From NCBI GenBank assembly GCA_965222615.1, contig CBDCUI010000009.1:352001-416000 (forward strand): DNA of 64,000 nt, read 5' to 3'. This document shows positions 1 to 64,000 of this stretch, one piece after another. Position 1 is the first letter of the stretch; every line of letters begins with the position of its first letter. A program made the position numbers and the translations under genes. The notes beneath the pieces were generated by a model. That model ran no database searches and had not been told where the DNA came from. It saw nothing but the letters and a program-made list of their open reading frames with translations. Source of the stretch: Gammaproteobacteria bacterium. Its GTDB lineage: Bacteria > Pseudomonadota > Gammaproteobacteria > UBA4575.

Positions 1-767
1 TGCGCTACACAGTAGCGCATATAGAGTTTATCGTCTGCTGGAATAGCATACCAAGGTGCCCAAGCCTTAGAAGTGGCATTCAATGCCTCTTCATAGGCAT
101 GCATATAGCTATCCCAACACTCACGTTCCTTAAGATCGGCCGAAGACCATTTCCAATGCTTTTCCTGCTCTTCAATCCTACTCAAAAAACGCTTTTTTTG
201 TTCCTCTTTAGAGACGTTTAACCAAAATTTCAAAATAACTGTACCATTTCTCGCGAGATGCTTTTCCGCATCGCAAATAGACTCAAAGCGCTCTTTCCAT
301 ATGGTGTTAAAGTCTATTGAGTCAGGCAAGTTTTGAAAGTTAAGAATTTCTGGGTGTACACGAACGACAAGTACTTCTTCATAGTAGCTGCGATTGAAAA
401 TTCCTATGCGACCTCTTTCGGGTAAACACTTAGTAGTGCGCCATAGAAAATCGTGGTCGAGCTCGGCATCAGATGGTTTTTTAAATGAATAGACTTGGCA
501 TCCCGCAGGATTGATACCAGTCATTACCGAACGAATAGTAGAATCCTTCCCCGCAGCGTCCATTGCTTGAAAAATCAATAGAATTGCATGTCGATCATAG
601 GCATATAGCATGCGCTGTAAATCACGCATATCACCAATGATATTTTTTATTTCTTTTTTATAATTTTTTGAATCGTTTTTATTCTCAGTTGGTGAAGTAA
701 CAGATGAACTGACTGAAAAGCTTCCGTCAAATGGCACTAAATAAGGTGAGTAAATAGCTTCAAACAT
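1..767 (-). CDS. ppk2: Polyphosphate kinase 2 family protein (3' end runs off the window)
   Basis: Manual translation from ATG at 767: [15 protein letters not shown]...[17 protein letters not shown]...[16 protein letters not shown], matching the PPK2 Walker A and DFLWR motifs; absent from the ORF track because truncated. Confidence 0.9.
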
Positions 768-786
768 CTAGTTTTATTATTAAAAC

Positions 787-818
787 AAAAAAGCCCCTTA
801 ATAAACTAAGGGGCTTTT
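787..818. terminator. Intrinsic terminator-like hairpin
   Basis: AAAAGCCCCTTA-ataaac-TAAGGGGCTTTT just downstream of the 844-2364 gene, with a U-tract on the minus strand. Confidence 0.8.
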
Positions 819-843
819 GGTACAAGGGTACTATAACGCTAGA

Positions 844-2364
844 TTAGATTTTAACGCCCAGTTTTTTCAAAGTCTGAATAGTAAGACCACCACGTGGTAA
901 ACCATTCGCCCTTTGGAAGGCATCAACGGCCACCAACGTTTGGTTACCAATCACGCCATCTATGGGACCAGGATCATGTCCAGCTTTCTTTAATGCACGT
1001 TGAATATCAGTGATCGTTGTACCACTCATATTGGTTTCGCACAAAACAGGACGCCACTGCATGTTCTCTTCTTTAACTTTAACTTTCTTGGAAACTACTT
1101 GAGTTTTTGCTGGAATTTCGATTTTTTTCTCAGTTGCAGGTGTAACTAATTTACGTTTTTTGACAATTTTATACTCTGCTGGAATTTCAACTATTTTTGT
1201 GTTTGCCGGTGTTTTTACTTTCTTTTGCTTGACGGTCTTATGTACAGCTGGAATTTCCTTTAAACAAAGTGTTGCACCAGTCGGTTTTCCATCGATTTTA
1301 CTTCCGCGCACTGCCCACATAACTTTTTCATCTGCAGTTTTCAGGCGTTTGGTAACGGTCTCATAGGAAGCAGGAATCTCAGTTTTCTTTTCCTGAGCAG
1401 GAGTGACAAGTTTACGAACTTTTTCAACTTTGTATTCTGCAGGAATTTCTACTTTTTTCGTAGTTGATGGAGATTTTAAAACTCTCTTACTAACCGTTTT
1501 ATAGACAGCAGGCACTTCGACTAAACACATGATCTCGCCAGTACTATTATCCAAGCGCTCAACGGGACCACGCCCTTTTTTCCATTCAGTTGTTGCAGGT
1601 TTAACTAATACTTTTTCAGTAACCGTCTCATAAACTGCTGGGATCTCAATTAGTTTCGATGAGGCTTCCTTAACAAGTACTCTCTCCTCTTTCCACTCAT
1701 ATTTGGCAGGTACCACTTCTATCTTTTGTGAAGCTTCAGCTGTAAGAACTTGCTGTGTCTCAGTCTTGTATTGAGCTGGTATATGATATTCAGCGTAGCA
1801 GTTACCAACTTTTGCATCTGCTAAGTTTAAGCCGTTTGCAACCGCACCAGCCAAAATGGATGGGTTCGCTCGTCCTGCATTTTTAGACGTGCCTTTAGTC
1901 CACATTTTTTCTGCTGGTGTAACTAAAACTTTTTCAGTAACCGTTGTATACGTGGCAGGTACAGGCACTAATTTTTTCGATGCCTCTTTTACTAATACTT
2001 TCTCTTCTGCCCATTCGTATTTAGCAGGAATAATTTCAATCTTTGAAGAAGCTTCTTTCACAGTTACTGTTTGAGATTCTGTCTTGTATTCAGCTGGAAT
2101 AATCACTTTTGCATAGCATTCTCCAGCTTTCGCATTGGGCAAAGCAGATGCCGCATCACCTATCGTATTACCAACTGTGGTTGCAACGGATTTAGCCGCT
2201 GAAGCAGTCGCCTCACCTGCGTCCTTCATCATCTCCCCAGCCTCTTTGACCATCTCCTCGGCCTGCTCAGTAGCTTTCTTTTCATGCGAATCGGAGAATA
2301 CGGCTGAGACACCAAACAACAGTGAAAAAGCCACTGCTGCATTTAAAATTCTCTTAGTTTTCAT
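844..2364 (-). CDS. Secreted repeat protein with C-terminal peptidoglycan-binding (PG_binding_1) domain
   Basis: Signal peptide; many ~23-aa PAxY(K/E)T..V.V..A repeats; C-terminal IQRALKKAGHDPGPIDGVIGNQTLVAVDAFQRANGL. Confidence 0.8.
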   Translation of the reverse strand: MKTKRILNAAVAFSLLFGVSAVFSDSHEKKATEQAEEMVKEAGEMMKDAGEATASAAKSVATTVGNTIGDAASALPNAKAGECYAKVIIPAEYKTESQTVTVKEASSKIEIIPAKYEWAEEKVLVKEASKKLVPVPATYTTVTEKVLVTPAEKMWTKGTSKNAGRANPSILAGAVANGLNLADAKVGNCYAEYHIPAQYKTETQQVLTAEASQKIEVVPAKYEWKEERVLVKEASSKLIEIPAVYETVTEKVLVKPATTEWKKGRGPVERLDNSTGEIMCLVEVPAVYKTVSKRVLKSPSTTKKVEIPAEYKVEKVRKLVTPAQEKKTEIPASYETVTKRLKTADEKVMWAVRGSKIDGKPTGATLCLKEIPAVHKTVKQKKVKTPANTKIVEIPAEYKIVKKRKLVTPATEKKIEIPAKTQVVSKKVKVKEENMQWRPVLCETNMSGTTITDIQRALKKAGHDPGPIDGVIGNQTLVAVDAFQRANGLPRGGLTIQTLKKLGVKI

Positions 2365-2406
2365 CTAGTTCTCCACTAAAGTTAATTATAAATATCACGA
2401 CAATAC

Positions 2407-2457
2407 TCGTAATGTAATTCAATTATGATTACGAATTTAAGATTCGTATTACGAATT
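2407..2457. promoter_or_regulatory. Candidate operator (TCGTAAT/ATTACGA repeats)
   Basis: TCGTAAT..ATTACGA inverted pair, ATTCGTA-T-TACGAAT palindrome, and ATTACGAATT direct repeats 20 bp apart, upstream of the 2364 start. Confidence 0.4.
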
Positions 2458-2567
2458 AAGATTGAGTAACTATTTTTATTCAAAAACAATTATACGCGAA
2501 CCACTTTTGAACAAAAAGCTTATCTCATAAAAGGTATACAGAACGTTATTACGATTAGTTACTACTA

Positions 2568-3404
2568 TCACCGACAGTGTTTCTCTCTAATCGCCAATGC
2601 ATCAGGCATCCATTCGTTGAGTTGCTGAATACGTGTTGCATGACTTGGGTGAGTCGACATGAATTCCTGTGGTTGACCTTTACTATTTTCAGCCATTCGT
2701 TCCCATATCCTAGGTGCTTCTCGAGGGTCATAGCATGCACGTGCTAAATAGACCAGTCCCATATAATCTGCTTCAGATTCATGCTTACGAGAAAATGGCA
2801 GTAGTACGCCATATTGTGCACCCATGCCTAGTGCACCCATTATCATCCTTTGTGTTCCTACATCCATGGAACCCAAGGCCATACTCGCAGCCATGCTGCC
2901 ATACTGCACCAGCTTTTGATGCGCCATTCTTTCTGCACCGTGTCGAGCAACAGCATGGGCAATCTCATGCCCCATTACCGCACTGAGACCATCTACATTT
3001 TGTACAATGGGTAAAATTCCCGTATAGACGGCAACCTTTCCACCAGGCAATGCAAAGGCATTGGCTTGGTCGGATTCAATTACATTAAATTCCCAATCAA
3101 ACCCAGGATCATCTTCAATCACTTTTGCTAAGCGATAGCCAATTTCTCGTACCAGATCTACTGCCTGCCCAGAACGCAAAACTTTAGACTCGGACAATAC
3201 TTGTTGATAAGTTTGTAAGCCAAGCGCCGCTTCTTGCTCACGGGTAATATCGACAAGTTGTGAGCGACCGGTTAAGGGGACCTCTTCTTGATTACTAAAA
3301 TAGTAGTACGCTAAGTAAAGACCAAATAGAACTATAGGTAATAACCTTAACGCGCCACCACGACGCTGACCTTTACGCCCATATCGATACGCTCTTCTTC
3401 TCAT
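2568..3404 (-). CDS. M48 family metallopeptidase
   Basis: ANAFALPGG, HEIAH zinc motif, FSRKHESEAD, STHP. Confidence 0.92.
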   Translation of the reverse strand: MRRRAYRYGRKGQRRGGALRLLPIVLFGLYLAYYYFSNQEEVPLTGRSQLVDITREQEAALGLQTYQQVLSESKVLRSGQAVDLVREIGYRLAKVIEDDPGFDWEFNVIESDQANAFALPGGKVAVYTGILPIVQNVDGLSAVMGHEIAHAVARHGAERMAHQKLVQYGSMAASMALGSMDVGTQRMIMGALGMGAQYGVLLPFSRKHESEADYMGLVYLARACYDPREAPRIWERMAENSKGQPQEFMSTHPSHATRIQQLNEWMPDALAIREKHCR

Positions 3405-3428
3405 ATTGATTTATCAAGTACAGAAAAG

Positions 3429-3986
3429 TTATTTTATTAAGGCCTTAGCACCTATTCTTAGTACGTCGTCAATGATTGATCCATCACCACCTACATCTAA
3501 AACTCCACTAAGCATGTCTAAGAAAGCATTATTAGACGTTTGGTTTGCACGTGCCCCTAACATGCCTTCAGTAGAAGCGCGCTTATTTAAGGCACCCATT
3601 ACAACGGCTGCAATAATTGGCAACATCTTTTTGATTAAGGCAGGATCGATGCCCGTTTTTGCAGAAGCATGCTTGGCAAGACTGCGGCTTGCATCTTTGT
3701 TACCCAGTATATGACCAAGAATTCCATTACCATCCATACGAGTATCTTGAGAATCTAAGATATTGGGTTCGTCATAATAGCGATCATGATTGCCACTATT
3801 TAAAGCGCGCAAAAGACTTTCTAAACCATTATTTGTACTTGCCCCATTACGTAGACCTCCAGCAATTACTGGTAATACTTGGCCTAATAATTCTTGTAAT
3901 TGATTAGATTGTAATCCTGACATGGATGAAAGCGCGTCTAAAGGACCACCTTTTGGTGACTGAAGTAAAATATCTAGTATGTTCAT
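3429..3986 (-). CDS. DUF937 family protein
   Basis: DGNGILGHILG and KMLPIIAAVVMG motifs typical of DUF937. Confidence 0.75.
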   Translation of the reverse strand: MNILDILLQSPKGGPLDALSSMSGLQSNQLQELLGQVLPVIAGGLRNGASTNNGLESLLRALNSGNHDRYYDEPNILDSQDTRMDGNGILGHILGNKDASRSLAKHASAKTGIDPALIKKMLPIIAAVVMGALNKRASTEGMLGARANQTSNNAFLDMLSGVLDVGGDGSIIDDVLRIGAKALIK

Positions 3987-4062
3987 ATCATTATTAATAG
4001 TTGTAATTTAACAATTACAATTATGTAAAGTTTGTTATTGGAATATTTAGTATTACATAAAC

Positions 4063-5250
4063 TCACGAATGTTTTGAATAAAAAGTTTCAGCATGTTTTG
4101 CAATCATTAATGCCTCATTGGTAGGAATTACCAATATTTCCACATCGCTTTTCTGGGTATTAATACGTAGATGGTTGTTATCATTTGCTTCAGCATCGAT
4201 ATGAATTCCAGCCCAATACGCTAATTTACATATTTTTTTACGAATAATGGGTGAATTTTCACCAATTCCTGCAGTAAATACGAATAAATCTATACCTCCC
4301 AACTCTGCAACCAACATACCTAAATGACGATTTACTTGATAGCAAAACATTTCCACAGCTCGTTTGCTGTTTTTTGTGTTTGAATTTAATAATTTTTTCA
4401 TATTATTGCTTTCGCCGGATATGCCTAATAACCCTGACTGCTTATAAAGTAAATTTGAAACTTCTTCGACGCTTAATGAAAGCTCATCAAGTAAATACAA
4501 CACAATACCAGGATCTAAATCTCCACATCGAGTACCCATAAGCAGCCCATCTAAAGGCGTAAAACTCATGGTTGTAGCAATGGACTTTGCATTTTGAATG
4601 GCACACATACTTGCACCATTCCCCAAGTGTGCAACTACAATTTTTTTATTATCTATTTCATCTTCTTGTTGCAAATATTGCACAATGTATTCATAAGACA
4701 AGCCATGAAATCCATAGCGCCTTACACCTTTTTCAAAGTAATCATCTGATAAGCCAAAGCGTACGGCATGATCAGGTTGTGTTTGATGAAAGGCCGTGTC
4801 GAAACAAGCAATCTGGGGCAGATGTTGGTATATGTTTTGTATTACATGAATTGGAGCTAAGTTGTGCTGCTGGTGTAAAGGTGCCAGTGGCTGATAGCTT
4901 TCTAAATCTGCATATACTTGCTCATCGATTAAAACTGGACCTGAATATTTTGACCCACCATGAACAATCCGATGTCCTACTGCCGCTAAATTTATAGAAG
5001 ATTGTTGACTCAACCATCCTAAGAAAAACTCTATTGCAACAGTATGGTTTGGTGATTGAATTGAGACTTCTGCAAGCGATTTTTTGAGAATGTTTCGTTT
5101 GCTCTGATCATAAATTTCAAGTTGTGCATCTTGATGAAAAAGTCGAACAGCGCGTGCAGAAAATACAGCTTGTAAAGAACTGTTATACGAAGCAAAAACT
5201 GAAAACTTGACACTGGAAGAACCAGCATTGATGACGAGAATATTATTCAA
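4063..5250 (-). CDS. ackA: Acetate/propionate kinase
   Basis: INAGSSSVK, GHRIVHGG, FDTAFH, RRYGFHGLS, HLGNGAS, FTAGIGEN. Confidence 0.95.
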   Translation of the reverse strand: MNNILVINAGSSSVKFSVFASYNSSLQAVFSARAVRLFHQDAQLEIYDQSKRNILKKSLAEVSIQSPNHTVAIEFFLGWLSQQSSINLAAVGHRIVHGGSKYSGPVLIDEQVYADLESYQPLAPLHQQHNLAPIHVIQNIYQHLPQIACFDTAFHQTQPDHAVRFGLSDDYFEKGVRRYGFHGLSYEYIVQYLQQEDEIDNKKIVVAHLGNGASMCAIQNAKSIATTMSFTPLDGLLMGTRCGDLDPGIVLYLLDELSLSVEEVSNLLYKQSGLLGISGESNNMKKLLNSNTKNSKRAVEMFCYQVNRHLGMLVAELGGIDLFVFTAGIGENSPIIRKKICKLAYWAGIHIDAEANDNNHLRINTQKSDVEILVIPTNEALMIAKHAETFYSKHS

Positions 5251-5302
5251 AGCTTGAAGATGAATATTGTTATTTATTTAGACGTAGTTGTATAAACATC
5301 AA

Positions 5303-6226
5303 TTAAGCTTGGTGATTGTGAATCATCACGGCCAAGGCACAAGCCGCCAAACGACTGGTCGCATCATCGGCACGACTTGGGAGCACTATTGGCACTTTAG
5401 CGCCAAGCACAATTCCTGCACCCTCAGCTTGTGCAAGATACTCTAGTTGTTTGGCAAGCATATTACCCGCCTCGATATCCGGAACTATAAGCACTTCGGC
5501 TTTACCCGCAACATCCGATACAATGCCTTTGGTTTTTACGGCTTGTGGTGAAATCGCATTATCGAATGCAAGCGGGCCATCAATGAGTGCGCCTTTAATC
5601 TGCCCACGATCTGCCATTTTACACAGTGCAGCCGCATGTAAGGTGGATTCAATTTTCGAGGTCACCGTTTCGACTGCCGATAACACTGCAACCTTGGGTT
5701 CTTTAATGGCCAAAATATGTGCCAAATCAATTGCATTGCGTATGATGTCGGCTTTCATTTCTAGATCAGGCTCAATATTAATGGCCGCATCAGTAATAAA
5801 TAGCGGTCGAGGGTATGTAGGTACATCGAAGGCAAACACATGACTCATGCGGCGCTCAGTCCTTAGTCCCCCTTCACGGCTCACTACGGCACTCATTAAC
5901 TCATCGGTATGAATTTTACCTTTCATGATTGCAGCTGCTTGTCCATCTCGTGCCATTTCTACTGCAAGTTTAGCTGCAGCATGACTATGTTCGGCTTGAA
6001 TAATTTGATAGCGGCTAATATCAAGCTGCGCATCATCGGCTGCTTGTCTAATACGCCGTTTGGGTCCAACCAATATAGGTTCGATTAAATTTTCTTCCGC
6101 GGCTTCAATAACGCCCAAAAGCGAGCTTTTACCCACCGGATGTACTACGGCAATTTTTAGCGGTGACTCATTTGTAACAGCTTTTAACAATCGCTCCAAA
6201 TGCGGACGTTGAATTTTAGAGTCCAT
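5303..6226 (-). CDS. pta: Phosphate acetyl/butyryltransferase
   Basis: IMKG, DGPLAFDNA, PDIEAGN, PIVLPSRAD; adjacent to ackA. Confidence 0.9.
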   Translation of the reverse strand: MDSKIQRPHLERLLKAVTNESPLKIAVVHPVGKSSLLGVIEAAEENLIEPILVGPKRRIRQAADDAQLDISRYQIIQAEHSHAAAKLAVEMARDGQAAAIMKGKIHTDELMSAVVSREGGLRTERRMSHVFAFDVPTYPRPLFITDAAINIEPDLEMKADIIRNAIDLAHILAIKEPKVAVLSAVETVTSKIESTLHAAALCKMADRGQIKGALIDGPLAFDNAISPQAVKTKGIVSDVAGKAEVLIVPDIEAGNMLAKQLEYLAQAEGAGIVLGAKVPIVLPSRADDATSRLAACALAVMIHNHQA

Positions 6227-6368
6227 AGAAAATAGCCTGAATAAATAAAATATGAAACCAGTTTTAAATAAACGAGTCCAACAATATTATCTAATTACAA
6301 TTTTATGATAACTAGGGTAAGCTAGATTTGATCAAATTTGAATATTAATAATACTAAGGAGGACCGGA

Positions 6369-6572
6369 ATGAGTGTCGCCAAGATCACAGAAATCAGTGC
6401 TTCATCTTCAAAAAGCTATGAAGATGCAATCAGCACTGGTATTGCGCGTGCAAATAAAACCCTTACAGGTATTAAAAGCGCCTGGGTAAAAGATCATCAA
6501 GTATCTGTGGACAATGGAAAAATCACTGACCATCGCGTAATGCTTAAGATTACGTTTGTCATTGACGACTAA
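6369..6572 (+). CDS. Dodecin family flavin-binding protein
   Basis: MSVAKITEISASSSKSYEDAI...RVMLKITF; strong RBS AAGGAGG. Confidence 0.9.
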   Translation: MSVAKITEISASSSKSYEDAISTGIARANKTLTGIKSAWVKDHQVSVDNGKITDHRVMLKITFVIDD

Positions 6573-6621
6573 ATCATAGACAGGACATGGAAGTCCTCCA
6601 TTTAATTTTAAACAATTACTT

Positions 6622-6864
6622 ATGAAGAATTTTATTGTAGCAATAATAGGCATTATCTCCGCTATGTATCTACTTAATGTTGGTTATGGTTTTGTGGAAC
6701 TAATCCCTGATAATTTTCCCGTTATCGGCAACTTGGACGAAGCCACTGCAACAGCACTACTACTAAGCTGTTTGAGTTATTTTGGGATTGACTTATTTAA
6801 TATCTTTAAAAAGGATTCAAAAGAAAACCAAACAGAAGCCAACCATGAAATACCAAAAAAATAA
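6622..6864 (+). CDS. DUF1232/YkvA-like small membrane protein
   Basis: ELIPDNFPVIGNLDEA motif. Confidence 0.8.
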   Translation: MKNFIVAIIGIISAMYLLNVGYGFVELIPDNFPVIGNLDEATATALLLSCLSYFGIDLFNIFKKDSKENQTEANHEIPKK

Positions 6865-6913
6865 TTTATAAAACAGGTATGCCAACCAGCTTAGGCAATA
6901 TAACTATCTAAAC

Positions 6914-7357
6914 TCAATCATTTCTACGAATTTCTTTTAGTCGTTGATCCATCCAATGTATCAAACATTCTATGCGCTGGTTTTTACCTACTTTTTCTTG
7001 TAGATCTTCTAAGTTATTTTTCAAGTACAAGATGATTTCCTCGAATTTATGTGACCGCTCACGATAATAGTCTACGCTTGCTTTTAATTTACGTATTTCA
7101 AGCGACATTTCTTCTAAAGTCATTTCGCCATGTTGTTTAGCCGCACCCGTTGCAAAAGACTGCTCTTTAATTTTAGTGACTAAAGAAAGCATATCTACTT
7201 CATCAATACATACCATTGGATAACATTCAATCAGATCATCAATATGAATTTGTCCGCGAGTGGCAGCGAGTTCTTTATTATTGATTTTAAATCGGATCTC
7301 TTTTACAGATACATTGGCAAGCGATGCAGCTTTGATTATGGAGACGAAACGTGGCAC
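6914..7357 (-). CDS. Hypothetical protein with C-terminal coiled coil
   Basis: 147-aa ORF co-oriented with cfa; no family recognised. Confidence 0.6.
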   Translation of the reverse strand: MPRFVSIIKAASLANVSVKEIRFKINNKELAATRGQIHIDDLIECYPMVCIDEVDMLSLVTKIKEQSFATGAAKQHGEMTLEEMSLEIRKLKASVDYYRERSHKFEEIILYLKNNLEDLQEKVGKNQRIECLIHWMDQRLKEIRRND

Positions 7358-7384
7358 TGAATTTATTGAACCACTAATGTGAAT

Positions 7385-8497
7385 TTAAGTAACAGGAGTA
7401 TAGCCACCAGCAATTCCATTCTTGGTTAGTACTAGCTGCCAAAGTTGAATATTACGAGCCCGGAATGCACCTGCACAGCCAAGTAAATAATATTTCCACA
7501 TTCGATAAAAACGATCACCATATTTCTCACACAGCTGCTTCCAATTGGCATCAAAATTATGGAACCACGCCATAAGCGTTTTGTCATAGTCTTGGCCAAA
7601 ACTGTGGAAATCCTCTAAAACAAAGACACCCTCTATTGCTTCACTAATATCTTGCATAGAAGGTAAAACACCATTTGGGAAAATATATTTATTTATCCAA
7701 GGATCCGGTGTCGTTCGAGTCCAGTTGGCCCCAATAGTATGTAGAAGAAATATTCCTTCGTCCTTGAGACAACGCGCAACAACTTGCATGTAATTTTTAT
7801 AATTTTTTGGACCCACATGCTCGAACATCCCAAGTGATACAATGTGATCAAACTGTTCATTCAGTTGACGATAATCCTGCAATCTAATTTCGACAGGTAG
7901 ATCTGCACAATTATTTTGTGCGTACTCCGCTTGTTCTTTTGAAACCGTAACGCCGATCGCTCTTGCCTTATACTTTTCCGCTGCATATTTAACAAAGCTA
8001 CCCCATCCACAGCCGATATCTAATATTCTTTGATTCGGTTTAAGGCCAATTTTACGACACACTAACTCCAGCTTGTTTTCTTGCGCTTGGTCTAGGTCTT
8101 TGGCATTTTTCCAATAGCCACAAGTGTATGTTTTACGTTTATCTAACATATAACTAAATAAATCATTACCAATATCATAGTGAGATTGAGCTACTTGAAA
8201 TGCCCTACGCAGACTCTGCAGATTGAACAACTTGGACTGTAGTATTAGCCAAACCATGTTATAGGGATTGATTTTGTGTTCTAGCTTGGCCGCTAAAATT
8301 TTACAAAAAAATTGATCAAGAACCTCGACATCCCACCATTTATCCATATAAGACTCACCCAAGCCTAGAGAACCTTCCGCAAATACACGCTTATAAAAAC
8401 GCTCATCATGGACTTTGATATCCCAGTCGCGCTGACCGTCAATTTCCACATCGGCTTCGGCTAACAGCTTACGTGCTTTGGAATAGAATTTATTCAC
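7385..8497 (-). CDS. cfa: Cyclopropane fatty acyl phospholipid synthase
   Basis: GSLGLGESYMD, HYDIGNDLF, LDIGCGWG, GMFEHVG, FYRMWKYYL. Confidence 0.96.
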   Translation of the reverse strand: MNKFYSKARKLLAEADVEIDGQRDWDIKVHDERFYKRVFAEGSLGLGESYMDKWWDVEVLDQFFCKILAAKLEHKINPYNMVWLILQSKLFNLQSLRRAFQVAQSHYDIGNDLFSYMLDKRKTYTCGYWKNAKDLDQAQENKLELVCRKIGLKPNQRILDIGCGWGSFVKYAAEKYKARAIGVTVSKEQAEYAQNNCADLPVEIRLQDYRQLNEQFDHIVSLGMFEHVGPKNYKNYMQVVARCLKDEGIFLLHTIGANWTRTTPDPWINKYIFPNGVLPSMQDISEAIEGVFVLEDFHSFGQDYDKTLMAWFHNFDANWKQLCEKYGDRFYRMWKYYLLGCAGAFRARNIQLWQLVLTKNGIAGGYTPVT

Positions 8498-8779
8498 AGC
8501 TTATTTCACTTAATTTTGTGAGGATAATCAGTTAATTATTAATTGTTTTGAAACTAAAATCACATACAATTATAGGCTCAATAAGAAAAACAACTCATAC
8601 CGGTATTATAATTGGCAATGCTGCTTTCTATTAACTTATTCTTTGCTTTTTTGGTACTTTTACTAGGCATGTTGATGCTTATCACGAGATAAGCATCCGC
8701 ACTCATTGATCGTGCTGTAGTGAAAACGTGGCAATCCAAGCGGCGGAACAGCAGCTGGATGAAAATTTAAATATATTTG

Positions 8780-9304
8780 TTATTGGCAATAGAAATGAAT
8801 TAGATCTTTGCTGCTTGGATCTATCGGTGACCCCAAGCTTATTATGCCCTCGCCATATAAATAGACCTTTTGACCTTGCATACGAATTTTACCTAGCTCT
8901 TCTGTTTCTATAAAAACTCCATTCAAGCTAGTATCTTGGAGCACAAACTCGCCTTCTCGATAGGTAATATATGCATGTTTTTTCGAGACAAACTTATTAT
9001 CGATTCTCGCGTTTGCGTGCAAAGAACGCCCCAATACGAACTTATCTAAGCTAGTATCAAAAAAATAGCGCTGATCAGCGATCTCAAGAGTTAATTCCGT
9101 AGTATTGCGTATTGGCTGACTTTCTTGCCATATGAGCTTTAGGTTGGTTTTGCGTCGATCAAGTGTATTACGGCGGTCTTGGCGAACGATATTAAAATCG
9201 CTATCCAATAATGGAAACGTTACTGTTTCAGCATTACTACGCCGATCATAATCACGGTGTACATATACCTTGGATTGGTCTTTAGCCGTATTTTTTGCAG
9301 GCAT
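8780..9304 (-). CDS. FHA domain protein
   Basis: LGRS...VSKKHA...DTSLNG FHA motifs. Confidence 0.85.
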   Translation of the reverse strand: MPAKNTAKDQSKVYVHRDYDRRSNAETVTFPLLDSDFNIVRQDRRNTLDRRKTNLKLIWQESQPIRNTTELTLEIADQRYFFDTSLDKFVLGRSLHANARIDNKFVSKKHAYITYREGEFVLQDTSLNGVFIETEELGKIRMQGQKVYLYGEGIISLGSPIDPSSKDLIHFYCQ

Positions 9305-9440
9305 GGGTCGAAAAAAGAGGTTTCTGTCAATCCACTAAGTATAGTCAGGATGGTGCCACTAAAAAGTGAACCTGATCAAATTGTAAGTGAGTAGAAAAAC
9401 TTAAAATAAATATTTTAGTTATTTATTTCAATGAGTTAAA

Positions 9441-9767
9441 TTATTTTTCTAATCTATTTTTTGAGCGAGTAGAAGCATATTTATGAGTAAAACCGAAACC
9501 AATCCCATCACTAGATAAATGCACCACCACGGCCCAAACACGAATTAACTTAATGGTTTTCTCTTCGGCAACCGAAAACACTAACTGTACCCTACGGCCT
9601 ACATATGCATGCTCGGGTATTTGATCGAGAAATGCTCCTCGCGTACTCAAGTTAATCGGTCGACATCGTGTAATGCCCAATTGAGGACAATACAGACGTA
9701 AATTTGCGGGTGAATGTAACCGGCGAGTAATACGTCGCTCTTGCTGGTCAATTGCACTACGACTCAT
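9441..9767 (-). CDS. PilZ domain protein (c-di-GMP receptor-like)
   Basis: ERRITRR (RxxxR) and NLSTRG (N/DxSxxG) motifs. Confidence 0.8.
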   Translation of the reverse strand: MSRSAIDQQERRITRRLHSPANLRLYCPQLGITRCRPINLSTRGAFLDQIPEHAYVGRRVQLVFSVAEEKTIKLIRVWAVVVHLSSDGIGFGFTHKYASTRSKNRLEK

Positions 9768-10246
9768 TTGTGTATATCTCTAAGTTAACTTTAATCTTAA
9801 TAATTCGCTAGTCAGCATAAATATGCTATGTGACCACAATGGAAACTATTTAGTTCTCAATAAATGCAATGTATACAATATATTACGGTGATATTTTAGC
9901 GTAAGCAAAGACATGTTTACACTATAAATACCGTAGGGTTACTGAGCTGGTGCCAACTTTGTTTCAAGTGGTATCTACCTATTCTCTAAATTTAAAATAT
10001 TTTACGTAATAACATTATTATTCACTGAGTTAGTTGAGCTTCGCCAATGGCTACACTAGAAAATACCCTTTACTCATAATTCACTTGGTAAATGTAGCGT
10101 TTTTTCTTACAATAATCGCCGTATCGCCATAACACCAGATCATTATGCATTTGGAATTATCGCCTGGGGAGATGGTGATTAGTTGTGGTTTACGTTAATT
10201 AACGAATCGTACGATTATCAATTTAAACAACTTCGGAGTTAAAAAT

Positions 10247-10543
10247 ATGTTAACCAAGAAACTTCTTTTCCCTGCAGTATTCGCATTTGCGGCTACCTTA
10301 TCAACAGGGTGTCAGACAACGGCTACGGAAGCTGAAGCGATGGAAGAAGCCGATCCTTTGGCAGAAGTACGTTCAGTTGCTGAAGAAGCACTTCGTACCG
10401 CTAATACTGCAGCCCATGATGCTGCAACAGCTAAAGATATGGCGTTGGCTGCACAAGAAGCTGCAAATGCTGCTCAGGCTTGTTGTGATGCAAATTCGCG
10501 CCGTATGAGCCGTATGTTTAGTGGTTCGATGAGTTCTAAATAA
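10247..10543 (+). CDS. Lpp/OprI-like alanine-zipper lipoprotein
   Basis: Lipobox STGC, Ala-rich coiled coil, ANSRRMSRMF, C-terminal Lys; convergent with an L,D-transpeptidase. Confidence 0.8.
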   Translation: MLTKKLLFPAVFAFAATLSTGCQTTATEAEAMEEADPLAEVRSVAEEALRTANTAAHDAATAKDMALAAQEAANAAQACCDANSRRMSRMFSGSMSSK

Positions 10544-10572
10544 ATTATATCTTTGCTTTTATTTAGCAAATT

Positions 10573-10598
10573 AAAGGGCCCATTCGGGCCCTTTTTTT
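10573..10598 (+). terminator. Intrinsic terminator
   Basis: AAAGGGCCC-attc-GGGCCCTTTTTTT between convergent genes. Confidence 0.85.
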
Positions 10599-10639
10599 AT
10601 TCAGCAGTTGCAATGAAATTTCACTAGCTAACAGCTAGG

Positions 10640-11551
10640 CTATTTTGAACCTACTATGATTGGTAGCCCAGATTTATTTCTGGCCAGTCGGTTGGCAAGT
10701 TCCCAATTAACTTTATAGTCTTTGCTCGATTCAGTTGCGGCAATAATGGCTTGGACAAACTGGGTCAGATTCCGTGTATTTGAGCTTGACTCATCACCCT
10801 CGCTAGGGTGCATCTCTGCAAACAAATTGCCATGATGCCAAGCCAACTTATAAGGCTGATTAACAATGGCAACCCGTGTGTTAATGGAAACTCGATTAAA
10901 TAGGTCTTCAATATCATTTGGATGTAGGCGAATACAGCCATGGGTTACTTTCATACCGATTCCACGCGGCTCATTCGTGCCATGAATAAGATAACCGGGT
11001 AAGGCTAAACGCAAGGCATAGTCGCCTAAAGGATTATCAGGTCCTGGTGGCACTGAAGCAGGTAGTGGGTCGTTTTTCCCTTCATGTTCTTTGCGAATGG
11101 ACTCTGGTGGAAACCAGGTAGGTTTTTCTGATTTAGCAATAATCTTGGTGACATTATGCGGAGTATCCCAGCCTTCCCGTCCAATGCTAATAGGATACGT
11201 ATATACGTATGGAGATTTTCCACCTGGATAATAATACAAACGCATTTCCGCTAAATTAAGTACTAAGCCCTCACGCTTCGCATCAGGCAAAATGTAGCGA
11301 GTGGGGATAATCACTTGAGTACCTTCACCTGGTAACCAGGGATCAACATCTGGGTTAGCGATAACCAATTCTTGATAACCGACTTGAAAGCGTCTCGCGA
11401 GCCTAATAAAGGTATCATCGTCTTGAGCAGTAATAATGGTAGTTTGCCCAATAATGGGGGCTCCATTTACTGGCAAACGATAACGTTCGGCATAGACTTC
11501 GGGAATGAGTGCGATAAATGCTATACCAATCAAGCTTACTAGGCGTTGCAT
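10640..11551 (-). CDS. L,D-transpeptidase (ErfK/YbiS/YcfS family)
   Basis: VDPWLPG, NLAEMRLYY, PGPDNPLG, YLIHGT, HGCIRL. Confidence 0.95.
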   Translation of the reverse strand: MQRLVSLIGIAFIALIPEVYAERYRLPVNGAPIIGQTTIITAQDDDTFIRLARRFQVGYQELVIANPDVDPWLPGEGTQVIIPTRYILPDAKREGLVLNLAEMRLYYYPGGKSPYVYTYPISIGREGWDTPHNVTKIIAKSEKPTWFPPESIRKEHEGKNDPLPASVPPGPDNPLGDYALRLALPGYLIHGTNEPRGIGMKVTHGCIRLHPNDIEDLFNRVSINTRVAIVNQPYKLAWHHGNLFAEMHPSEGDESSSNTRNLTQFVQAIIAATESSKDYKVNWELANRLARNKSGLPIIVGSK

Positions 11552-11710
11552 AGAATTATTTGGATTGTCGCGTTAAATTAAAGCACTATTTTAAATGCAA
11601 AATTAATGCAGTCGCTAAGCATGAAATGTGGCTTAGATTAAAGCAAAATACATGTCATGGGCCACATTTCTTCGCCAACGCATCAACTAACAGACAGAAA
11701 GTAACGATTA

Positions 11711-12097
11711 ATGTTCACCAAAATCAATAAATTTTTAGGCTATTTATTACTCCTGACAGTATTTTCGTGTGCCTCGACTCCGCCGTCTCAGACGTTGCCA
11801 CACGCTGAGGTCGCTGTCACTAGTATCGACCACGCTAATTTTCAAAAATATACGAATGAAGATATAGCGGCGGCCAAAACTAAATTACAGCAGGCCCAGC
11901 ATGCTGCTGAAATTAAGGAGCATAGCCAAGCTGAGCAACTAGCACAGCAAATTCTTGTCGATGTTGAACTGATCAAAATTAAAACCCAGCGCCTAAGCCT
12001 AGAGCAGGATGTAAAAGATCTTGAGGATGAAATCGCCAATCTACACCAAGAGATTCAGTGGCGCGAACCGGTGCAACTCTCGCCACTAAATCAATAA
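11711..12097 (+). CDS. DUF4398-like lipoprotein
   Basis: Lipobox FSC, helical repeat; usual partner of the following OmpA-domain protein. Confidence 0.75.
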   Translation: MFTKINKFLGYLLLLTVFSCASTPPSQTLPHAEVAVTSIDHANFQKYTNEDIAAAKTKLQQAQHAAEIKEHSQAEQLAQQILVDVELIKIKTQRLSLEQDVKDLEDEIANLHQEIQWREPVQLSPLNQ

Positions 12098-12111
12098 CCA
12101 AATATCTACTT

Positions 12112-12921
12112 ATGTTAAAAATTATTATTCAGGGTTGCTTATTTTTTTTCATACTTAGTTGTGCGAGTACACCTAAGACCTACCCTGCTTTAGAAAAGGC
12201 AAGATCTTCGTTGCTTGCATTACAAAATGAAGCGCAGATAAAAGAGATCGCCTCAGTTACCTTGTTTCAGGCAGATGAACATTTAAAACATGCTGATCAG
12301 GCACTGCAAGCTAATGATCTTGCGATTACTGATCATCACATCTACCTCTCAAGCCGTAAACAAGAAATCGCGCGTGAACTATTATTAAAACATCGGCATG
12401 AGCAAGAATTGAATAATTTAAAACAACAACACCAAGAAATGATAAGCCATGCGCGCAATCTAGAAACTAAACGGGCTCAAAATGCGGCTACCGCAGCACA
12501 GCAACGTGCACAAAAGCTCGAACAAGTGCTGGGAGAATACCAAGCCGAAGAAACCAGCCGTGGGACTTTGCTAATTATTAATGATTTATTATTCGCTTCA
12601 GGTGGCACAAAACTCGAGGCAGAATCTGCAAATAGACTACAACCACTTTTACAGTATTTACTTAGTAACCCCAAACGCGAAATCATCATCGAGGGTCATA
12701 CCGATAGCGTCGGTCCTGCCAATGTCAACAAGCGTTTATCCCTGCAACGTGCAGAGATTGTTAAAGAATATCTAATGACGCATGGCATTGCAGAAAATCG
12801 TATCGAAGCACGTGGATTTGGCGAAGAAGTACCGGTTGCGACTAACACTACGAATGCAGGGAGAAAACTAAATCGTCGTGTAGAAATAGTGATAAAAACT
12901 TTAGTTCGAGAAGAAATTTAA
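12112..12921 (+). CDS. OmpA-family lipoprotein (DUF4398 plus OmpA C-terminal domain)
   Basis: Lipobox LSC; IEGHTDSVG, LSLQRA, NRRVEI; start moved from 12058 to ATG at 12112. Confidence 0.9.
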   Translation: MLKIIIQGCLFFFILSCASTPKTYPALEKARSSLLALQNEAQIKEIASVTLFQADEHLKHADQALQANDLAITDHHIYLSSRKQEIARELLLKHRHEQELNNLKQQHQEMISHARNLETKRAQNAATAAQQRAQKLEQVLGEYQAEETSRGTLLIINDLLFASGGTKLEAESANRLQPLLQYLLSNPKREIIIEGHTDSVGPANVNKRLSLQRAEIVKEYLMTHGIAENRIEARGFGEEVPVATNTTNAGRKLNRRVEIVIKTLVREEI

Positions 12922-13039
12922 CTGTAAAAGTTTAAGTTTATCAACCAGGCACTCTAAGACATGAGCCTAAACAGGCCAAGATTCAAAGGTATTGTTCTTC
13001 AATAGCACATCTTATATGCGCTTTACATCACGCTGAGAA

Positions 13040-13137
13040 GCGCAAGATATTTTCAGAGTAAGGCGAGCGGTGTTTAAGCGTAGCGAGTTTGCGATGCCGC
13101 TGGGATCATCAACGCAAGAGTAAGTGATGTTCTGCGC
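13040..13137. repeat. Degenerate palindromic intergenic element
   Basis: GCGCAAGATATT...GATGTTCTGCGC imperfect outer arms with internal AAGGCG...CAACGCA. Confidence 0.4.
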
Positions 13138-13410
13138 AATGGTTTTGGCAAGAATCGGCTATTTTATTGGAACGCAACTTCCATGATGCGAACTCTCTCT
13201 CGTACTTCCTTGTACTCGCTATTGCCGTAACAAAAGTACCTTGCTCTCAAGAGAACTTGTTGAGGAAGAGAACTGTAGTGGTGAGAGAGCGAAAACCGTA
13301 TACCGCTATCTCTTACGAGCACGAATTGGCTTCTCTTTATTTGCCATGAATTGTACTCGTCTCGATTGAATCGGTCGCTGTCTGTTAGATTAAATTCATG
13401 CTGATACAAT

Positions 13411-14760
13411 TTAACTTTTTGTTGCCAGTTCTATTCCACGCTCGGCCACATCAACTAACAACTTGATTTCCTCGTTGTTAATTACATAAGGTGGCATAAA
13501 ATATATTACATTCCCTAATGGTCGTAATAAGGCCTTATTTTTTAGGCCATATTTATACACCTCAAGTCCTCTGCGCTCTTGCCAAGGATAAGCTTCTTTA
13601 GTCGCCTTATCTTTTACTAATTCGATGGCCGTGATCATGCCTGTCTGTCGAACATCACCGACATGAGGATGATCCATAAAACGTTCACACTGTTGCGCAA
13701 ATTCCTTGCTCAATAGCTTATTAGCTTCAATGGTATTTTCTGTTTTAAAAATATTTAAGGTGGCAAGTGCTGCCGCACAGCCAAGCGGATTTCCGGTATA
13801 ACTATGTGAATGCAAAAATGCGGTTAAATTCTCATAGTCATCGTAAAAGGCCTCGTAGATCGTATCTGTGGTAAGTACAGCCGATAACGGCAGATAGCCC
13901 CCAGTAAGCCCTTTTGATAAACACATGAAATCCGGGCTAATAGCAGCTTGCTCACACGCAAACATGCTGCCGGTGCGACCAAAGCCGACGGCGATTTCAT
14001 CCGCAATTAGGTGAACGCCGTATTTAGAACAAGTCTCACGCAATAAAGTTAAATAGTTCGCCGCATACATACGCATATTGCCGGCACATTGCACCAATGG
14101 CTCGACAATAACGGCACAGACCTCATCTTTATGTTCCTGCAACGCTTGTTCCATATGTTCAAACATACGAGCTGCATAATCGGACTCATTCTCACCTTGC
14201 TCACGATTAAAGCTATCTGGGCTCGGTACCGTAATAACATCCAGCATTAAGGGTTCATAGACTTCTTTATAAAGTGCAACATCACCTAGAGAAAGTGCCC
14301 CAATCGTTTCACCATGATATGAATTACTGAGGTTAATAAATTTAGTTTTATTGGGTCGACCAATATTCTTCCAATAGTGAAAACTCATCTTCAATGCCAC
14401 TTCTACAGCAGAAGATCCATTATCTGCATAAAAACATTTCGTTAATGGCTGAGGTGTGATGTCAATCAACTGTTCAGATAAAGTAATGGCGGCTTGATGT
14501 GAGAATCCAGCAAGTAACACATGCTCAACACAGTCAAGTTGTTGCTTGATTGCAGAACTAATCACTTCATTTCCATGCCCAAATAAATTGACCCACCAAG
14601 AACTAATCGCATCGATGTATCGGTTGCCACTAAAGTCTTCAAGCCATACTCCTTTAGCTTTCTTAATAGGTATCATGGGTAAAAACTCATGATCTTTCAT
14701 TTGGGTACATGGATGCCAAATCGCAGTAAGGTCTCTTTGTATTAAATCAGTAGTATTCAT
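13411..14760 (-). CDS. bioA: Adenosylmethionine-8-amino-7-oxononanoate aminotransferase
   Basis: IWHPCTQM, DAISSWW, DNGSSAVEVALK, DEIAVGFGRTG, SKGLTGG, LRPLGN. Confidence 0.96.
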   Translation of the reverse strand: MNTTDLIQRDLTAIWHPCTQMKDHEFLPMIPIKKAKGVWLEDFSGNRYIDAISSWWVNLFGHGNEVISSAIKQQLDCVEHVLLAGFSHQAAITLSEQLIDITPQPLTKCFYADNGSSAVEVALKMSFHYWKNIGRPNKTKFINLSNSYHGETIGALSLGDVALYKEVYEPLMLDVITVPSPDSFNREQGENESDYAARMFEHMEQALQEHKDEVCAVIVEPLVQCAGNMRMYAANYLTLLRETCSKYGVHLIADEIAVGFGRTGSMFACEQAAISPDFMCLSKGLTGGYLPLSAVLTTDTIYEAFYDDYENLTAFLHSHSYTGNPLGCAAALATLNIFKTENTIEANKLLSKEFAQQCERFMDHPHVGDVRQTGMITAIELVKDKATKEAYPWQERRGLEVYKYGLKNKALLRPLGNVIYFMPPYVINNEEIKLLVDVAERGIELATKS

Positions 14761-14803
14761 AGGTTGGTTTAATTGTTGGGTTTCTTTCGTGCTACTCTAA
14801 CTT

Positions 14804-15940
14804 ATGCATTCAAATTGGGCACATGAATTTCCTTTACAAAATGGGTTGATCCATCTTAATCATGCCGGAGTAAGTCCGTGGCCAAAATGTACCGCCAAGG
14901 CCGTAACAGAATTTGCACAAGAAAATGCTCAAAACGGTACACGAAATATTTCTAAATGGGAGCAGATTGAATTCGAATTACGATGTCATTGTCAAAAACT
15001 TATTAATGCTCAGCATCCTGAAGATATCGCCTTTATTAAAAATACTTCTGAAGGTCTATCAATAGTTGCCTATGGTATAGCTTGGCAAGCGGGTGACAAT
15101 ATCGTATATGCGCAACAAGAATTTCCTTCCAATCGAATTGTATGGGAGTCACTGCCCGATCGTTTCGACGTCGAAGCTCGTGGGGTGGATATCAACCAAT
15201 ATGCAACACCCGAGGATGCTTTATTTAGTCAAGTAGATAAACATACACGACTAATCTCAGTTAGTTCTGTGCAATTTGCCAATGGCCTGCGTATGGATCT
15301 AGCAAGACTAAGTGGATTCTGTAGTGAAAAAAATATCCTGCTGTGCCTAGATGCCATTCAACAACTTGGCGCAATTCCCTTTGATTTAGCCGCAACACCA
15401 GCTGATTTTGTGATTGCCGATGGGCATAAATGGCTTTTAGCTCCGGAAGGAATTGGCCTATTTTATTGCAACCCTCAAATTAGAGAACAATTGCGTTTAA
15501 ATCAATTTGGCTGGCACATGATGGACCCGCTAAATAATTATGAAACCCAGGACTGGTGCCCTACTCATGATGCACGCCGCTTTGAATGTGGAAGCCAAAA
15601 CAACCTTGGTATCCATGCCATGCACGCCAGCTTGAGCTTAATTTTAGGAATCGGTGTCGAACATATATATGATAAAATTTCTAGAAATATTTCATATCTA
15701 ATTGAAAAATATAAAGAACTAAATGTAGATATTCTCTCCAATTTGGAGCTGGGGCGCAGATCGGGCATTATTACTCTACACTTCAAAGATATCGACAATC
15801 ATCAATTATTTAAGCATCTCATTCATACAAACGTATTATGTGCATACCGAAACCAAGGCATACGCTTTTCGCCGCATTTTTATACAGAGACCGATGCAAT
15901 CGATGAGACCATTAACCGGGTCCATACATTTAAGCAATGA
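14804..15940 (+). CDS. Class V PLP-dependent aminotransferase / cysteine desulfurase-like
   Basis: LNHAGVSP, LDAIQ, DGHKWLLAPEG, RFSPHFY. Confidence 0.9.
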   Translation: MHSNWAHEFPLQNGLIHLNHAGVSPWPKCTAKAVTEFAQENAQNGTRNISKWEQIEFELRCHCQKLINAQHPEDIAFIKNTSEGLSIVAYGIAWQAGDNIVYAQQEFPSNRIVWESLPDRFDVEARGVDINQYATPEDALFSQVDKHTRLISVSSVQFANGLRMDLARLSGFCSEKNILLCLDAIQQLGAIPFDLAATPADFVIADGHKWLLAPEGIGLFYCNPQIREQLRLNQFGWHMMDPLNNYETQDWCPTHDARRFECGSQNNLGIHAMHASLSLILGIGVEHIYDKISRNISYLIEKYKELNVDILSNLELGRRSGIITLHFKDIDNHQLFKHLIHTNVLCAYRNQGIRFSPHFYTETDAIDETINRVHTFKQ

Positions 15941-16037
15941 ACTTAGCATCACGCTTTGAATTAACTAAACCCAATGCAAATAAAGATTCTAGATTGAAGA
16001 TTACGTACATTTATCATCTATTTCATAAATACTGACC

Positions 16038-17324
16038 ATGGCTACTAACGCTGTATATATCGTTGACGGTAGCCGCTCACCTTTTCTCAAGGCTCGCGGT
16101 CGACCTGGCCCCTTTCAAGCCTCTGATTTAGCAGTGAGCTCTGCTCAGCCACTGCTGATGCGACAATCTTTTGCTCCGCAAGAATTGGATGAAGTCATTG
16201 TTGGCTGTGTGGGACCGAGCGCTGATGAAGTGAATATCGCACGTGTTATTAGCTTACGTTTGCGCTGTGGTGACAAAGTACCTGCATGGACTGTACAGCG
16301 AAACTGTGCTTCTGGAATGCAAGCCATCGACTCGGCCTTTACAAATATTTTGCTCGGTAAATCCAATATGGTGTTGGCAGGCGGCACCGAAGCCATGAGC
16401 CACTCCCCTGTTTTATACAATCACCATATGGTGAATTGGCTTGCCGATTTAAATCGCGCTAAAGCACCACTACAAAAGATACAAACGGTTGCCAAGCTTC
16501 GACCTAAGTTTTTTGTTCCAGTAATCGGCTTATTAAAAGGCTTAACAGACCCAGTAGTCGGGTTATCCATGGGACAAACTGCAGAAAACTTAGCCCATAA
16601 ATTTAAGATTTCCCGGACTGAAATGGACAGTTATGCAGTGGATAGCCATTTACGTCTAGTGCACGCCCAAGAGCAAGGCTATTTAGATGAAATCGAAACT
16701 GTGTACGACAACCAAGGCAAACTCTACAACTTTGACGATGGTGTTCGTCCTGATTCTAGTATCGAAAAACTTGCAAAATTGCGTCCTGTGTTTGATAAAA
16801 CGTTTGGCAATGTTACTGCAGGTAACAGTGCACAAGTAACTGATGGTGCCGCCTGGGTAATCTTGGCGAGTGAAGCTGCAGTTAAAAAACACAAACTTGA
16901 AGTCATGGGACGACTCATTGCTTCAAACTGGGCTGCACTAGACCCTAGACAGATGGGTTTAGGCCCAGTACACGCAACGGTTCCCATGTTGCAACAACAA
17001 AAATTAAACATGGATGACATAGATTATTGGGAACTCAATGAAGCATTTGCAGCTCAAGTTCTCGCCTGTCTCGCCGCTTGGAAAGATGACAATTACTGCC
17101 AGTCAGAATTAGGTCTCGATAAGGCCTTTGGTGAGGTCTCTCATGAACAACTCAATGTGGATGGTGGAGCCATCGCGCTTGGACACCCCGTGGGGGCCAG
17201 TGGTACTCGAATTGTCCATCATCTATTAAAAGTATTACAACGCAATAAGGCCAAGCTTGGCGTAGCCACAATTTGTATCGGTGGTGGACAAGGCGGTGCA
17301 GTATTGGTTGAAAACCTTCAATAG
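16038..17324 (+). CDS. fadI: Acetyl-CoA C-acyltransferase (thiolase, FadI-like)
   Basis: NCASG, NEAFAAQ, GHPVGASG, CIGGGQG. Confidence 0.9.
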   Translation: MATNAVYIVDGSRSPFLKARGRPGPFQASDLAVSSAQPLLMRQSFAPQELDEVIVGCVGPSADEVNIARVISLRLRCGDKVPAWTVQRNCASGMQAIDSAFTNILLGKSNMVLAGGTEAMSHSPVLYNHHMVNWLADLNRAKAPLQKIQTVAKLRPKFFVPVIGLLKGLTDPVVGLSMGQTAENLAHKFKISRTEMDSYAVDSHLRLVHAQEQGYLDEIETVYDNQGKLYNFDDGVRPDSSIEKLAKLRPVFDKTFGNVTAGNSAQVTDGAAWVILASEAAVKKHKLEVMGRLIASNWAALDPRQMGLGPVHATVPMLQQQKLNMDDIDYWELNEAFAAQVLACLAAWKDDNYCQSELGLDKAFGEVSHEQLNVDGGAIALGHPVGASGTRIVHHLLKVLQRNKAKLGVATICIGGGQGGAVLVENLQ

Positions 17325-17344
17325 CACGATCTTAAAAAATATAA

Positions 17345-19378
17345 ATGTCTGCAGATACTTACCAAAACTGGAATGTAGAACAAGACTCAGACAATATTGT
17401 TTGGCTCAAAATTGATGTGCAAGGCAGTAACACCAATGTGTTATCCACTGACGTCTTTGCTGAGTTTCAGCAGATATTAACGCAGTTAGCACAAAACCTA
17501 CCTGCTGGAGTAGCAATTATATCGGCTAAACCAAAAGGCTTTATTGCCGGAGCTGATGTAAAAGAATTCACCCAAATTACAACGCAACAACAAGCGTTAG
17601 AAAAGGTGCAGTTTGGTCAAAGTGTATTCGATCAACTTGACCAACTGCAATGTCCTACGATTGCTGTCATAAACGGATTTTGCATGGGAGGGGGGCTAGA
17701 GCTGTCCTTAGCCTGCGACTACCGAATTGCATTAGATGATCCCAGCACTCGCATTTCTTTACCTGAAATTCGTTTAGGCATTCATCCCGGCTATGGAGGC
17801 ACGGTACGTATTTTGCGTTATGTAAATCCACTGGTGGCTATGGATTTAATGTTAACAGGTCGTAGTGTAGACCCCCGACGTGCAGTAAAAATCGGCTTAA
17901 TCGATCACACCGTGGCCAAACGACATCTCATCAATGCCGCAAAAAAGTTACTCCTCGACAAACCGGTAAAAAGTAAAACACCAGCAATACATAAATTGCT
18001 GAACAGCGCGGCAGCGCGCCCTCTAATTGCTATGCAAATGCGCAAACAAGTAGCTAAAAAGGCCTCACCTGAACACTACCCTGCCCCTTATGCATTAATC
18101 GATCATTGGGTTAAAAATTACGGCTCTGAAAAGAAAATGCTGCAAGAAGAAGCACGTTCAGTTGCTGAACTTAGTATGACGAATACAACAAAAAACTTAG
18201 TACGCGTGTTTTTGTTACAAAATGAATTAAAAGCGCTAGCAGATAGCAATTCATCCAAAGTAGAACATGTGCACATCATTGGAGCTGGCGTAATGGGTGG
18301 TGACATCGCCACTTGGTGCGTAACCCAGGGATTGACTGTTACTTTGCAAGACCTCAAGGAAGAAAGTTTAGCCAATGCTAAATCACGCGCTTATAAGTAT
18401 TTTAAGAAAAGATTAAAAGACCGAATCTTGATCAAATCGGCAATGGACCGATTTATTCTAGATGTACATGGCAATGGCTTGAAGCAAGCAGACGTAATCA
18501 TCGAAGCTATTTTTGAGAATAAAAAAGTCAAACGAGAATTATATGCTTCTATCGAACCAGTAATTAAGCAAGACGCACTCTTAGCAACGAATACTTCCAG
18601 CATTGAAATCGAACAGCTATGTGATGCCGTTTCAGATCCGACGCGTTTAGTTGGGCTACATTTTTTTAATCCAGTAGTAAAAATGCCTTTGATCGAAATT
18701 GTTACTGGCGCACAAACTGATCCTCAAATTTCACAACGTGCGATAAATTTTGCCAAACAGATTGGTAAATTACCTTTACCGACTAAAAGCTCACCTGGAT
18801 TTTTGGTCAACAGGATACTAACTCCATATATGGTAGAAGCCGGTTTACTTAAAGAAGCTGGTACTTCAATTACTGACATTGATCGTGCTGCTACACGCTT
18901 CGGCATGCCGATGGGTCCTGTCGAACTGGCAGATACGGTAGGGCTAGATGTGGGGCTGCATGTTGCTGAATTATTGAGCAGTGTCTATGACTATAATATC
19001 CCTAGTTCATTTAAAAATATGGTGGAATCTGGAAACCTTGGCAAAAAAACCGGTAAAGGCTTTTATACTTGGAAAAAAGGTAAAAAAGTTAAACCGAAGT
19101 CTTCTAAGTCTAATAACCAGGATGAATCAATACAAAATAGACTTATATTGCGATTTTTAAATGAAGCCGTTGCCTGTTTACGAGAAAAAGTAGTAGCAGA
19201 CAAAGACCTTCTCGATGCTGGCGTGATTTTTGGTACGGGTTTTGCCCCTTTCCGAGGTGGCCCAATAAACTATATTGAAACGACTGGAGCTGCAGCGCTA
19301 TTAAAAACTTTAAATGCCTTACACGAGCAATTTGGAGAACGTTTTAAGCCAGATAGTGAGTGGCAAAACCTTTCTTAA
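17345..19378 (+). CDS. fadJ: Fatty acid oxidation complex alpha subunit (enoyl-CoA hydratase/3-hydroxyacyl-CoA dehydrogenase)
   Basis: AGADV, GGGLE, LPE, GAGVMG, NTSS, HFFNP, PMGP. Confidence 0.92.
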   Translation: MSADTYQNWNVEQDSDNIVWLKIDVQGSNTNVLSTDVFAEFQQILTQLAQNLPAGVAIISAKPKGFIAGADVKEFTQITTQQQALEKVQFGQSVFDQLDQLQCPTIAVINGFCMGGGLELSLACDYRIALDDPSTRISLPEIRLGIHPGYGGTVRILRYVNPLVAMDLMLTGRSVDPRRAVKIGLIDHTVAKRHLINAAKKLLLDKPVKSKTPAIHKLLNSAAARPLIAMQMRKQVAKKASPEHYPAPYALIDHWVKNYGSEKKMLQEEARSVAELSMTNTTKNLVRVFLLQNELKALADSNSSKVEHVHIIGAGVMGGDIATWCVTQGLTVTLQDLKEESLANAKSRAYKYFKKRLKDRILIKSAMDRFILDVHGNGLKQADVIIEAIFENKKVKRELYASIEPVIKQDALLATNTSSIEIEQLCDAVSDPTRLVGLHFFNPVVKMPLIEIVTGAQTDPQISQRAINFAKQIGKLPLPTKSSPGFLVNRILTPYMVEAGLLKEAGTSITDIDRAATRFGMPMGPVELADTVGLDVGLHVAELLSSVYDYNIPSSFKNMVESGNLGKKTGKGFYTWKKGKKVKPKSSKSNNQDESIQNRLILRFLNEAVACLREKVVADKDLLDAGVIFGTGFAPFRGGPINYIETTGAAALLKTLNALHEQFGERFKPDSEWQNLS

Positions 19379-19629
19379 TAAACTGTAATTAACGCTATTT
19401 TCACGCCTTCGACCGTTATGTAAATCGTGCGCCTGTGCACATTTTCAATAGTGATAAGTAATTTAAATATAGCCTCTAATATATTGATATATATGGATAA
19501 AATATTGTCAATACAATGGCAAAGTCCAAAATAGTGCTTTCCTTCCTAGGTACTGTCTTATAAAGTGGCCACACACAATTTGGTAGATTCAACTACCGAA
19601 TAATCCTAAAAACTATCAGGAGGATGCAT

Positions 19630-19887
19630 ATGGAAGCACTCATGCCATTGATCTATCAGATCATTACTGGTGCCATAGGTGGAAATATAATCGGAGCCCT
19701 TGTCAAAAAAATCAGCCTAGGCGTTCTTGGTAACACAATAGCTGGACTAGTCGGTGGCGGTCTAGGTGGACAATTATTGGGAGGTTTATTAGGCGGTGGC
19801 TTAGGTGGCGATATTGCTGCAGCTGGTGCTGGTGGCGGTATCCTAATGCTAATCGTCGGACTCATTAAAAACGCAATGTCTCGATAA
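19630..19887 (+). CDS. Small glycine-rich membrane protein
   Basis: Gly-zipper-like hydrophobic ORF with RBS AGGAGG and a downstream terminator. Confidence 0.8.
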   Translation: MEALMPLIYQIITGAIGGNIIGALVKKISLGVLGNTIAGLVGGGLGGQLLGGLLGGGLGGDIAAAGAGGGILMLIVGLIKNAMSR

Positions 19888-19896
19888 ACTTATTAG

Positions 19897-19934
19897 GTGA
19901 GGCGTTTACACATTTTGTAAGCGCCTTACTTTTT
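19897..19934 (+). terminator. Intrinsic terminator
   Basis: GTGAGGCGTTTACA-cattt-TGTAAGCGCCTTAC followed by TTTTT. Confidence 0.7.
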
Positions 19935-20085
19935 ATTTGTACTTACACAAGCATAAGAGGCAAGAATTTTTTCTCCTGACCTTTCCAAAAGTACATTTTA
20001 CAGTACTCAGTGCATGACTAAGTAACATTTAGTCATAGCGAGGATTCGCTAACCACTTGTTAGCTCTTACAAATCACAACTCCTA

Positions 20086-20346
20086 TTATCGTCGACTTCT
20101 CTCTGGGCGTGGGCGTGCTTCGTTAACCCTTACATTACGCCCTTGCACATCGGATTCATTAAGCGCATTGATGGCGCTCTCCGCTTGAGACTTATCGGGC
20201 ATCTCGACAAAACCAAAGCCTTTAGAACGACCTGAGTCCCTATCTTTGATGATGTTTGCACTAGACACTTCGCCATGCGTTGCAAATAAATCACGTAGAT
20301 CGTCTTCAGATATGTTGTAAGGTAAATTACCAATATAAATGTTCAT
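20086..20346 (-). CDS. RRM (RNP-1) RNA-binding protein
   Basis: IYIGNL (RNP2) and KGFGFVEM (RNP1); start set at the ATG after RBS AGGAG. Confidence 0.95.
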   Translation of the reverse strand: MNIYIGNLPYNISEDDLRDLFATHGEVSSANIIKDRDSGRSKGFGFVEMPDKSQAESAINALNESDVQGRNVRVNEARPRPERSRR

Positions 20347-20745
20347 TATTTCTCCTAACAATATGTGTTGCTTAAAGACACTTACCGAATAATCAACACA
20401 CAAATTAAACGATAGTGGCGGGTCATTATCAGACTCAATCTGGTCTACTCAACAAAAATCGTGCAGCTAATCTAAATAACAAAGACTCTAAAGAATCAAT
20501 TTATAACTTAGTGGGACTTTTGAGGTAGATATATGAATAAAGACGGAATGGGTTTTAATGTTCTATTAAAACCACTTTATGACCTTGCAAAAACTGGATA
20601 CCATTTCAGGATATCTCTATATATTATTTTTTTATTAATTTTAATCGAGCAAATATTAATCAACATAGAAATAATGCACCAAAACCTTAATAGTGTCTAT
20701 ATATTTCTACAAATAATCTATTCCACTAGACCTAGAATTACATAA

Positions 20746-21012
20746 GGGGCATCCTGATTTATCAGCCAAAGCGGCTAGTGACTGGGACGAGGCAAAAAAT
20801 GTCGAGATAGATCTGCCGGGAGCAGATTTGGGAAGCCCTACTGGCCGTAGGGCGAGTACCAGGAAGGTGCGACTCAAAACGGAATCCAGCCACTAAATTA
20901 AAATTGTTCATTTGTTTTGCAGATATAACCCATCATTTAGTAGCTGGATGAGTATTTTGAGACATTTTTCTCAACTATTATTAGGGACGTATCAGAATAA
21001 ACTAGGGCTTCC
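20746..21012. mobile_element. MITE copy A, with an extra internal segment
   Basis: Left end GGGGCATCCTGATTTATC...GACGAGGCAAAAAATGTCGA and right end ATGAGTATTTTGAGACATTTTT...ATAAACTAGGGCTTCC align with the two halves of the 48455-48596 element. Confidence 0.7.
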
Positions 21013-21019
21013 CGAAGTA

Positions 21020-21577
21020 TTATTTGCAATGTAAAAGATCCCATTGCCCACTAAGAGGATGTAACCGCCAAGGGTATTTATCCTGCTTGACTGAGACCCA
21101 GTAAGGCCACCCAGCCTTACGCCACGGATCATAGACCATACCCTGCTGCCAACTCGAATTCTCGGCATAAATCACTAAGGTATTATGCTCACTTAATAAA
21201 CTGCCATGTTTGGCAACCAGCCAATCAAATTGTACGCTACCTTGGTTTACTCGCTGAATTCTTGAATATAAGTCCTTAGCCCAGTGGCAACAAAGTCCAC
21301 GCTCTCTTATGCCTAATTTGACGAGAAAATTGTGATATTGAGGTGGATTCGTCATTCGATACCCCTGAGCCAATTCTGCAGTAGATGTAACCAATACTTG
21401 AGAGATCAGCTTTGCATCTTCAGCATGTATAGAACTCGATAATGATGTGATAGCAGCTTCTAATTGACGTGCGTTATCCACAACGTCAGCAGATGAACGT
21501 ATGTGAGTACAGCTTATAAGGCTTATAAGGCTTATAAGGCTTATAAACAGTACAATAGTTACAGCATACTTCAGCAC
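21020..21577 (-). CDS. Hypothetical lipoprotein
   Basis: Lipobox LISC after a hydrophobic stretch; GLCCHW..EHN..YDPWR could be a Cys-His-Asp triad; start moved to GTG at 21577. Confidence 0.7.
   Translation of the reverse strand: MLKYAVTIVLFISLISLISLISCTHIRSSADVVDNARQLEAAITSLSSSIHAEDAKLISQVLVTSTAELAQGYRMTNPPQYHNFLVKLGIRERGLCCHWAKDLYSRIQRVNQGSVQFDWLVAKHGSLLSEHNTLVIYAENSSWQQGMVYDPWRKAGWPYWVSVKQDKYPWRLHPLSGQWDLLHCK
21512..21546. repeat. 9-bp tandem repeat (GCTTATAAG)x~4
   Basis: Read directly; encodes ISL-ISL-ISL in the signal peptide. Confidence 0.9.
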
Positions 21578-21614
21578 AAGCTTAACTAGTACTTCAAAAC
21601 TAGCGTTAAAGGTT

Positions 21615-22019
21615 TTAATCAGGCCTAAATGCGTATTTACCACTGCCAAGTAATAGTATTGCCAGGGCACCGAACAAGTAAAACCCTTGTAACTCCAAGG
21701 CCCATCCTCCATGATTGGTTAAGCTAAACAATTCATGCGCATGCACGAGGATAATGGCAATAATCATATTGACTACGATCAAAAAGCCACCAAAACGTGC
21801 ATATAAGCCAAAAATTATCATAAGCGGGGCCACAATCTCTCCAATATACACCCCGTAAGCGATAAGCTCTGGCCATCCAAAACTCGCAAGTTGCCCTTTT
21901 ATAAATGCCAGCGAACCTAAATCGATCAGCTTTGCTACGCCATGGAAAAGCATAAAGCCCCCTACCATAAGGCGTAATATCAATTTACCAATATCGTCGT
22001 TTTTATATAATGCACTCAT
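21615..22019 (-). CDS. DoxX family membrane protein
   Basis: LILRLMVGGFMLFHGVAK, GGWALE, LLGSGKYA. Confidence 0.9.
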   Translation of the reverse strand: MSALYKNDDIGKLILRLMVGGFMLFHGVAKLIDLGSLAFIKGQLASFGWPELIAYGVYIGEIVAPLMIIFGLYARFGGFLIVVNMIIAIILVHAHELFSLTNHGGWALELQGFYLFGALAILLLGSGKYAFRPD

Positions 22020-22067
22020 AGTTACCTCCCATTACGTAACAACCAATTTAGTCCTGAGTATCTGTTA

Positions 22068-22267
22068 TCATTCTTTGTTACGAAGCTCAGTGACTTGCAC
22101 ACCGGCAATACCCCAATCATCCGTATCTATTTCTTCAATACTCACAAAAGTCGTAGACGGATTTTCCCCTAAAATGCTTTGTAGCAAATCCGTTACGCCT
22201 CGAATAAGCGCTTTTTTTGTTTCTTAGTAGCATCTTCTTTAGTAATTTTAATATTGACGTAAGGCAT
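22068..22267 (-). pseudogene. 4-oxalocrotonate tautomerase family gene split by a frameshift
   Basis: MPYVNIKITKEDATKKQK continues in the -1 frame as ALIRGVTDLLQSILGENPSTTFVSIEEIDTDDWGIAG; the shift is in an A7 run at 22212-22218. Confidence 0.85.
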
Positions 22268-22495
22268 ACTTAGCTATTCATTCTGTGATTTTCATTGCTG
22301 CAACGATGCGGATACTTATTTATAAGATCCACATAAGGTTCAATTGGTGAAAAAATCCTCTATTTATACTAGGGATATTTTACTAGTAAGCTGCACTATT
22401 ATTGAAGTGGTATATGCATGATATAACGGAAAACTTATAATGCGTTTCGAAGTCATATCACTGACTTAATCTTGTAAGTATTAATCTACCTAACC

Positions 22496-23020
22496 ATGAA
22501 ATTACAAACGGCTATATTTCCGTATCTTCTCGCTGCCGGCCTAATCCTTGGCTGCGGCTATTCCAATATTCTTTACAGCAAGGATCCAGCAACCATAATC
22601 TCTGGTTGGGTAGAAAAAATACGCATTGAAAATCAAGATTTTGAGATCAAAGCTAAACTGGATACCGGGGCAAAAACTTCCTCCATTCACGCCATTGATA
22701 TCAAGACCTTTAAGAGAGATGGTGATAAATGGGTAAAATTCACCCTGGAGCTAACTGATAGTAGAGACAAAAAGCACACTTTGAAGTTGGAAAAGCCTCG
22801 CTCTAGGAGAATTAACATAAAAAACCATGATGGTGAACACGATAAAAGAATCGCAGTTGACTTACAAATATGTTTCAACGGAGATATCTACACCACTGAA
22901 TTCACACTAGCCGATCGTACCGAATACATATACGATGTATTACTTGGGCGACAGTTTCTCAAAAAAATAGCAATTGTGGATCCAAATAGAACTTTCCTTA
23001 CACTTGCCATTTGTGAGTAA
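22496..23020 (+). CDS. RimK-associated retropepsin-like aspartic protease (exported)
   Basis: GWVE, AKLDTGAKTSSIHA, FTLADR, VLLGRQFL, VDP. Confidence 0.9.
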   Translation: MKLQTAIFPYLLAAGLILGCGYSNILYSKDPATIISGWVEKIRIENQDFEIKAKLDTGAKTSSIHAIDIKTFKRDGDKWVKFTLELTDSRDKKHTLKLEKPRSRRINIKNHDGEHDKRIAVDLQICFNGDIYTTEFTLADRTEYIYDVLLGRQFLKKIAIVDPNRTFLTLAICE

Positions 23021-23096
23021 GCACATTTATCTATAATCTACGACTTCGACGAACGCTGTTTGTTAAAAACATAATCTCTGCATAGCATTCTAGATT

Positions 23097-24629
23097 ATGC
23101 ATAAAATAGTTATCATATTTTGGTCTTTGTTATTCACCTTGGTTGGGTTAGCTATTTTCATTCATAAGACTATTAATCTTGATATTCCTTTAAAAGCAAA
23201 CCAACAAGCTGAAATTTGGACCGTTCAAGCCCGCCTGAGTTTTGAAAGTGACAAAAGAAACGTAAAGGCAAAACTATATGTGCCGAATGTAACTCCTGGT
23301 TACATTAAATTAGATGAACATTTCATCTCAGGTAAGTTTGGGCTCAATGTAAAAGTACATGGAGATAGAAAAACTGCCAATTGGGCAATCCGTAAAGCGG
23401 ATGGAGAACAAACACTTTATTATCGTACAACTGTCACCAAGACTGATACAAGCTCTGATTGGCTAGAAATCCCAAGCTATCCTGAAGCACCTGAATTTGA
23501 CGAACCCTATACAACTGCAATTGCCAAGATTATTGAAGATGTGCGCAGTCAATCTGCGGACACCGCTTCTTTTACACACGAACTAATTGAGCAACTTAAA
23601 TCTTCGGATACAAATGAAAATATTTCTTTGGTAAGGAATCTAGCTCGCTCAGATGATGAATTCGCGGACTTAATCATGAAGTTGCTTTCTGTTGGCCACA
23701 TACCAACGCGTAAACTCTGGGCGGTTGGTCTAACTGATGCGGCAAATTATGTCGAACCACTTGTGTTATTCCAAGCATATAATGGAGATAAGTGGATTAC
23801 ATTTGATCCAAAAACTGGCAAGACTGGTATCCCTGCTAATCATATAATCTGGAAAGTTGGTGGTGAAACTTTATTTGATGTTGAAAATGGTAAAAATACT
23901 GAATTAACTTTTGCCGTTACGAAATCGTATATTGAACTGCTTGATGTTGCTAAACGTAAAGCTAAACAAAAAGGTTCAATCTTTGCCAACTTCACTCTAT
24001 TTTCACTACCAGTACAAATTCAAAATACCTATAGCTTGATATTAATGGTCCCAGTCGGAGCATTACTCGTTGTTTTCATGCGCACTTTTATTGGCGTGCA
24101 AACATTTGGAACATTTATGCCGATCTTGATCGCGCTGGCCTTTCGTGAAACACAACTGGTCTGGGGAATAGCCTTGTTTATAGGTATTGTATTTATTGGT
24201 TTGTTAATCCGATTCTATTTAGAAAGACTGAGACTGTTATTAATTCCCCGATTGGCTGTGATCTTAGTTGTTGTGGTAATTTTAATGCTACTAATTAGCT
24301 TCATAACCAGCAGATTAGGTCTTGATCGTTTGCTTTCTGTATCATTATTTCCAATGGTAATCCTTGCTATGACGATTGAGCGCATGTCTATTACATGGGA
24401 AGAAAATGGTGCTCAAACTGCATTACTGCAAGGTTTAGGTAGTTTAGTAGTCGCCTGCTTAGGTTACATGTTTATGACCGATAAAGGATTAACCTACTTA
24501 ATGTTTGTATTCCCCGAGTTACTTTTAGTCATATTAGGCATTTGTCTTTGGATGGGGCGTTACACGGGGTATCGACTGAATGAATTAATTAGATTTCGAG
24601 AAATGGCATCTCATACAGATAAATCATGA
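23097..24629 (+). CDS. Inactive transglutaminase plus 7TM domain protein
   Basis: GVQTFGTFMPILIALAF, LFPMVILAMTIER, GRYTGYRLNELIRF. Confidence 0.9.
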   Translation: MHKIVIIFWSLLFTLVGLAIFIHKTINLDIPLKANQQAEIWTVQARLSFESDKRNVKAKLYVPNVTPGYIKLDEHFISGKFGLNVKVHGDRKTANWAIRKADGEQTLYYRTTVTKTDTSSDWLEIPSYPEAPEFDEPYTTAIAKIIEDVRSQSADTASFTHELIEQLKSSDTNENISLVRNLARSDDEFADLIMKLLSVGHIPTRKLWAVGLTDAANYVEPLVLFQAYNGDKWITFDPKTGKTGIPANHIIWKVGGETLFDVENGKNTELTFAVTKSYIELLDVAKRKAKQKGSIFANFTLFSLPVQIQNTYSLILMVPVGALLVVFMRTFIGVQTFGTFMPILIALAFRETQLVWGIALFIGIVFIGLLIRFYLERLRLLLIPRLAVILVVVVILMLLISFITSRLGLDRLLSVSLFPMVILAMTIERMSITWEENGAQTALLQGLGSLVVACLGYMFMTDKGLTYLMFVFPELLLVILGICLWMGRYTGYRLNELIRFREMASHTDKS

Positions 24630-25570
24630 TAACTGTTGCAAGCCCCAATGTACTTAGGGACAACGGTGTCCTAGGTATTAACCAACGCAATGCTGATTAC
24701 ATCATGCGGTATAACCCACGACGTTTGTATCCGTTAGTTGACGACAAACTACAAACAAAGCACCTTGCTCAGAAAGCCGGTATTGCAGTACCAAAATTAT
24801 ATGCAATTATCAAAATTAATCACCAACTCAAATCACTTGGAGACCTGCTCGATGAAAATAGTCACGCGGTAATCAAGCCTGCACATGGCAGTGGTGGAAA
24901 CGGCATCATGGTGCTAAATGGTAAAGTAGGAAGGCTATTCAAACAATCAAATGGTGATTTGATAAGCTTAAATGCAGTAAGACATTACATCACGAATATT
25001 TTATCGGGGATGTATAGTCTTGGTGGATTATCCGATTATGCCTTTCTAGAATATCGAGTACGGTTCGATCCAATTTTTAGTGATATCAGCTTTAAGGGCG
25101 TTCCTGATATACGAATTATCGTTTTTAGAGGAATCCCGGTAGCAGCAATGATTCGTTTACCGACGAGTAAATCAAATGGCAAAGCAAATTTACATCAGGG
25201 TGCGATCGGCGTTGGCATCGACCTCACAACGGGTAAAACTAATCATGCAGTGGTAGGTAATACGTTAACTGCATTGCACCCCGATACCGGCAATTGTGTG
25301 AGCGATATACAAATTCCAAAATGGAATAAAATATTACAAATCGCAGTCAAGTGTGCAGATACCGTTGGTTTAGGTTATCTTGGTGTAGATATTGTCATCG
25401 ATCGCATTCTTGGACCTCTAATGCTTGAACTAAATGCTAGACCAGGGTTAAATGTACAACTTGCAAACAAAACTGGACTTCAAAAAATATTAAAAAAAAT
25501 AGAAAAAATAAAAAATATTCCTGACGATGTTAATGCACGCGTGGAATTTATGCGTTCCATGCATTCTTGA
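24626..25570 (+). CDS. Alpha-L-glutamate ligase-like ATP-grasp protein (RimK-related)
   Basis: GINQRN, YPLVDDKL, KPAHGSGG, GVPDIR, ANLHQG, ELNARPGL. Confidence 0.92.
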   Translation: MITVASPNVLRDNGVLGINQRNADYIMRYNPRRLYPLVDDKLQTKHLAQKAGIAVPKLYAIIKINHQLKSLGDLLDENSHAVIKPAHGSGGNGIMVLNGKVGRLFKQSNGDLISLNAVRHYITNILSGMYSLGGLSDYAFLEYRVRFDPIFSDISFKGVPDIRIIVFRGIPVAAMIRLPTSKSNGKANLHQGAIGVGIDLTTGKTNHAVVGNTLTALHPDTGNCVSDIQIPKWNKILQIAVKCADTVGLGYLGVDIVIDRILGPLMLELNARPGLNVQLANKTGLQKILKKIEKIKNIPDDVNARVEFMRSMHS

Positions 25571-25598
25571 GACGAAAACTAACATAGGGATTAGTGAT

Positions 25599-27041
25599 AT
25601 GACGGAGTATTTGGGTTTAATTAAAAACCTATTTTTTTTATTTTATGCTATGAGCTTATTTACTTTACAGCAAATAAGCTATGCAAAAGAATCAGACTCA
25701 GTTACGCCGCAAACTGAAATCGTAACAGAAGACTCTAGCAAAACTGAATCAGTCACTGAAAGTGAACAAGCTATTTCCCCAGTTGTTACCGCTGCCAATA
25801 CCGTGGAGGGTGAACAAACTGAGAAACCAGCTGTTGCGCCGAACGTTGACTTAAAAGAAGTTGCACCACCTCCTGAGCCTGTTGTTACTTCACCCGAAGC
25901 CATAGAGAAAGAACCTGAAAAAGCTGCTACTGAAAAACAATCACCTGCTGTCGAAGAACAAAAAACTAGCAAACCTGACGTAGCAAAAACTACAGAAATA
26001 GACTCATCTACACGCGAAAAGTTAATAATTCTAGGCTCGGAAGTCCCAGCCGGTACCTCTACGCGGCTTGCATGGTCCCCACAGATTTCTATATCAGGCC
26101 TTTCTATTCCAACACCTGTTTTAGTCATTAATGGAAAAAAGCCAGGGCCAAGTATCTGCCTAACCAGTGCAATACATGGTGATGAATTAAATGGCATTGA
26201 AGTTGTGCGCCGCGTGATGTATGACATCAATCCTGAAAAATTTAACGGTACGCTTATTGGAGTACCAATCGTCAATTTACAAGGCTTTCAACGCGGTTCT
26301 AGATATTTATCCGATCGCCGCGACTTGAATCGTTATTTTCCAGGGGCTCCTGATGGCAGTCTTGCCTCGAGAATTGCCTATTCTTTATTTACCGAAGTCA
26401 TTAGTCACTGTGAATATTTAATTGATATCCATACCGGTTCATTAAGAAGAACAAACCTTCCTCAAATTCGTGCAGACATGTCTAATGAAAAAGTAGCTAA
26501 ATTTGTAGAGAGCTTTGACAAAATTGCCGTAGTGCATCACCGAGGCAACCCTGGCATGTTACGTACCGCAGCCAATGAAGCCAATATTGTAGCGATTACA
26601 ATGGAATTGGGTGAATCACTACGCATACAAGAAAACCAAATCGTAGCTGGCACCTATGCAGTTAATAGCATATTAGATAGATTTGAAATGTACCCCAGGA
26701 TGTTTATTTGGGGAGACTCAAAGCCAGCTTATTACGAATCTGTTTGGCTACGCGTTGAAAGTGGCGGCATTCTTTTTAGTGAAGCAGATATTGGTGACAA
26801 CGTAACCCAAGGCGATCTGTTAGGCGTAGTAACTGATCCGATTACAAATAAAAAAACAGAATTAACTTCTCCGGTAGCCGGCAATATTATTGGTATGGCA
26901 GTGAACCAGGTTGTTGTGCCCGGTTTTGCTGCCTATCACATTGGTATCGAATCTACACAAGAAGCCATGGCGAAATCCCATGACGAAACCGAATATATCG
27001 AAGATATTGAAATGGATGGTGAAGTCATCGACCCCGAGTAA
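25599..27041 (+). CDS. M14 succinylglutamate desuccinylase/aspartoacylase-family peptidase with disordered N-terminal extension
   Basis: HGDE, DLNRYFPG, IDIHTG, MELGE; signal-like N-terminus followed by an E/T/P-rich linker; start uncertain. Confidence 0.88.
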   Translation: MTEYLGLIKNLFFLFYAMSLFTLQQISYAKESDSVTPQTEIVTEDSSKTESVTESEQAISPVVTAANTVEGEQTEKPAVAPNVDLKEVAPPPEPVVTSPEAIEKEPEKAATEKQSPAVEEQKTSKPDVAKTTEIDSSTREKLIILGSEVPAGTSTRLAWSPQISISGLSIPTPVLVINGKKPGPSICLTSAIHGDELNGIEVVRRVMYDINPEKFNGTLIGVPIVNLQGFQRGSRYLSDRRDLNRYFPGAPDGSLASRIAYSLFTEVISHCEYLIDIHTGSLRRTNLPQIRADMSNEKVAKFVESFDKIAVVHHRGNPGMLRTAANEANIVAITMELGESLRIQENQIVAGTYAVNSILDRFEMYPRMFIWGDSKPAYYESVWLRVESGGILFSEADIGDNVTQGDLLGVVTDPITNKKTELTSPVAGNIIGMAVNQVVVPGFAAYHIGIESTQEAMAKSHDETEYIEDIEMDGEVIDPE

Positions 27042-27046
27042 ACCAA

Positions 27047-27114
27047 ATGAGTATTTTGAGACATTTTTTCTTAATCATTATTACAGGGACGTATCAGAAT
27101 AAATCAGAGCTTCC
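27047..27114. mobile_element. MITE copy C (right half only)
   Basis: Near-identical to 20948-21012; ends in ATAAATCAGAGCTTCC. Confidence 0.7.
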
Positions 27115-27117
27115 TTC

Positions 27118-28104
27118 TTAAAAAATTGCCATAGCCCCCCTCTTATACATAATCAGCATTAAAAAAACTAAAGTAAGAATCCAAATCAACACATAAATTG
27201 TCCTTCTGCGTTTGGCCTCCTTTTTTTTCCACCAAGTTCGAGGGCTGATGCCTTTGAAAAAAAATACAATATTACTGGCTAAATTTACGCAGGCAATATT
27301 GATTGCCAATAATAAGGCAGCACCGACAGCAAGATCATTGTTCCCATAACCCCACATAATCCCCAGTGCCGCGGCTGGTGGAAGTAACGCCACAGCAACC
27401 ATCACGCCAACTAACACACTAGACAGCCCCGTAGTTAAAGAAAGCGCTGCCGCTGCCCCGGAGGCTAATGCTAATGCAATGGCATCAGGCCCAACTTCGG
27501 TACGCGCCATCAGCTCCGCACTAAACTCATTCAAGGGCCAAAACATCCCAATCGCAACCGACATTGCGATAGCAATCACAAGCCCTACTGTAGTGGTAAT
27601 CACCGACTTAATCATCAGTGAAATATCCCCAAGAGCGGTACCCAACCCTAAGGCTAAATTAGGTCCAAGTAGTGGTGCAATTACCATCGCACCGATAATA
27701 ACTGCAACATTATTTTTGATAAGCCCAATGGCCGCGACTACAGTCGATAGAATAACTAAAAAAACATAGCTCCAATCTAAGTGTGAATTCTTTTCAACCG
27801 TTTCATAAAGAGTTTCTCGCGTTGCTGTCGCCAAATCTTCTTCTTTACGTTCACCATCAGATAATTTTGGTAAGGAGATCTCAACAGGAAGCACAACGAT
27901 TCTTGCAGAATCCTGAATATTTAAGATTTTCTGTAGTTTATCAAGCGTTTTTTGAATTTTGTCATCAGCAACCAATAGACGCATTCGTTGCATTCCATCT
28001 TCGCCTACCATACCAAGACGAAAATCGCGTGCCTCTAATTGCTCTGCGATTGCGGAAACGGTATCGATATGACCAGCATCCGCTACAACCTCAACATATT
28101 TCAT
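27118..28104 (-). CDS. TIGR00341/DUF389 family membrane protein
   Basis: IIGAMVIAPLLGP, GVMVAVALLPP, LLAINI. Confidence 0.9.
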   Translation of the reverse strand: MKYVEVVADAGHIDTVSAIAEQLEARDFRLGMVGEDGMQRMRLLVADDKIQKTLDKLQKILNIQDSARIVVLPVEISLPKLSDGERKEEDLATATRETLYETVEKNSHLDWSYVFLVILSTVVAAIGLIKNNVAVIIGAMVIAPLLGPNLALGLGTALGDISLMIKSVITTTVGLVIAIAMSVAIGMFWPLNEFSAELMARTEVGPDAIALALASGAAAALSLTTGLSSVLVGVMVAVALLPPAAALGIMWGYGNNDLAVGAALLLAINIACVNLASNIVFFFKGISPRTWWKKKEAKRRRTIYVLIWILTLVFLMLIMYKRGAMAIF

Positions 28105-28312
28105 GTTAAATGCCTTTTATTAAACGAATTACGCAATTGATGTTTTATTTTTATACAAGAAAAAGTTCACCATATAAAACTATCGAGCTTATCTTTCGCT
28201 ATCTTGCATACTTTAATTCTTACCGATAACATCCCCAGCCACTACTGAGCTACTCAATAATCCTGCTTTAATAACTGCTTACGCGTCCGTCCCATGAGTT
28301 GTCAGACTCCGA

Positions 28313-28765
28313 TCATGGTTCGATATTGCAATCACCGATGCGGTGAGCTTGAATACGCTGTGTAAACGTCATATTTTTACCTCCTAACTTGACCGACAAT
28401 ACGCCATTAATACGATTATCCTCATTTTGTATGAGTGCGGCACCGGTAGTGCCACTACTGCTTGGACAAATTAGTAAATACAGAGTCGAATTGCTAACTG
28501 CTTCGCCACTGGTGAGATTACAACCGTCAAAGGAGGGATGATCGAGAATAGGAAAATAATCGGCAGTCGCTTGACTGGTGATACATCGGTGAATACGACT
28601 ATCCGTGTAGCGCAAGCTTTCACGTAAATGTGGCATGCTGGTCTGAGTTTCAATCTCGTAAACATCTGCAGAAGTTTGTAGAGATACCGAAAAGCATATG
28701 CTTATGGCTACAACGTGAGTGATTCGAGTAGCCAACAGTGATTCCAATGCTGATTTATTCATCAA
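28313..28765 (-). CDS. DUF3617-like secreted protein
   Basis: YEIETQTSMP...RCIT...C...AHRIGDC Cys pattern. Confidence 0.65.
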   Translation of the reverse strand: MMNKSALESLLATRITHVVAISICFSVSLQTSADVYEIETQTSMPHLRESLRYTDSRIHRCITSQATADYFPILDHPSFDGCNLTSGEAVSNSTLYLLICPSSSGTTGAALIQNEDNRINGVLSVKLGGKNMTFTQRIQAHRIGDCNIEP

Positions 28766-28826
28766 TTTTCACTACTCACCTTTCGCACTTTTTCACAGTC
28801 TGCTGCTTGTAGTAATACAATCTAAT

Positions 28827-29270
28827 TTATTGTCTATTTATTACGTAATTAAGTATCTCTACAACCTGATTGGGTGTTTGCGCCCAAGCCATCGCTGCAG
28901 CATCCACCTCTTTTAACGGATGAATAATATTTTCATCATGTAATGTGATATAAGGTTTACCAAGCGCAGCACAGCAACCGGCATCAAAGGCCGCATTCCA
29001 TTGCTTGTATTTATCTCCAAAACGCACTACAGCCAAATCACATCGTTCAATTAATGTTTTGGTGCGTATACCATTTACTTTTGAAGATTTATGATCACGC
29101 CAGAAGCCATTAGATTCTTCACCTAGTACATCTCCAGCAGCATCACTGGCAGCATGATCGGTTACAGCAGATGTGAATAAAATAGGCAATTGACTCGCTT
29201 CAGCACCTTGTTTGATTTGTTGACGCCAATCCGTATGAATCTCTCCAGATAAATATACATTCCAGTTCAT
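28827..29270 (-). CDS. YtoQ family protein
   Basis: VYLSGEIHTDWR, RFGDKYKQWNAAFDAG, HPLKE. Confidence 0.92.
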   Translation of the reverse strand: MNWNVYLSGEIHTDWRQQIKQGAEASQLPILFTSAVTDHAASDAAGDVLGEESNGFWRDHKSSKVNGIRTKTLIERCDLAVVRFGDKYKQWNAAFDAGCCAALGKPYITLHDENIIHPLKEVDAAAMAWAQTPNQVVEILNYVINRQ

Positions 29271-29327
29271 AATTTCCCTTAACTCAAATAGTTGTTATAG
29301 ACGATTAAAGCTCACAAACTTAAATAC

Positions 29328-29936
29328 TTATGCGATGTAAGCTTCTCCTTTTTCAAATTTATTACGTACCAATACGATTGATGGATATTTAGTTTTCAAC
29401 TGATAATGAGGGGCATCCGGAAAGGATTTCCAGTGTCCACCCCACTCCAGCTTATCCGTTAAACCATATTCAGCAGCAGTTATATAATTTTTCTTGCTCC
29501 TTGAATATCTCCCACTGGCTGTAAAAATGCCAATATCCCAAGCAATTCCAAAATTATGAGTACTTCTCCCACCTCTTGCTTTGGTTACAATTCTCCCAGG
29601 ATTTCCGTAACGCCCTTTTCTAAATAGTTTATTTTGTTCTTCATAAGTACGCGTACCTGAGATTATTTTTACATCGATGCCATTATCTAACAACCTCAAC
29701 ATAAAATATCTAGCTTCAGACTGCGCTTTTAATGCCAGAGTTTGAATGTTTCTTTCCGTTCTTTGATCAAATGTTCCAATTCTTTGCGCAATTTTTTCAG
29801 ATTGTTTAATAAATTTATTCGCAGCGGCTTCAGTAAATTTTCCCCATTGGCCATCAAGTCTCTTTTTATACAGTTCTTCAGTTTTCAATAAGCGTTGAAA
29901 AAAGAGAACATCTTCCCCAAATAGTTCGTAGCTCAT
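29328..29936 (-). CDS. M15 family L-Ala-D-Glu-type peptidoglycan endopeptidase with N-terminal PG-binding-like segment
   Basis: SGTRTYEEQ, SxH (STH)NFGIAWD, WGGHW, DAPHYQ. Confidence 0.85.
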   Translation of the reverse strand: MSYELFGEDVLFFQRLLKTEELYKKRLDGQWGKFTEAAANKFIKQSEKIAQRIGTFDQRTERNIQTLALKAQSEARYFMLRLLDNGIDVKIISGTRTYEEQNKLFRKGRYGNPGRIVTKARGGRSTHNFGIAWDIGIFTASGRYSRSKKNYITAAEYGLTDKLEWGGHWKSFPDAPHYQLKTKYPSIVLVRNKFEKGEAYIA

Positions 29937-30046
29937 AATTTACGTTTTTTTTAAGCTAAATAGTTTTATTGGTTGTATTCGTACTCAAACTCATAAAGAT
30001 GTTTACCATCTACAATATCAATAAGCATCTTTCCAGCTTGTATTTT

Positions 30047-30775
30047 TTATACCCCACGAGCCTGGTGAGGCGTTTTCATATACCATACAAGAGAAATTAT
30101 AAGTAATAACAAAAATAGATACATGGCTTTTCGCCAAACACTAGTATATTTTTTTAAGATATCAACTTCATTTACATAGATAGTTTCACAAGCCCCATTT
30201 CCTTGGTCATCACGTGTAATACTCGTTCCGCGTGTTCCTCCATTACCTAAGTTTTTATAGTTCGCCAACCACCCTTTAATTCTTATTTGGTCACCGATAT
30301 TAATGCCTCTAAGTTTTTTTTGTGCATGTTTGTAATCAGTCAACAAATGATTATTCGACAATTGGTTAATATTAAAGCTTTCCCAAGCTTGTTGATTCCT
30401 TGTACTGTAGTTACAAGTAAACTGACCGTTCCAAAAATCTATATCATTTAATTGATTATTGGTTGCATTTTCGCCCCATACCACGCAAAAGTCGGCTACA
30501 TTAATGTGGTCGCGCCAGAGTTTGTGTAAATTATAGTTGCCATCGTGATGTTCATATGACACTACCAATCCAAATAGCTCATAGTCATACAAGGGCTGAA
30601 TTTCATATTCAATATCATTGACTTTCTTTACAAATGCCGGTTTTTCAATCTTAGCCTGAGTAGGCTCTTGGTTCAATTGATCAACAATATTTAGATTTTC
30701 AGATAAATCATTTCTGTTCCAAAAACTTATAAGCAGCAGAAAAAAGCTTATAACAATAAGTATTTTTGGAAACAT
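30047..30775 (-). CDS. Hypothetical membrane-anchored protein
   Basis: N- and C-terminal TM segments; SNNHLL, TSITRDDQGNGACE. Confidence 0.75.
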   Translation of the reverse strand: MFPKILIVISFFLLLISFWNRNDLSENLNIVDQLNQEPTQAKIEKPAFVKKVNDIEYEIQPLYDYELFGLVVSYEHHDGNYNLHKLWRDHINVADFCVVWGENATNNQLNDIDFWNGQFTCNYSTRNQQAWESFNINQLSNNHLLTDYKHAQKKLRGINIGDQIRIKGWLANYKNLGNGGTRGTSITRDDQGNGACETIYVNEVDILKKYTSVWRKAMYLFLLLLIISLVWYMKTPHQARGV

Positions 30776-30862
30776 TTTTTACTTTTAAATATGAGTCACA
30801 CAATTCAGCTAAATGTAGGATGATAAGATCAAACGTGATGAATTAATTATCAATTATTGGAA

Positions 30863-31870
30863 CTAACGGATATGTAAAATACTCTTGACTTGTTTACCAT
30901 TGGTTTGCTCCACTTTTCTCCATGAGCTTTCATCATTAAGTGATTGCCAACGTCGCTCCTCCTTTATGTAATTCCAATCTTTATCATTCTGATAAAATAC
31001 CTGTACCCCTTTTGCTTCAATGATGTTTAGTATTTCATTATCATGATAATTATATTCATCAAAGTCAGTTAATGCCTTTTGCGCCATTTCTGAATAGAGC
31101 TCACTAATGTCCAACAAATCATCATTAATGTTTCTGTCGAGAGTCTTTATGTTAAGCCCTATTTGACCAGCTTCTCTAGCGGTAATTGGGTAGCCATGTG
31201 AAGGATATTCAGAATTCAAGTGGGTACTAATTCTCAAACATTCTTCTTCATCATCAATGTGGTAAGAAAGTATCTCCTTACATATCTTGATTGATAATGA
31301 GCTAGAACGATCTATGGCACCAATCACAAGAGGATGAACATATTTAAAGATTTCTGTATAGGGATTGGAATGATGCTCTTTAGCATTAACATTCCATAAT
31401 TGTATAAGTCTAGATAGCTCATCTTGACTTACACTAACACGACGATTATCCCTCTCATCAATTGGAGAAAGATCATGTGTCAAGGATGAATCAATAGCAG
31501 TTAGATGGGCAAGTGGCCCCATATGAATTTCATTAGCGCCCAAGCAAATCATTGTTGCAGCAGAGGCACATTCAAGAGGAATATAAGCAACCAAGTCTTT
31601 ACATTTCTCACGAAGCAAATTGACAATACGCAAGGCAGCTTCAACATTACCCCCATTTGATTTAATAAATATACCAGCCTGATTTGAAACACCAATTTTT
31701 TCTAAAATGACATACAAGGCAATTACATCATTATCACAAACACTTCCTCGGTTAGAATTCCAATAACAAATAATATCCCTATTCGTAAATTCACTTAGCC
31801 TTTCAATGATTTGCTGGGTATCTGGAAATAATAGCGGGGGTTCTTTTACCTTGGCACTTTTTTTCTGCAT
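30863..31870 (-). CDS. SDH/ClpP-crotonase-like serine protease
   Basis: SNGG, CASAATMI (Ser), MGP..LTAID (Asp), SHGYPI (His). Confidence 0.8.
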   Translation of the reverse strand: MQKKSAKVKEPPLLFPDTQQIIERLSEFTNRDIICYWNSNRGSVCDNDVIALYVILEKIGVSNQAGIFIKSNGGNVEAALRIVNLLREKCKDLVAYIPLECASAATMICLGANEIHMGPLAHLTAIDSSLTHDLSPIDERDNRRVSVSQDELSRLIQLWNVNAKEHHSNPYTEIFKYVHPLVIGAIDRSSSLSIKICKEILSYHIDDEEECLRISTHLNSEYPSHGYPITAREAGQIGLNIKTLDRNINDDLLDISELYSEMAQKALTDFDEYNYHDNEILNIIEAKGVQVFYQNDKDWNYIKEERRWQSLNDESSWRKVEQTNGKQVKSILHIR

Positions 31871-32085
31871 TGTATAAATCTCTAAATGTAGTTATTGCTA
31901 AAGCTTTGAGTAAGTATTGCTATTAGCTATTCAAGTTCGAAACACAATATATTGCATAAATTTGAGCATGGACAGCTCGTTTATCCACTACAAATGCAGC
32001 TTCATGAATTCTTTATGTATGAATCACCTACTAGCAGACCGCCCAGCGTCTAAAGAGCGCAATTAAGAGGTTTTGTTGTGTGTTG

Positions 32086-32262
32086 CTATCCGCACGATTT
32101 TGGAACTACTGCTTTAAGTGAAAGAATGTGCTCGACTTTCATTACTCCATCGTAGTCTGCAGCAAAACCATCCTGCAGTGCAGTACTTTTGTGCCCATTA
32201 AAGCTAACATAAACTTCGTCGTATGGTTCAGTTGAATGTTTCTAAGGAATTGACTTTTCCAT
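32086..32262 (-). pseudogene. Decayed distal cassette ORF
   Basis: ATG directly after the R' box GTTAAGC; in-frame TAG at codon 7, then a short open stretch. Confidence 0.4.
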
Positions 32263-32264
32263 TA

Positions 32265-32337
32265 GCTTAACATCCGCGCTCAACATAAAAGTACCCGCTA
32301 TGCGGGCACTTTGTTCGGCTGCAATCCCTTGTTACAT
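32265..32337 (-). other. attC site
   Basis: ATGTAAC (overlapping the stop)...AAAGTGCCCGC-ATA-GCGGGTACTTT...GTTAAGC. Confidence 0.8.
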
Positions 32338-32973
32338 TTTATTTGCAACTGCACAATACGAAATAAACGGTGTACCTTCTTTTTCCCTAATATGTGCACC
32401 AGAAAATCCTGCCTCTGCAAGTAAATTAACAACATCATCACATGAATAAGAATTAAAAATATCTTCACTTAGATTGAGCGTACTCATTTGATTATCGTCT
32501 CTAAAGCCAATAACAATTCTTCCGCCAGGTTTAATTACACGAAACATTTCGTTGAAATAATTTTCAGGACTATTCCAAAAATACAGAGTATTTGTTGAGC
32601 ATAATTTATCAAACGCATTGTTCTCAAATGGGAGTGAACCACATTCTCCTTCATACAGGATCACTCTACCTGAAGAAATGTGCTTTTTATTTACTTTCTC
32701 GGCTTGCTTCAACATAACCTGTGAAAAATCAATTGCTCTCACGAGTCCCTTAGTAGTTATGTTTGCCATTTCATGTATCAAATTTCCTGAACCGAAACCA
32801 ATTTCCAAAACATTGTCTTCAGCTTGCAAATCAAGACATTTCTTAACGAAGGCGTTAAGGTCGGCATTGCCACTATTAAATATCTTGGTCATTACATAGC
32901 GACCAATAATTCCTGATGGCTTTCTAGCCTGTAGGGACAAAACTCTAGATGGAATTAATTTCACTATAAACAT
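32332..32973 (-). CDS. Class I SAM-dependent methyltransferase (cassette)
   Basis: VLEIGFGSG, LPF..FD, RVIKPGG. Confidence 0.9.
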   Translation of the reverse strand: MFIVKLIPSRVLSLQARKPSGIIGRYVMTKIFNSGNADLNAFVKKCLDLQAEDNVLEIGFGSGNLIHEMANITTKGLVRAIDFSQVMLKQAEKVNKKHISSGRVILYEGECGSLPFENNAFDKLCSTNTLYFWNSPENYFNEMFRVIKPGGRIVIGFRDDNQMSTLNLSEDIFNSYSCDDVVNLLAEAGFSGAHIREKEGTPFISYCAVANKM

Positions 32974-32987
32974 GGCTCATTTAGTAA

Positions 32988-33059
32988 GCATTACACTCAA
33001 GCTCAGCCGCAGTTAAATTGCGTAATAGGTTAATCGTCCGCTTTAGCATCTTGTTAGGC
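32988..33059 (-). other. attC site, degenerate (R' = GTAATGC)
   Basis: GCCTAACAAGATGCTAAAGCGGAC...GCGGCTGAGCTTGAGT-GTAATGC. Confidence 0.65.
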
Positions 33060-33068
33060 GTCATTTGA

Positions 33069-33297
33069 CTACAGCACAGTCTGCTTGCGCCAAACAACTC
33101 TTGAGCTAGCGTCAGATATATCGATTACATAAACTTCCAATTCCTCTTTGCGAAACTTGTCAGATTCCATTTCATAGTCTATCTTGAATCGCATGCGACA
33201 CATAACAGTCACTCCATATTTATGTACCGTGATCTCCGTGATGTCTAAGGCAAAAAACCGTAGCGAAAACTGCGTTTAGCAGAACATATTGGAGCAT
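33069..33297 (-). pseudogene. Frameshifted cassette gene (secreted-protein-like)
   Basis: RBS AAGGAG then MLQYVLLNAVFATVF; shift in a T6 run; continues ALDITEITVHKYG...QTVL* just before the attC. Confidence 0.5.
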
Positions 33298-33456
33298 TTC
33301 TTTCTCCTTATTCTTAGTGTAGCTCTAGCAATAAATATAGCGGTCAGTTTGACCCACTCGAAGGAGCAATAGCTAGGAATAAGGAGCCTTTAGGCAAAAA
33401 ATTCCGCCACCTCTTTCCGTATTAGGCAGAAATATGTGTTATATCCTCGACAGCCT

Positions 33457-33738
33457 CTAACGAGAACCACCCATGACATAAAAGAAAAGAACTAGAAACG
33501 TTGAAAGGGCGAATCCTGGAATTGCTAGGACCACCCCAATTGAACCTAAGAGTTTACTCCCAGTGCGAAAGGCTATGACACCAAGAACGATTGCTAAGAT
33601 CGACACGAACATGGCAACTGGCTGTTCGGCTTCTGCCAGAATACTCGTAGAGGTAATGAAGCTCGGAAAAAATGAGAGAACCCCACTGAATAATGCAGTA
33701 ATTATGGAACAAATTGCTACAAAAAGACTTCTAGTCAT
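33457..33738 (-). CDS. Small membrane protein (cassette)
   Basis: 93 aa with three hydrophobic segments; follows the attC at 33773. Confidence 0.7.
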   Translation of the reverse strand: MTRSLFVAICSIITALFSGVLSFFPSFITSTSILAEAEQPVAMFVSILAIVLGVIAFRTGSKLLGSIGVVLAIPGFALSTFLVLFFYVMGGSR

Positions 33739-33772
33739 ATAAAAAGCAAAAAACTTATGGGAACAAACAGGG

Positions 33773-33845
33773 CTCTAACATTCTACATCAGCAACAGAGT
33801 GCGTGCGTAACAGACATCTTGTCCGACTGCATGTGCTTGTTAGGT
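33773..33845 (-). other. attC site
   Basis: ACCTAACAAGCACATGCAGTCGGAC...GCTGATGTAGAAT-GTTAGAG. Confidence 0.8.
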
Positions 33846-33904
33846 GTTATTAAACTCATTACATATAAAACTCTAGACCTTGCATAGCACGAAACCATGC
33901 GAGC

Positions 33905-34756
33905 TTATTTCTGCGCTTTTGCGGCTGTTCTAAGTTGAAGTGCAATTTTATTTCCCTTCTTGGCAGGATGTCGAAGTGCGTGGCGGATGAGCCACTTCAT
34001 GCCATTAGATGAGTCTACCAACCACCGCTCGCAAATTTCAAACACCAAATCAGGATGATCTTTTGCTATATCTCCAAGGTGATTTGCAACACTACGACGC
34101 ACATAAAGGTTTCGATCGTCCTTTAAGGTTTCCAATATTGGTAGCACCGGGCTAGGATTCGCAATAAATGATGGAATTCGCATCGCCCATGGTAATCTTG
34201 GACGAGTACCTTCCGAGCAAAGTCTGCGAACATGAGGGTCTGGATCAGATGTCCATTTAAACAATCGCGTTAAAGTGCGTTCTTGTGTTTGAATTAAGAA
34301 TGGGCGTATAGAAAATTCCGCACTGAATCGTTTGGTAAGTTCATACTGTGCTCTCATAGAAATTTCAAACGGATCTTGTCCATTATTTTCCTCTAGGTTA
34401 AGCCCATACTCTGCAACAAAAGAAACATGTGGCAGATAGAAGAACACCTCCAAACCATTGTCTTCCGTATTCGATAATGGTGGTGTCAAAGATGCCAAAA
34501 GGATATCTATGGCAGTTTCATAGTTTTTCGGCAAGAATTGGTGAAGTGTTCTGGCAAGTTTCCGACCACGCTCTATGAGACCAAGTGGTTCTAAGCCATC
34601 CAGTGCATCCTCAGAAAACGACTTTCCATCAAACTCTGTATACACAAGTGAAATATTGCGTGCCAAACAATCAACTGCCTCTTGCCCAAGCAGGTACTTA
34701 AGAGGCTTTCCTTTTTGGATCGATTTCGGCGCATCGGGTATTCGCGGTACAGTCAT
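33905..34756 (-). CDS. DNA alkylation repair (AlkC/AlkD-like HEAT-repeat) protein (cassette)
   Basis: LTKRFSAEFSIRPF, HVRRLCSEGTRPRLPW, YVRRSVANHLGDIAKDHP. Confidence 0.9.
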   Translation of the reverse strand: MTVPRIPDAPKSIQKGKPLKYLLGQEAVDCLARNISLVYTEFDGKSFSEDALDGLEPLGLIERGRKLARTLHQFLPKNYETAIDILLASLTPPLSNTEDNGLEVFFYLPHVSFVAEYGLNLEENNGQDPFEISMRAQYELTKRFSAEFSIRPFLIQTQERTLTRLFKWTSDPDPHVRRLCSEGTRPRLPWAMRIPSFIANPSPVLPILETLKDDRNLYVRRSVANHLGDIAKDHPDLVFEICERWLVDSSNGMKWLIRHALRHPAKKGNKIALQLRTAAKAQK

Positions 34757-34782
34757 TTATACAACTTATTTTCAGAAGATAG

Positions 34783-34872
34783 GGTCAACGGCTAAGCTAA
34801 GCGGCTATTGATTTTAGTGGTGAGAATTCCCCATCTAAATTCATCTTTTCAAGCTCGAACGTTTGGTTAGAA
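34783..34872 (-). other. attC site, degenerate relative of the 42125/43443 type
   Basis: TTCTAACCAAACGTTCGAGC...GGGGAATTCTCACCAC...GCTTAGCTTAGCC-GTTGACC. Confidence 0.7.
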
Positions 34873-34972
34873 GGCGCATTCCATATCCCGTTATTGGCTA
34901 TGTTCAATCTAGGTTCCTACTTTCTCATTTTTTACCATTTTTTCGTTCATGCTTCCGGCAACTTTGGCACGC

Positions 34973-35057
34973 TCTCAACCTACACGCTTAACTTGATCTT
35001 TCCACCCTCGCTTAGCTTCATCGTCTAAGCACATCCGAGCTGAGTAATTTGTTAGGT
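34973..35057 (-). other. attC site, degenerate (R' position uncertain)
   Basis: R'' ACCTAAC matches the cassette start GTTAGGTTT; GCTTAG..CTAAGC inner stem; distal arm eroded. Confidence 0.5.
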
Positions 35058-35294
35058 TTATTTAGTAAATTCATAAAATAGATTAATTAGAAAAATACTC
35101 ATTCCTAAAAACAAAATAAGATAAAAAGCCCAACCAAGATATTTACCTTTAGCTGGGAACATACCATCAGTTGGATTGCTAACTAATGGATAAAACCAAT
35201 GTTGTTTAGCTTCAGATTTTTTATCTGTTAATAAGCGGAAAACAACATATCCAATTATGACAAGACTCAAAATTCCCCAGACATAAATTATCAA
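35058..35294 (-). CDS. Small two-TM protein (cassette)
   Basis: 78 aa ORF bounded by attC sites. Confidence 0.65.
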   Translation of the reverse strand: MIIYVWGILSLVIIGYVVFRLLTDKKSEAKQHWFYPLVSNPTDGMFPAKGKYLGWAFYLILFLGMSIFLINLFYEFTK

Positions 35295-35310
35295 TATTAT
35301 AAATATGCAA

Positions 35311-35406
35311 ACCTAACACCCGCAATAGCGGCATTTGATGCGGACTCGACTTTGCTGCAGCAAAGGAGCAACCGAGTTATATGTCTGTTGCTTAAGCTGG
35401 TTAGAC
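35311..35406 (-). other. attC site
   Basis: GTCTAAC (overlapping the stop)...CTTTGCTGCAGCAAAG...GTTAGGT. Confidence 0.75.
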
Positions 35407-36033
35407 GACATGATACCAACTGTAACCGTGTGGCAAGGTAGGCGGTCCAAATAGAAAATGTAGGACTCGACGGGTACTGCTGTGCATAAGTTTTGTTGAT
35501 GCATGTTCCAATAGAGGTCGCATAACTAATGCGCCGCCTTTCTTCACAGGAATAGAAACTGCTTCAGCTCGCTTACTTTTCTTAGCATTTTGGTGAGAAC
35601 CAGGAACAACCTGCAAATCACCTTCGTTTGCTTCGTCTAGGCTGAGGCGTACCGCAATAAAGTCTTTCAATATTTCATGAGGAGGGCGAACGAATTCCAT
35701 TCCGTCTTTAGTACCCGATGCATCCCACCCATTACCACCTTTAGCTGGAATAACCCGATCTCGGTGGAGTCGAACGGCCCAATTTCTAGACTGCGATTTG
35801 ATGAAGGAGGTGCATTGAACAGCTACGTAATCGTTGAGTAGACCCTTAAGCTGTGAGCAACTGCGTAGTTGGACGGCCGTACGCTTAATTGTCTCATCAT
35901 CTAGCAAGTTTCGTGAGCCCGCGGACTTTTCATTAGCCACGGAGTCCATCAAAACATTGATATCACGGGGATCAAGAACCTGATCCACTACAACGAAGCC
36001 GTCTTGCTCAAACGTTTGTTTCACGTTGATCAC
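35401..36033 (-). CDS. PhyH-like Fe(II)/2OG dioxygenase (cassette)
   Basis: DGFVV, LHRD (HxD), LQVVPGSH, HAS, RRVLH; start must lie after the attC at 36037. Confidence 0.85.
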   Translation of the reverse strand: MINVKQTFEQDGFVVVDQVLDPRDINVLMDSVANEKSAGSRNLLDDETIKRTAVQLRSCSQLKGLLNDYVAVQCTSFIKSQSRNWAVRLHRDRVIPAKGGNGWDASGTKDGMEFVRPPHEILKDFIAVRLSLDEANEGDLQVVPGSHQNAKKSKRAEAVSIPVKKGGALVMRPLLEHASTKLMHSSTRRVLHFLFGPPTLPHGYSWYHVV

Positions 36034-36036
36034 GCC

Positions 36037-36105
36037 ATCTAACGATAAGCTAAGGAGCAGCAAAAGTCAGGCTTTTGGCTGTCACGTTCAAGCACATTGT
36101 TAGCT
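36037..36105 (-). other. attC site
   Basis: AGCTAACAATGTGCTTGAAC...CAGCCAAAAG..CTTTTGCTG...GTTAGAT. Confidence 0.8.
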
Positions 36106-36516
36106 GTTGATACTTTGCTCACGTTCAAGCACCCAACATCTTTGGTTGTTCGTAAACCCAATATTTTCATAGTATTGATTGGCTGTTGGTGCAGCAATTA
36201 AAATCAATTTGCACTTTGCGCCTAGTTGCTTTTGAGTAATAGCCTGTAGCATTTTCCCAATACCACATTTTTGATATTTTTTATCAACTGCAAGGTCAGA
36301 AAGATAACAAGCATAGTGAAAGTCCGTCATGGAGCGCGCGATGCCTATGAGTTTTTCACCGTCCCAAGCTGTGACCATTAGATTGCTATTATTAACCATG
36401 CCTTCCATACACTCTCGATCTTCAATTGGCCTACGCTCTCCCAGAGTAGATTCACGCAACAAACCAATGAATTGATCAGCTGTGATAGGAGTGTTTACTT
36501 TATATTCGATACTCAT
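36100..36516 (-). CDS. GNAT family N-acetyltransferase (cassette)
   Basis: LIGIAR, YLSDLAVDKKYQKCGIG, YYENIGF. Confidence 0.92.
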   Translation of the reverse strand: MSIEYKVNTPITADQFIGLLRESTLGERRPIEDRECMEGMVNNSNLMVTAWDGEKLIGIARSMTDFHYACYLSDLAVDKKYQKCGIGKMLQAITQKQLGAKCKLILIAAPTANQYYENIGFTNNQRCWVLEREQSINS

Positions 36517-36529
36517 GAATTCCTTTGGC

Positions 36530-36549
36530 AGTTAATGGTTTGGTTAGCC
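36530..36549 (-). other. Collapsed attC remnant (20 bp)
   Basis: GGCTAAC-CAAACC-ATTAACT: R'' joined almost directly to a mutated R'. Confidence 0.7.
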
Positions 36550-36553
36550 ACTT

Positions 36554-37141
36554 TCATTCGTCGGAAACTCTAGACATAAGAACAGAACTTAAGGCCGAAC
36601 TGATATCCTGATCAAGTGTTTTGATGCCCTTAATCACGAACTTCCCGCCATTTCGCCACAACGTTTGCGTACTCGCTAGGACCTCTGAAGTCTGGGGATT
36701 CAGGACCCTTACATCAATTAGCACCTCCGTACCTCCCTCAAGAATGGCAGGTAACCCAATAACGAACCGTGGACCTAACTCGTGAACCACAATAAGAAGT
36801 GCTCGTTCCGGCTCGGGTGCCGATTTGGACACCAGACGTAAGAGCTCCTCGTTCGATGGCGGCTGTTTCGCCCAAGACAAACGATGTATTCCTGTGACCG
36901 CAATGCAATCGGCACGATTCAGAAAATCTTGTATTCCTCGTAAGGCAGCGGCTTCACGAAGCTGGGGTTCTTTTTGGTCTGGACGCCATTGTGGGCCCCA
37001 ATAAACCAATGTGGATACCGCCGGCTTACCTGCATGGCACAGTGGCTCCTTCAGCAGTGTGCCGGTCGTTTCAACTTTGGTCGATGCACATCCCGTTAAG
37101 AATGCTAAGGAAATAATTGCGGCAGAAACTAAGGTATGCAT
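36554..37141 (-). CDS. Hypothetical lipoprotein (cassette)
   Basis: Lipobox LTGC; 195 aa. Confidence 0.8.
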   Translation of the reverse strand: MHTLVSAAIISLAFLTGCASTKVETTGTLLKEPLCHAGKPAVSTLVYWGPQWRPDQKEPQLREAAALRGIQDFLNRADCIAVTGIHRLSWAKQPPSNEELLRLVSKSAPEPERALLIVVHELGPRFVIGLPAILEGGTEVLIDVRVLNPQTSEVLASTQTLWRNGGKFVIKGIKTLDQDISSALSSVLMSRVSDE

Positions 37142-37148
37142 TTGTTGT

Positions 37149-37211
37149 GGCTAACGGTTGAACTAACGGACTCGAGTGTAACGAGGCTCCGGATTGAGTG
37201 ACTTGCTAGCA
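37149..37211 (-). other. attC site (R'' AAC>AGC)
   Basis: TGCTAGCAAGTCACTCAATCCGG...CCGTTAGTTCAACC-GTTAGCC. Confidence 0.8.
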
Positions 37212-37217
37212 GTAATT

Positions 37218-37520
37218 CTAATCAAAAATCTTATTCCAGTTATGCAGAAAGTCACTTTTACTCTTAAACGCAGTAACATATGGCCAGTCTGGCGTTGATT
37301 CTTGAGACCATGTTAAGTGAACACAATATAATGGAAACTCTGTATCTTTAGTTGAAAATAAAACATCATCTCGATCATGCCGACGTGCAATAGCACAAAC
37401 TTCTTTGTTGAATAGAACATGGCCTTTACAAACTTCCCTACGTAATTCTTTATTCATGGGATCTGATTCATTTGCATTTAGTAGAGACCAACCTTCTGGC
37501 ATTTCATCTTCTGTAAACAT
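37218..37520 (-). CDS. Hypothetical protein, possibly immunity-like (cassette)
   Basis: ELRREV..GHVL...ARRHDRDDVLF...VHLTW; function not established. Confidence 0.7.
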   Translation of the reverse strand: MFTEDEMPEGWSLLNANESDPMNKELRREVCKGHVLFNKEVCAIARRHDRDDVLFSTKDTEFPLYCVHLTWSQESTPDWPYVTAFKSKSDFLHNWNKIFD

Positions 37521-37529
37521 TTCAATTAC

Positions 37530-37589
37530 TGCTAACGGCTAAATCCAGATGCGCGCTTTCATGCGTCGGGCTGGGACACCTTGTTAGAT
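37530..37589 (-). other. attC site
   Basis: ATCTAACAAGGTGTCCCAGCCCGACGCA...GCGCATCTGGATTTAGCC-GTTAGCA. Confidence 0.8.
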
Positions 37590-38015
37590 TGAATTAAATA
37601 CTTCTTCAATTTTAATGTAGTCCTTTCTTAATACGCTGTTATTTAATAATTCGTTTCTACAGCCTTCAGAAATTAACTTCACTTCTTCTTTAAGTTCAGG
37701 ATATAAGTCATAAAATTGTTTTTCTGCTTTCATTACACTTAAAAGCAAATCTCCTTCATAGCAATCACCACTTACTAAAGGATTCGCCTCGAGAAGCTTG
37801 ATTGCCAAAGGAATTAAATACGGCAAAGATATATTTTGCCCTATCATTATTCTTAGATCCTCTGCATCAAATTTATTTAATGGCTTGTGTCGCAATTTAT
37901 GACAAGTTTCAACAAGTGAGGTCGTATTTTCCGCCTTTCCCCAATCATCATTTTCTAACTCTGTTAAAGTTCTATTAAAGTCGTGCTTTTTAAGCTTTTT
38001 GAATTTCTTGGGCAT
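37584..38015 (-). CDS. CDI-type immunity protein (CdiI_3-like) (cassette)
   Basis: TLTELENDDWG...LRHKPL..F..EDLRIMIGQNI.L.YLIPLA...NPL..GD.YEGDLL pattern. Confidence 0.75.
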   Translation of the reverse strand: MPKKFKKLKKHDFNRTLTELENDDWGKAENTTSLVETCHKLRHKPLNKFDAEDLRIMIGQNISLPYLIPLAIKLLEANPLVSGDCYEGDLLLSVMKAEKQFYDLYPELKEEVKLISEGCRNELLNNSVLRKDYIKIEEVFNSI

Positions 38016-38019
38016 ATCA

Positions 38020-38100
38020 ATCTAGTGCCCGCCGTAACCGGCGCAGTTGTAGTGAGCGCAGCGAACGAAAATTGCGTCCGAGTTGACGGCATTGTTAGCC
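38020..38100 (-). other. attC site with mutated core (R' = ACTAGAT)
   Basis: GGCTAACAATGCCGTCAACTCGGACGCAA...TGCGCCGGTTACGGCGGGC-ACTAGAT. Confidence 0.85.
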
Positions 38101-38110
38101 GAGTAATATT

Positions 38111-38965
38111 TCATACCCGCTGTGCCACAACAGCAAACTCCGTACCTTGAGAATCAAACGGATGCCCCGCTACATCTCCCAATACTGACTCAACTGCCAA
38201 CCCGTGTTCCATAAGCTCTTTCTCTAAGCTTTCAGGTGAGTAGTACTTAAGCCAGTTATACACCTCACGTTTTCCTCTCTCTTCTACGATGGTGTACTTA
38301 TCCAGACTAACTACTTCCGTCTCGTATTTGAAGCTGGTAAGAAAACCGTAATATGATGAAGATGACCAAAATCCATTAAGCAAATTCTTTTCGAACAATA
38401 TCACCTCCTTCTTCTGCTCAAAAGCCAACTGAGAGTAAACATCAAAGACCAAACGCCCTTTGCTCGAAAGTGAATTAGAAAACTTGCGGAACATCACTGA
38501 CCGCTGCGGGGCACTCAGCGCACAAATATCACACATTATCATGATGATAAGGTCATACGTGCCTTCTGGTTCAAACTCTAGATAGTTCGCCTGGTGAAAT
38601 GAGATTTGTTGCCCTAATGATTCTGCCTGGCTATTTGCATATGTGACCGAAATTGGAGAAAAATCAACGCCCGTTACCTTTGCTCCGCAGGAAGCGATTC
38701 GAGAAGCATATAATCCTGGACCGCAGCCGTAATCTATGACCCTACTCTCCTTCGAAAGTCCGAAATGACCAACCATCCAATCAACTGACTCATTTATGAA
38801 AGTTTCTCGCCGCGATGAAACATCAATCTCTGGATTAAGGTGAAACGCCAACATTTGTTTTGATGTATGTGGATCAGTCCACAACGCTTTTGCGGTATAA
38901 ATCGAGAAAGGTTCTGGCTTCGCTACGATGTAAGCTAACTCGGTGTACAGATCAAATGGCTCCAT
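38111..38965 (-). CDS. Class I SAM-dependent methyltransferase (cassette)
   Basis: VIDYGCGPGLY, VTGVDFS. Confidence 0.9.
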   Translation of the reverse strand: MEPFDLYTELAYIVAKPEPFSIYTAKALWTDPHTSKQMLAFHLNPEIDVSSRRETFINESVDWMVGHFGLSKESRVIDYGCGPGLYASRIASCGAKVTGVDFSPISVTYANSQAESLGQQISFHQANYLEFEPEGTYDLIIMIMCDICALSAPQRSVMFRKFSNSLSSKGRLVFDVYSQLAFEQKKEVILFEKNLLNGFWSSSSYYGFLTSFKYETEVVSLDKYTIVEERGKREVYNWLKYYSPESLEKELMEHGLAVESVLGDVAGHPFDSQGTEFAVVAQRV

Positions 38966-38996
38966 TACTAAATCATTCTCTGAAATTTGTATTCAC

Positions 38997-39074
38997 GGCT
39001 AATGTTGGAGATAACCGGCATTTGACGGCGCGAGCGTCGCGCGGTCAAGTGTCCGGCTGATTGACTTGTTAGGC
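38997..39074 (-). other. attC site with mutated core (R' = ATTAGCC)
   Basis: GCCTAACAAGTCAATCAGCCGGACACTTGAC...GTCAAATGCCGGTTATCTCCAAC-ATTAGCC. Confidence 0.85.
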
Positions 39075-39081
39075 AATAGCA

Positions 39082-39579
39082 TCACTTGCCTCGTGGATCC
39101 GCAACTGTTCCCTTTAGTAAGATGATAAATATCATTGCATGTGTAACCAACAGAGCTGGTACGACAATTGCCGGGATGAAGAACGTGGCTCCAAGGTGGC
39201 CGTCTTCCGTGAACCGTAAACCTTGTGTTACGGCATTTATGAGGTCCAAGGTACCCTCGATGTTGAATATCCACACTATTGGGATAGAGGTGCGCCAATT
39301 GCCCCGCAACGAAAAAATCGCGACAAACGCGAGTAGTGCAGCCAGCAAATCTCCATACGCAGCTGGATTAGCGAAACGGGGATCGAGGGGTTCAGATGTG
39401 ACACCAGGTATTAAGAATGCGAGCCCGATAAAACGGAAGCAATGTAGAAAAATTAAAGGGATCAATGCTTGGGCAATATTGAGTCGCATTAAAGCAGGCC
39501 AAATGAACCACGCTGCTATTAGCCCATACGCGATAAGAGCGAGTAGGATGCAAACGGGTAGTATTAAGTCAATTGGCAT
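39082..39579 (-). CDS. Hypothetical multi-pass membrane protein (cassette)
   Basis: HCFRFIGLAFL, AYGDL, WIFNIEG.LD; true start ATG at 39579, because the upstream ORF extension is attC sequence. Confidence 0.8.
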   Translation of the reverse strand: MPIDLILPVCILLALIAYGLIAAWFIWPALMRLNIAQALIPLIFLHCFRFIGLAFLIPGVTSEPLDPRFANPAAYGDLLAALLAFVAIFSLRGNWRTSIPIVWIFNIEGTLDLINAVTQGLRFTEDGHLGATFFIPAIVVPALLVTHAMIFIILLKGTVADPRGK

Positions 39580-39609
39580 ATCTAAATGGTACGGCCAAGG
39601 GTTGCTATT

Positions 39610-39683
39610 GCCTAATGGTTGAGCTAAGGGCCGCGCGTAAGCGCAGTCCCGTGCGAAACACATACTTGAGCGACTCGTTGGCA
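39610..39683 (-). other. attC site with mutated core (R' = ATTAGGC)
   Basis: Paralogue of the 41475-41549 attC, with GTT>ATT. Confidence 0.85.
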
Positions 39684-39684
39684 A

Positions 39685-40191
39685 TCATTTAATTTCTCTT
39701 ACTTCAATTGGTTTTATTACATTAACCATCTCATCTGCTAATACTTCTAATTTGACTTCAGTGTGAGAAAACTCGTAACTTGATAAAGAAATTAATAGAT
39801 TTTCTTTTATTTTATATAGCTCATCCACTTTGCCTCCTACGTAGTCAGTAAATAATACATGGGGCATTTCATTTAACCATGATGAATAAGCTTTAGGGTG
39901 CTTTTGGAACCACGATAGCGTCAACTTGGTGTGATGAATTAATGAAAGAGCAATTAGATCAGAAACTTCTATGCCAATTGCTCCGTCTTTGAAACGCCAA
40001 ATATTGCCCAAGGTGTTAATTAGCGGGACCACCTCCTCTGTTGTTCCGGATTGGAGCGCATTAGCGATTTCATGATAATTATTTAGTAACCATTCAAAGT
40101 TTGCTTCAATCAATAGTGGTCCCTGTGCGCTAACTAAGGGTGAAAATAGCACTAAGAGAGAAATTAAAATTGATGTGCGTAAACTTTTCAC
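39685..40191 (-). CDS. Hypothetical secreted protein (cassette)
   Basis: Signal peptide ending VSA-Q; start GTG at 40191 or TTG at 40200. Confidence 0.7.
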   Translation of the reverse strand: MKSLRTSILISLLVLFSPLVSAQGPLLIEANFEWLLNNYHEIANALQSGTTEEVVPLINTLGNIWRFKDGAIGIEVSDLIALSLIHHTKLTLSWFQKHPKAYSSWLNEMPHVLFTDYVGGKVDELYKIKENLLISLSSYEFSHTEVKLEVLADEMVNVIKPIEVREIK

Positions 40192-40195
40192 TGAT

Positions 40196-40264
40196 TGCAA
40201 ATGATTGAGCTAACAGGCGCTGAGTGCATCCGTGCGAAGCGTCCAGTTGAGTGATTTGTTATAA
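40196..40264 (-). other. attC site with mutated core (R' = ATTTGCA)
   Basis: TTATAACAAATCACTCAACTGGACGCT...AGCGCCTGTTAGCTCAATC-ATTTGCAATC; the next cassette's R'' predicts GTTGGCAATC. Confidence 0.75.
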
Positions 40265-40684
40265 GGCTTTTTCAATGATTGTATAAACCCCTATATTTGG
40301 AAACGTAAGCGTAAATTCATGTGTTTTGTTACTGAACGAATGTGTTGCGACCAACAAATAACTCTGACATGGAGGTTGATCTTGGCATAAAGGAGAAGAG
40401 AATGAATAATAATCATTATTTAATTCTTTAATGGGCACTTCGGATAGTATTTTACTATCAGAGACGCCGTCATAATGGTATGTAATCCACTGCACAAATA
40501 ATTTGCTTGTTACATGTTCAGACCCATATCTTTTGGTAATAAAACGTAAATATCCATCTTTTTTACCAAGCTTCCAATAACCTCCAGAATACACATGACT
40601 AAGACTAGTCTCGTAGCTGTTCTCTATGTCTGCTTCGCAGATGTATGACAAGAACAGCAATGAAAAAACAAATATGATTTTCAT
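40259..40684 (-). CDS. Hypothetical secreted protein (cassette)
   Basis: MKIIFVFSLLFLSYICEA signal; SGGYW..G..R...YGSEH; start corrected to lie after the attC. Confidence 0.75.
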   Translation of the reverse strand: MKIIFVFSLLFLSYICEADIENSYETSLSHVYSGGYWKLGKKDGYLRFITKRYGSEHVTSKLFVQWITYHYDGVSDSKILSEVPIKELNNDYYSFSSPLCQDQPPCQSYLLVATHSFSNKTHEFTLTFPNIGVYTIIEKAL

Positions 40685-40688
40685 AACC

Positions 40689-40745
40689 TTATAACGACAA
40701 AGCCAAGCGGAGGCGAAGCCATCTGACTTGGCCGCATTGTTATGC
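40689..40745 (-). other. attC site (57 bp)
   Basis: GCATAACAATGCGGCCAAGTCAGATGGCTTCGCCTCCGCTTGGCTTTGTC-GTTATAA. Confidence 0.88.
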
Positions 40746-40755
40746 ACCAAAGATC

Positions 40756-41412
40756 TCATTTATTTTCACTCTTTAACTCCACGGCTTTTTTGGTAATCAA
40801 CGTATACTCATCATTTGACTCACTGAATTTCGTCTTTTCAACAACACTGAAGCCAGTCTGTTCAAGCGCCAGTTCTATCTGCTGGTTTGATAGCAGATTA
40901 ATCAATGGCAAGAATCCAAGTCTCCCGGCTGATCGGATAAGTTTGCCAATGACTATATTTTTCTCGCCTAGGCATGCGGTCTCTAAAATAAACAAACCAC
41001 CTGGTTTCAGGATGTCATATATACGTCTAAAAGCCTCATCGATATCTTCAAAAAAATGAAGCACATAAAAAGCCATTACCACGTCAAAGCTACCAGAATC
41101 AAAACGCTCATCAAAAACAGTGGTTTGTACAAATTCAACGTTTTTAATTTCACGCTCAACCTTTCTCCTCTCCGCAATGGCCAGTAATTTGTTGGAGATA
41201 TCAATACCTGTTACGTGTTTTACATTATTTGCAAGATCGCCGCATTGAGTGCCGGTACCACAACCAATATCGAGCACATAATCCTCCGATGACAAGTAGG
41301 ATTTTAATTTTTCGATCTTCTTCTGGTAAGCCGCAACGTCAGAAATCGGCGATGCAGCATATTTTGAAGCGATCAGATTCCAGAATTTCTCAGGTGATGT
41401 TCGAAACAGCAT
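40756..41412 (-). CDS. Class I SAM-dependent methyltransferase (cassette)
   Basis: VLDIGCGTG, GIDIS, FDVV, LKPGG. Confidence 0.92.
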   Translation of the reverse strand: MLFRTSPEKFWNLIASKYAASPISDVAAYQKKIEKLKSYLSSEDYVLDIGCGTGTQCGDLANNVKHVTGIDISNKLLAIAERRKVEREIKNVEFVQTTVFDERFDSGSFDVVMAFYVLHFFEDIDEAFRRIYDILKPGGLFILETACLGEKNIVIGKLIRSAGRLGFLPLINLLSNQQIELALEQTGFSVVEKTKFSESNDEYTLITKKAVELKSENK

Positions 41413-41474
41413 GTCCCTATCCTATTTGTAGATAAAGGAAGCTGACCACTTTGCTTGGTCCTTTGATTCTTTAT

Positions 41475-41549
41475 GCATAACGGTTGAGCTAAGGGGCCGC
41501 GTGTAAACGCGGTCCCGTGCGAAGCACGTACTTGAGCGACTTGTTATGT
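41475..41549 (-). other. attC site
   Basis: ACATAACAAGTCGCTCAAG...CCGCGT..ACGCGG..CTTAGCTCAACC-GTTATGC. Confidence 0.9.
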
Positions 41550-42110
41550 CCATTTACTAAATATCATGTTCCAATTATTTAAATACTGAGAATAATCTCT
41601 GTTTTTAGGCGCCACTTTATTGTCGATAACTAATTCATCCGTTGCTTTTTTCCTTAGCCCTCTCGTTTCCCAACATTTGCCATTTTTTGAAACCCAAAGA
41701 TATATATTTGGCGATTTATTTTCTTTGTGAACTGTATTTAACCGCTTAATAAGTTCTTGAGGCGTTAAAATTACATACTGCATATTTTTTTGGTTAAATG
41801 TATGCATCACAAAGATCCAATACTCGGCATTAGAATTAGATATTTTTTCTTTATTTAAAGTCCACCAACCACATGAAATTAAATTAGAATGATATTCAGA
41901 TCTAATATGTGTCACCAAGAAATCTTTAGAAAATTTTACTTGAATAGATGAGGTTTTTTTATTTAATTGATCAGTAACTAGAATATCAACTCCAGTATCT
42001 TTTGATGGTACCCATATATTTACTTTTCCCCCATTCGGATCAACCAAGTTTTGTTCAATGTGCGATCCCACTAAATATTCACCTGCATGAATAGTAAACA
42101 AAGGTTGCAT
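41544..42110 (-). CDS. PD-(D/E)XK restriction-endonuclease-like protein (cassette)
   Basis: AGEYLV...DTGVDILV...IQVKFS catalytic-type motif. Confidence 0.7.
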   Translation of the reverse strand: MQPLFTIHAGEYLVGSHIEQNLVDPNGGKVNIWVPSKDTGVDILVTDQLNKKTSSIQVKFSKDFLVTHIRSEYHSNLISCGWWTLNKEKISNSNAEYWIFVMHTFNQKNMQYVILTPQELIKRLNTVHKENKSPNIYLWVSKNGKCWETRGLRKKATDELVIDNKVAPKNRDYSQYLNNWNMIFSKWT

Positions 42111-42124
42111 TCATCACCCTTTTG

Positions 42125-42211
42125 ACATAACGTGGAGCTGAACGACTATTCATTCAAGTGGGGAGGATTCCCCGCTTGAATGAATCAGTTAGTTCGAGCG
42201 TCTTGTTAGGT
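42125..42211 (-). other. attC site
   Basis: ACCTAAC...ATTCATTCAAGCGGGGA-ATCC-TCCCCACTTGAATGAAT...GTTATGT. Confidence 0.9.
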
Positions 42212-42568
42212 CCCTTTTCTATCACGAAAAACATAATGCATTGCCGCCTCATAAAGAAACCAAAGTACGGCTATAGAAGTTGCTATTTTGTTCATTCGAA
42301 CAATTTCGGCGCCACAATCGCCGCTGTAATTCCAGTGCCCGAAGTACGACACCAAAAGATATATGCCTGGAATCACGCAAATAAAAAAGCTTGGTTTTCT
42401 TAAGTAACTAATTACTATCGCGCCCATTAAAATCAAGATCCCAACCCTTATTATTGGATCCGTAATATCCAAAAACCCCGGGGCAAAATAGCCACTGAAG
42501 CAGGCATAAGCAGGGCAGCAAGAACTCCAAATACATAATGAAGCTAGAACATTCTTCGTATTCGTCAC
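42206..42568 (-). CDS. Hypothetical membrane protein (cassette)
   Basis: 120 aa, hydrophobic; stop codon lies within R''. Confidence 0.7.
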   Translation of the reverse strand: MTNTKNVLASLCIWSSCCPAYACFSGYFAPGFLDITDPIIRVGILILMGAIVISYLRKPSFFICVIPGIYLLVSYFGHWNYSGDCGAEIVRMNKIATSIAVLWFLYEAAMHYVFRDRKGT

Positions 42569-42573
42569 GAGAG

Positions 42574-42632
42574 ACCTAACGTTTCACTAAGGCGCGCCGC
42601 TTTTTGGCGTCGCATTGAGTGGCTGGTTATGT
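42574..42632 (-). other. attC site (59 bp)
   Basis: ACATAACCAGCCACTCAATGCGACGCCAAAAAGCGGCGCGCCTTAGTGAAAC-GTTAGGT. Confidence 0.88.
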
Positions 42633-42997
42633 AGTGATGTTCTATTCACAAATTCAACTAAAATATTACTATCTATTAAAAAAACACCATATTGTGATGG
42701 GTCATATCGATCTCGCTTCTCAATAGTATTATAAGGTTCAAATAAATCTACACTACTAGCATTATCAATATAAAATCCCATTTTAAATCTATTAGCATAC
42801 TCGCAACTTTTTAGATTAACTACACTTCCAGCTTTCAAGTATACTTGCTCAGAAACAAGATCTTTCTTTAGCTTTGCTGGATAGGGTTTGCTGCACATGA
42901 AATCAAGTTCTCCTGAACCATAATACCATCCGATAATCCCTCCTAAAGGCAGACAAATAATTGCAGATACAGCTACACTAGAAAATATCTTCTTCAT
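42587..42997 (-). CDS. Hypothetical N-terminally anchored protein (cassette); ORF runs into its attC
   Basis: 136 aa; the last ~14 codons are attC sequence. Confidence 0.7.
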   Translation of the reverse strand: MKKIFSSVAVSAIICLPLGGIIGWYYGSGELDFMCSKPYPAKLKKDLVSEQVYLKAGSVVNLKSCEYANRFKMGFYIDNASSVDLFEPYNTIEKRDRYDPSQYGVFLIDSNILVEFVNRTSLHNQPLNATPKSGAP

Positions 42998-43014
42998 ATA
43001 TATCCATGAAAGCT

Positions 43015-43076
43015 ACATAACGCCCCGCATCAGCGGCGCGGCCTTGGCCGCGTCCGTCTGCATGCGCTTGTTAGGT
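43015..43076 (-). other. attC site (62 bp)
   Basis: ACCTAACAAGCGCATGCAGACGGACGCGGCCAAGGCCGCGCCGCTGATGCGGGGC-GTTATGT. Confidence 0.92.
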
Positions 43077-43436
43077 GCCGCCGCCAATTATCCCCCAAAG
43101 CCACTGACTGACAATTGTAACGGCTACACCTACTACAAATGCTGTAACCAATGACCAAATCCTTACGCCCTTCTCATAAGTACGTTGCTCTTGTCTGCCC
43201 TCTAAATTCTCTGATCTTCTCTCTGCGTTTCGAGATTGCTCTTCAAGTTCTTTAATTCTGTTTCTGATCCTGATTCGATAACCCCCATCGATATCTCGAT
43301 TTCCTAACATTTCGTCGACTTGACGTAGCTGATCTAATGAGAAAGCTTCAAATTCGGCGTCTGCCTCTGGTTGGCTCTTAAACGTCCTCTGCGTTGTACG
43401 AATGATCTCGTTCTTTTCGTTTTCAGAAATTCGCAT
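43071..43436 (-). CDS. Hypothetical coiled-coil protein with C-terminal TM segment (cassette)
   Basis: 121 aa; charged helix followed by a single TM segment. Confidence 0.7.
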   Translation of the reverse strand: MRISENEKNEIIRTTQRTFKSQPEADAEFEAFSLDQLRQVDEMLGNRDIDGGYRIRIRNRIKELEEQSRNAERRSENLEGRQEQRTYEKGVRIWSLVTAFVVGVAVTIVSQWLWGIIGGGT

Positions 43437-43442
43437 AAGAGC

Positions 43443-43532
43443 ACCTAACGTGGAGCTGAACGACGACTATTCATTCAAGTGGGGAGGATTCCCCGCTTGA
43501 ATGAATCAGTTGGTTCGAGCGTCTTGTTAGGC
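43443..43532 (-). other. attC site
   Basis: Nearly identical to 42125-42211; GCCTAAC...GTTAGGT. Confidence 0.9.
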
Positions 43533-43625
43533 GGCGTGGTGGCGTTGCCGGTTGATATAACTTTATTCTCATTAGGGTGCCCCTTGTTTTGTTCTCGCAC
43601 TTGCGATCAGTTTTGCGTTACGACA

Positions 43626-43644
43626 GCACAACGATTTGTTAGTC
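43626..43644 (-). other. Collapsed attC remnant (19 bp)
   Basis: GACTAAC (overlapping the stop)-AAATC-GTTGTGC. Confidence 0.5.
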
Positions 43645-44214
43645 GTTATCACTACTAAAGCTAAACTGTGACATGTCACCGATCCAAAATAGTTTCGCTA
43701 CACCATCAGACCAGATAAAATCAACTAGGATATTCCTTTCTCCATTATCGAGTATGAATATCGGTTCCTCAATGTCATAAGGAATGAGCCCCCAGTAGAT
43801 TTGTTTTTCGCGTTCATTAAGATATCGGACTTCGAATTGCGCTTTACTCAAGATGGATCGAATTGTCTCGATCAACTCAAGTTTCTCTTCATTCGACTGA
43901 AAGAGTGCACCATTGAACTCTTGGAACTGGCCGTTATCCAAGGGAACAACTGCCGTTGCGGGCGTTAGGTCGAGCACTGCTATGTTTGGGGCGAGCTTAA
44001 TCATTTGCCATAATGCAGGGCCACAAATAATTTTACTAGCGAGATATTCTGTCTTTACTTCACCATTTGATCTAAAAAGACTTTCGACTGCGGTTAGTGC
44101 AGCATCGTTTGCTTCAATCGTAGCTGGCTTATACACGACTTCTCTACCCACAGCACTGCTTAGACAGAGAGCCGCCAGAATAAATGCGGTGACTTGTGAA
44201 ATCTGATAATTCAT
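43639..44214 (-). CDS. Hypothetical secreted protein (cassette)
   Basis: Signal peptide; CGPALW, YWGLIPYDIEEPIF. Confidence 0.75.
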   Translation of the reverse strand: MNYQISQVTAFILAALCLSSAVGREVVYKPATIEANDAALTAVESLFRSNGEVKTEYLASKIICGPALWQMIKLAPNIAVLDLTPATAVVPLDNGQFQEFNGALFQSNEEKLELIETIRSILSKAQFEVRYLNEREKQIYWGLIPYDIEEPIFILDNGERNILVDFIWSDGVAKLFWIGDMSQFSFSSDND

Positions 44215-44222
44215 ATAATGGC

Positions 44223-44294
44223 AGCTAACGCCGCGCTCTGCGGCAAATTTGGAGCGCAGCGGAAAATTTGTCCGACAGCAGCGCCTTGTTAGAG
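44223..44294 (-). other. attC site of the first cassette
   Basis: CTCTAACAAGGCGCTGCTGTCGGACAAATTT...AAATTTGCCGCAGAGCGCGGC-GTTAGCT. Confidence 0.93.
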
Positions 44295-44304
44295 GGCTTT
44301 TGGC

Positions 44305-45156
44305 TCATAATTTCGCTGCCTTTCTAAGTGCCTTATAAATGACATTTGAGTCAGCCCCAAGCTGCTTCAACTTAAAAGGTTTTTTTGCATTCTTGGTTAT
44401 GACCCATACTTCTGGTATTCGATTGCCTTTGTGGAAATCGTCAGAAATAACTACATCCTTAATATCGACGAATGGAATGTTTCTTTTGATGAATGGGTAA
44501 GCAACTAAAAAACCATTGCTGGTGATTTGAATGCCCATTGCGGTAACTAGGTATTCATAAGTGATGAAAACAACTAGAACACTCATTGCACCATAACCTA
44601 AAAGAGGGTTGCCATCTTTCCCTACATAGATACCTAATGCAGAAAAGCCGACCACACACGAAAAATAGAATAAATGATATAACGAGCCTTTAGAGAATTT
44701 GGATTGATTGGGCTCTGGATTTAGAGTGCCTGCCTTTTCATTTAATGTATCCCGAAGCAGCTCAAACCCAAGCAATTGATACTCAACTCTAAGTAACTCT
44801 TTTTTATTGCGGTCTAGTAGATCTAAACGTTGCATATACGGCCTTTCTTTTACTCTATGTATTTTCTCCCAAGAGATTAGCCCTTTATCTTTTCCGATGT
44901 GTATATACCAAATTCCGTCGTCATCAGCTGCAACGTCTGCGAATGGCAGTTTTTTCAAAGTAAGCCATGTAAAAATTGAAAAGAACCCAAAGACTACTGT
45001 ACACATTACTGTGACCATGAGAGTGCCATTTGGATTACCTTTGTCTTCATCAGGCAGGAACGGAAGAGCAAACCCTAAAGCTAAAAATGCGATGAAAACT
45101 ATTAAGCATCCTTTCATCAGGGTAATGTATTTTTTATCGAGTTTGAATTCTTGCAT
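44305..45156 (-). CDS. Membrane protein with two (2TM + PH-like) modules (first cassette)
   Basis: TM pairs followed by ISWEKI / IPFVDI motifs; internal duplication. Confidence 0.75.
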   Translation of the reverse strand: MQEFKLDKKYITLMKGCLIVFIAFLALGFALPFLPDEDKGNPNGTLMVTVMCTVVFGFFSIFTWLTLKKLPFADVAADDDGIWYIHIGKDKGLISWEKIHRVKERPYMQRLDLLDRNKKELLRVEYQLLGFELLRDTLNEKAGTLNPEPNQSKFSKGSLYHLFYFSCVVGFSALGIYVGKDGNPLLGYGAMSVLVVFITYEYLVTAMGIQITSNGFLVAYPFIKRNIPFVDIKDVVISDDFHKGNRIPEVWVITKNAKKPFKLKQLGADSNVIYKALRKAAKL

Positions 45157-45168
45157 AAGCTACGTGTA

Positions 45169-45195
45169 GCCCTCTAACTATAAGTAGACGTCCGA
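45169..45195 (-). other. attI site (crossover G|TT at 45178/45177)
   Basis: G|TTAGAGGGC exactly complements the first cassette's R'' GCCCTCTAAC; imperfect L box GTCTACT just upstream; no attC hairpin; next to the intI 5' end. Confidence 0.85.
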
Positions 45196-45308
45196 AAAGT
45201 CCATTATGAATGGAATTTTTCGGGGCTTATTAAAATTAATACTTTTTAAATTCATGCTCTTATCATAAAATATGGGGATTATTTAACGAAAATATTCACT
45301 AGATTTCA

Positions 45309-46292
45309 ATGCCCCAACCTCGCCTTTTAGATCAAGTCCGTAAAGCGATGCGTGTACGGCATTATAGTATTCGCACAGAGGAATCCTATATCTCATGGAT
45401 TAAACGGTACATTCTGTTTCACGATAAACAACATCCAAAGAATTTAGGTAAAGATGAAATCACTCAGTTTTTATCTCATCTTGCATCGGATCGAAACGTA
45501 GCAGCCTCCACTCAAAATCAAGCACTCTCTGCCCTACTCTTTCTTTATAAAGAAGTGCTTTCTATCGACCTCCCTTGGTTGGGTGATGTAGTCCGTGCAA
45601 AACGGCCCAGTCGTTTGCCTGTGGTATTAACGCGTCAAGATACCAAACGGCTGTTAGGTGAACTTAACGACACAAATTGGCTCATTGCTAATTTGTTATA
45701 TGGTTCTGGTCTACGACTGATGGAAGCTATTCGCTTGAGGGTCAAAGATGTAGATTTTGACTATGAGCAAATCATTGTGCGTTCCGGAAAAGGTTTTAAA
45801 GATCGTACTACTGTTTTGCCCAACTCCATTGCTAAACATTTGCAAAAACATTTAGCAAAAATTAAAAATCTGCATCAACGTGATCTTGAGGAAGGTTTTG
45901 GTAGTGTGTATTTGCCCTTTGCAATCGAACGTAAATATCCTAATGCCAATAAGGAATGGGGTTGGCAGTATGTATTCCCCTCTTCTAAACGTTCGGTAGA
46001 CCCACAAAGCGGTGTTATTCGTCGACATCATGTTTCTGAAAAAAACCTACAACGTGCGATTAAGCAAGCAACACGAAACTTAGGCATAGTGAAGCCTGTC
46101 AGCACACATACCTTGCGACATTGTTTTGCTACACACTTACTCGAAGACGGCTACGATATTCGCACCATACAAGAGTTACTTGGTCACAAGGACCTAAAAA
46201 CGACTATGATCTACACTCATGTCATGAAAAAAGGCGCGCATGGAGTACGCAGTCCGATTGACCTGCCTGAAATCGAAACCGTCGAGGTTTAA
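45309..46292 (+). CDS. intI: Integron integrase
   Basis: Tyrosine recombinase residues (GLRLME, HTLRH, LLGH, TMIYTH) plus the IntI-specific insertion LPFAIERKYP...WQYVFPS...RRHH. Confidence 0.97.
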   Translation: MPQPRLLDQVRKAMRVRHYSIRTEESYISWIKRYILFHDKQHPKNLGKDEITQFLSHLASDRNVAASTQNQALSALLFLYKEVLSIDLPWLGDVVRAKRPSRLPVVLTRQDTKRLLGELNDTNWLIANLLYGSGLRLMEAIRLRVKDVDFDYEQIIVRSGKGFKDRTTVLPNSIAKHLQKHLAKIKNLHQRDLEEGFGSVYLPFAIERKYPNANKEWGWQYVFPSSKRSVDPQSGVIRRHHVSEKNLQRAIKQATRNLGIVKPVSTHTLRHCFATHLLEDGYDIRTIQELLGHKDLKTTMIYTHVMKKGAHGVRSPIDLPEIETVEV

Positions 46293-46439
46293 TTAAAAAC
46301 GACAGACCGGTCTACAACTAAAACAGCTCTCTGCCTACCTTATGCAAGGCTTAGTTGTGAATATATGTCGAGTTGAACTGTTAAAAAAAGTTAAGTCTAC
46401 TGAAAAGTTTATTGTGATCTAACCACTAAGAAGGGTTTA

Positions 46440-46670
46440 TTATTTCCATTTTAAATTGAGCTTTCGTCCATTTATAGCACAATCCCTGAGATATAAATTT
46501 ATCAGTGTTTGATATGGAATACCTGATTCTTCTGCAAGTGACTTAAAATAATCAACAGAATCTCGATCCAAACGCATAGTAACAGGCTGCTTTAAATATT
46601 TAATATATGGGTTTTTTTTGCCCTTCATATTAGAAAAGTCATAATGCTTTCTCATTTTCGATAACTCCAA
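46440..46670 (-). CDS. brnA: BrnA-family antitoxin
   Basis: YDFS..KKNPY...VTMRLD...GIPYQTLINLYL. Confidence 0.88.
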   Translation of the reverse strand: MELSKMRKHYDFSNMKGKKNPYIKYLKQPVTMRLDRDSVDYFKSLAEESGIPYQTLINLYLRDCAINGRKLNLKWK

Positions 46671-46945
46671 TATTGTTTAACTTCATCTTTATCCGCCTTT
46701 CTTGCAGATATAATTCGAATTACAGTTTCTTCTTTCCTAAAACAGTGGCAGATAACTAAAGTATTTAACCTGTAACTTGTACCCAACAATATAAAACGAT
46801 CTTCGTCTTCTGAGTGGTCTGGGTCAAAAAATTGTATTGCATTTTCATCATAGAAAGCGGTCCGAGCTTCTTCAAAAGATATACCGTGTTTTTTGATATT
46901 AGCTTTATTTTTACGATTGTCCCACTCGAACTTTAAATATTTCAT
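46652..46945 (-). CDS. brnT: BrnT-family ribonuclease toxin
   Basis: FEWD..KNKANIKKHGISFEEA...EDR...IRIISARKA. Confidence 0.92.
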   Translation of the reverse strand: MKYLKFEWDNRKNKANIKKHGISFEEARTAFYDENAIQFFDPDHSEDEDRFILLGTSYRLNTLVICHCFRKEETVIRIISARKADKDEVKQYWSYRK

Positions 46946-46973
46946 ATGTACATTGTACATATGAAATATTTAA
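46933..46973. promoter_or_regulatory. Perfect 41-bp palindrome over the brnT start (candidate operator)
   Basis: TTAAATATTTCATATGTACA-T-TGTACATATGAAATATTTAA. Confidence 0.7.
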
Positions 46974-47031
46974 TATCAAGGATATATATCCCAAGCCCCA
47001 ATGACTAGGGCTTAGCAACTATTAGCATTAC

Positions 47032-48450
47032 TCAAATATGAATAGCGCGATCGTCTACTGCTAAGGCAGCTTCGTGCATACCCTCTGCAAGACTTGGATG
47101 CGCATGAATAGTACGAGCAAGATCTTCGGTTGAGAGTTCAGACTCCATTGCTACTACCGCTTCACTGATGAGTTCAGATGCATTGGGTCCTAATATGTGC
47201 ACACCAAGTATTTGATCGGTTTTTTTGTCTCCGATTATTTTGAACAAACCTTGTGTATCTCCCATTGCGCGAGCACGCCCAAGTGCCATAAATGGGAATG
47301 TGCCAACGCGGTATTCAATTTTTTCTTGTTTACATTGCTGTTCGGTTTTTCCTGCCCATGCAATTTCCGGCCATATGTAGATCACCCATGGAATAGCTTC
47401 ATAGTTCATATGCGCATACTGACCTGCAATTTGTTCCGCAAGTGCAATGCCCTCTTCCGAGCCTTTATGCGCCAACATTGCTCCACCGATTACATCGCCA
47501 ATGGCATACACATTTGCAAGTGAAGTCTGCCAGTTTTCGTTTACTTCGATAAATCCTTTTTGATCGGTTTTGATTTTTACTGCGTCTAAATTTAGTCCTT
47601 GTGTATTTGCCTTGCGTCCGACCGCAACAATGAGCTTACTCACTTCCAAGGTCTTTTCTTCATTATCCGTTGAATATTTCACCAGGACTTTATCGTTATT
47701 AGAAGCAACTTCTTTTACTAAACTATTTAAACGAATGTCTAAGCCTTGTTTAGTTAGAATTTTAAGTGCTTCCTTGCTTATCGCGGTATCTGCCATCGCT
47801 AAAAAGTCTGGTAATGCCTCAAGAATGATCACTTCAGAACCAAGACGATTCCAAACACTGCCCATTTCTAAACCAATTACTCCGGCACCGATAATTCCTA
47901 ACTTCTGGGGCACTTCTTGCATTGCAAGTGCTCCTGTTGAATCGAGAATAGTCTTATTGTTGACTTTGGCAATGGGTATATCAATCGGTACTGAACCGCT
48001 TGCAATAATGATATGTTTGCCCTGAAGTTCTTCAGCTGTGTTGTTGGCTTTGTTAGTAACTTGGATTTGTTGTGCAGAAATAAAACTCGCAGTGCCAACA
48101 AAAACTTCGACTTTATTCTTTTTTAAGAGACTTGCCACACCACCGGTTAGTATCTGCACTACTTTATCTTTACGTTTTTGCATAGTCGGCACATCGACTT
48201 CTAGTTTGCCGACTTTGATGCCATGTTCTTTCGCTTGTGCATGTAAAAAATGCACGTGATGGCTGGAATCGAGTAATGCTTTAGATGGAATACAGCCTAC
48301 ATTTAAACATGTACCCCCGAGAGTGGACTTCCCTTTTGTATTTACCCATGCATCGATACAGGCTACCTTCATGCCCAATTGTGCACAGCGAATTGCGCAT
48401 ACATAGCCTGCCGGGCCTGCGCCTATGACAATAACTTCGTATTTCTTCAT
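47032..48450 (-). CDS. lpdA: Dihydrolipoyl dehydrogenase
   Basis: GAGPAGY, GGTCLNVGCIPSK, HAHPSLAE. Confidence 0.97.
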   Translation of the reverse strand: MKKYEVIVIGAGPAGYVCAIRCAQLGMKVACIDAWVNTKGKSTLGGTCLNVGCIPSKALLDSSHHVHFLHAQAKEHGIKVGKLEVDVPTMQKRKDKVVQILTGGVASLLKKNKVEVFVGTASFISAQQIQVTNKANNTAEELQGKHIIIASGSVPIDIPIAKVNNKTILDSTGALAMQEVPQKLGIIGAGVIGLEMGSVWNRLGSEVIILEALPDFLAMADTAISKEALKILTKQGLDIRLNSLVKEVASNNDKVLVKYSTDNEEKTLEVSKLIVAVGRKANTQGLNLDAVKIKTDQKGFIEVNENWQTSLANVYAIGDVIGGAMLAHKGSEEGIALAEQIAGQYAHMNYEAIPWVIYIWPEIAWAGKTEQQCKQEKIEYRVGTFPFMALGRARAMGDTQGLFKIIGDKKTDQILGVHILGPNASELISEAVVAMESELSTEDLARTIHAHPSLAEGMHEAALAVDDRAIHI

Positions 48451-48454
48451 GATT

Positions 48455-48596
48455 GGAAACTCTGATTTATCCGACTCGTTTTATTTTTTGGGTCGTTAAA
48501 AATGATCTCGGAATGCTCATGTATTGTTATATACACTCCGCTTCTTCGACATTTTTTGCCTCGTCTCAGACATGTCCATTGATAAATCAGTGCCCC
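48455..48596. mobile_element. MITE copy B (142 bp palindromic element)
   Basis: Ends GGAAACTCTGATTTATC / GATAAATCAGTGCCCC; core ATGCTCATGTAT..ATACACTCCGCTT. Confidence 0.75.
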
Positions 48597-48608
48597 AATA
48601 CTTAATGT

Positions 48609-49865
48609 TTAGACTTGTAGCAATAAGCGATTTGGATCTTCTATGGTATTTTTTATATGCCCCAAGAATTGCACTGCTTCTTTGCCATCAATTGTGCGGT
48701 GATCATAGCTCAACGCAAGGTACATCATCGGTGCAATGACTACATCACCATTTTGCGCTATCGGTCGCGCTTGAATAGAGTGCATACCTAATATTGCACT
48801 TTGTGGAGGATTGATTATTGGAGTAGACATCATGGAACCAAAGACACCACCATTGGTGATCGTGAAAGTTCCCCCAGTGAGTTCTTCTATTGTTACTTTG
48901 TTTTCACGTGCGCGCGATACAAAGTCTCCAATTGTTTGTTCGATTCCAGCAAAGGATAGTCTTTCTGCATTTCGAATTACCGGCACGATTAAGCCACGCT
49001 CCGTACTTACTGCTATCCCTATATCAAAATAATCGTGATAGACAATATCTTCGCCTTCTACATATGCATTAATAACTGGAAATTCTTTTAGCGCTTCAAC
49101 CGCGGCTTTAATAAAGAAAGACATAAACCCTAACTTGACGCCATGGGCTTCTGCAAAGCCCTCTTTATATCGTTGTCTTAAATCAACGACATTTTGCATA
49201 TTGACTTCATTAAATGTCGTCAACATTGCACTTTCTTGTTGGGAGCTTACTAGACGTCTAGCAATACTTTTGCGTAAGCTCGTCATTGGTACACGTTTTT
49301 CTTCTCGAGTGCTTTCCGTAGCAAATTCCGGCATGCCCATTATTTCTGTTGAAGCATCGATTTCACTGATTGAACTAGGCTCTGATTCACTTATATAAGC
49401 TTCGATGTCTTGTTTAACAACACGACCCCCTTTACCGGAGCCTTGCACCTGATTGATATCTACATTGTTTTCAGCGGCCAGTTTTCTTACCGCAGGACTG
49501 GTTTTTGAGGTTACAGAGCTCGGCGCAACTTTCGCAGTTTCCATTTGCGCTACCTTAGCCAGCAGCGGCTCTGGACTATCATCTCGACCAGAAACAGATT
49601 CTGATTTAGCAGATTTGCTAGACTGTTTTGCCGTATCGATTACCGCGAGTGTTTCATTACTCTGTACTTGCTCATTTTTTTGTTTTGCGATGGATGCGAG
49701 TTCTCCAGTTTTCGGCGCAGTCACCTCTAAAATTACTTTATCGGTTTCAATATCTACAATTTGCTCACCTTCTTCAACAAACTCACCGGGTGCTTTCAAC
49801 CACTCACCTACCACAGCTTCTGTGATAGATTCTGCTAATTCCGGAACGGTTACCTCTACTTTCAT
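48609..49865 (-). CDS. sucB: 2-oxoglutarate dehydrogenase E2
   Basis: Lipoyl ETDK motif, [13 protein letters not shown]. Confidence 0.97.
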
Positions 49866-49898
49866 GAAACTACCTCAAAGATGCCTGTGTATTAATTA

Positions 49899-52760
49899 TT
49901 AAACAGCACGTAGTGGCGGTCGTGAAGCTATTTCACGTAACCCCAATGCATCTTCTATTAAAGACTGCTGCTGTTCACGGTGAATGTGTAAAGATCCAGC
50001 AGCTGGTGATGCAGAGTAATTACGACCCGCATAATGCAGCTGATGATCATCACGCATACAGGCCTTAAGATTACGCCTTGATAGAATATAATTCCAGATA
50101 CCTTGATTACGAGGTTCTTCTTGCGTCCAGATAAGCTCACGTGCATTAGCATATTTATTTAAAATTTGCCTAACTTCATCTAATGGAAACGGATAGAGCT
50201 GCTCAATTCTAACAATTGCCGTTCTGGTAATTTTGTGCTCACGGCGCGCCCGTAATAATTCATAATAAATCTTACCAGCACAGAAAATTATCTTATTGAC
50301 TTCTGCGGGTTTAATCGGATCGACTTCATCAATTACGCAATTGAATCCACCATCAGTAAACTCAGATAGTTCAGATGCGGCATAAGGGTCGCGAAGAATA
50401 TTTTTTGGTGTCATCACAATCAGGGGTTTACGATAGGGACGCAGTATTTGCCTACGCAATAGATGGAATATTTGTGCAGGAGTACTCGGCATACACACTT
50501 GCATATTTTCTTCAGCACATAATTGCAAATAGCGCTCAAGTCTTGCTGATGAGTGTTCTGGGCCTTGGCCATCAAAGCCATGCGGTAATAACATGACCAA
50601 GCCACAGTAACGTTGCCACTTTACTTCAGACGAGCTTAGAAATTGATCGACATACATTTGTGCATTATTTGCAAAATCGCCAAACTGCGCCTCCCAAATT
50701 ACCAGAGTATTTGGCTCGGCAGTGCTGTATCCTACTTCATATCCCAATACTGCTTCTTCAGAAAGCAAAGAGTTAATTGGCAAAAACATAGGTTGTTTTT
50801 CGGAGATATGTTGTAAAGGAATATAGGCGTTACCACTTTCTTGGTCATAAAATGCTGCATGTCGATGGAAGAAAGTACCACGCACACTATCTTGTCCAGA
50901 TAGACGCACATCATAGCCCTCTTCCAATAACGACGCATAGGCAAGCGTTTCGCCAAAACCCCAATCGGCACCAATTTCACCAAGGCCCATCTTTTTACGT
51001 GCTTCAATAATTTTTTCAACGGTACGGTGTAAATTAAACTCTGTTGGTACTGTAGTTATTTTTTCAGTAAGATGTTTAATTCTTTCCGCACTGATACTTG
51101 TTTTTGCTTCCTCTCGCCAATGTGTACCTATAAATGGCTTGTAATCAACGATATGTTCTCTTTCAACATTTTTTGCAATTGGCCCACAAACCTGTTCTCC
51201 GCGTTTCAACTTATTTAAGTACTTGGTCTCTAGTGCTTTTACTCTTGGTGGGGTAATCGTTTTATTTCGAATAAGTCGATTTGCATAAACTTTTCGCACA
51301 CCTTCTTTGTGATGAATGCTCTGATACATTATAGGTTGTGTTACTGAAGGCTCATCAGCTTCATTATGGCCATGCTGCCGGTAGCAAATCATATCGATCA
51401 CTACATCGCGATTGAATTTCATACGAAAATCAACTGCCAATTTTGCTACAAAAACGGCAGCTTCAGGGTCATCACCATTCACATGAAAAATAGGTGCCTG
51501 CACCATTTTGGCAACATCCGTGCAGTACAAAGTAGACCTTGAGTCGAGTGGATCGCTAGTGGTAAAACCAATTTGGTTGTTGACGACAATATGTATGCTG
51601 CCACCTGTGGTGTATCCACGCGTCTTTGAAAGGTTTAAGGTTTCCATCACGACACCTTGCCCGGCAAATGCCGCGTCACCATGAATTAATAAAGGAATTA
51701 CGCCATCACGTTCAGCGTCATTACGACGTTCTTGTCGTGCACGTACAGAACCCTCAACCACAGGGTTAATGGCCTCTAAGTGGGATGGATTAAATGCCAA
51801 TACAGTATGTACTGGTCCATGTGGAGTTTTTAGGTCTGATGAAAAACCTTTGTGATATTTCACATCACCAGAACCGTTAACAGGATCGACAGTATCTTCA
51901 AACTCTTGGAATAGCTCTTCCGGGCTTTTGCCTAATATATTTACTAATACATTTAAACGGCCACGATGCGCCATACCCATAATGACTTCACTGACATGAT
52001 GTTTACCACAACGCAAAATAATTTCATCGATGATTGGAATTAAAGTTAAGCCACCTTCTAGAGAAAAACGTTTTTGCCCAACATATTTTTTATGTAAATA
52101 TACTTCTAACGATTTTGCCGCGATTAAAGTCTCCAAAATCGTGCGCTTACGCTTGTCAGACAAACCAGGGGATAGATAAAACTCCTCAAGTCTGCCTTGT
52201 ATCCACTCCTTTTGCTCTAAAGAGTTTATGTGTTTGTACTCAGTACCGATCGTGCCGCAATAGCTCACAGAAAGCATATTGAGAATTTCGCGTAACGGTG
52301 CTTTTTTGATTCCACCGATAGAACCCGTTTCAAACACAGTATCCATATCATCATGAGTTAAACCATGAAATTCAGGATTAAGCTCTGGGATATCAGGGCG
52401 TGCAGTTGCACTTAAAGGGTCAATATCCGCTTGTCGATGACCAAGGTATCGATAGGCACTGATTAAACGTATGACGCCAACTTGTTTACGGTTGGTTACT
52501 TTAGCATTTGAGGCTTGTATTGAACCTGTTGCACTACTGTGCACGGTTTTATGAATTTCTTGCCGTACTCCAGCATGGCTAAGGCCATTTGCAGGAGAAA
52601 ATTCGTCGGGTTTGAGTTTACTGAACGTCTCTTGCCAATACGCTGAGACAGAATTAGGATCGGCTCGATAAGCCTCAAAAAGAGCTTCTATATAAGCAAC
52701 GCTACTACTATTGAGTTTTTCACCCGTTAAAACTGAAAGCACATCTTTATCCATTTGCAT
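49899..52760 (-). CDS. sucA: 2-oxoglutarate dehydrogenase E1
   Basis: KRFSLEG, GMAHRGRLN, HGDAAF, WEAQFGDF. Confidence 0.97.
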   Translation of the reverse strand: MQMDKDVLSVLTGEKLNSSSVAYIEALFEAYRADPNSVSAYWQETFSKLKPDEFSPANGLSHAGVRQEIHKTVHSSATGSIQASNAKVTNRKQVGVIRLISAYRYLGHRQADIDPLSATARPDIPELNPEFHGLTHDDMDTVFETGSIGGIKKAPLREILNMLSVSYCGTIGTEYKHINSLEQKEWIQGRLEEFYLSPGLSDKRKRTILETLIAAKSLEVYLHKKYVGQKRFSLEGGLTLIPIIDEIILRCGKHHVSEVIMGMAHRGRLNVLVNILGKSPEELFQEFEDTVDPVNGSGDVKYHKGFSSDLKTPHGPVHTVLAFNPSHLEAINPVVEGSVRARQERRNDAERDGVIPLLIHGDAAFAGQGVVMETLNLSKTRGYTTGGSIHIVVNNQIGFTTSDPLDSRSTLYCTDVAKMVQAPIFHVNGDDPEAAVFVAKLAVDFRMKFNRDVVIDMICYRQHGHNEADEPSVTQPIMYQSIHHKEGVRKVYANRLIRNKTITPPRVKALETKYLNKLKRGEQVCGPIAKNVEREHIVDYKPFIGTHWREEAKTSISAERIKHLTEKITTVPTEFNLHRTVEKIIEARKKMGLGEIGADWGFGETLAYASLLEEGYDVRLSGQDSVRGTFFHRHAAFYDQESGNAYIPLQHISEKQPMFLPINSLLSEEAVLGYEVGYSTAEPNTLVIWEAQFGDFANNAQMYVDQFLSSSEVKWQRYCGLVMLLPHGFDGQGPEHSSARLERYLQLCAEENMQVCMPSTPAQIFHLLRRQILRPYRKPLIVMTPKNILRDPYAASELSEFTDGGFNCVIDEVDPIKPAEVNKIIFCAGKIYYELLRARREHKITRTAIVRIEQLYPFPLDEVRQILNKYANARELIWTQEEPRNQGIWNYILSRRNLKACMRDDHQLHYAGRNYSASPAAGSLHIHREQQQSLIEDALGLREIASRPPLRAV

Positions 52761-52839
52761 TTAAAAAGCTAGAAATTGATATATTTATAGACACTTTATA
52801 TAAAACAATAATTCCAAGCTTTAAGCAATCTTGCGCGTG

Positions 52840-53184
52840 TTACATGGTGTGTGTTGGTCTATCCGCTTGTAATGCACCTGCTAGCAATGTTTCAATCTTA
52901 TTACGTGTTTGGCCATTATCCTGTTTACTAAATTGCACCCCAATCCCTGCAGTTCGATTACCTTGAGCATTAGGTGGGGTAATCCATACAACATTACCTG
53001 CTACTGGAATACGCTCGGTTTCATCCATGAGTGATAGCAACATAAAGACTTCGTCACCAAGCTGATAGGATTTAGTTGTAGGAATGAATAAGCCACCATT
53101 TTTCACGAAGGGAATATAGGCCGCATAAAGCGAGCCTTTGTCCTTAATGGCAAGTGATAATATCCCTCTGCTGCCTTCTGCCAT
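52840..53184 (-). CDS. pilZ: Type IV pilus assembly protein PilZ
   Basis: LYAAYIPFVKNGGLFIPT...PTHTM; downstream of holB. Confidence 0.95.
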   Translation of the reverse strand: MAEGSRGILSLAIKDKGSLYAAYIPFVKNGGLFIPTTKSYQLGDEVFMLLSLMDETERIPVAGNVVWITPPNAQGNRTAGIGVQFSKQDNGQTRNKIETLLAGALQADRPTHTM

Positions 53185-53205
53185 GACTTCAAATTATTAT
53201 GTCAG

Positions 53206-54177
53206 TTAAACGAGGACTTCCTGACAGCCGATAAGCATCTCTTCGATAAATAGGCGCTTATTCAATGGGGCCTTAGAAAGTCGATGTAATTCAATGAGTT
53301 TGTCTAAATACTGAAATAAGGACTGTAAGTCTACTCGACCCACTAAACTATGCAAGGCCCGACGAATGTCGGGGTTTTCGAGAGTCACCGGCCCTTTTTG
53401 GTAGTGACAACGAATCAAGTCCGCACACCATGCTTGCTGCCACAAGACCAGCTGCTCGAGCTCCTCGTTCTGCAGCTTAGCTGATAGTTTGGTCACCTTT
53501 TCTTTATGCAACATAAGCTGCTCAAGCTGATGATAAAATGTTGCGCGGGCTTCTCCTAAACCTGTCTCATGTAGTTCTAAAGCTAACAAAGGTCTGCCTC
53601 CTGAAGCAGATAGCAACGTATCCCAATCCATTTTTTTATTGTGCGATTGTAACCATGTTATAGATTGATCCTCATCTGGGATTTTAAATTTCCATATCTG
53701 GCAACGGCTCCTTATTGTGGCTAATAATCTGTTTGCATGGTGACTAATTAAAAATAATATTGAATCTTCTGGAGGTTCTTCTAAAGTTTTTAGCAAGGCA
53801 TTTGCAGCATTTACATTCATATGATCCGCACAATTTATACAAGCAATTTTATACGTTCCACACTGGCGACTTAACACCATGAAGTTATTGATTTCACGTA
53901 TATCATCGACCTTAATTTGGTCTGTTAATTCATCGACATTAATCATACGAACGTCTGGATGCGTTCTTGCTTGAAATAAATGACAGTTATTACATTTACC
54001 ACATGCATAATTTTTAACACTCGGCTGAGTACAGTTCATTCTCTGTATTAGGGATAGGCAAAATTCAAGCTTGCCTATTGATGATGGCCCAGTAATTAAA
54101 ACGGCATGCGCTAGACGCAAACTATCTAGGTAATTTAATGACCGCTGCCACTGCTGCTCTTGCCAAGGATAAATCAT
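53206..54177 (-). CDS. holB: DNA polymerase III delta' subunit
   Basis: YPW, HPD, NALLKTLEEP, TIRSRC. Confidence 0.95.
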   Translation of the reverse strand: MIYPWQEQQWQRSLNYLDSLRLAHAVLITGPSSIGKLEFCLSLIQRMNCTQPSVKNYACGKCNNCHLFQARTHPDVRMINVDELTDQIKVDDIREINNFMVLSRQCGTYKIACINCADHMNVNAANALLKTLEEPPEDSILFLISHHANRLLATIRSRCQIWKFKIPDEDQSITWLQSHNKKMDWDTLLSASGGRPLLALELHETGLGEARATFYHQLEQLMLHKEKVTKLSAKLQNEELEQLVLWQQAWCADLIRCHYQKGPVTLENPDIRRALHSLVGRVDLQSLFQYLDKLIELHRLSKAPLNKRLFIEEMLIGCQEVLV

Positions 54178-54206
54178 GAAGTATCTTTCTACATCATAGT
54201 TAATAG

Positions 54207-54863
54207 CTATACCAATAATTGCGGGAACTTGCTCGCTACGATTTTTTCTATTTCTGCTGCTACTTCTTCAACATTTTGACTCGCATCAATCACTACAATC
54301 CGTTCAGGATTATCATTTGCCAAACGCAAATAAAATTGTTGAACACGCTCAAAAAATGCAAGTTTTTCTTTTTCAAAACGATCTTTACTGCCACGCTTAT
54401 TAACTCGCTCCATAGCTAATTTTAAATCGCAGACAAGTAAAATTGTTAAATCGGGTTTAAAATTACCTTGCACTACAGTTTCAACTGCGCGTATTTCCGA
54501 AAGCGCCAAGCCTCTCCCCCCACCTTGATAAGCATAACTTGCATCCGCAAATCGATCACACAATACCCAAGTGTTGCTCTGCAAAGCTGGATAAATTACT
54601 TCTTCTAAGTGCTGAGCACGAGCCGCAAACATCAACAATAGTTCTGTATTGCTATCAATCTGAGTAGTTTTTTTATCAAGTAGAAGTTTTCGAATACCTT
54701 CACCTACTTTAGTTCCACCTGGCTCACGTGTCACTAGAGTGTTAATTTTCTTTGTATGCAGAAATTTTTCTAATAACTTTATTTGAGTAGTCTTGCCGAC
54801 ACCTTCTGTACCTTCAAAAGTAATAAACTTACTTTGATACATTTCCTTAGTATCTGTGCTCAT
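54207..54863 (-). CDS. tmk: Thymidylate kinase
   Basis: FITFEGTEGVGKTT, TREPGG, CDRF. Confidence 0.96.
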   Translation of the reverse strand: MSTDTKEMYQSKFITFEGTEGVGKTTQIKLLEKFLHTKKINTLVTREPGGTKVGEGIRKLLLDKKTTQIDSNTELLLMFAARAQHLEEVIYPALQSNTWVLCDRFADASYAYQGGGRGLALSEIRAVETVVQGNFKPDLTILLVCDLKLAMERVNKRGSKDRFEKEKLAFFERVQQFYLRLANDNPERIVVIDASQNVEEVAAEIEKIVASKFPQLLV

Positions 54864-54883
54864 CTCGAAATACTTTTTAATTA

Positions 54884-55897
54884 TTATTCATCAGCTTTGT
54901 ACTTACTTCTGTTTCCATCAAGTTGATACTTGATCACTGCTTCACGGTGCTCTTCATAGGTTGTAGAGAAGTGGTGTGTGCCATCACCTTTGGAGACAAA
55001 ATATAGCACTTCGGTATCTGCTGGACTTAAAGCAGCGACGATCGACGCTCGACTCGGTAAAGCAATAGGGGTTGGCGGCAAACCTTTATGGACATAAGTA
55101 TTGTAAGGAGTATCTGCTTTTAAGTCTTGTCGCCGTATATTGCCATCGTAAGATTCTCCAATACCATAAATAACAGTTGGATCAGTTTGCAAACGCATAC
55201 CTCGCTTTAATCTTGATGTAAAAACTGCAGCCACCATGGTCCGTTCGTCTTCAACACTAGTTTCTTTTTCAATAATAGAGGCAAGCGTTAGTGCCTCTTC
55301 TGGTGAATTAAGTGGAATATCTTCTTGTCTTTTAGGCCATTCCTCATCTAAAATTTTTTGCATATGCTGAAAAGCACGCTTGAAAAATTCCACGTCCGTA
55401 GTACCAGCCGGGAAGTGATAAGTATCTGGATAAAACCAACCTTCAGGATGCCGGTTATCAAAATCAAGCTTATCTAATAATTCTTCGGGTGTATTAACTG
55501 TGTGAGTTATTTTTTCATGTTGTTTTACTGCATCCCATAGTTGTTTAAAAGTCCATCCCTCGATTACAGTAAGCGCGAATTGAATTGTCTCTCCCTTGGT
55601 TAATTTGCGTAGGAGTTGCAAAGGAGTTAAATTTGTAGATAAGGCATACTCACCTGTTTTAATATCACTAGTCGTTCCACTCAATCGTCCATATATCTCC
55701 CAAGGTAATAATTCTTTAATCAATCCTTTTTCACTTAATTGTTGGCTTACCTCTTTAAAGCTCATGCCTGAAGTAATGGTTATCTGCACCTCTTCCTCCA
55801 GATTAGAAAGTGGTTTATTTACATAGTCTTTAAAATAGATAGATAGCAGCGTGATTGCTATTGATATCGCAATAATGAGTGCGCTTAACTTACGCAT
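54884..55897 (-). CDS. mltG: Endolytic transglycosylase
   Basis: EGWFYPDTY, LASIIEKE, LQTDPTVIYG, GLPPTPI. Confidence 0.96.
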   Translation of the reverse strand: MRKLSALIIAISIAITLLSIYFKDYVNKPLSNLEEEVQITITSGMSFKEVSQQLSEKGLIKELLPWEIYGRLSGTTSDIKTGEYALSTNLTPLQLLRKLTKGETIQFALTVIEGWTFKQLWDAVKQHEKITHTVNTPEELLDKLDFDNRHPEGWFYPDTYHFPAGTTDVEFFKRAFQHMQKILDEEWPKRQEDIPLNSPEEALTLASIIEKETSVEDERTMVAAVFTSRLKRGMRLQTDPTVIYGIGESYDGNIRRQDLKADTPYNTYVHKGLPPTPIALPSRASIVAALSPADTEVLYFVSKGDGTHHFSTTYEEHREAVIKYQLDGNRSKYKADE

Positions 55898-55923
55898 GAC
55901 AGATATGCACCAAATCCAATTAA

Positions 55924-55939
55924 GGAAGCTCTGATTTAT
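55924..55939. repeat. Solo MITE terminal repeat
   Basis: GGAAGCTCTGATTTAT, the exact reverse complement of 27099-27114; preceded by TTAA and abutting the pabC stop. Confidence 0.65.
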
Positions 55940-56748
55940 TAAGTGTTAAAGACAGACATTAGTCCTTGAATTATAGCCGTTTTTGACAATGACAGGTCGT
56001 GCAATCTATATACAGGCCAGATGCCGATAATACTGTTACAAACAAACATTCCTTGAATTGTTTGTAATTCATCCACTGCAAAATCTTTAATTTTCAGCTG
56101 TAGATCATTTGTATTGCAGTATTCAATTACTTTACCTCGCATAACCCCTGCAACCCCACATTTTTCAAGACTGGGGGTAATGAGCTCATCTCCAATTTGA
56201 AAAAACACATTACTCGATGTGGCCTCAATAACTTGATCATATATATCGCATACTAATCCTTCTTGGTATTCATCTTTCCATTCACTACGCGCTAGGACTT
56301 GTTCCAATCGATTTAGATGCTTTATCTGTGCAAGCTCAGGCTGATGCGCTAAGCGAAAGTTGCACATGGTTACCTCTATACCAATATCTAAATACTTTTG
56401 TGGAAATTCAGGCCAGGGAAATTTTTGAATGACGCGAGTTAATGAAGTTTGTGTTGGTCTATAGCCTCTTTCACCTACACCACGTGTAATGATAATTTTT
56501 ATTATGCACTGTTCATCATTATCGATTAACTCGTCAAGCTCAGACTTTAGTAGCGAAGTATTTAAACCCGAAAGTTTTAATTTCTCACAACCAAACTTAA
56601 GACGTTTAAGGTGTTCATGCCAAAATTGTGGCTGGCCTTGTTTAATGGCAATAGTTTCAAAAACACCATCACCATATAACAACCCACGATCGAGACTAGA
56701 AATATAATTGCCAGACTCGCCATTAATGATGACTTCAGGGTTTTGCAT
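55939..56748 (-). CDS. pabC: Aminodeoxychorismate lyase
   Basis: DRGLLYGDGVFET, KHLNRLEQV, GVAGVMR. Confidence 0.95.
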   Translation of the reverse strand: MQNPEVIINGESGNYISSLDRGLLYGDGVFETIAIKQGQPQFWHEHLKRLKFGCEKLKLSGLNTSLLKSELDELIDNDEQCIIKIIITRGVGERGYRPTQTSLTRVIQKFPWPEFPQKYLDIGIEVTMCNFRLAHQPELAQIKHLNRLEQVLARSEWKDEYQEGLVCDIYDQVIEATSSNVFFQIGDELITPSLEKCGVAGVMRGKVIEYCNTNDLQLKIKDFAVDELQTIQGMFVCNSIIGIWPVYRLHDLSLSKTAIIQGLMSVFNT

Positions 56749-56801
56749 ATCAATGCGGATAGCTTTGAAATGATACCAAGCTTGCTAAAACTCGAATCTG
56801 A

Positions 56802-56927
56802 CTCAAAATAGTAGATAATCAGCTAAGACAAGGCACAAAGTTTTCGAAAAGCGGAGTTTACATGCGAGTAAATGAGCATTTGAGAAAACTTTGTAACGCA
56901 GTATTAGATGATTAGATGCATTTTGAG
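56802..56927. repeat. Palindromic MITE-like element sharing the core of copy B
   Basis: CTCAAAAT...ATTTTGAG ends, ACAAAGTTTTC/GAAAACTTTGT arms, core AAGCGGAGTTTAC..GTAAATGAGCATT. Confidence 0.75.
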
Positions 56928-56928
56928 C

Positions 56929-58170
56929 TTAGATTTTTTTGAAGACAACCGTGCCATTCGTTCCCCCAAACCCAAACGAATTAGACAAGGCAACATTCAC
57001 CTGTGCGTCACGTGCCTCGTTGGGCACATAATCGAGATCACAGTTGGGATCTGGCGTATCGTAATTGATCGTCGGAGGTAAGACATTATTGTAAAGGGCC
57101 AATACAGTAAACAAAGCCTCTACACCACCTGCCGCACCAAGCAAATGTCCTGTCATGGACTTAGTAGAACTAACGGCTACATCTTTAGCATAATCACCAA
57201 AGGTAAATTTTATGCCTTCTGTTTCGGCAACATCTCCCGCAGGGGTTGAAGTGCCATGAGCATTAATGTAGTTCACTTCGTTAGTATTTAATCCGGCATC
57301 GGCTAAGGCATTAAGCATGCACTTTGCACCACCACGACCTCCTTCGGCAGGCGAAGTCATATGATAGGCATCACTGCTCATACCATATCCCACGAGTTCA
57401 CAATACATCTTTGCCGAGCGTGCCTTAGCCATCTCGTATTCTTCTAACACTAATACACCGGCGCCATCTCCCAGTACAAATCCATCGCGATTTAAATCAA
57501 AGGGCCTGCTAGCCGCTTCCGGATCATCATTATGTGATGCGCTCAAGGCTCTGGCAGCAGAAAACCCACCAATTCCAAGTGGACAAGTTGCCATTTCTGC
57601 TCCACCTGCCAGCATGATATCTGCATCACCATACATAATCATTCTGGCGGCATCGCCAATGTTATGTGTGCCTGTTGTGCAGGCCGATACGATAGAAATA
57701 TTCGGGCCCCGATATCCATACATAATGGATAAATTACCTGACACCATGTTGATGATATTGCTAGGAACAAAAAATGGTGAAATCTTTTTGGGCCCACCTT
57801 TTAAATAAGCTTCGTTACTTTTTTCAATCCCTGGTAAACCGCCGATGCCACTGCCAATCGCCACCCCGATACGATCGGCATTTTCTTCCGTTACTTCAAA
57901 ACCGGAATCATTGATGGCTTGTACACCTGCACCAATGCCAAAATGAATAAAAGGATCCATCTTGCGTTGATCCTTTTTAGACAAATAATCATCGGCATTG
58001 AAATCTCGTGTTTGCCCTGCAATCTGTACAGAAAATTCACTCGCATCAAAACAATCGATTTTAGAGATACCACTATTCCCCGCAGTGATATTCGCCCATG
58101 CTTTATCAAGGCTTGATCCTACGGGGGAGACTATCCCCATACCGGTAACTACAACACGTCGCCGTGACAC
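56929..58170 (-). CDS. fabF: 3-oxoacyl-ACP synthase II
   Basis: [37 protein letters not shown]. Confidence 0.97.
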
Positions 58171-58265
58171 AATATCCGCTCTAATTTTAGTATAAAGTTA
58201 TCCTGTGAACTGAATAGCACGGTAGTTGCAGAAGCGTTGGCTACTCATGTTAAGAACACTAACAA

Positions 58266-58499
58266 TTACTGATGTTTGTTTACGTAATCCATAGCTTGTT
58301 TTACAGTAGTAATTTTCTCGGCTTCTTCATCAGGAATTTCACATTCAAATTCCTCTTCCAACGCCATCACTAGTTCTACTGTATCTAAAGAGTCTGCACC
58401 TAGGTCATCGACAAATGATGCCTCTTCCGAGACTTCATCTTCACTTACTCCTAACTGCTCAACAATGATCTTTTTTACTCTCTCTTCGATGCTGCTCAT
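58266..58499 (-). CDS. acpP: Acyl carrier protein
   Basis: [20 protein letters not shown]; start corrected to ATG at 58499. Confidence 0.97.
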
Positions 58500-58711
58500 A
58501 TAAGTTGCTTCCTCTTTGCAAAATTTTTTTACCGACCCAAACTGGGCAGGGCCGATATTGTATTGAAAAGGTAACCACCATGCCATCATTAACGATTGAC
58601 ATAATGCCTAACTAAAAGCTAATTTTTCTACAAAATATTTTACGATTTTACTTAAATTACATGCGGTTACATAAACTATCTCAAATGGCTCTAGAATCTA
58701 TTTAACATATT

Positions 58712-59449
58712 CTAGGCCATATATAGGCCGCCATTCACATGAATGGTTTCGCCTGTTATATAGCTGGCTTCTTCAGAAGCCAGAAAGCGTACGGTATGTG
58801 CGATGTCCTGGGCACTGCCCATCCGACCAATAGGAATCTGATTAAGCAGTGCATCTTGTTGTTCTGCATTTAAATCTGCCGTCATATCCGTTTCTATAAA
58901 CCCTGGTGCTATTGCATTGACGGTAATGCCGCGTGACGCGACCTCTTGAGCCAGTGATTTTGTAAAACCAATAATGCCGGCTTTGGCAGCAGTATAATTT
59001 GTTTGCCCTGGATTACCCGAAGCGGCAACCACAGAAGTAATATTAATAATTCGACCTGAACGAGCTTTCATCATGTCACGAAGACATGCTTTAGAAAGTC
59101 GATAAATAGAAGATAAGTTGGTATTGATGACATCTAGCCACTCTTCTTCTTTCATCCGCATAAGTAAATTATCTTTAGTGATGCCTGCATTGTTTACTAA
59201 TATAGTTGGTGCTGGATAATACTTTTTTATTTCTTCGAACAATGTCTTAATAGATTCGTTGTCCGTGACATCTAGAACTAAACCTCTACCCACCATTTTG
59301 GATAAATCTAATTCAGTTTGAATAATATCCGCCCCTTGTTGAGAAGTTGCGGTTCCTATTACAGTTGAACCCTGTTCTGCTAACTCATGTAAAATAGCTT
59401 TACCAATTCCACGGCTAGCACCCGTGACTAATGCAACTCGATTGTCCAT
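58712..59449 (-). CDS. fabG: 3-oxoacyl-ACP reductase
   Basis: TGASRGIG, NNAG, YTAAK. Confidence 0.97.
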   Translation of the reverse strand: MDNRVALVTGASRGIGKAILHELAEQGSTVIGTATSQQGADIIQTELDLSKMVGRGLVLDVTDNESIKTLFEEIKKYYPAPTILVNNAGITKDNLLMRMKEEEWLDVINTNLSSIYRLSKACLRDMMKARSGRIINITSVVAASGNPGQTNYTAAKAGIIGFTKSLAQEVASRGITVNAIAPGFIETDMTADLNAEQQDALLNQIPIGRMGSAQDIAHTVRFLASEEASYITGETIHVNGGLYMA

Positions 59450-59451
59450 TG

Positions 59452-60408
59452 CTACTCAACTACATCATGTAAAAGTTTTTGTATTTGTTCTAATGTTTGC
59501 TCTAAACTTTTTGGGTCATGCACAGCATAACATGGAACTTTACGATCAATTCGTTTGCTAAGACCGGTTAACACCTTTCCTGGTCCCAGTTCGATAAATG
59601 CATTTACACCATCTGCAACCATATGTTGAATGGTTTCAACCCATCGTACCGGATTAAATAATTGCCTATACAGTGCATCTTTAATATCTGACACATTTGT
59701 ATAGGCCTGTACATCAACATTCTGAATTACGTCTATCTGTGGCGAATGCATAGACATATCGTTTAAATAGGCTTGCAGTTTTTCTGCAGCAGGCTGCATT
59801 AAGCTGCTATGTGAAGGAACACTAAGTGGCAAAATCAAAGCACGCTTAGCGCCTGCGGCTTTTGCTAATTCTACTGCTCGGTCTACGGCCTCTGAATTTC
59901 CTGCAATTACGGTCTGTCCCGGCGCATTATAATTAACTGCCTGTACAACTTGCTCTTGTGAAGCTTGTGCGCAAACTTCTGCTAATTGCTGATTATCGAG
60001 ACCCAGTACTGCAGCCATTGCGCCTTGTCCTTCAGGAACTGCTTGTTGCATGACTTGGCCACGATACTTAGCCAGCGGTAATGCAGTGGTAAAATCCAGC
60101 GCACCTGCACAAACCAATGCCGTATATTCCCCAAAGCTATGCCCTGCCATACAGGTAGGCGTAGCCTCAAATTGCTGTTGCCAAATTCTCCAAGTAGCGA
60201 TACTGGCACAAAGCATAATCGGCTGTGTGTTTTCAGTTCGATTTAATTCCTGCTCAGGTCCATCAGTAACTAAATCCCACAAATTTTGACCCAGAACTTC
60301 AGAGCCTTGTTCAAAAGTTTGCTTAACTTCCGGGTATGTGGCCGCTAAATCCACCATCATGCCTAAGGATTGTGAACCTTGTCCGGGAAATATATATGCA
60401 AATGCCAT
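59452..60408 (-). CDS. fabD: Malonyl CoA-ACP transacylase
   Basis: FPGQGSQ, GHSFGE, VPSH. Confidence 0.97.
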   Translation of the reverse strand: MAFAYIFPGQGSQSLGMMVDLAATYPEVKQTFEQGSEVLGQNLWDLVTDGPEQELNRTENTQPIMLCASIATWRIWQQQFEATPTCMAGHSFGEYTALVCAGALDFTTALPLAKYRGQVMQQAVPEGQGAMAAVLGLDNQQLAEVCAQASQEQVVQAVNYNAPGQTVIAGNSEAVDRAVELAKAAGAKRALILPLSVPSHSSLMQPAAEKLQAYLNDMSMHSPQIDVIQNVDVQAYTNVSDIKDALYRQLFNPVRWVETIQHMVADGVNAFIELGPGKVLTGLSKRIDRKVPCYAVHDPKSLEQTLEQIQKLLHDVVE

Positions 60409-60526
60409 GAAAAAATTGTCTAAGAGATGAACAGGTGCTCTACATTGTACTAATAATTCAAATCCCTTGTTTTATTTTTTTGTTCAATGATAATGAGCGC
60501 CGTCTTAAATATATATAAGGAGCATT

Positions 60527-60745
60527 ATGCCTAAAGAAGATCATATTGAAATGGAAGGTACAGTTATAGAAACCTTACCCAATACACAATTTCGTGTTGA
60601 GCTGGAAAACGGTCACGTAGTACTCGCGCACATTTCTGGACGCATGCGCAAGCATTACATCAAGATTTTAACCGGGGATAAGGTCACGGTTGAAATGACC
60701 CCATATGACTTGTCCAAAGGAAGAATTACCTACCGAGGCAAATGA
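60527..60745 (+). CDS. infA: Translation initiation factor IF-1
   Basis: [14 protein letters not shown]...ISGRMR...PYDLSKGRI. Confidence 0.98.
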
Positions 60746-60768
60746 CCCAAGTCAAATATAAAGAACTG

Positions 60769-63030
60769 CTAATTTATAACCTCTTCTAGATAATCGATCT
60801 CTAACTCCTCTCCATTCGCCCGCACACATACTTTGCCGCCGTTTTCTAAACGACCAAAGAGAATCTCTTCTGCAAGTGGTTTTTTAATATGTTCTTGTAT
60901 TACTCGTTCCATCGGGCGTGCACCCATTTTCACATCATAACCACGCTCGGCTATCCATTCTTTTGCAGACTGTTCAACTTGAATTTCTACCTTCTTAAGC
61001 TCAAGTTGTGCTTCAAGCTGAGCAACAAACTTGTCCACCACATAAAGAACTGTTTCTTTTTCTAATGGTTCAAATTGAATAATTCCATCAAGACGATTTC
61101 TAAATTCAGGAGTAAATGAACGTTTGATGATTTCCATGCCATCAGCTTGATGATCTTGTTGCGTAAAGCCGACACTAGCACGACTCATTTCTTGTGCGCC
61201 TGCATTGGTCGTCATTACTAAAATCACATTGCGAAAGTCTACTTTTCGACCATTGGTATCCGTCAAGGTGCCATGATCCATGACTTGTAGCAATAAGTTA
61301 AATACATCTGGATGAGCTTTTTCTACCTCATCGAGCAATAACACACAGTGCGGTGACTTGAGTACGGCATCGGTAAGCAAACCGCCCTGATCAAAACCAA
61401 CATAGCCTGGCGGCGCACCAATTAAGCGTGAAACCGTATGGCGCTCCATATATTCAGACATATCAAAACGCAATAGCTCGATTCCTAAAATCATCGAAAG
61501 TTGTCGAGTGACTTCAGTTTTACCTACACCTGTAGGCCCAGCAAACAAAAAGGAACCGATTGGTTTATCTTCATTACCAATTCCTGAACGCGACATTTTA
61601 ATTGCAGTGGCTAAAGTGCCGATGGCCTTATCTTGCCCAAACACAACCAGTTTTAAATCACGTTCTAAGTTCTTGAGTACCTCAGTATCATTCGATGAAA
61701 CATGTTTTGGAGGAATACGTGCCATTTTAGAAACAATTTCTTCGATGTGTTTAACCGATATGGTCTTTTTACGTGCAGACTTAGGCTTCAAGTTCATGTT
61801 TGCTCCGGCCTCGTCAATCACGTCAATAGCCTTATCCGGTAAATGCCTATCGTTAATGTGCTTGGCGGCCAAATCCACGGCAGCTTTTAAGGACTTATCG
61901 GAATAGCGTACATCATGATGCTTTTCAAATCGGCTACGCAACCCTTTTAAAATCTCAAAGGTTTCATCAATACTTGGCTCTTCGATATCTATATTTTGAA
62001 AACGACGTGCCAAGGCACGATCTTTTTCAAATACGCCACGAAATTCTTGATAGGTCGTTGAACCAATACACTTGAGTTCACCGGAACTCAGCATAGGCTT
62101 GATTAGATTCGAAGCATCCATTACACCACCAGAAGCCGACCCAGCTCCAATGACAGTATGGATTTCATCGATAAATAAAATCGCACCTTCTTCTTCTTTC
62201 AGTTGATGCAATACACCTTTAAGGCGTTTTTCAAAATCCCCACGATACTTAGTTCCAGCTACCAAACCACCTAAGTCTAAGGCATAAATAGTGCAATCTT
62301 TTAAAATATCAGGTACTTCATTATCGACAATCTTTTTCGCCAAACCTTCAGCGATGGCAGTTTTACCCACACCTGCTTCACCTACAAGCAATGGGTTGTT
62401 TTTTCTACGTCGGCACAATATTTGAATGGTGCGCTCAATTTCCTTTTCACGTCCAATAAGAGGATCAATTTTTCCTTCAAGGGCTAACTGATTTAAATTG
62501 GAAGCAAAGCGATCCAACGGCTTTGGCGCAGGCGCATCGCCATTCACATCTACTTCTGAATCAGCGGTTAATTCGCTTTCTGAATCAAGGGGCACTTTTG
62601 AAATGCCATGCGCAATGAAATTCACTACATCAAGTCGCGCGACATCGTGTTGACCCAGTAAGTACACTGCATGGGACTCCTGTTCACCAAATATAGCTAC
62701 CAACACATTAGCGCCCGTAACTTCTACTTCTTTTTTACCCGAAGACTGTACATGAAATACTGCACGTTGCAGTACACGCTGAAATCCTAAAGTTGGCTGT
62801 GTATCTCGGTCATCATCATCCGGAAGAATAGGAGTATTGTCTTTAATGAACTCAGTTAATTCATTGGTTAATTTTGATAGATCTATACCACAAGCACGCA
62901 AGACATTGGCCGCAGCAGGATTTTGGGTAAGTGCAAGCAACAAATGCTCTACCGTCATAAATTCATGACGTTTTTCACGCGCTTCTTTAAACGCTAAGTT
63001 CAAAGTAAATTCAAGCTCTTTGTTTAACAT
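60769..63030 (-). CDS. clpA: ATP-dependent Clp protease ATP-binding subunit
   Basis: Two AAA+ modules ([16 protein letters not shown]); follows clpS. Confidence 0.98.
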
Positions 63031-63045
63031 CTTACACCTAAGTTG

Positions 63046-63366
63046 TTAGGCTTCTTCCATAGCACACAGCAACGGATGGTTATTCATTCGTGAGTAGTCG
63101 TTTACTTGAGCCACTTTCGTCTCAGCAACATCACGAGTAAAAACCCCACACACTCCTTTTCCTCGTGTATGGACATGCAGCATGATTCGTGTAGCTTTTT
63201 CTCTGTTCATCTTAAAAAAGTTCTCTAATATATGTACAACAAACTCCATTGGTGTGTAATCATCATTTAACAATACAACTTTGTACATCGGAGGCTTTTT
63301 GGTTTTTGGCTTAGCCTCTTGTATGGCCAATTCATCATCATGGCGAATTTGTTCTTGATCAGACAT
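63046..63366 (-). CDS. clpS: Clp protease adaptor
   Basis: [16 protein letters not shown]. Confidence 0.98.
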
Positions 63367-63659
63367 ACTCGATATTTAAAGCTTGAAATGAATATTATAT
63401 TCAGCACTAATTTGCCGCCTAGCAACAATATCTAAAATGCACCATTTGGCCTACCCAAACGTTAAGCCAATGATTATTTATAAGATTTGTGCACAATAAG
63501 TAAGTTTCAAGCCTTACCTATATTATAGTTTAAATTAATAATATAACCTATTGAAAATATGAATTATTACACCTATTTAATAAGCAGTAATTTCACCTGT
63601 GAAAGCGGTTTTTTACATATTCACCGCCATATCTCATTTCATCAGTCTTTGAGCTTGTC

Positions 63660-64000
63660 ATGAATTGGCAGCCACACATCACTGTCGCCGCAGTTATCGA
63701 GCGTGAGCAAAAATACCTCCTGGTTGAGGAACGCGCCGAAGGTCAGATAGTATTTAATCAGCCTGCAGGGCATTGGGAACGTGGTGAAACGCTTCTCGAG
63801 GCAGCCGCACGCGAAACTTTGGAAGAAACGGGTTGGGAGTTTTTTCCATCTGCATTAGTTGGCATTTACCGTTGGCAACATCCCAAAAAGGATGAAACTT
63901 TTTTGCGTTTTACATTTTGTGGCAACACCGGAGCAAAACAGATTAATAATAACTTGGATGACGGTATCATCAGTGCAAACTGGTATAGCGCGGATGAAAT
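63660..64000 (+). CDS. NUDIX hydrolase (NudJ-like), truncated by the window end
   Basis: Manual translation MNWQPHITVAAVI...FNQPAGHWERGETLLEAAARETLEETG. Confidence 0.9.
   Translation, partial: MNWQPHITVAAVIEREQKYLLVEERAEGQIVFNQPAGHWERGETLLEAAARETLEETGWEFFPSALVGIYRWQHPKKDETFLRFTFCGNTGAKQINNNLDDGIISANWYSADE

What the first reader, a model, noticed from the sequence alone, without database searches (positions are those of the whole stretch)
36530..40264. Recurrent G>A loss at the exact attC crossover base locks five cassettes together
Seen: the R' GTT reads ATT at 40202, 39616, 39003 and 36536, and ACT at 38026. The original GTT is inferable from each downstream cassette's own R'' (e.g. ATTAGGCAATAGCA versus TGCTATTGCCTAAC) and from the intact paralogue at 41475. 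Four are consecutive. All are bottom-strand C>T changes in a CpG context. Established: IntI exchanges strands at this AAC on the bottom strand. Inference: cassettes from ~37537 to 40688 now behave as one ~3.2-kb five-gene unit between intact attC sites. Candidate causes are survivor bias (only locked cassettes persist), deamination or mis-repair targeted to the cleavage position, or an integrase that tolerates ATT. Any of these would be an interesting cassette-fixation mechanism.
Basis: partly seen in the sequence, partly recalled or inferred. Interest (0 to 1): 0.78.

Follow-up and report, generated by a model that had tools for sequence, protein, structure and literature searches.

The report
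Integron cassette sites mutated at crossover base
In a chromosomal integron, five cassette recombination sites, four of them neighbours, carry a single-base change at the exact point of strand exchange, which probably welds several gene cassettes into one block; this looks like ordinary mutation plus retention, not a new mechanism.

Summary
The window holds a chromosomal integron: an intact intI (45309-46292, +) and about 20 cassettes running leftwards, so the + strand is the attC bottom strand. At 40202, 39616, 39003, 36536 and 38026 it reads T where attC sites have the crossover C. Contigs of three runs (two samples) agree.

The T is derived: the nearest paralogues of three sites carry C. 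It is enriched: 5 of 20 sites here, against 2 of 148 near related integrases (p=3e-4), 3 of 46 in relatives (p=0.05), and 0 of 54 in metagenome attC sites.

Sites H-K are otherwise well preserved (31-34 bits with a model built only from other genomes). The seven sites nearest attI are pristine. Sites further out are decayed.

Published IntI1 work shows a 1,000-10,000-fold loss when this base differs between partners. It did not test the G.T wobble arrangement found here.

Best reading (0.5): independent transitions cripple exchange, and cassettes that cannot leave are retained. Block 37536-40694 would then move only as a whole.

Not supported: methyl-CpG deamination (no C5 methylase gene, CpG ratio 0.94). 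36536 lies in a deleted attC remnant that is dead regardless. Locking itself is untested.

The parts
45309..46292 (+). intI, integron integrase, intact (327 aa)
   Evidence: TIGR02249 at 490.5 bits (cut-off 265), no stops. Aligns over its full length to VchIntIA 2A3V, E 1.2e-96, with the recombinase motifs identical.
45157..45308 (-). attI region; crossover between 45177 and 45178 (canonical AAC on the + strand)
   Evidence: CCTCTAAC at 45171-45178 is the complement of the first cassette's R'' GTTAGAGG. Inferred from sequence; no assay.
44223..44294 (-). attC A, canonical AAC/GTT
   Evidence: R3 35.5 bits
43443..43532 (-). attC B, canonical; near-identical to E
   Evidence: R3 37.0 bits
43015..43076 (-). 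attC C, canonical
   Evidence: R3 37.8 bits
42574..42632 (-). attC D, canonical
   Evidence: R3 34.5 bits
42125..42211 (-). attC E, canonical
   Evidence: R3 32.0 bits
41475..41549 (-). attC F, canonical; closest paralogue of I, with C at 41481
   Evidence: R3 50.5 bits; alignment with I
40689..40745 (-). attC G, canonical (C at 40695); upper intact boundary of the block
   Evidence: R3 30.1 bits
40196..40264 (-). attC H, crossover base T at 40202 (AAT)
   Evidence: R3 33.7 bits. Its paralogue at C9:476773-476841 has AAC.
39610..39683 (-). attC I, crossover base T at 39616 (AAT)
   Evidence: R3 31.7 bits. Paralogue F has C. X3 contig is identical.
38997..39074 (-). attC J, crossover base T at 39003 (AAT); the T.G pair forms in the predicted fold
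   Evidence: R3 31.4 bits; fold; X3 contig identical. No paralogue was found.
38020..38100 (-). attC K, reads AGT at 38024-38026 (two changes)
   Evidence: R3 30.9 bits. Copies 92% identical in two other genomes read CTAAC (L012/L130, L013).
37530..37589 (-). attC L, canonical triplets (C at 37536); lower intact boundary of the block
   Evidence: R3 22.5 bits
37536..40694 (-). Inferred fused block: five cassettes (three ORFs with no Pfam family, a SAM methyltransferase, a CdiI_3 immunity protein), 3,159 bp
   Evidence: Bounded by intact sites G and L, with four T sites inside. Pfam annotation. That it behaves as a unit is inference.
37149..37211 (-). attC M, R'' reads GCT instead of GTT on the + strand
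   Evidence: R3 28.6 bits
36530..36549 (-). attC N remnant: AAT (T at 36536), then 6 bases, then GTTAGCC; interior deleted
   Evidence: R2 9.3 bits, E 7.2; not listed by R3; sequence
36037..36105 (-). attC O, canonical triplets, weak
   Evidence: R3 16.1 bits
35310..35406 (-). attC O2, probable; hand-called, AAC/GTT
   Evidence: Sequence only; found by no model
34978..35057 (-). attC S, probable; its R'' GTTAGGT complements O2's ACCTAAC
   Evidence: R2 9.4 bits, E 7; sequence
34783..34872 (-). attC P, canonical triplets
   Evidence: R3 16.2 bits
33773..33845 (-). attC Q, canonical triplets; base after AAC is A
   Evidence: R3 20.0 bits
32988..33059 (-). attC R, R' reads TAC
   Evidence: R3 11.5 bits, E 1.7

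Best explanation
This is a sedentary chromosomal integron with an apparently working integrase. Five attC sites have each independently suffered a C>T transition on the bottom strand (G>A in the top-strand GTT) at the one base that is carried across during strand exchange.

In the folded bottom strand the change leaves a G.T wobble, so hairpin shape and integrase binding are probably kept. After cleavage, however, the 5' T must dock on a G in the partner. By analogy with IntI1, that should strongly lower exchange.

A cassette bounded by such a site cannot be excised alone. It stays while cassettes with good sites come and go, so the older part of the array becomes enriched for crippled sites (survivor bias, possibly helped by selection for keeping the genes). 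The result is a de facto fused block, 37536-40694, that could still leave only as a whole through the intact sites G and L.

Shown: the base changes, their derived state, their enrichment, and the intact integrase. Inferred: loss of recombination, and retention as the cause of the enrichment.
For: - The T is real and agrees in contigs of 3 runs.
- It is derived. The closest paralogue of I (site F), of H (C9:476773) and of K (L012/L130, L013) all read C. H and I each have a nearer C-bearing relative than each other, so their T's arose separately.
- It is enriched. 5/20 here against 2/148, 3/46, and 0/54 among the metagenome loci. Of 81 matches to the left-arm motif that allowed C or T, 21 of 39 C matches are attC sites and 0 of 42 T matches are.
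- That rarity elsewhere, at a position where a wobble would preserve pairing, argues that T is harmful to cassette mobility.
- IntI1 assays: G1/C3' changed in one partner gives a 10^3-10^4-fold loss. A one-sided non-complementary cleavage triplet gives 6e-6 against 2.2e-3. Second- and third-position changes in one partner are nearly harmless. This is therefore the one base where a single transition should matter most (PMC2811028). PMC2727003 states that the lack of G/C at this position in attI L boxes prevents exchange.
- Pattern along the array: 0 of 7 attI-proximal sites have any triplet lesion, against 7 of 13 distal ones (p=0.022).
- H-K score 31-34 bits, close to the proximal mean of 36.8 and well above the distal mean of 15.4 (Mann-Whitney p=0.003). 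They are otherwise intact sites with one critical hit.
- intI is intact.
- One X2 contig carries the junction expected from exchange between the canonical sites C and A. This is weak: one contig, 23 bases on one side.
Against: - No recombination data exist for this integrase or for the R'-only (G.T wobble) configuration. The published mutants changed both strands of the stem.
- G1>A1 sites are still cleaved in vitro.
- Enrichment over the closest comparison set, the AT-rich relatives, is marginal (p=0.049; 0.078 with model-detected sites only).
- Other CpGs in the same sites differ between paralogues about as often, so plain decay could supply all the changes.
- More distal sites L, O, P and Q keep C although they look older.
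- The count of 20 includes three hand-called sites.
- No conspecific genome with this array was available to date the changes. In 40 relatives only short matches were found, and the same-genus genome has no attC hit.
Confidence: 0.5

Rival explanations
1. Plain neutral decay. attC sites are not maintained by the host once inserted. In a 39% G+C genome, G:C>A:T transitions erode the G+C-rich sites. The cluster of four is chance, and no retention effect is needed.
For: - Genome G+C is 0.39.
- Transitions are 8/12, 8/16 and 5/12 of the paralogue differences, and other CpGs differ at 4/10, 2/5 and 2-3/10.
- In relatives, T at the crossover occurs in 3/46 and the mirror change (R'' G>A) in 2/46.
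- attC model score falls steadily with distance from attI (rho -0.89).
- Other lesions are present too: M (GCT), R (TAC), and the deletion in N.
Against: - H-K are otherwise as good as the proximal sites, so they are not generally decayed.
- A run of at least 4 has p=0.017.
- 5 hits at C against 0/20 at the mirror G of R'' gives p=0.024.
- GC skew is negative on the + strand across the window. If that marks the + strand as the lagging strand, replication-linked C deamination would favour the opposite strand.
- The crossover C changes more often than the other five conserved positions (p=0.003).
Confidence: 0.2
2. The T sites still work. The G.T wobble keeps the R box paired, this integrase cleaves AA|T and ligates it, and nothing is locked. 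T is a tolerated variant that is copied faithfully because the bottom strand templates the product.
For: - The predicted fold of J keeps the T.G pair.
- G1>A1 substrates are cleaved in vitro by IntI1.
- H-K keep high structural scores, as expected if they are still under selection.
- T sites with good scores occur in a relative (L118, 30.3 bits).
- C>T outnumbers the pairing-breaking mirror change in this array, 5 to 0.
Against: - T is rare among attC sites elsewhere: 2/148 and 0/54.
- No T match of the same left-arm motif in the metagenome sample is an attC.
- A mismatch at this base in one partner costs 10^3-10^4-fold, and a one-sided mismatch in the triplet costs about 370-fold.
- The residues said to touch the cleavage site look like those of IntI1 and VchIntIA (residue roles taken), so there is no sign of altered specificity.
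Confidence: 0.15
3. Mutagenesis aimed at the cleavage point. Either repeated abortive cleavage by IntI followed by error-prone repair, or deamination of the frayed C at the stem-spacer junction of the extruded hairpin.
For: - The changes fall exactly at the cleaved position.
- Further changes lie within 4 bases of it in H (C, G, G becoming T, G, A), in K (A>G beside it), in N, and in the G036 copy of the K type, which reads CTGAT.
Against: - Sites A-G, presumably the most active, are untouched.
- Arrays next to intact related integrases show only 2/148.
- There is no cytosine-5 methylase, CpG is not depleted, and four UDG genes are present.
- Neighbouring changes are equally expected from relaxed constraint after a first inactivating hit.
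Confidence: 0.07
4. Sequencing or assembly error.
For: None found.
Against: Contigs of three runs from two samples are identical at the places they cover, and no variant rows fall at the five positions.
Confidence: 0.01

Closest known systems
Engineered first-base (G1/C3') mutants of attC and attI1 (Frumerie et al. 2010, PMC2811028; Results part 1 and Discussion read)
   Same: The same base, at the cleavage point AA|C of the bottom strand. A mismatch between partners at this base blocks exchange, and ATT substrates are still cleaved.
   Different: The engineered attC sites had both R' and R'' changed, so the stem stayed Watson-Crick. Recombination returned only with a partner carrying the same change. 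Here only R' changed and R'' keeps G, so the invading T meets a G in every partner. The 'identical first nucleotide' rule therefore does not predict a private ATT-with-ATT compatibility. These sites are natural, not designed. I did not see that paper's Table 4 values.
Fused gene cassettes of class 1 integrons (review PMC8876359, passages read)
   Same: Two or more ORFs become one mobilisable unit because the attC between them no longer works. The unit can still move by the last attC.
   Different: [quoted passage not shown] Here the attC is complete and the lesion is one base. Only remnant N (36530-36549) matches the deletion type.
Decaying cassette arrays and clusters of attC sites lacking an integrase (CALIN; concept recalled from the IntegronFinder paper PMC4889954, of which I saw only the search listing)
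   Same: attC sites erode when not used. This genome also has small integrase-less attC clusters with lesions (C9:476 kb and 612-614 kb).
   Different: Here the integrase is intact, the proximal sites are pristine, and the affected sites are otherwise well preserved.

Membership tests
Integron (sedentary chromosomal type) | Integron-type tyrosine recombinase gene | tested here: met
   TIGR02249 at 490.5 bits against a cut-off of 265, open frame without stops. Full-length match to 2A3V.
Integron (sedentary chromosomal type) | Array of cassettes each ending in an attC, all in one orientation, beside intI | tested here: met
   16 R3 matches at E<=0.15 plus site R at E 1.7, all on the + strand between 32988 and 44294. 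ORFs lie on the - strand.
Integron (sedentary chromosomal type) | attI with the GTT crossover next to intI | tested here: inconclusive
   CCTCTAAC at 45171-45178 complements the first cassette's R''. There is no functional test, and no integrase-binding repeats were examined.
Integron (sedentary chromosomal type) | Chromosomal and specific to the lineage, not on a mobile element | tested here: inconclusive
   It lies in a 1.1-Mb contig. The same-genus genome has no attC match, and the array is not shared with 40 relatives. Flanks were not examined for transposons.
Functional attC site (sites H, I, J, K) | Imperfect inverted repeat with R and L boxes and an extrahelical base, at the 3' end of a cassette ORF | tested here: met
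   R3, built from other genomes only, gives 30.9-33.7 bits. The positions directly follow ORF stops.
Functional attC site (sites H, I, J, K) | Conserved AAC (bottom strand) / GTT (top strand) at R', with cleavage between A and C | tested here: not met
   They read AAT, AAT, AAT and AGT. AAC is present in 146/148 reference sites.
Functional attC site (sites H, I, J, K) | Recombined by the integrase | not testable with these tools
Contigs cannot show rare junctions.
Fused cassettes (deletion type) | [quoted passage not shown] | tested here: not met
   H-K are full length (69-81 nt). Only N (20 nt left) fits.
Orthogonal ATT recombination sites (as engineered by Frumerie et al.) | Complementary change in R'' and a partner site with the same first base | tested here: not met
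   R'' remains GTT in H, I, J, K and N, and attI reads AAC. The one AAT/ATT site in the genome (C9:613723-613779) lacks its right arm and scores 16.5 bits with R2 only.

The most novel reading that the evidence does not exclude
A one-base 'latch'. In sedentary integrons, a transition at the crossover base that preserves the hairpin through a G.T wobble is a recurrent, selectable and reversible way to turn mobile cassettes into a fixed multi-gene module. The module can still move as a whole through its outer intact sites. The neighbouring T sites in this array would then be the product of selection to keep these genes, not of decay.
Probability: 0.15. Interest if true: 0.6.

Novelty: new variant of a known kind. 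Interest (0 to 1): 0.4.

Why it matters
Integron biology treats the GTT/AAC triplet as invariant, and describes cassette fixation as loss of the attC. This array gives natural examples of otherwise intact attC sites hit at the single base that laboratory work identified as the only strict requirement for exchange. It also offers an untested substrate type: R' changed, R'' unchanged, leaving a G.T wobble.

If these sites are dead, they show how cheaply a chromosomal integron can freeze part of its array. The steady fall of attC quality away from attI would then give a rough residence clock for cassettes. If the sites are alive, the rule that the first base must match needs a qualification.

Either answer is reachable with standard assays. 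The finding does not point to a new mechanism.

Tried and rejected
- **Crude attC finders.** Too noisy. They were replaced by covariance models: R1 (8 seeds), R2 (15 window sites) and R3 (150 sites from other genomes). RNAalifold on the MAFFT alignment gave no structure, so I supplied the structure by hand for R1.
- **Private compatibility among ATT sites.** I considered that the T sites might still recombine with each other, following the 'identical first nucleotide' rule. I rejected this because R'' is still G in all of them, so the invading T meets G in any partner.
- **Block imported from an integron with an ATT-type attI.** Rejected for the same reason.
- **New start codon or promoter made by the change.** The start codons I read for the cassettes downstream of sites H and I lie further downstream, and the -10 resemblance is poor (sequence). 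Not pursued.
- **Methyl-CpG deamination.** No PF00145 hit, CpG ratio 0.94, UDG present.
- **Orthologous arrays for dating.** None found. The same-genus genome shares only a 394-base gene match. The homologue in G002 of the ORF at 39082-39684 has no adjacent attC.
- **The two AAT sites in other arrays (L072:1463, L024:4051).** They share arm motifs but have unrelated flanks, so there is no evidence that a T-bearing attC lineage spreads.
- **Absence of junction contigs inside the block.** This is no evidence, because contigs drop rare variants and 49 loose ends and 84 pieces were not shown.
- **Literature.** Searches found no paper describing natural crossover-base (ATT) attC variants. The library lacks most subscription journals. 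Supplements were closed, and Figure S1 of PMC2727003, an attC alignment that I could not see, may hold such variants.

Full report
**What is there.** The window lies at G000:C9:352001-416000. An intact integron integrase gene sits at 45309-46292 on the + strand. It scores 490.5 bits on TIGR02249 against a cut-off of 265, has no stops, and aligns over its full length to VchIntIA 2A3V at E 1.2e-96. The R, K, H-x-x-R, H and Y motifs are identical in that alignment; which residues are catalytic is recalled knowledge. Cassette ORFs run leftwards on the - strand. The + strand is therefore the attC bottom strand, read as R' (RYYYAAC) ... L' ... L'' ... R'' (GTTRRRY).

I inventoried the sites with three covariance models. 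R1 was built from 8 window sites and R2 from 15 window sites. R3 was built from 150 sites found next to related integrases in other genomes, so it is independent of this window. R3 finds 16 sites at E<=0.15 plus site R at E 1.7, all on the + strand. Three more are hand-called: the remnant N (also R2 9.3 bits), S (also R2 9.4 bits) and O2. In order from attI the 20 sites are A, B, C, D, E, F, G, H, I, J, K, L, M, N, O, O2, S, P, Q, R.

**The observation.** The + strand reads T instead of the crossover C at 40202 (H), 39616 (I), 39003 (J) and 36536 (N). It reads AGT at 38024-38026 (K). H, I, J and K are consecutive, and R3 scores them as good attC sites at 30.9-33.7 bits. N is a remnant: six bases separate its AAT from the GTTAGCC that serves as R'' of the next cassette. 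It is dead regardless of that base. Other triplet lesions are GCT in the R'' of M and TAC in the R' of R.

Contigs of three public runs agree with the window. X1 and X2 come from one sample, and X3 from a second sample of the same study. X1 and X2 cover the whole block with no differences. The listed X3 pieces cover 39003 and 39616. No variant row falls on the five places. The best holder may be the sample the assembly came from, so this rules out an assembly slip but is not independent biology.

**Derived and independent.**
- Site I's closest relative is F (C at 41481).
- Site H's closest relative is a solitary attC at C9:476773-476841 (AAC).
- K-type sites that are 92% identical in two genomes of other families read CTAAC.
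- H and I each have a nearer C-bearing relative than each other, so their T's arose separately.
- J has no known paralogue. Its own R'' G implies an original C.

Because each crossover base stays with its own attC body during exchange (established mechanism), recombination cannot copy a T from one site to another.

**Enrichment.**

| Set | Sites with T at the crossover |
|---|---|
| This array | 5 of 20 |
| 148 unique full sites within 10 kb of 80 related integrase genes (R2, which tolerates T) | 2 |
| 46 unique sites in genomes of the same family or class | 3 |
| 54 R3 hits in 80 metagenome loci fetched with a left-arm motif allowing C or T | 0 |

In the first reference set, 160 of 162 hits lay on the expected strand. 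In the relatives, the mirror change (R'' G>A) occurs in 2 of 46. In the metagenome set, 21 of the 39 C matches to the motif are attC sites and none of the 42 T matches is.

Fisher tests give 2.6e-4 against the integrase-linked set and 0.049 against relatives. Within the array, the crossover C against the other five conserved positions (3/100) gives 0.003, and against the mirror G (0/20) gives 0.024. A run of at least 4 has p=0.017. Related genomes are not independent and three sites are hand-called, so these figures are indicative.

**Pattern along the array.** None of the 7 proximal sites has a triplet lesion, against 7 of the 13 distal ones (p=0.022). R3 score falls with rank from attI (Spearman rho -0.89). 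The means are 36.8 bits for A-G, 31.9 for H-K and 15.4 for L-R. H-K are thus nearly as good as the newest sites, apart from the one base, and clearly better than the older sites (p=0.003). That argues against H-K simply being old and worn.

**What the change should do.** I read the Results (part 1) and Discussion of Frumerie et al. 2010 (PMC2811028).
- Cleavage falls between A and C of the bottom-strand AAC.
- Changing G1/C3' in only one partner lowers attC x attI1 recombination 10^3-10^4-fold.
- The same change in both partners restores recombination.
- Second- and third-position changes in one partner are almost harmless.
- G1>A1 substrates are still cleaved.
- A triplet made non-complementary on one side dropped from 2.2e-3 to 6e-6.

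This base is therefore where one transition should hurt most. However, those mutants changed R'' as well. Here R'' keeps G, so the hairpin has a G.T wobble, and the freed T would dock on G in attI or in any attC, whether or not that partner also has T. I therefore reject the idea of a private compatibility among the T sites. The activity of this configuration is untested.

The rarity of T elsewhere, at a position where a wobble would keep pairing, is indirect evidence that T harms mobility. Bouvier et al. 2009 (PMC2727003, passages) state two relevant things. The G after AAC is conserved in most attC sites yet hardly matters. The absence of G/C at this position in attI L boxes prevents exchange.

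**Causes.**
- *Methyl-CpG deamination* has no support. There is no cytosine-5 methylase, the CpG ratio is 0.94 and four UDG genes are present. The CpG is simply the attC consensus.
- *A targeted process* is not needed. Other CpGs of the same sites differ between paralogues at 4/10, 2/5 and 2-3/10.
- *Replication bias* is an unlikely source. GC skew is negative on the + strand. If that marks it as the lagging strand, replication-linked C deamination would favour the other strand.
- *A functional link among the block's genes* is not evident. They are three ORFs with no Pfam family, a SAM methyltransferase and a CdiI_3 immunity protein.

**Verdict.** The best reading, at confidence 0.5, is independent transitions that cripple exchange and are retained because cassettes that cannot leave stay. 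This makes 37536-40694 a de facto five-cassette unit.

The rivals are:
- plain decay with a chance cluster (0.2);
- sites still active through the wobble (0.15);
- cleavage-linked mutagenesis (0.07);
- sequencing or assembly error (0.01).

One X2 contig joins 43017 to 44226, as expected from exchange between canonical sites C and A. This is a weak hint that the proximal part is active.

**Comparison with what is known.** Known cassette fusions arise by attC deletion (PMC8876359, passages). The lesion here is a point change in a complete site. Four literature searches found no description of natural crossover-base variants. The library is incomplete and supplements were closed.

I rate this a new variant of a known kind, of moderate interest. 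It is readily testable, but the explanation is ordinary.

Noticed in passing
window 32988-44294: attC quality (bits with the independent model R3) declines steadily with distance from attI. Means are 36.8 for A-G, 31.9 for H-K and 15.4 for L-R; Spearman rho is -0.89. This could serve as a rough residence clock for cassettes.
   Followed up: partly
window 43017-44226: One contig of run X2 joins these two places, skipping 1208 bases, with 7 shared bases at the joint and 23 bases on one side. This is the junction expected from exchange between attC C and attC A, removing two cassettes. It rests on a single contig.
   Followed up: no
window 42125-42211 and 43443-43532: attC E and attC B are near-identical (3 substitutions and a 3-base indel) although they follow different genes.
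   Followed up: no
G000:C9:476007-476841 and C9:612426-613779: Two small attC clusters lie far from intI. The first holds an H-type site with AAC and a neighbour whose R'' reads TTT. The second holds two canonical sites and a truncated one reading AAT and ATT.
   Followed up: partly
L014 (G036:C1:~1366256-1366322), L012/L130 (G033), L013 (G025): The K-type attC occurs at 85-92% identity in genomes of other families. The G036 copy reads CTGAT, so it too has T at the crossover base plus a neighbouring change.
   Followed up: partly
L118:1501-1566 (G020, same family): An attC with the same left arm as F and I reads AAT in a related genome. Its neighbour 480 bases away reads AAC.
   Followed up: no
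window 36530-36549: This is an attC remnant: the interior of the hairpin is gone, which fuses the cassettes carrying ORFs 36554-37141 and 36100-36516.
   Followed up: partly
window 30000-46500, runs X2 and X3: Most loose ends of X2 and X3 contigs begin or end at GATC. This looks like junctions of a proximity-ligation library and not like rearrangements.
   Followed up: no
window 37584-38015: One cassette encodes a CdiI_3 contact-dependent-inhibition immunity protein (Pfam E 5e-31). None of the ten neighbouring cassette ORFs scanned with Pfam matched a toxin family.
   Followed up: no
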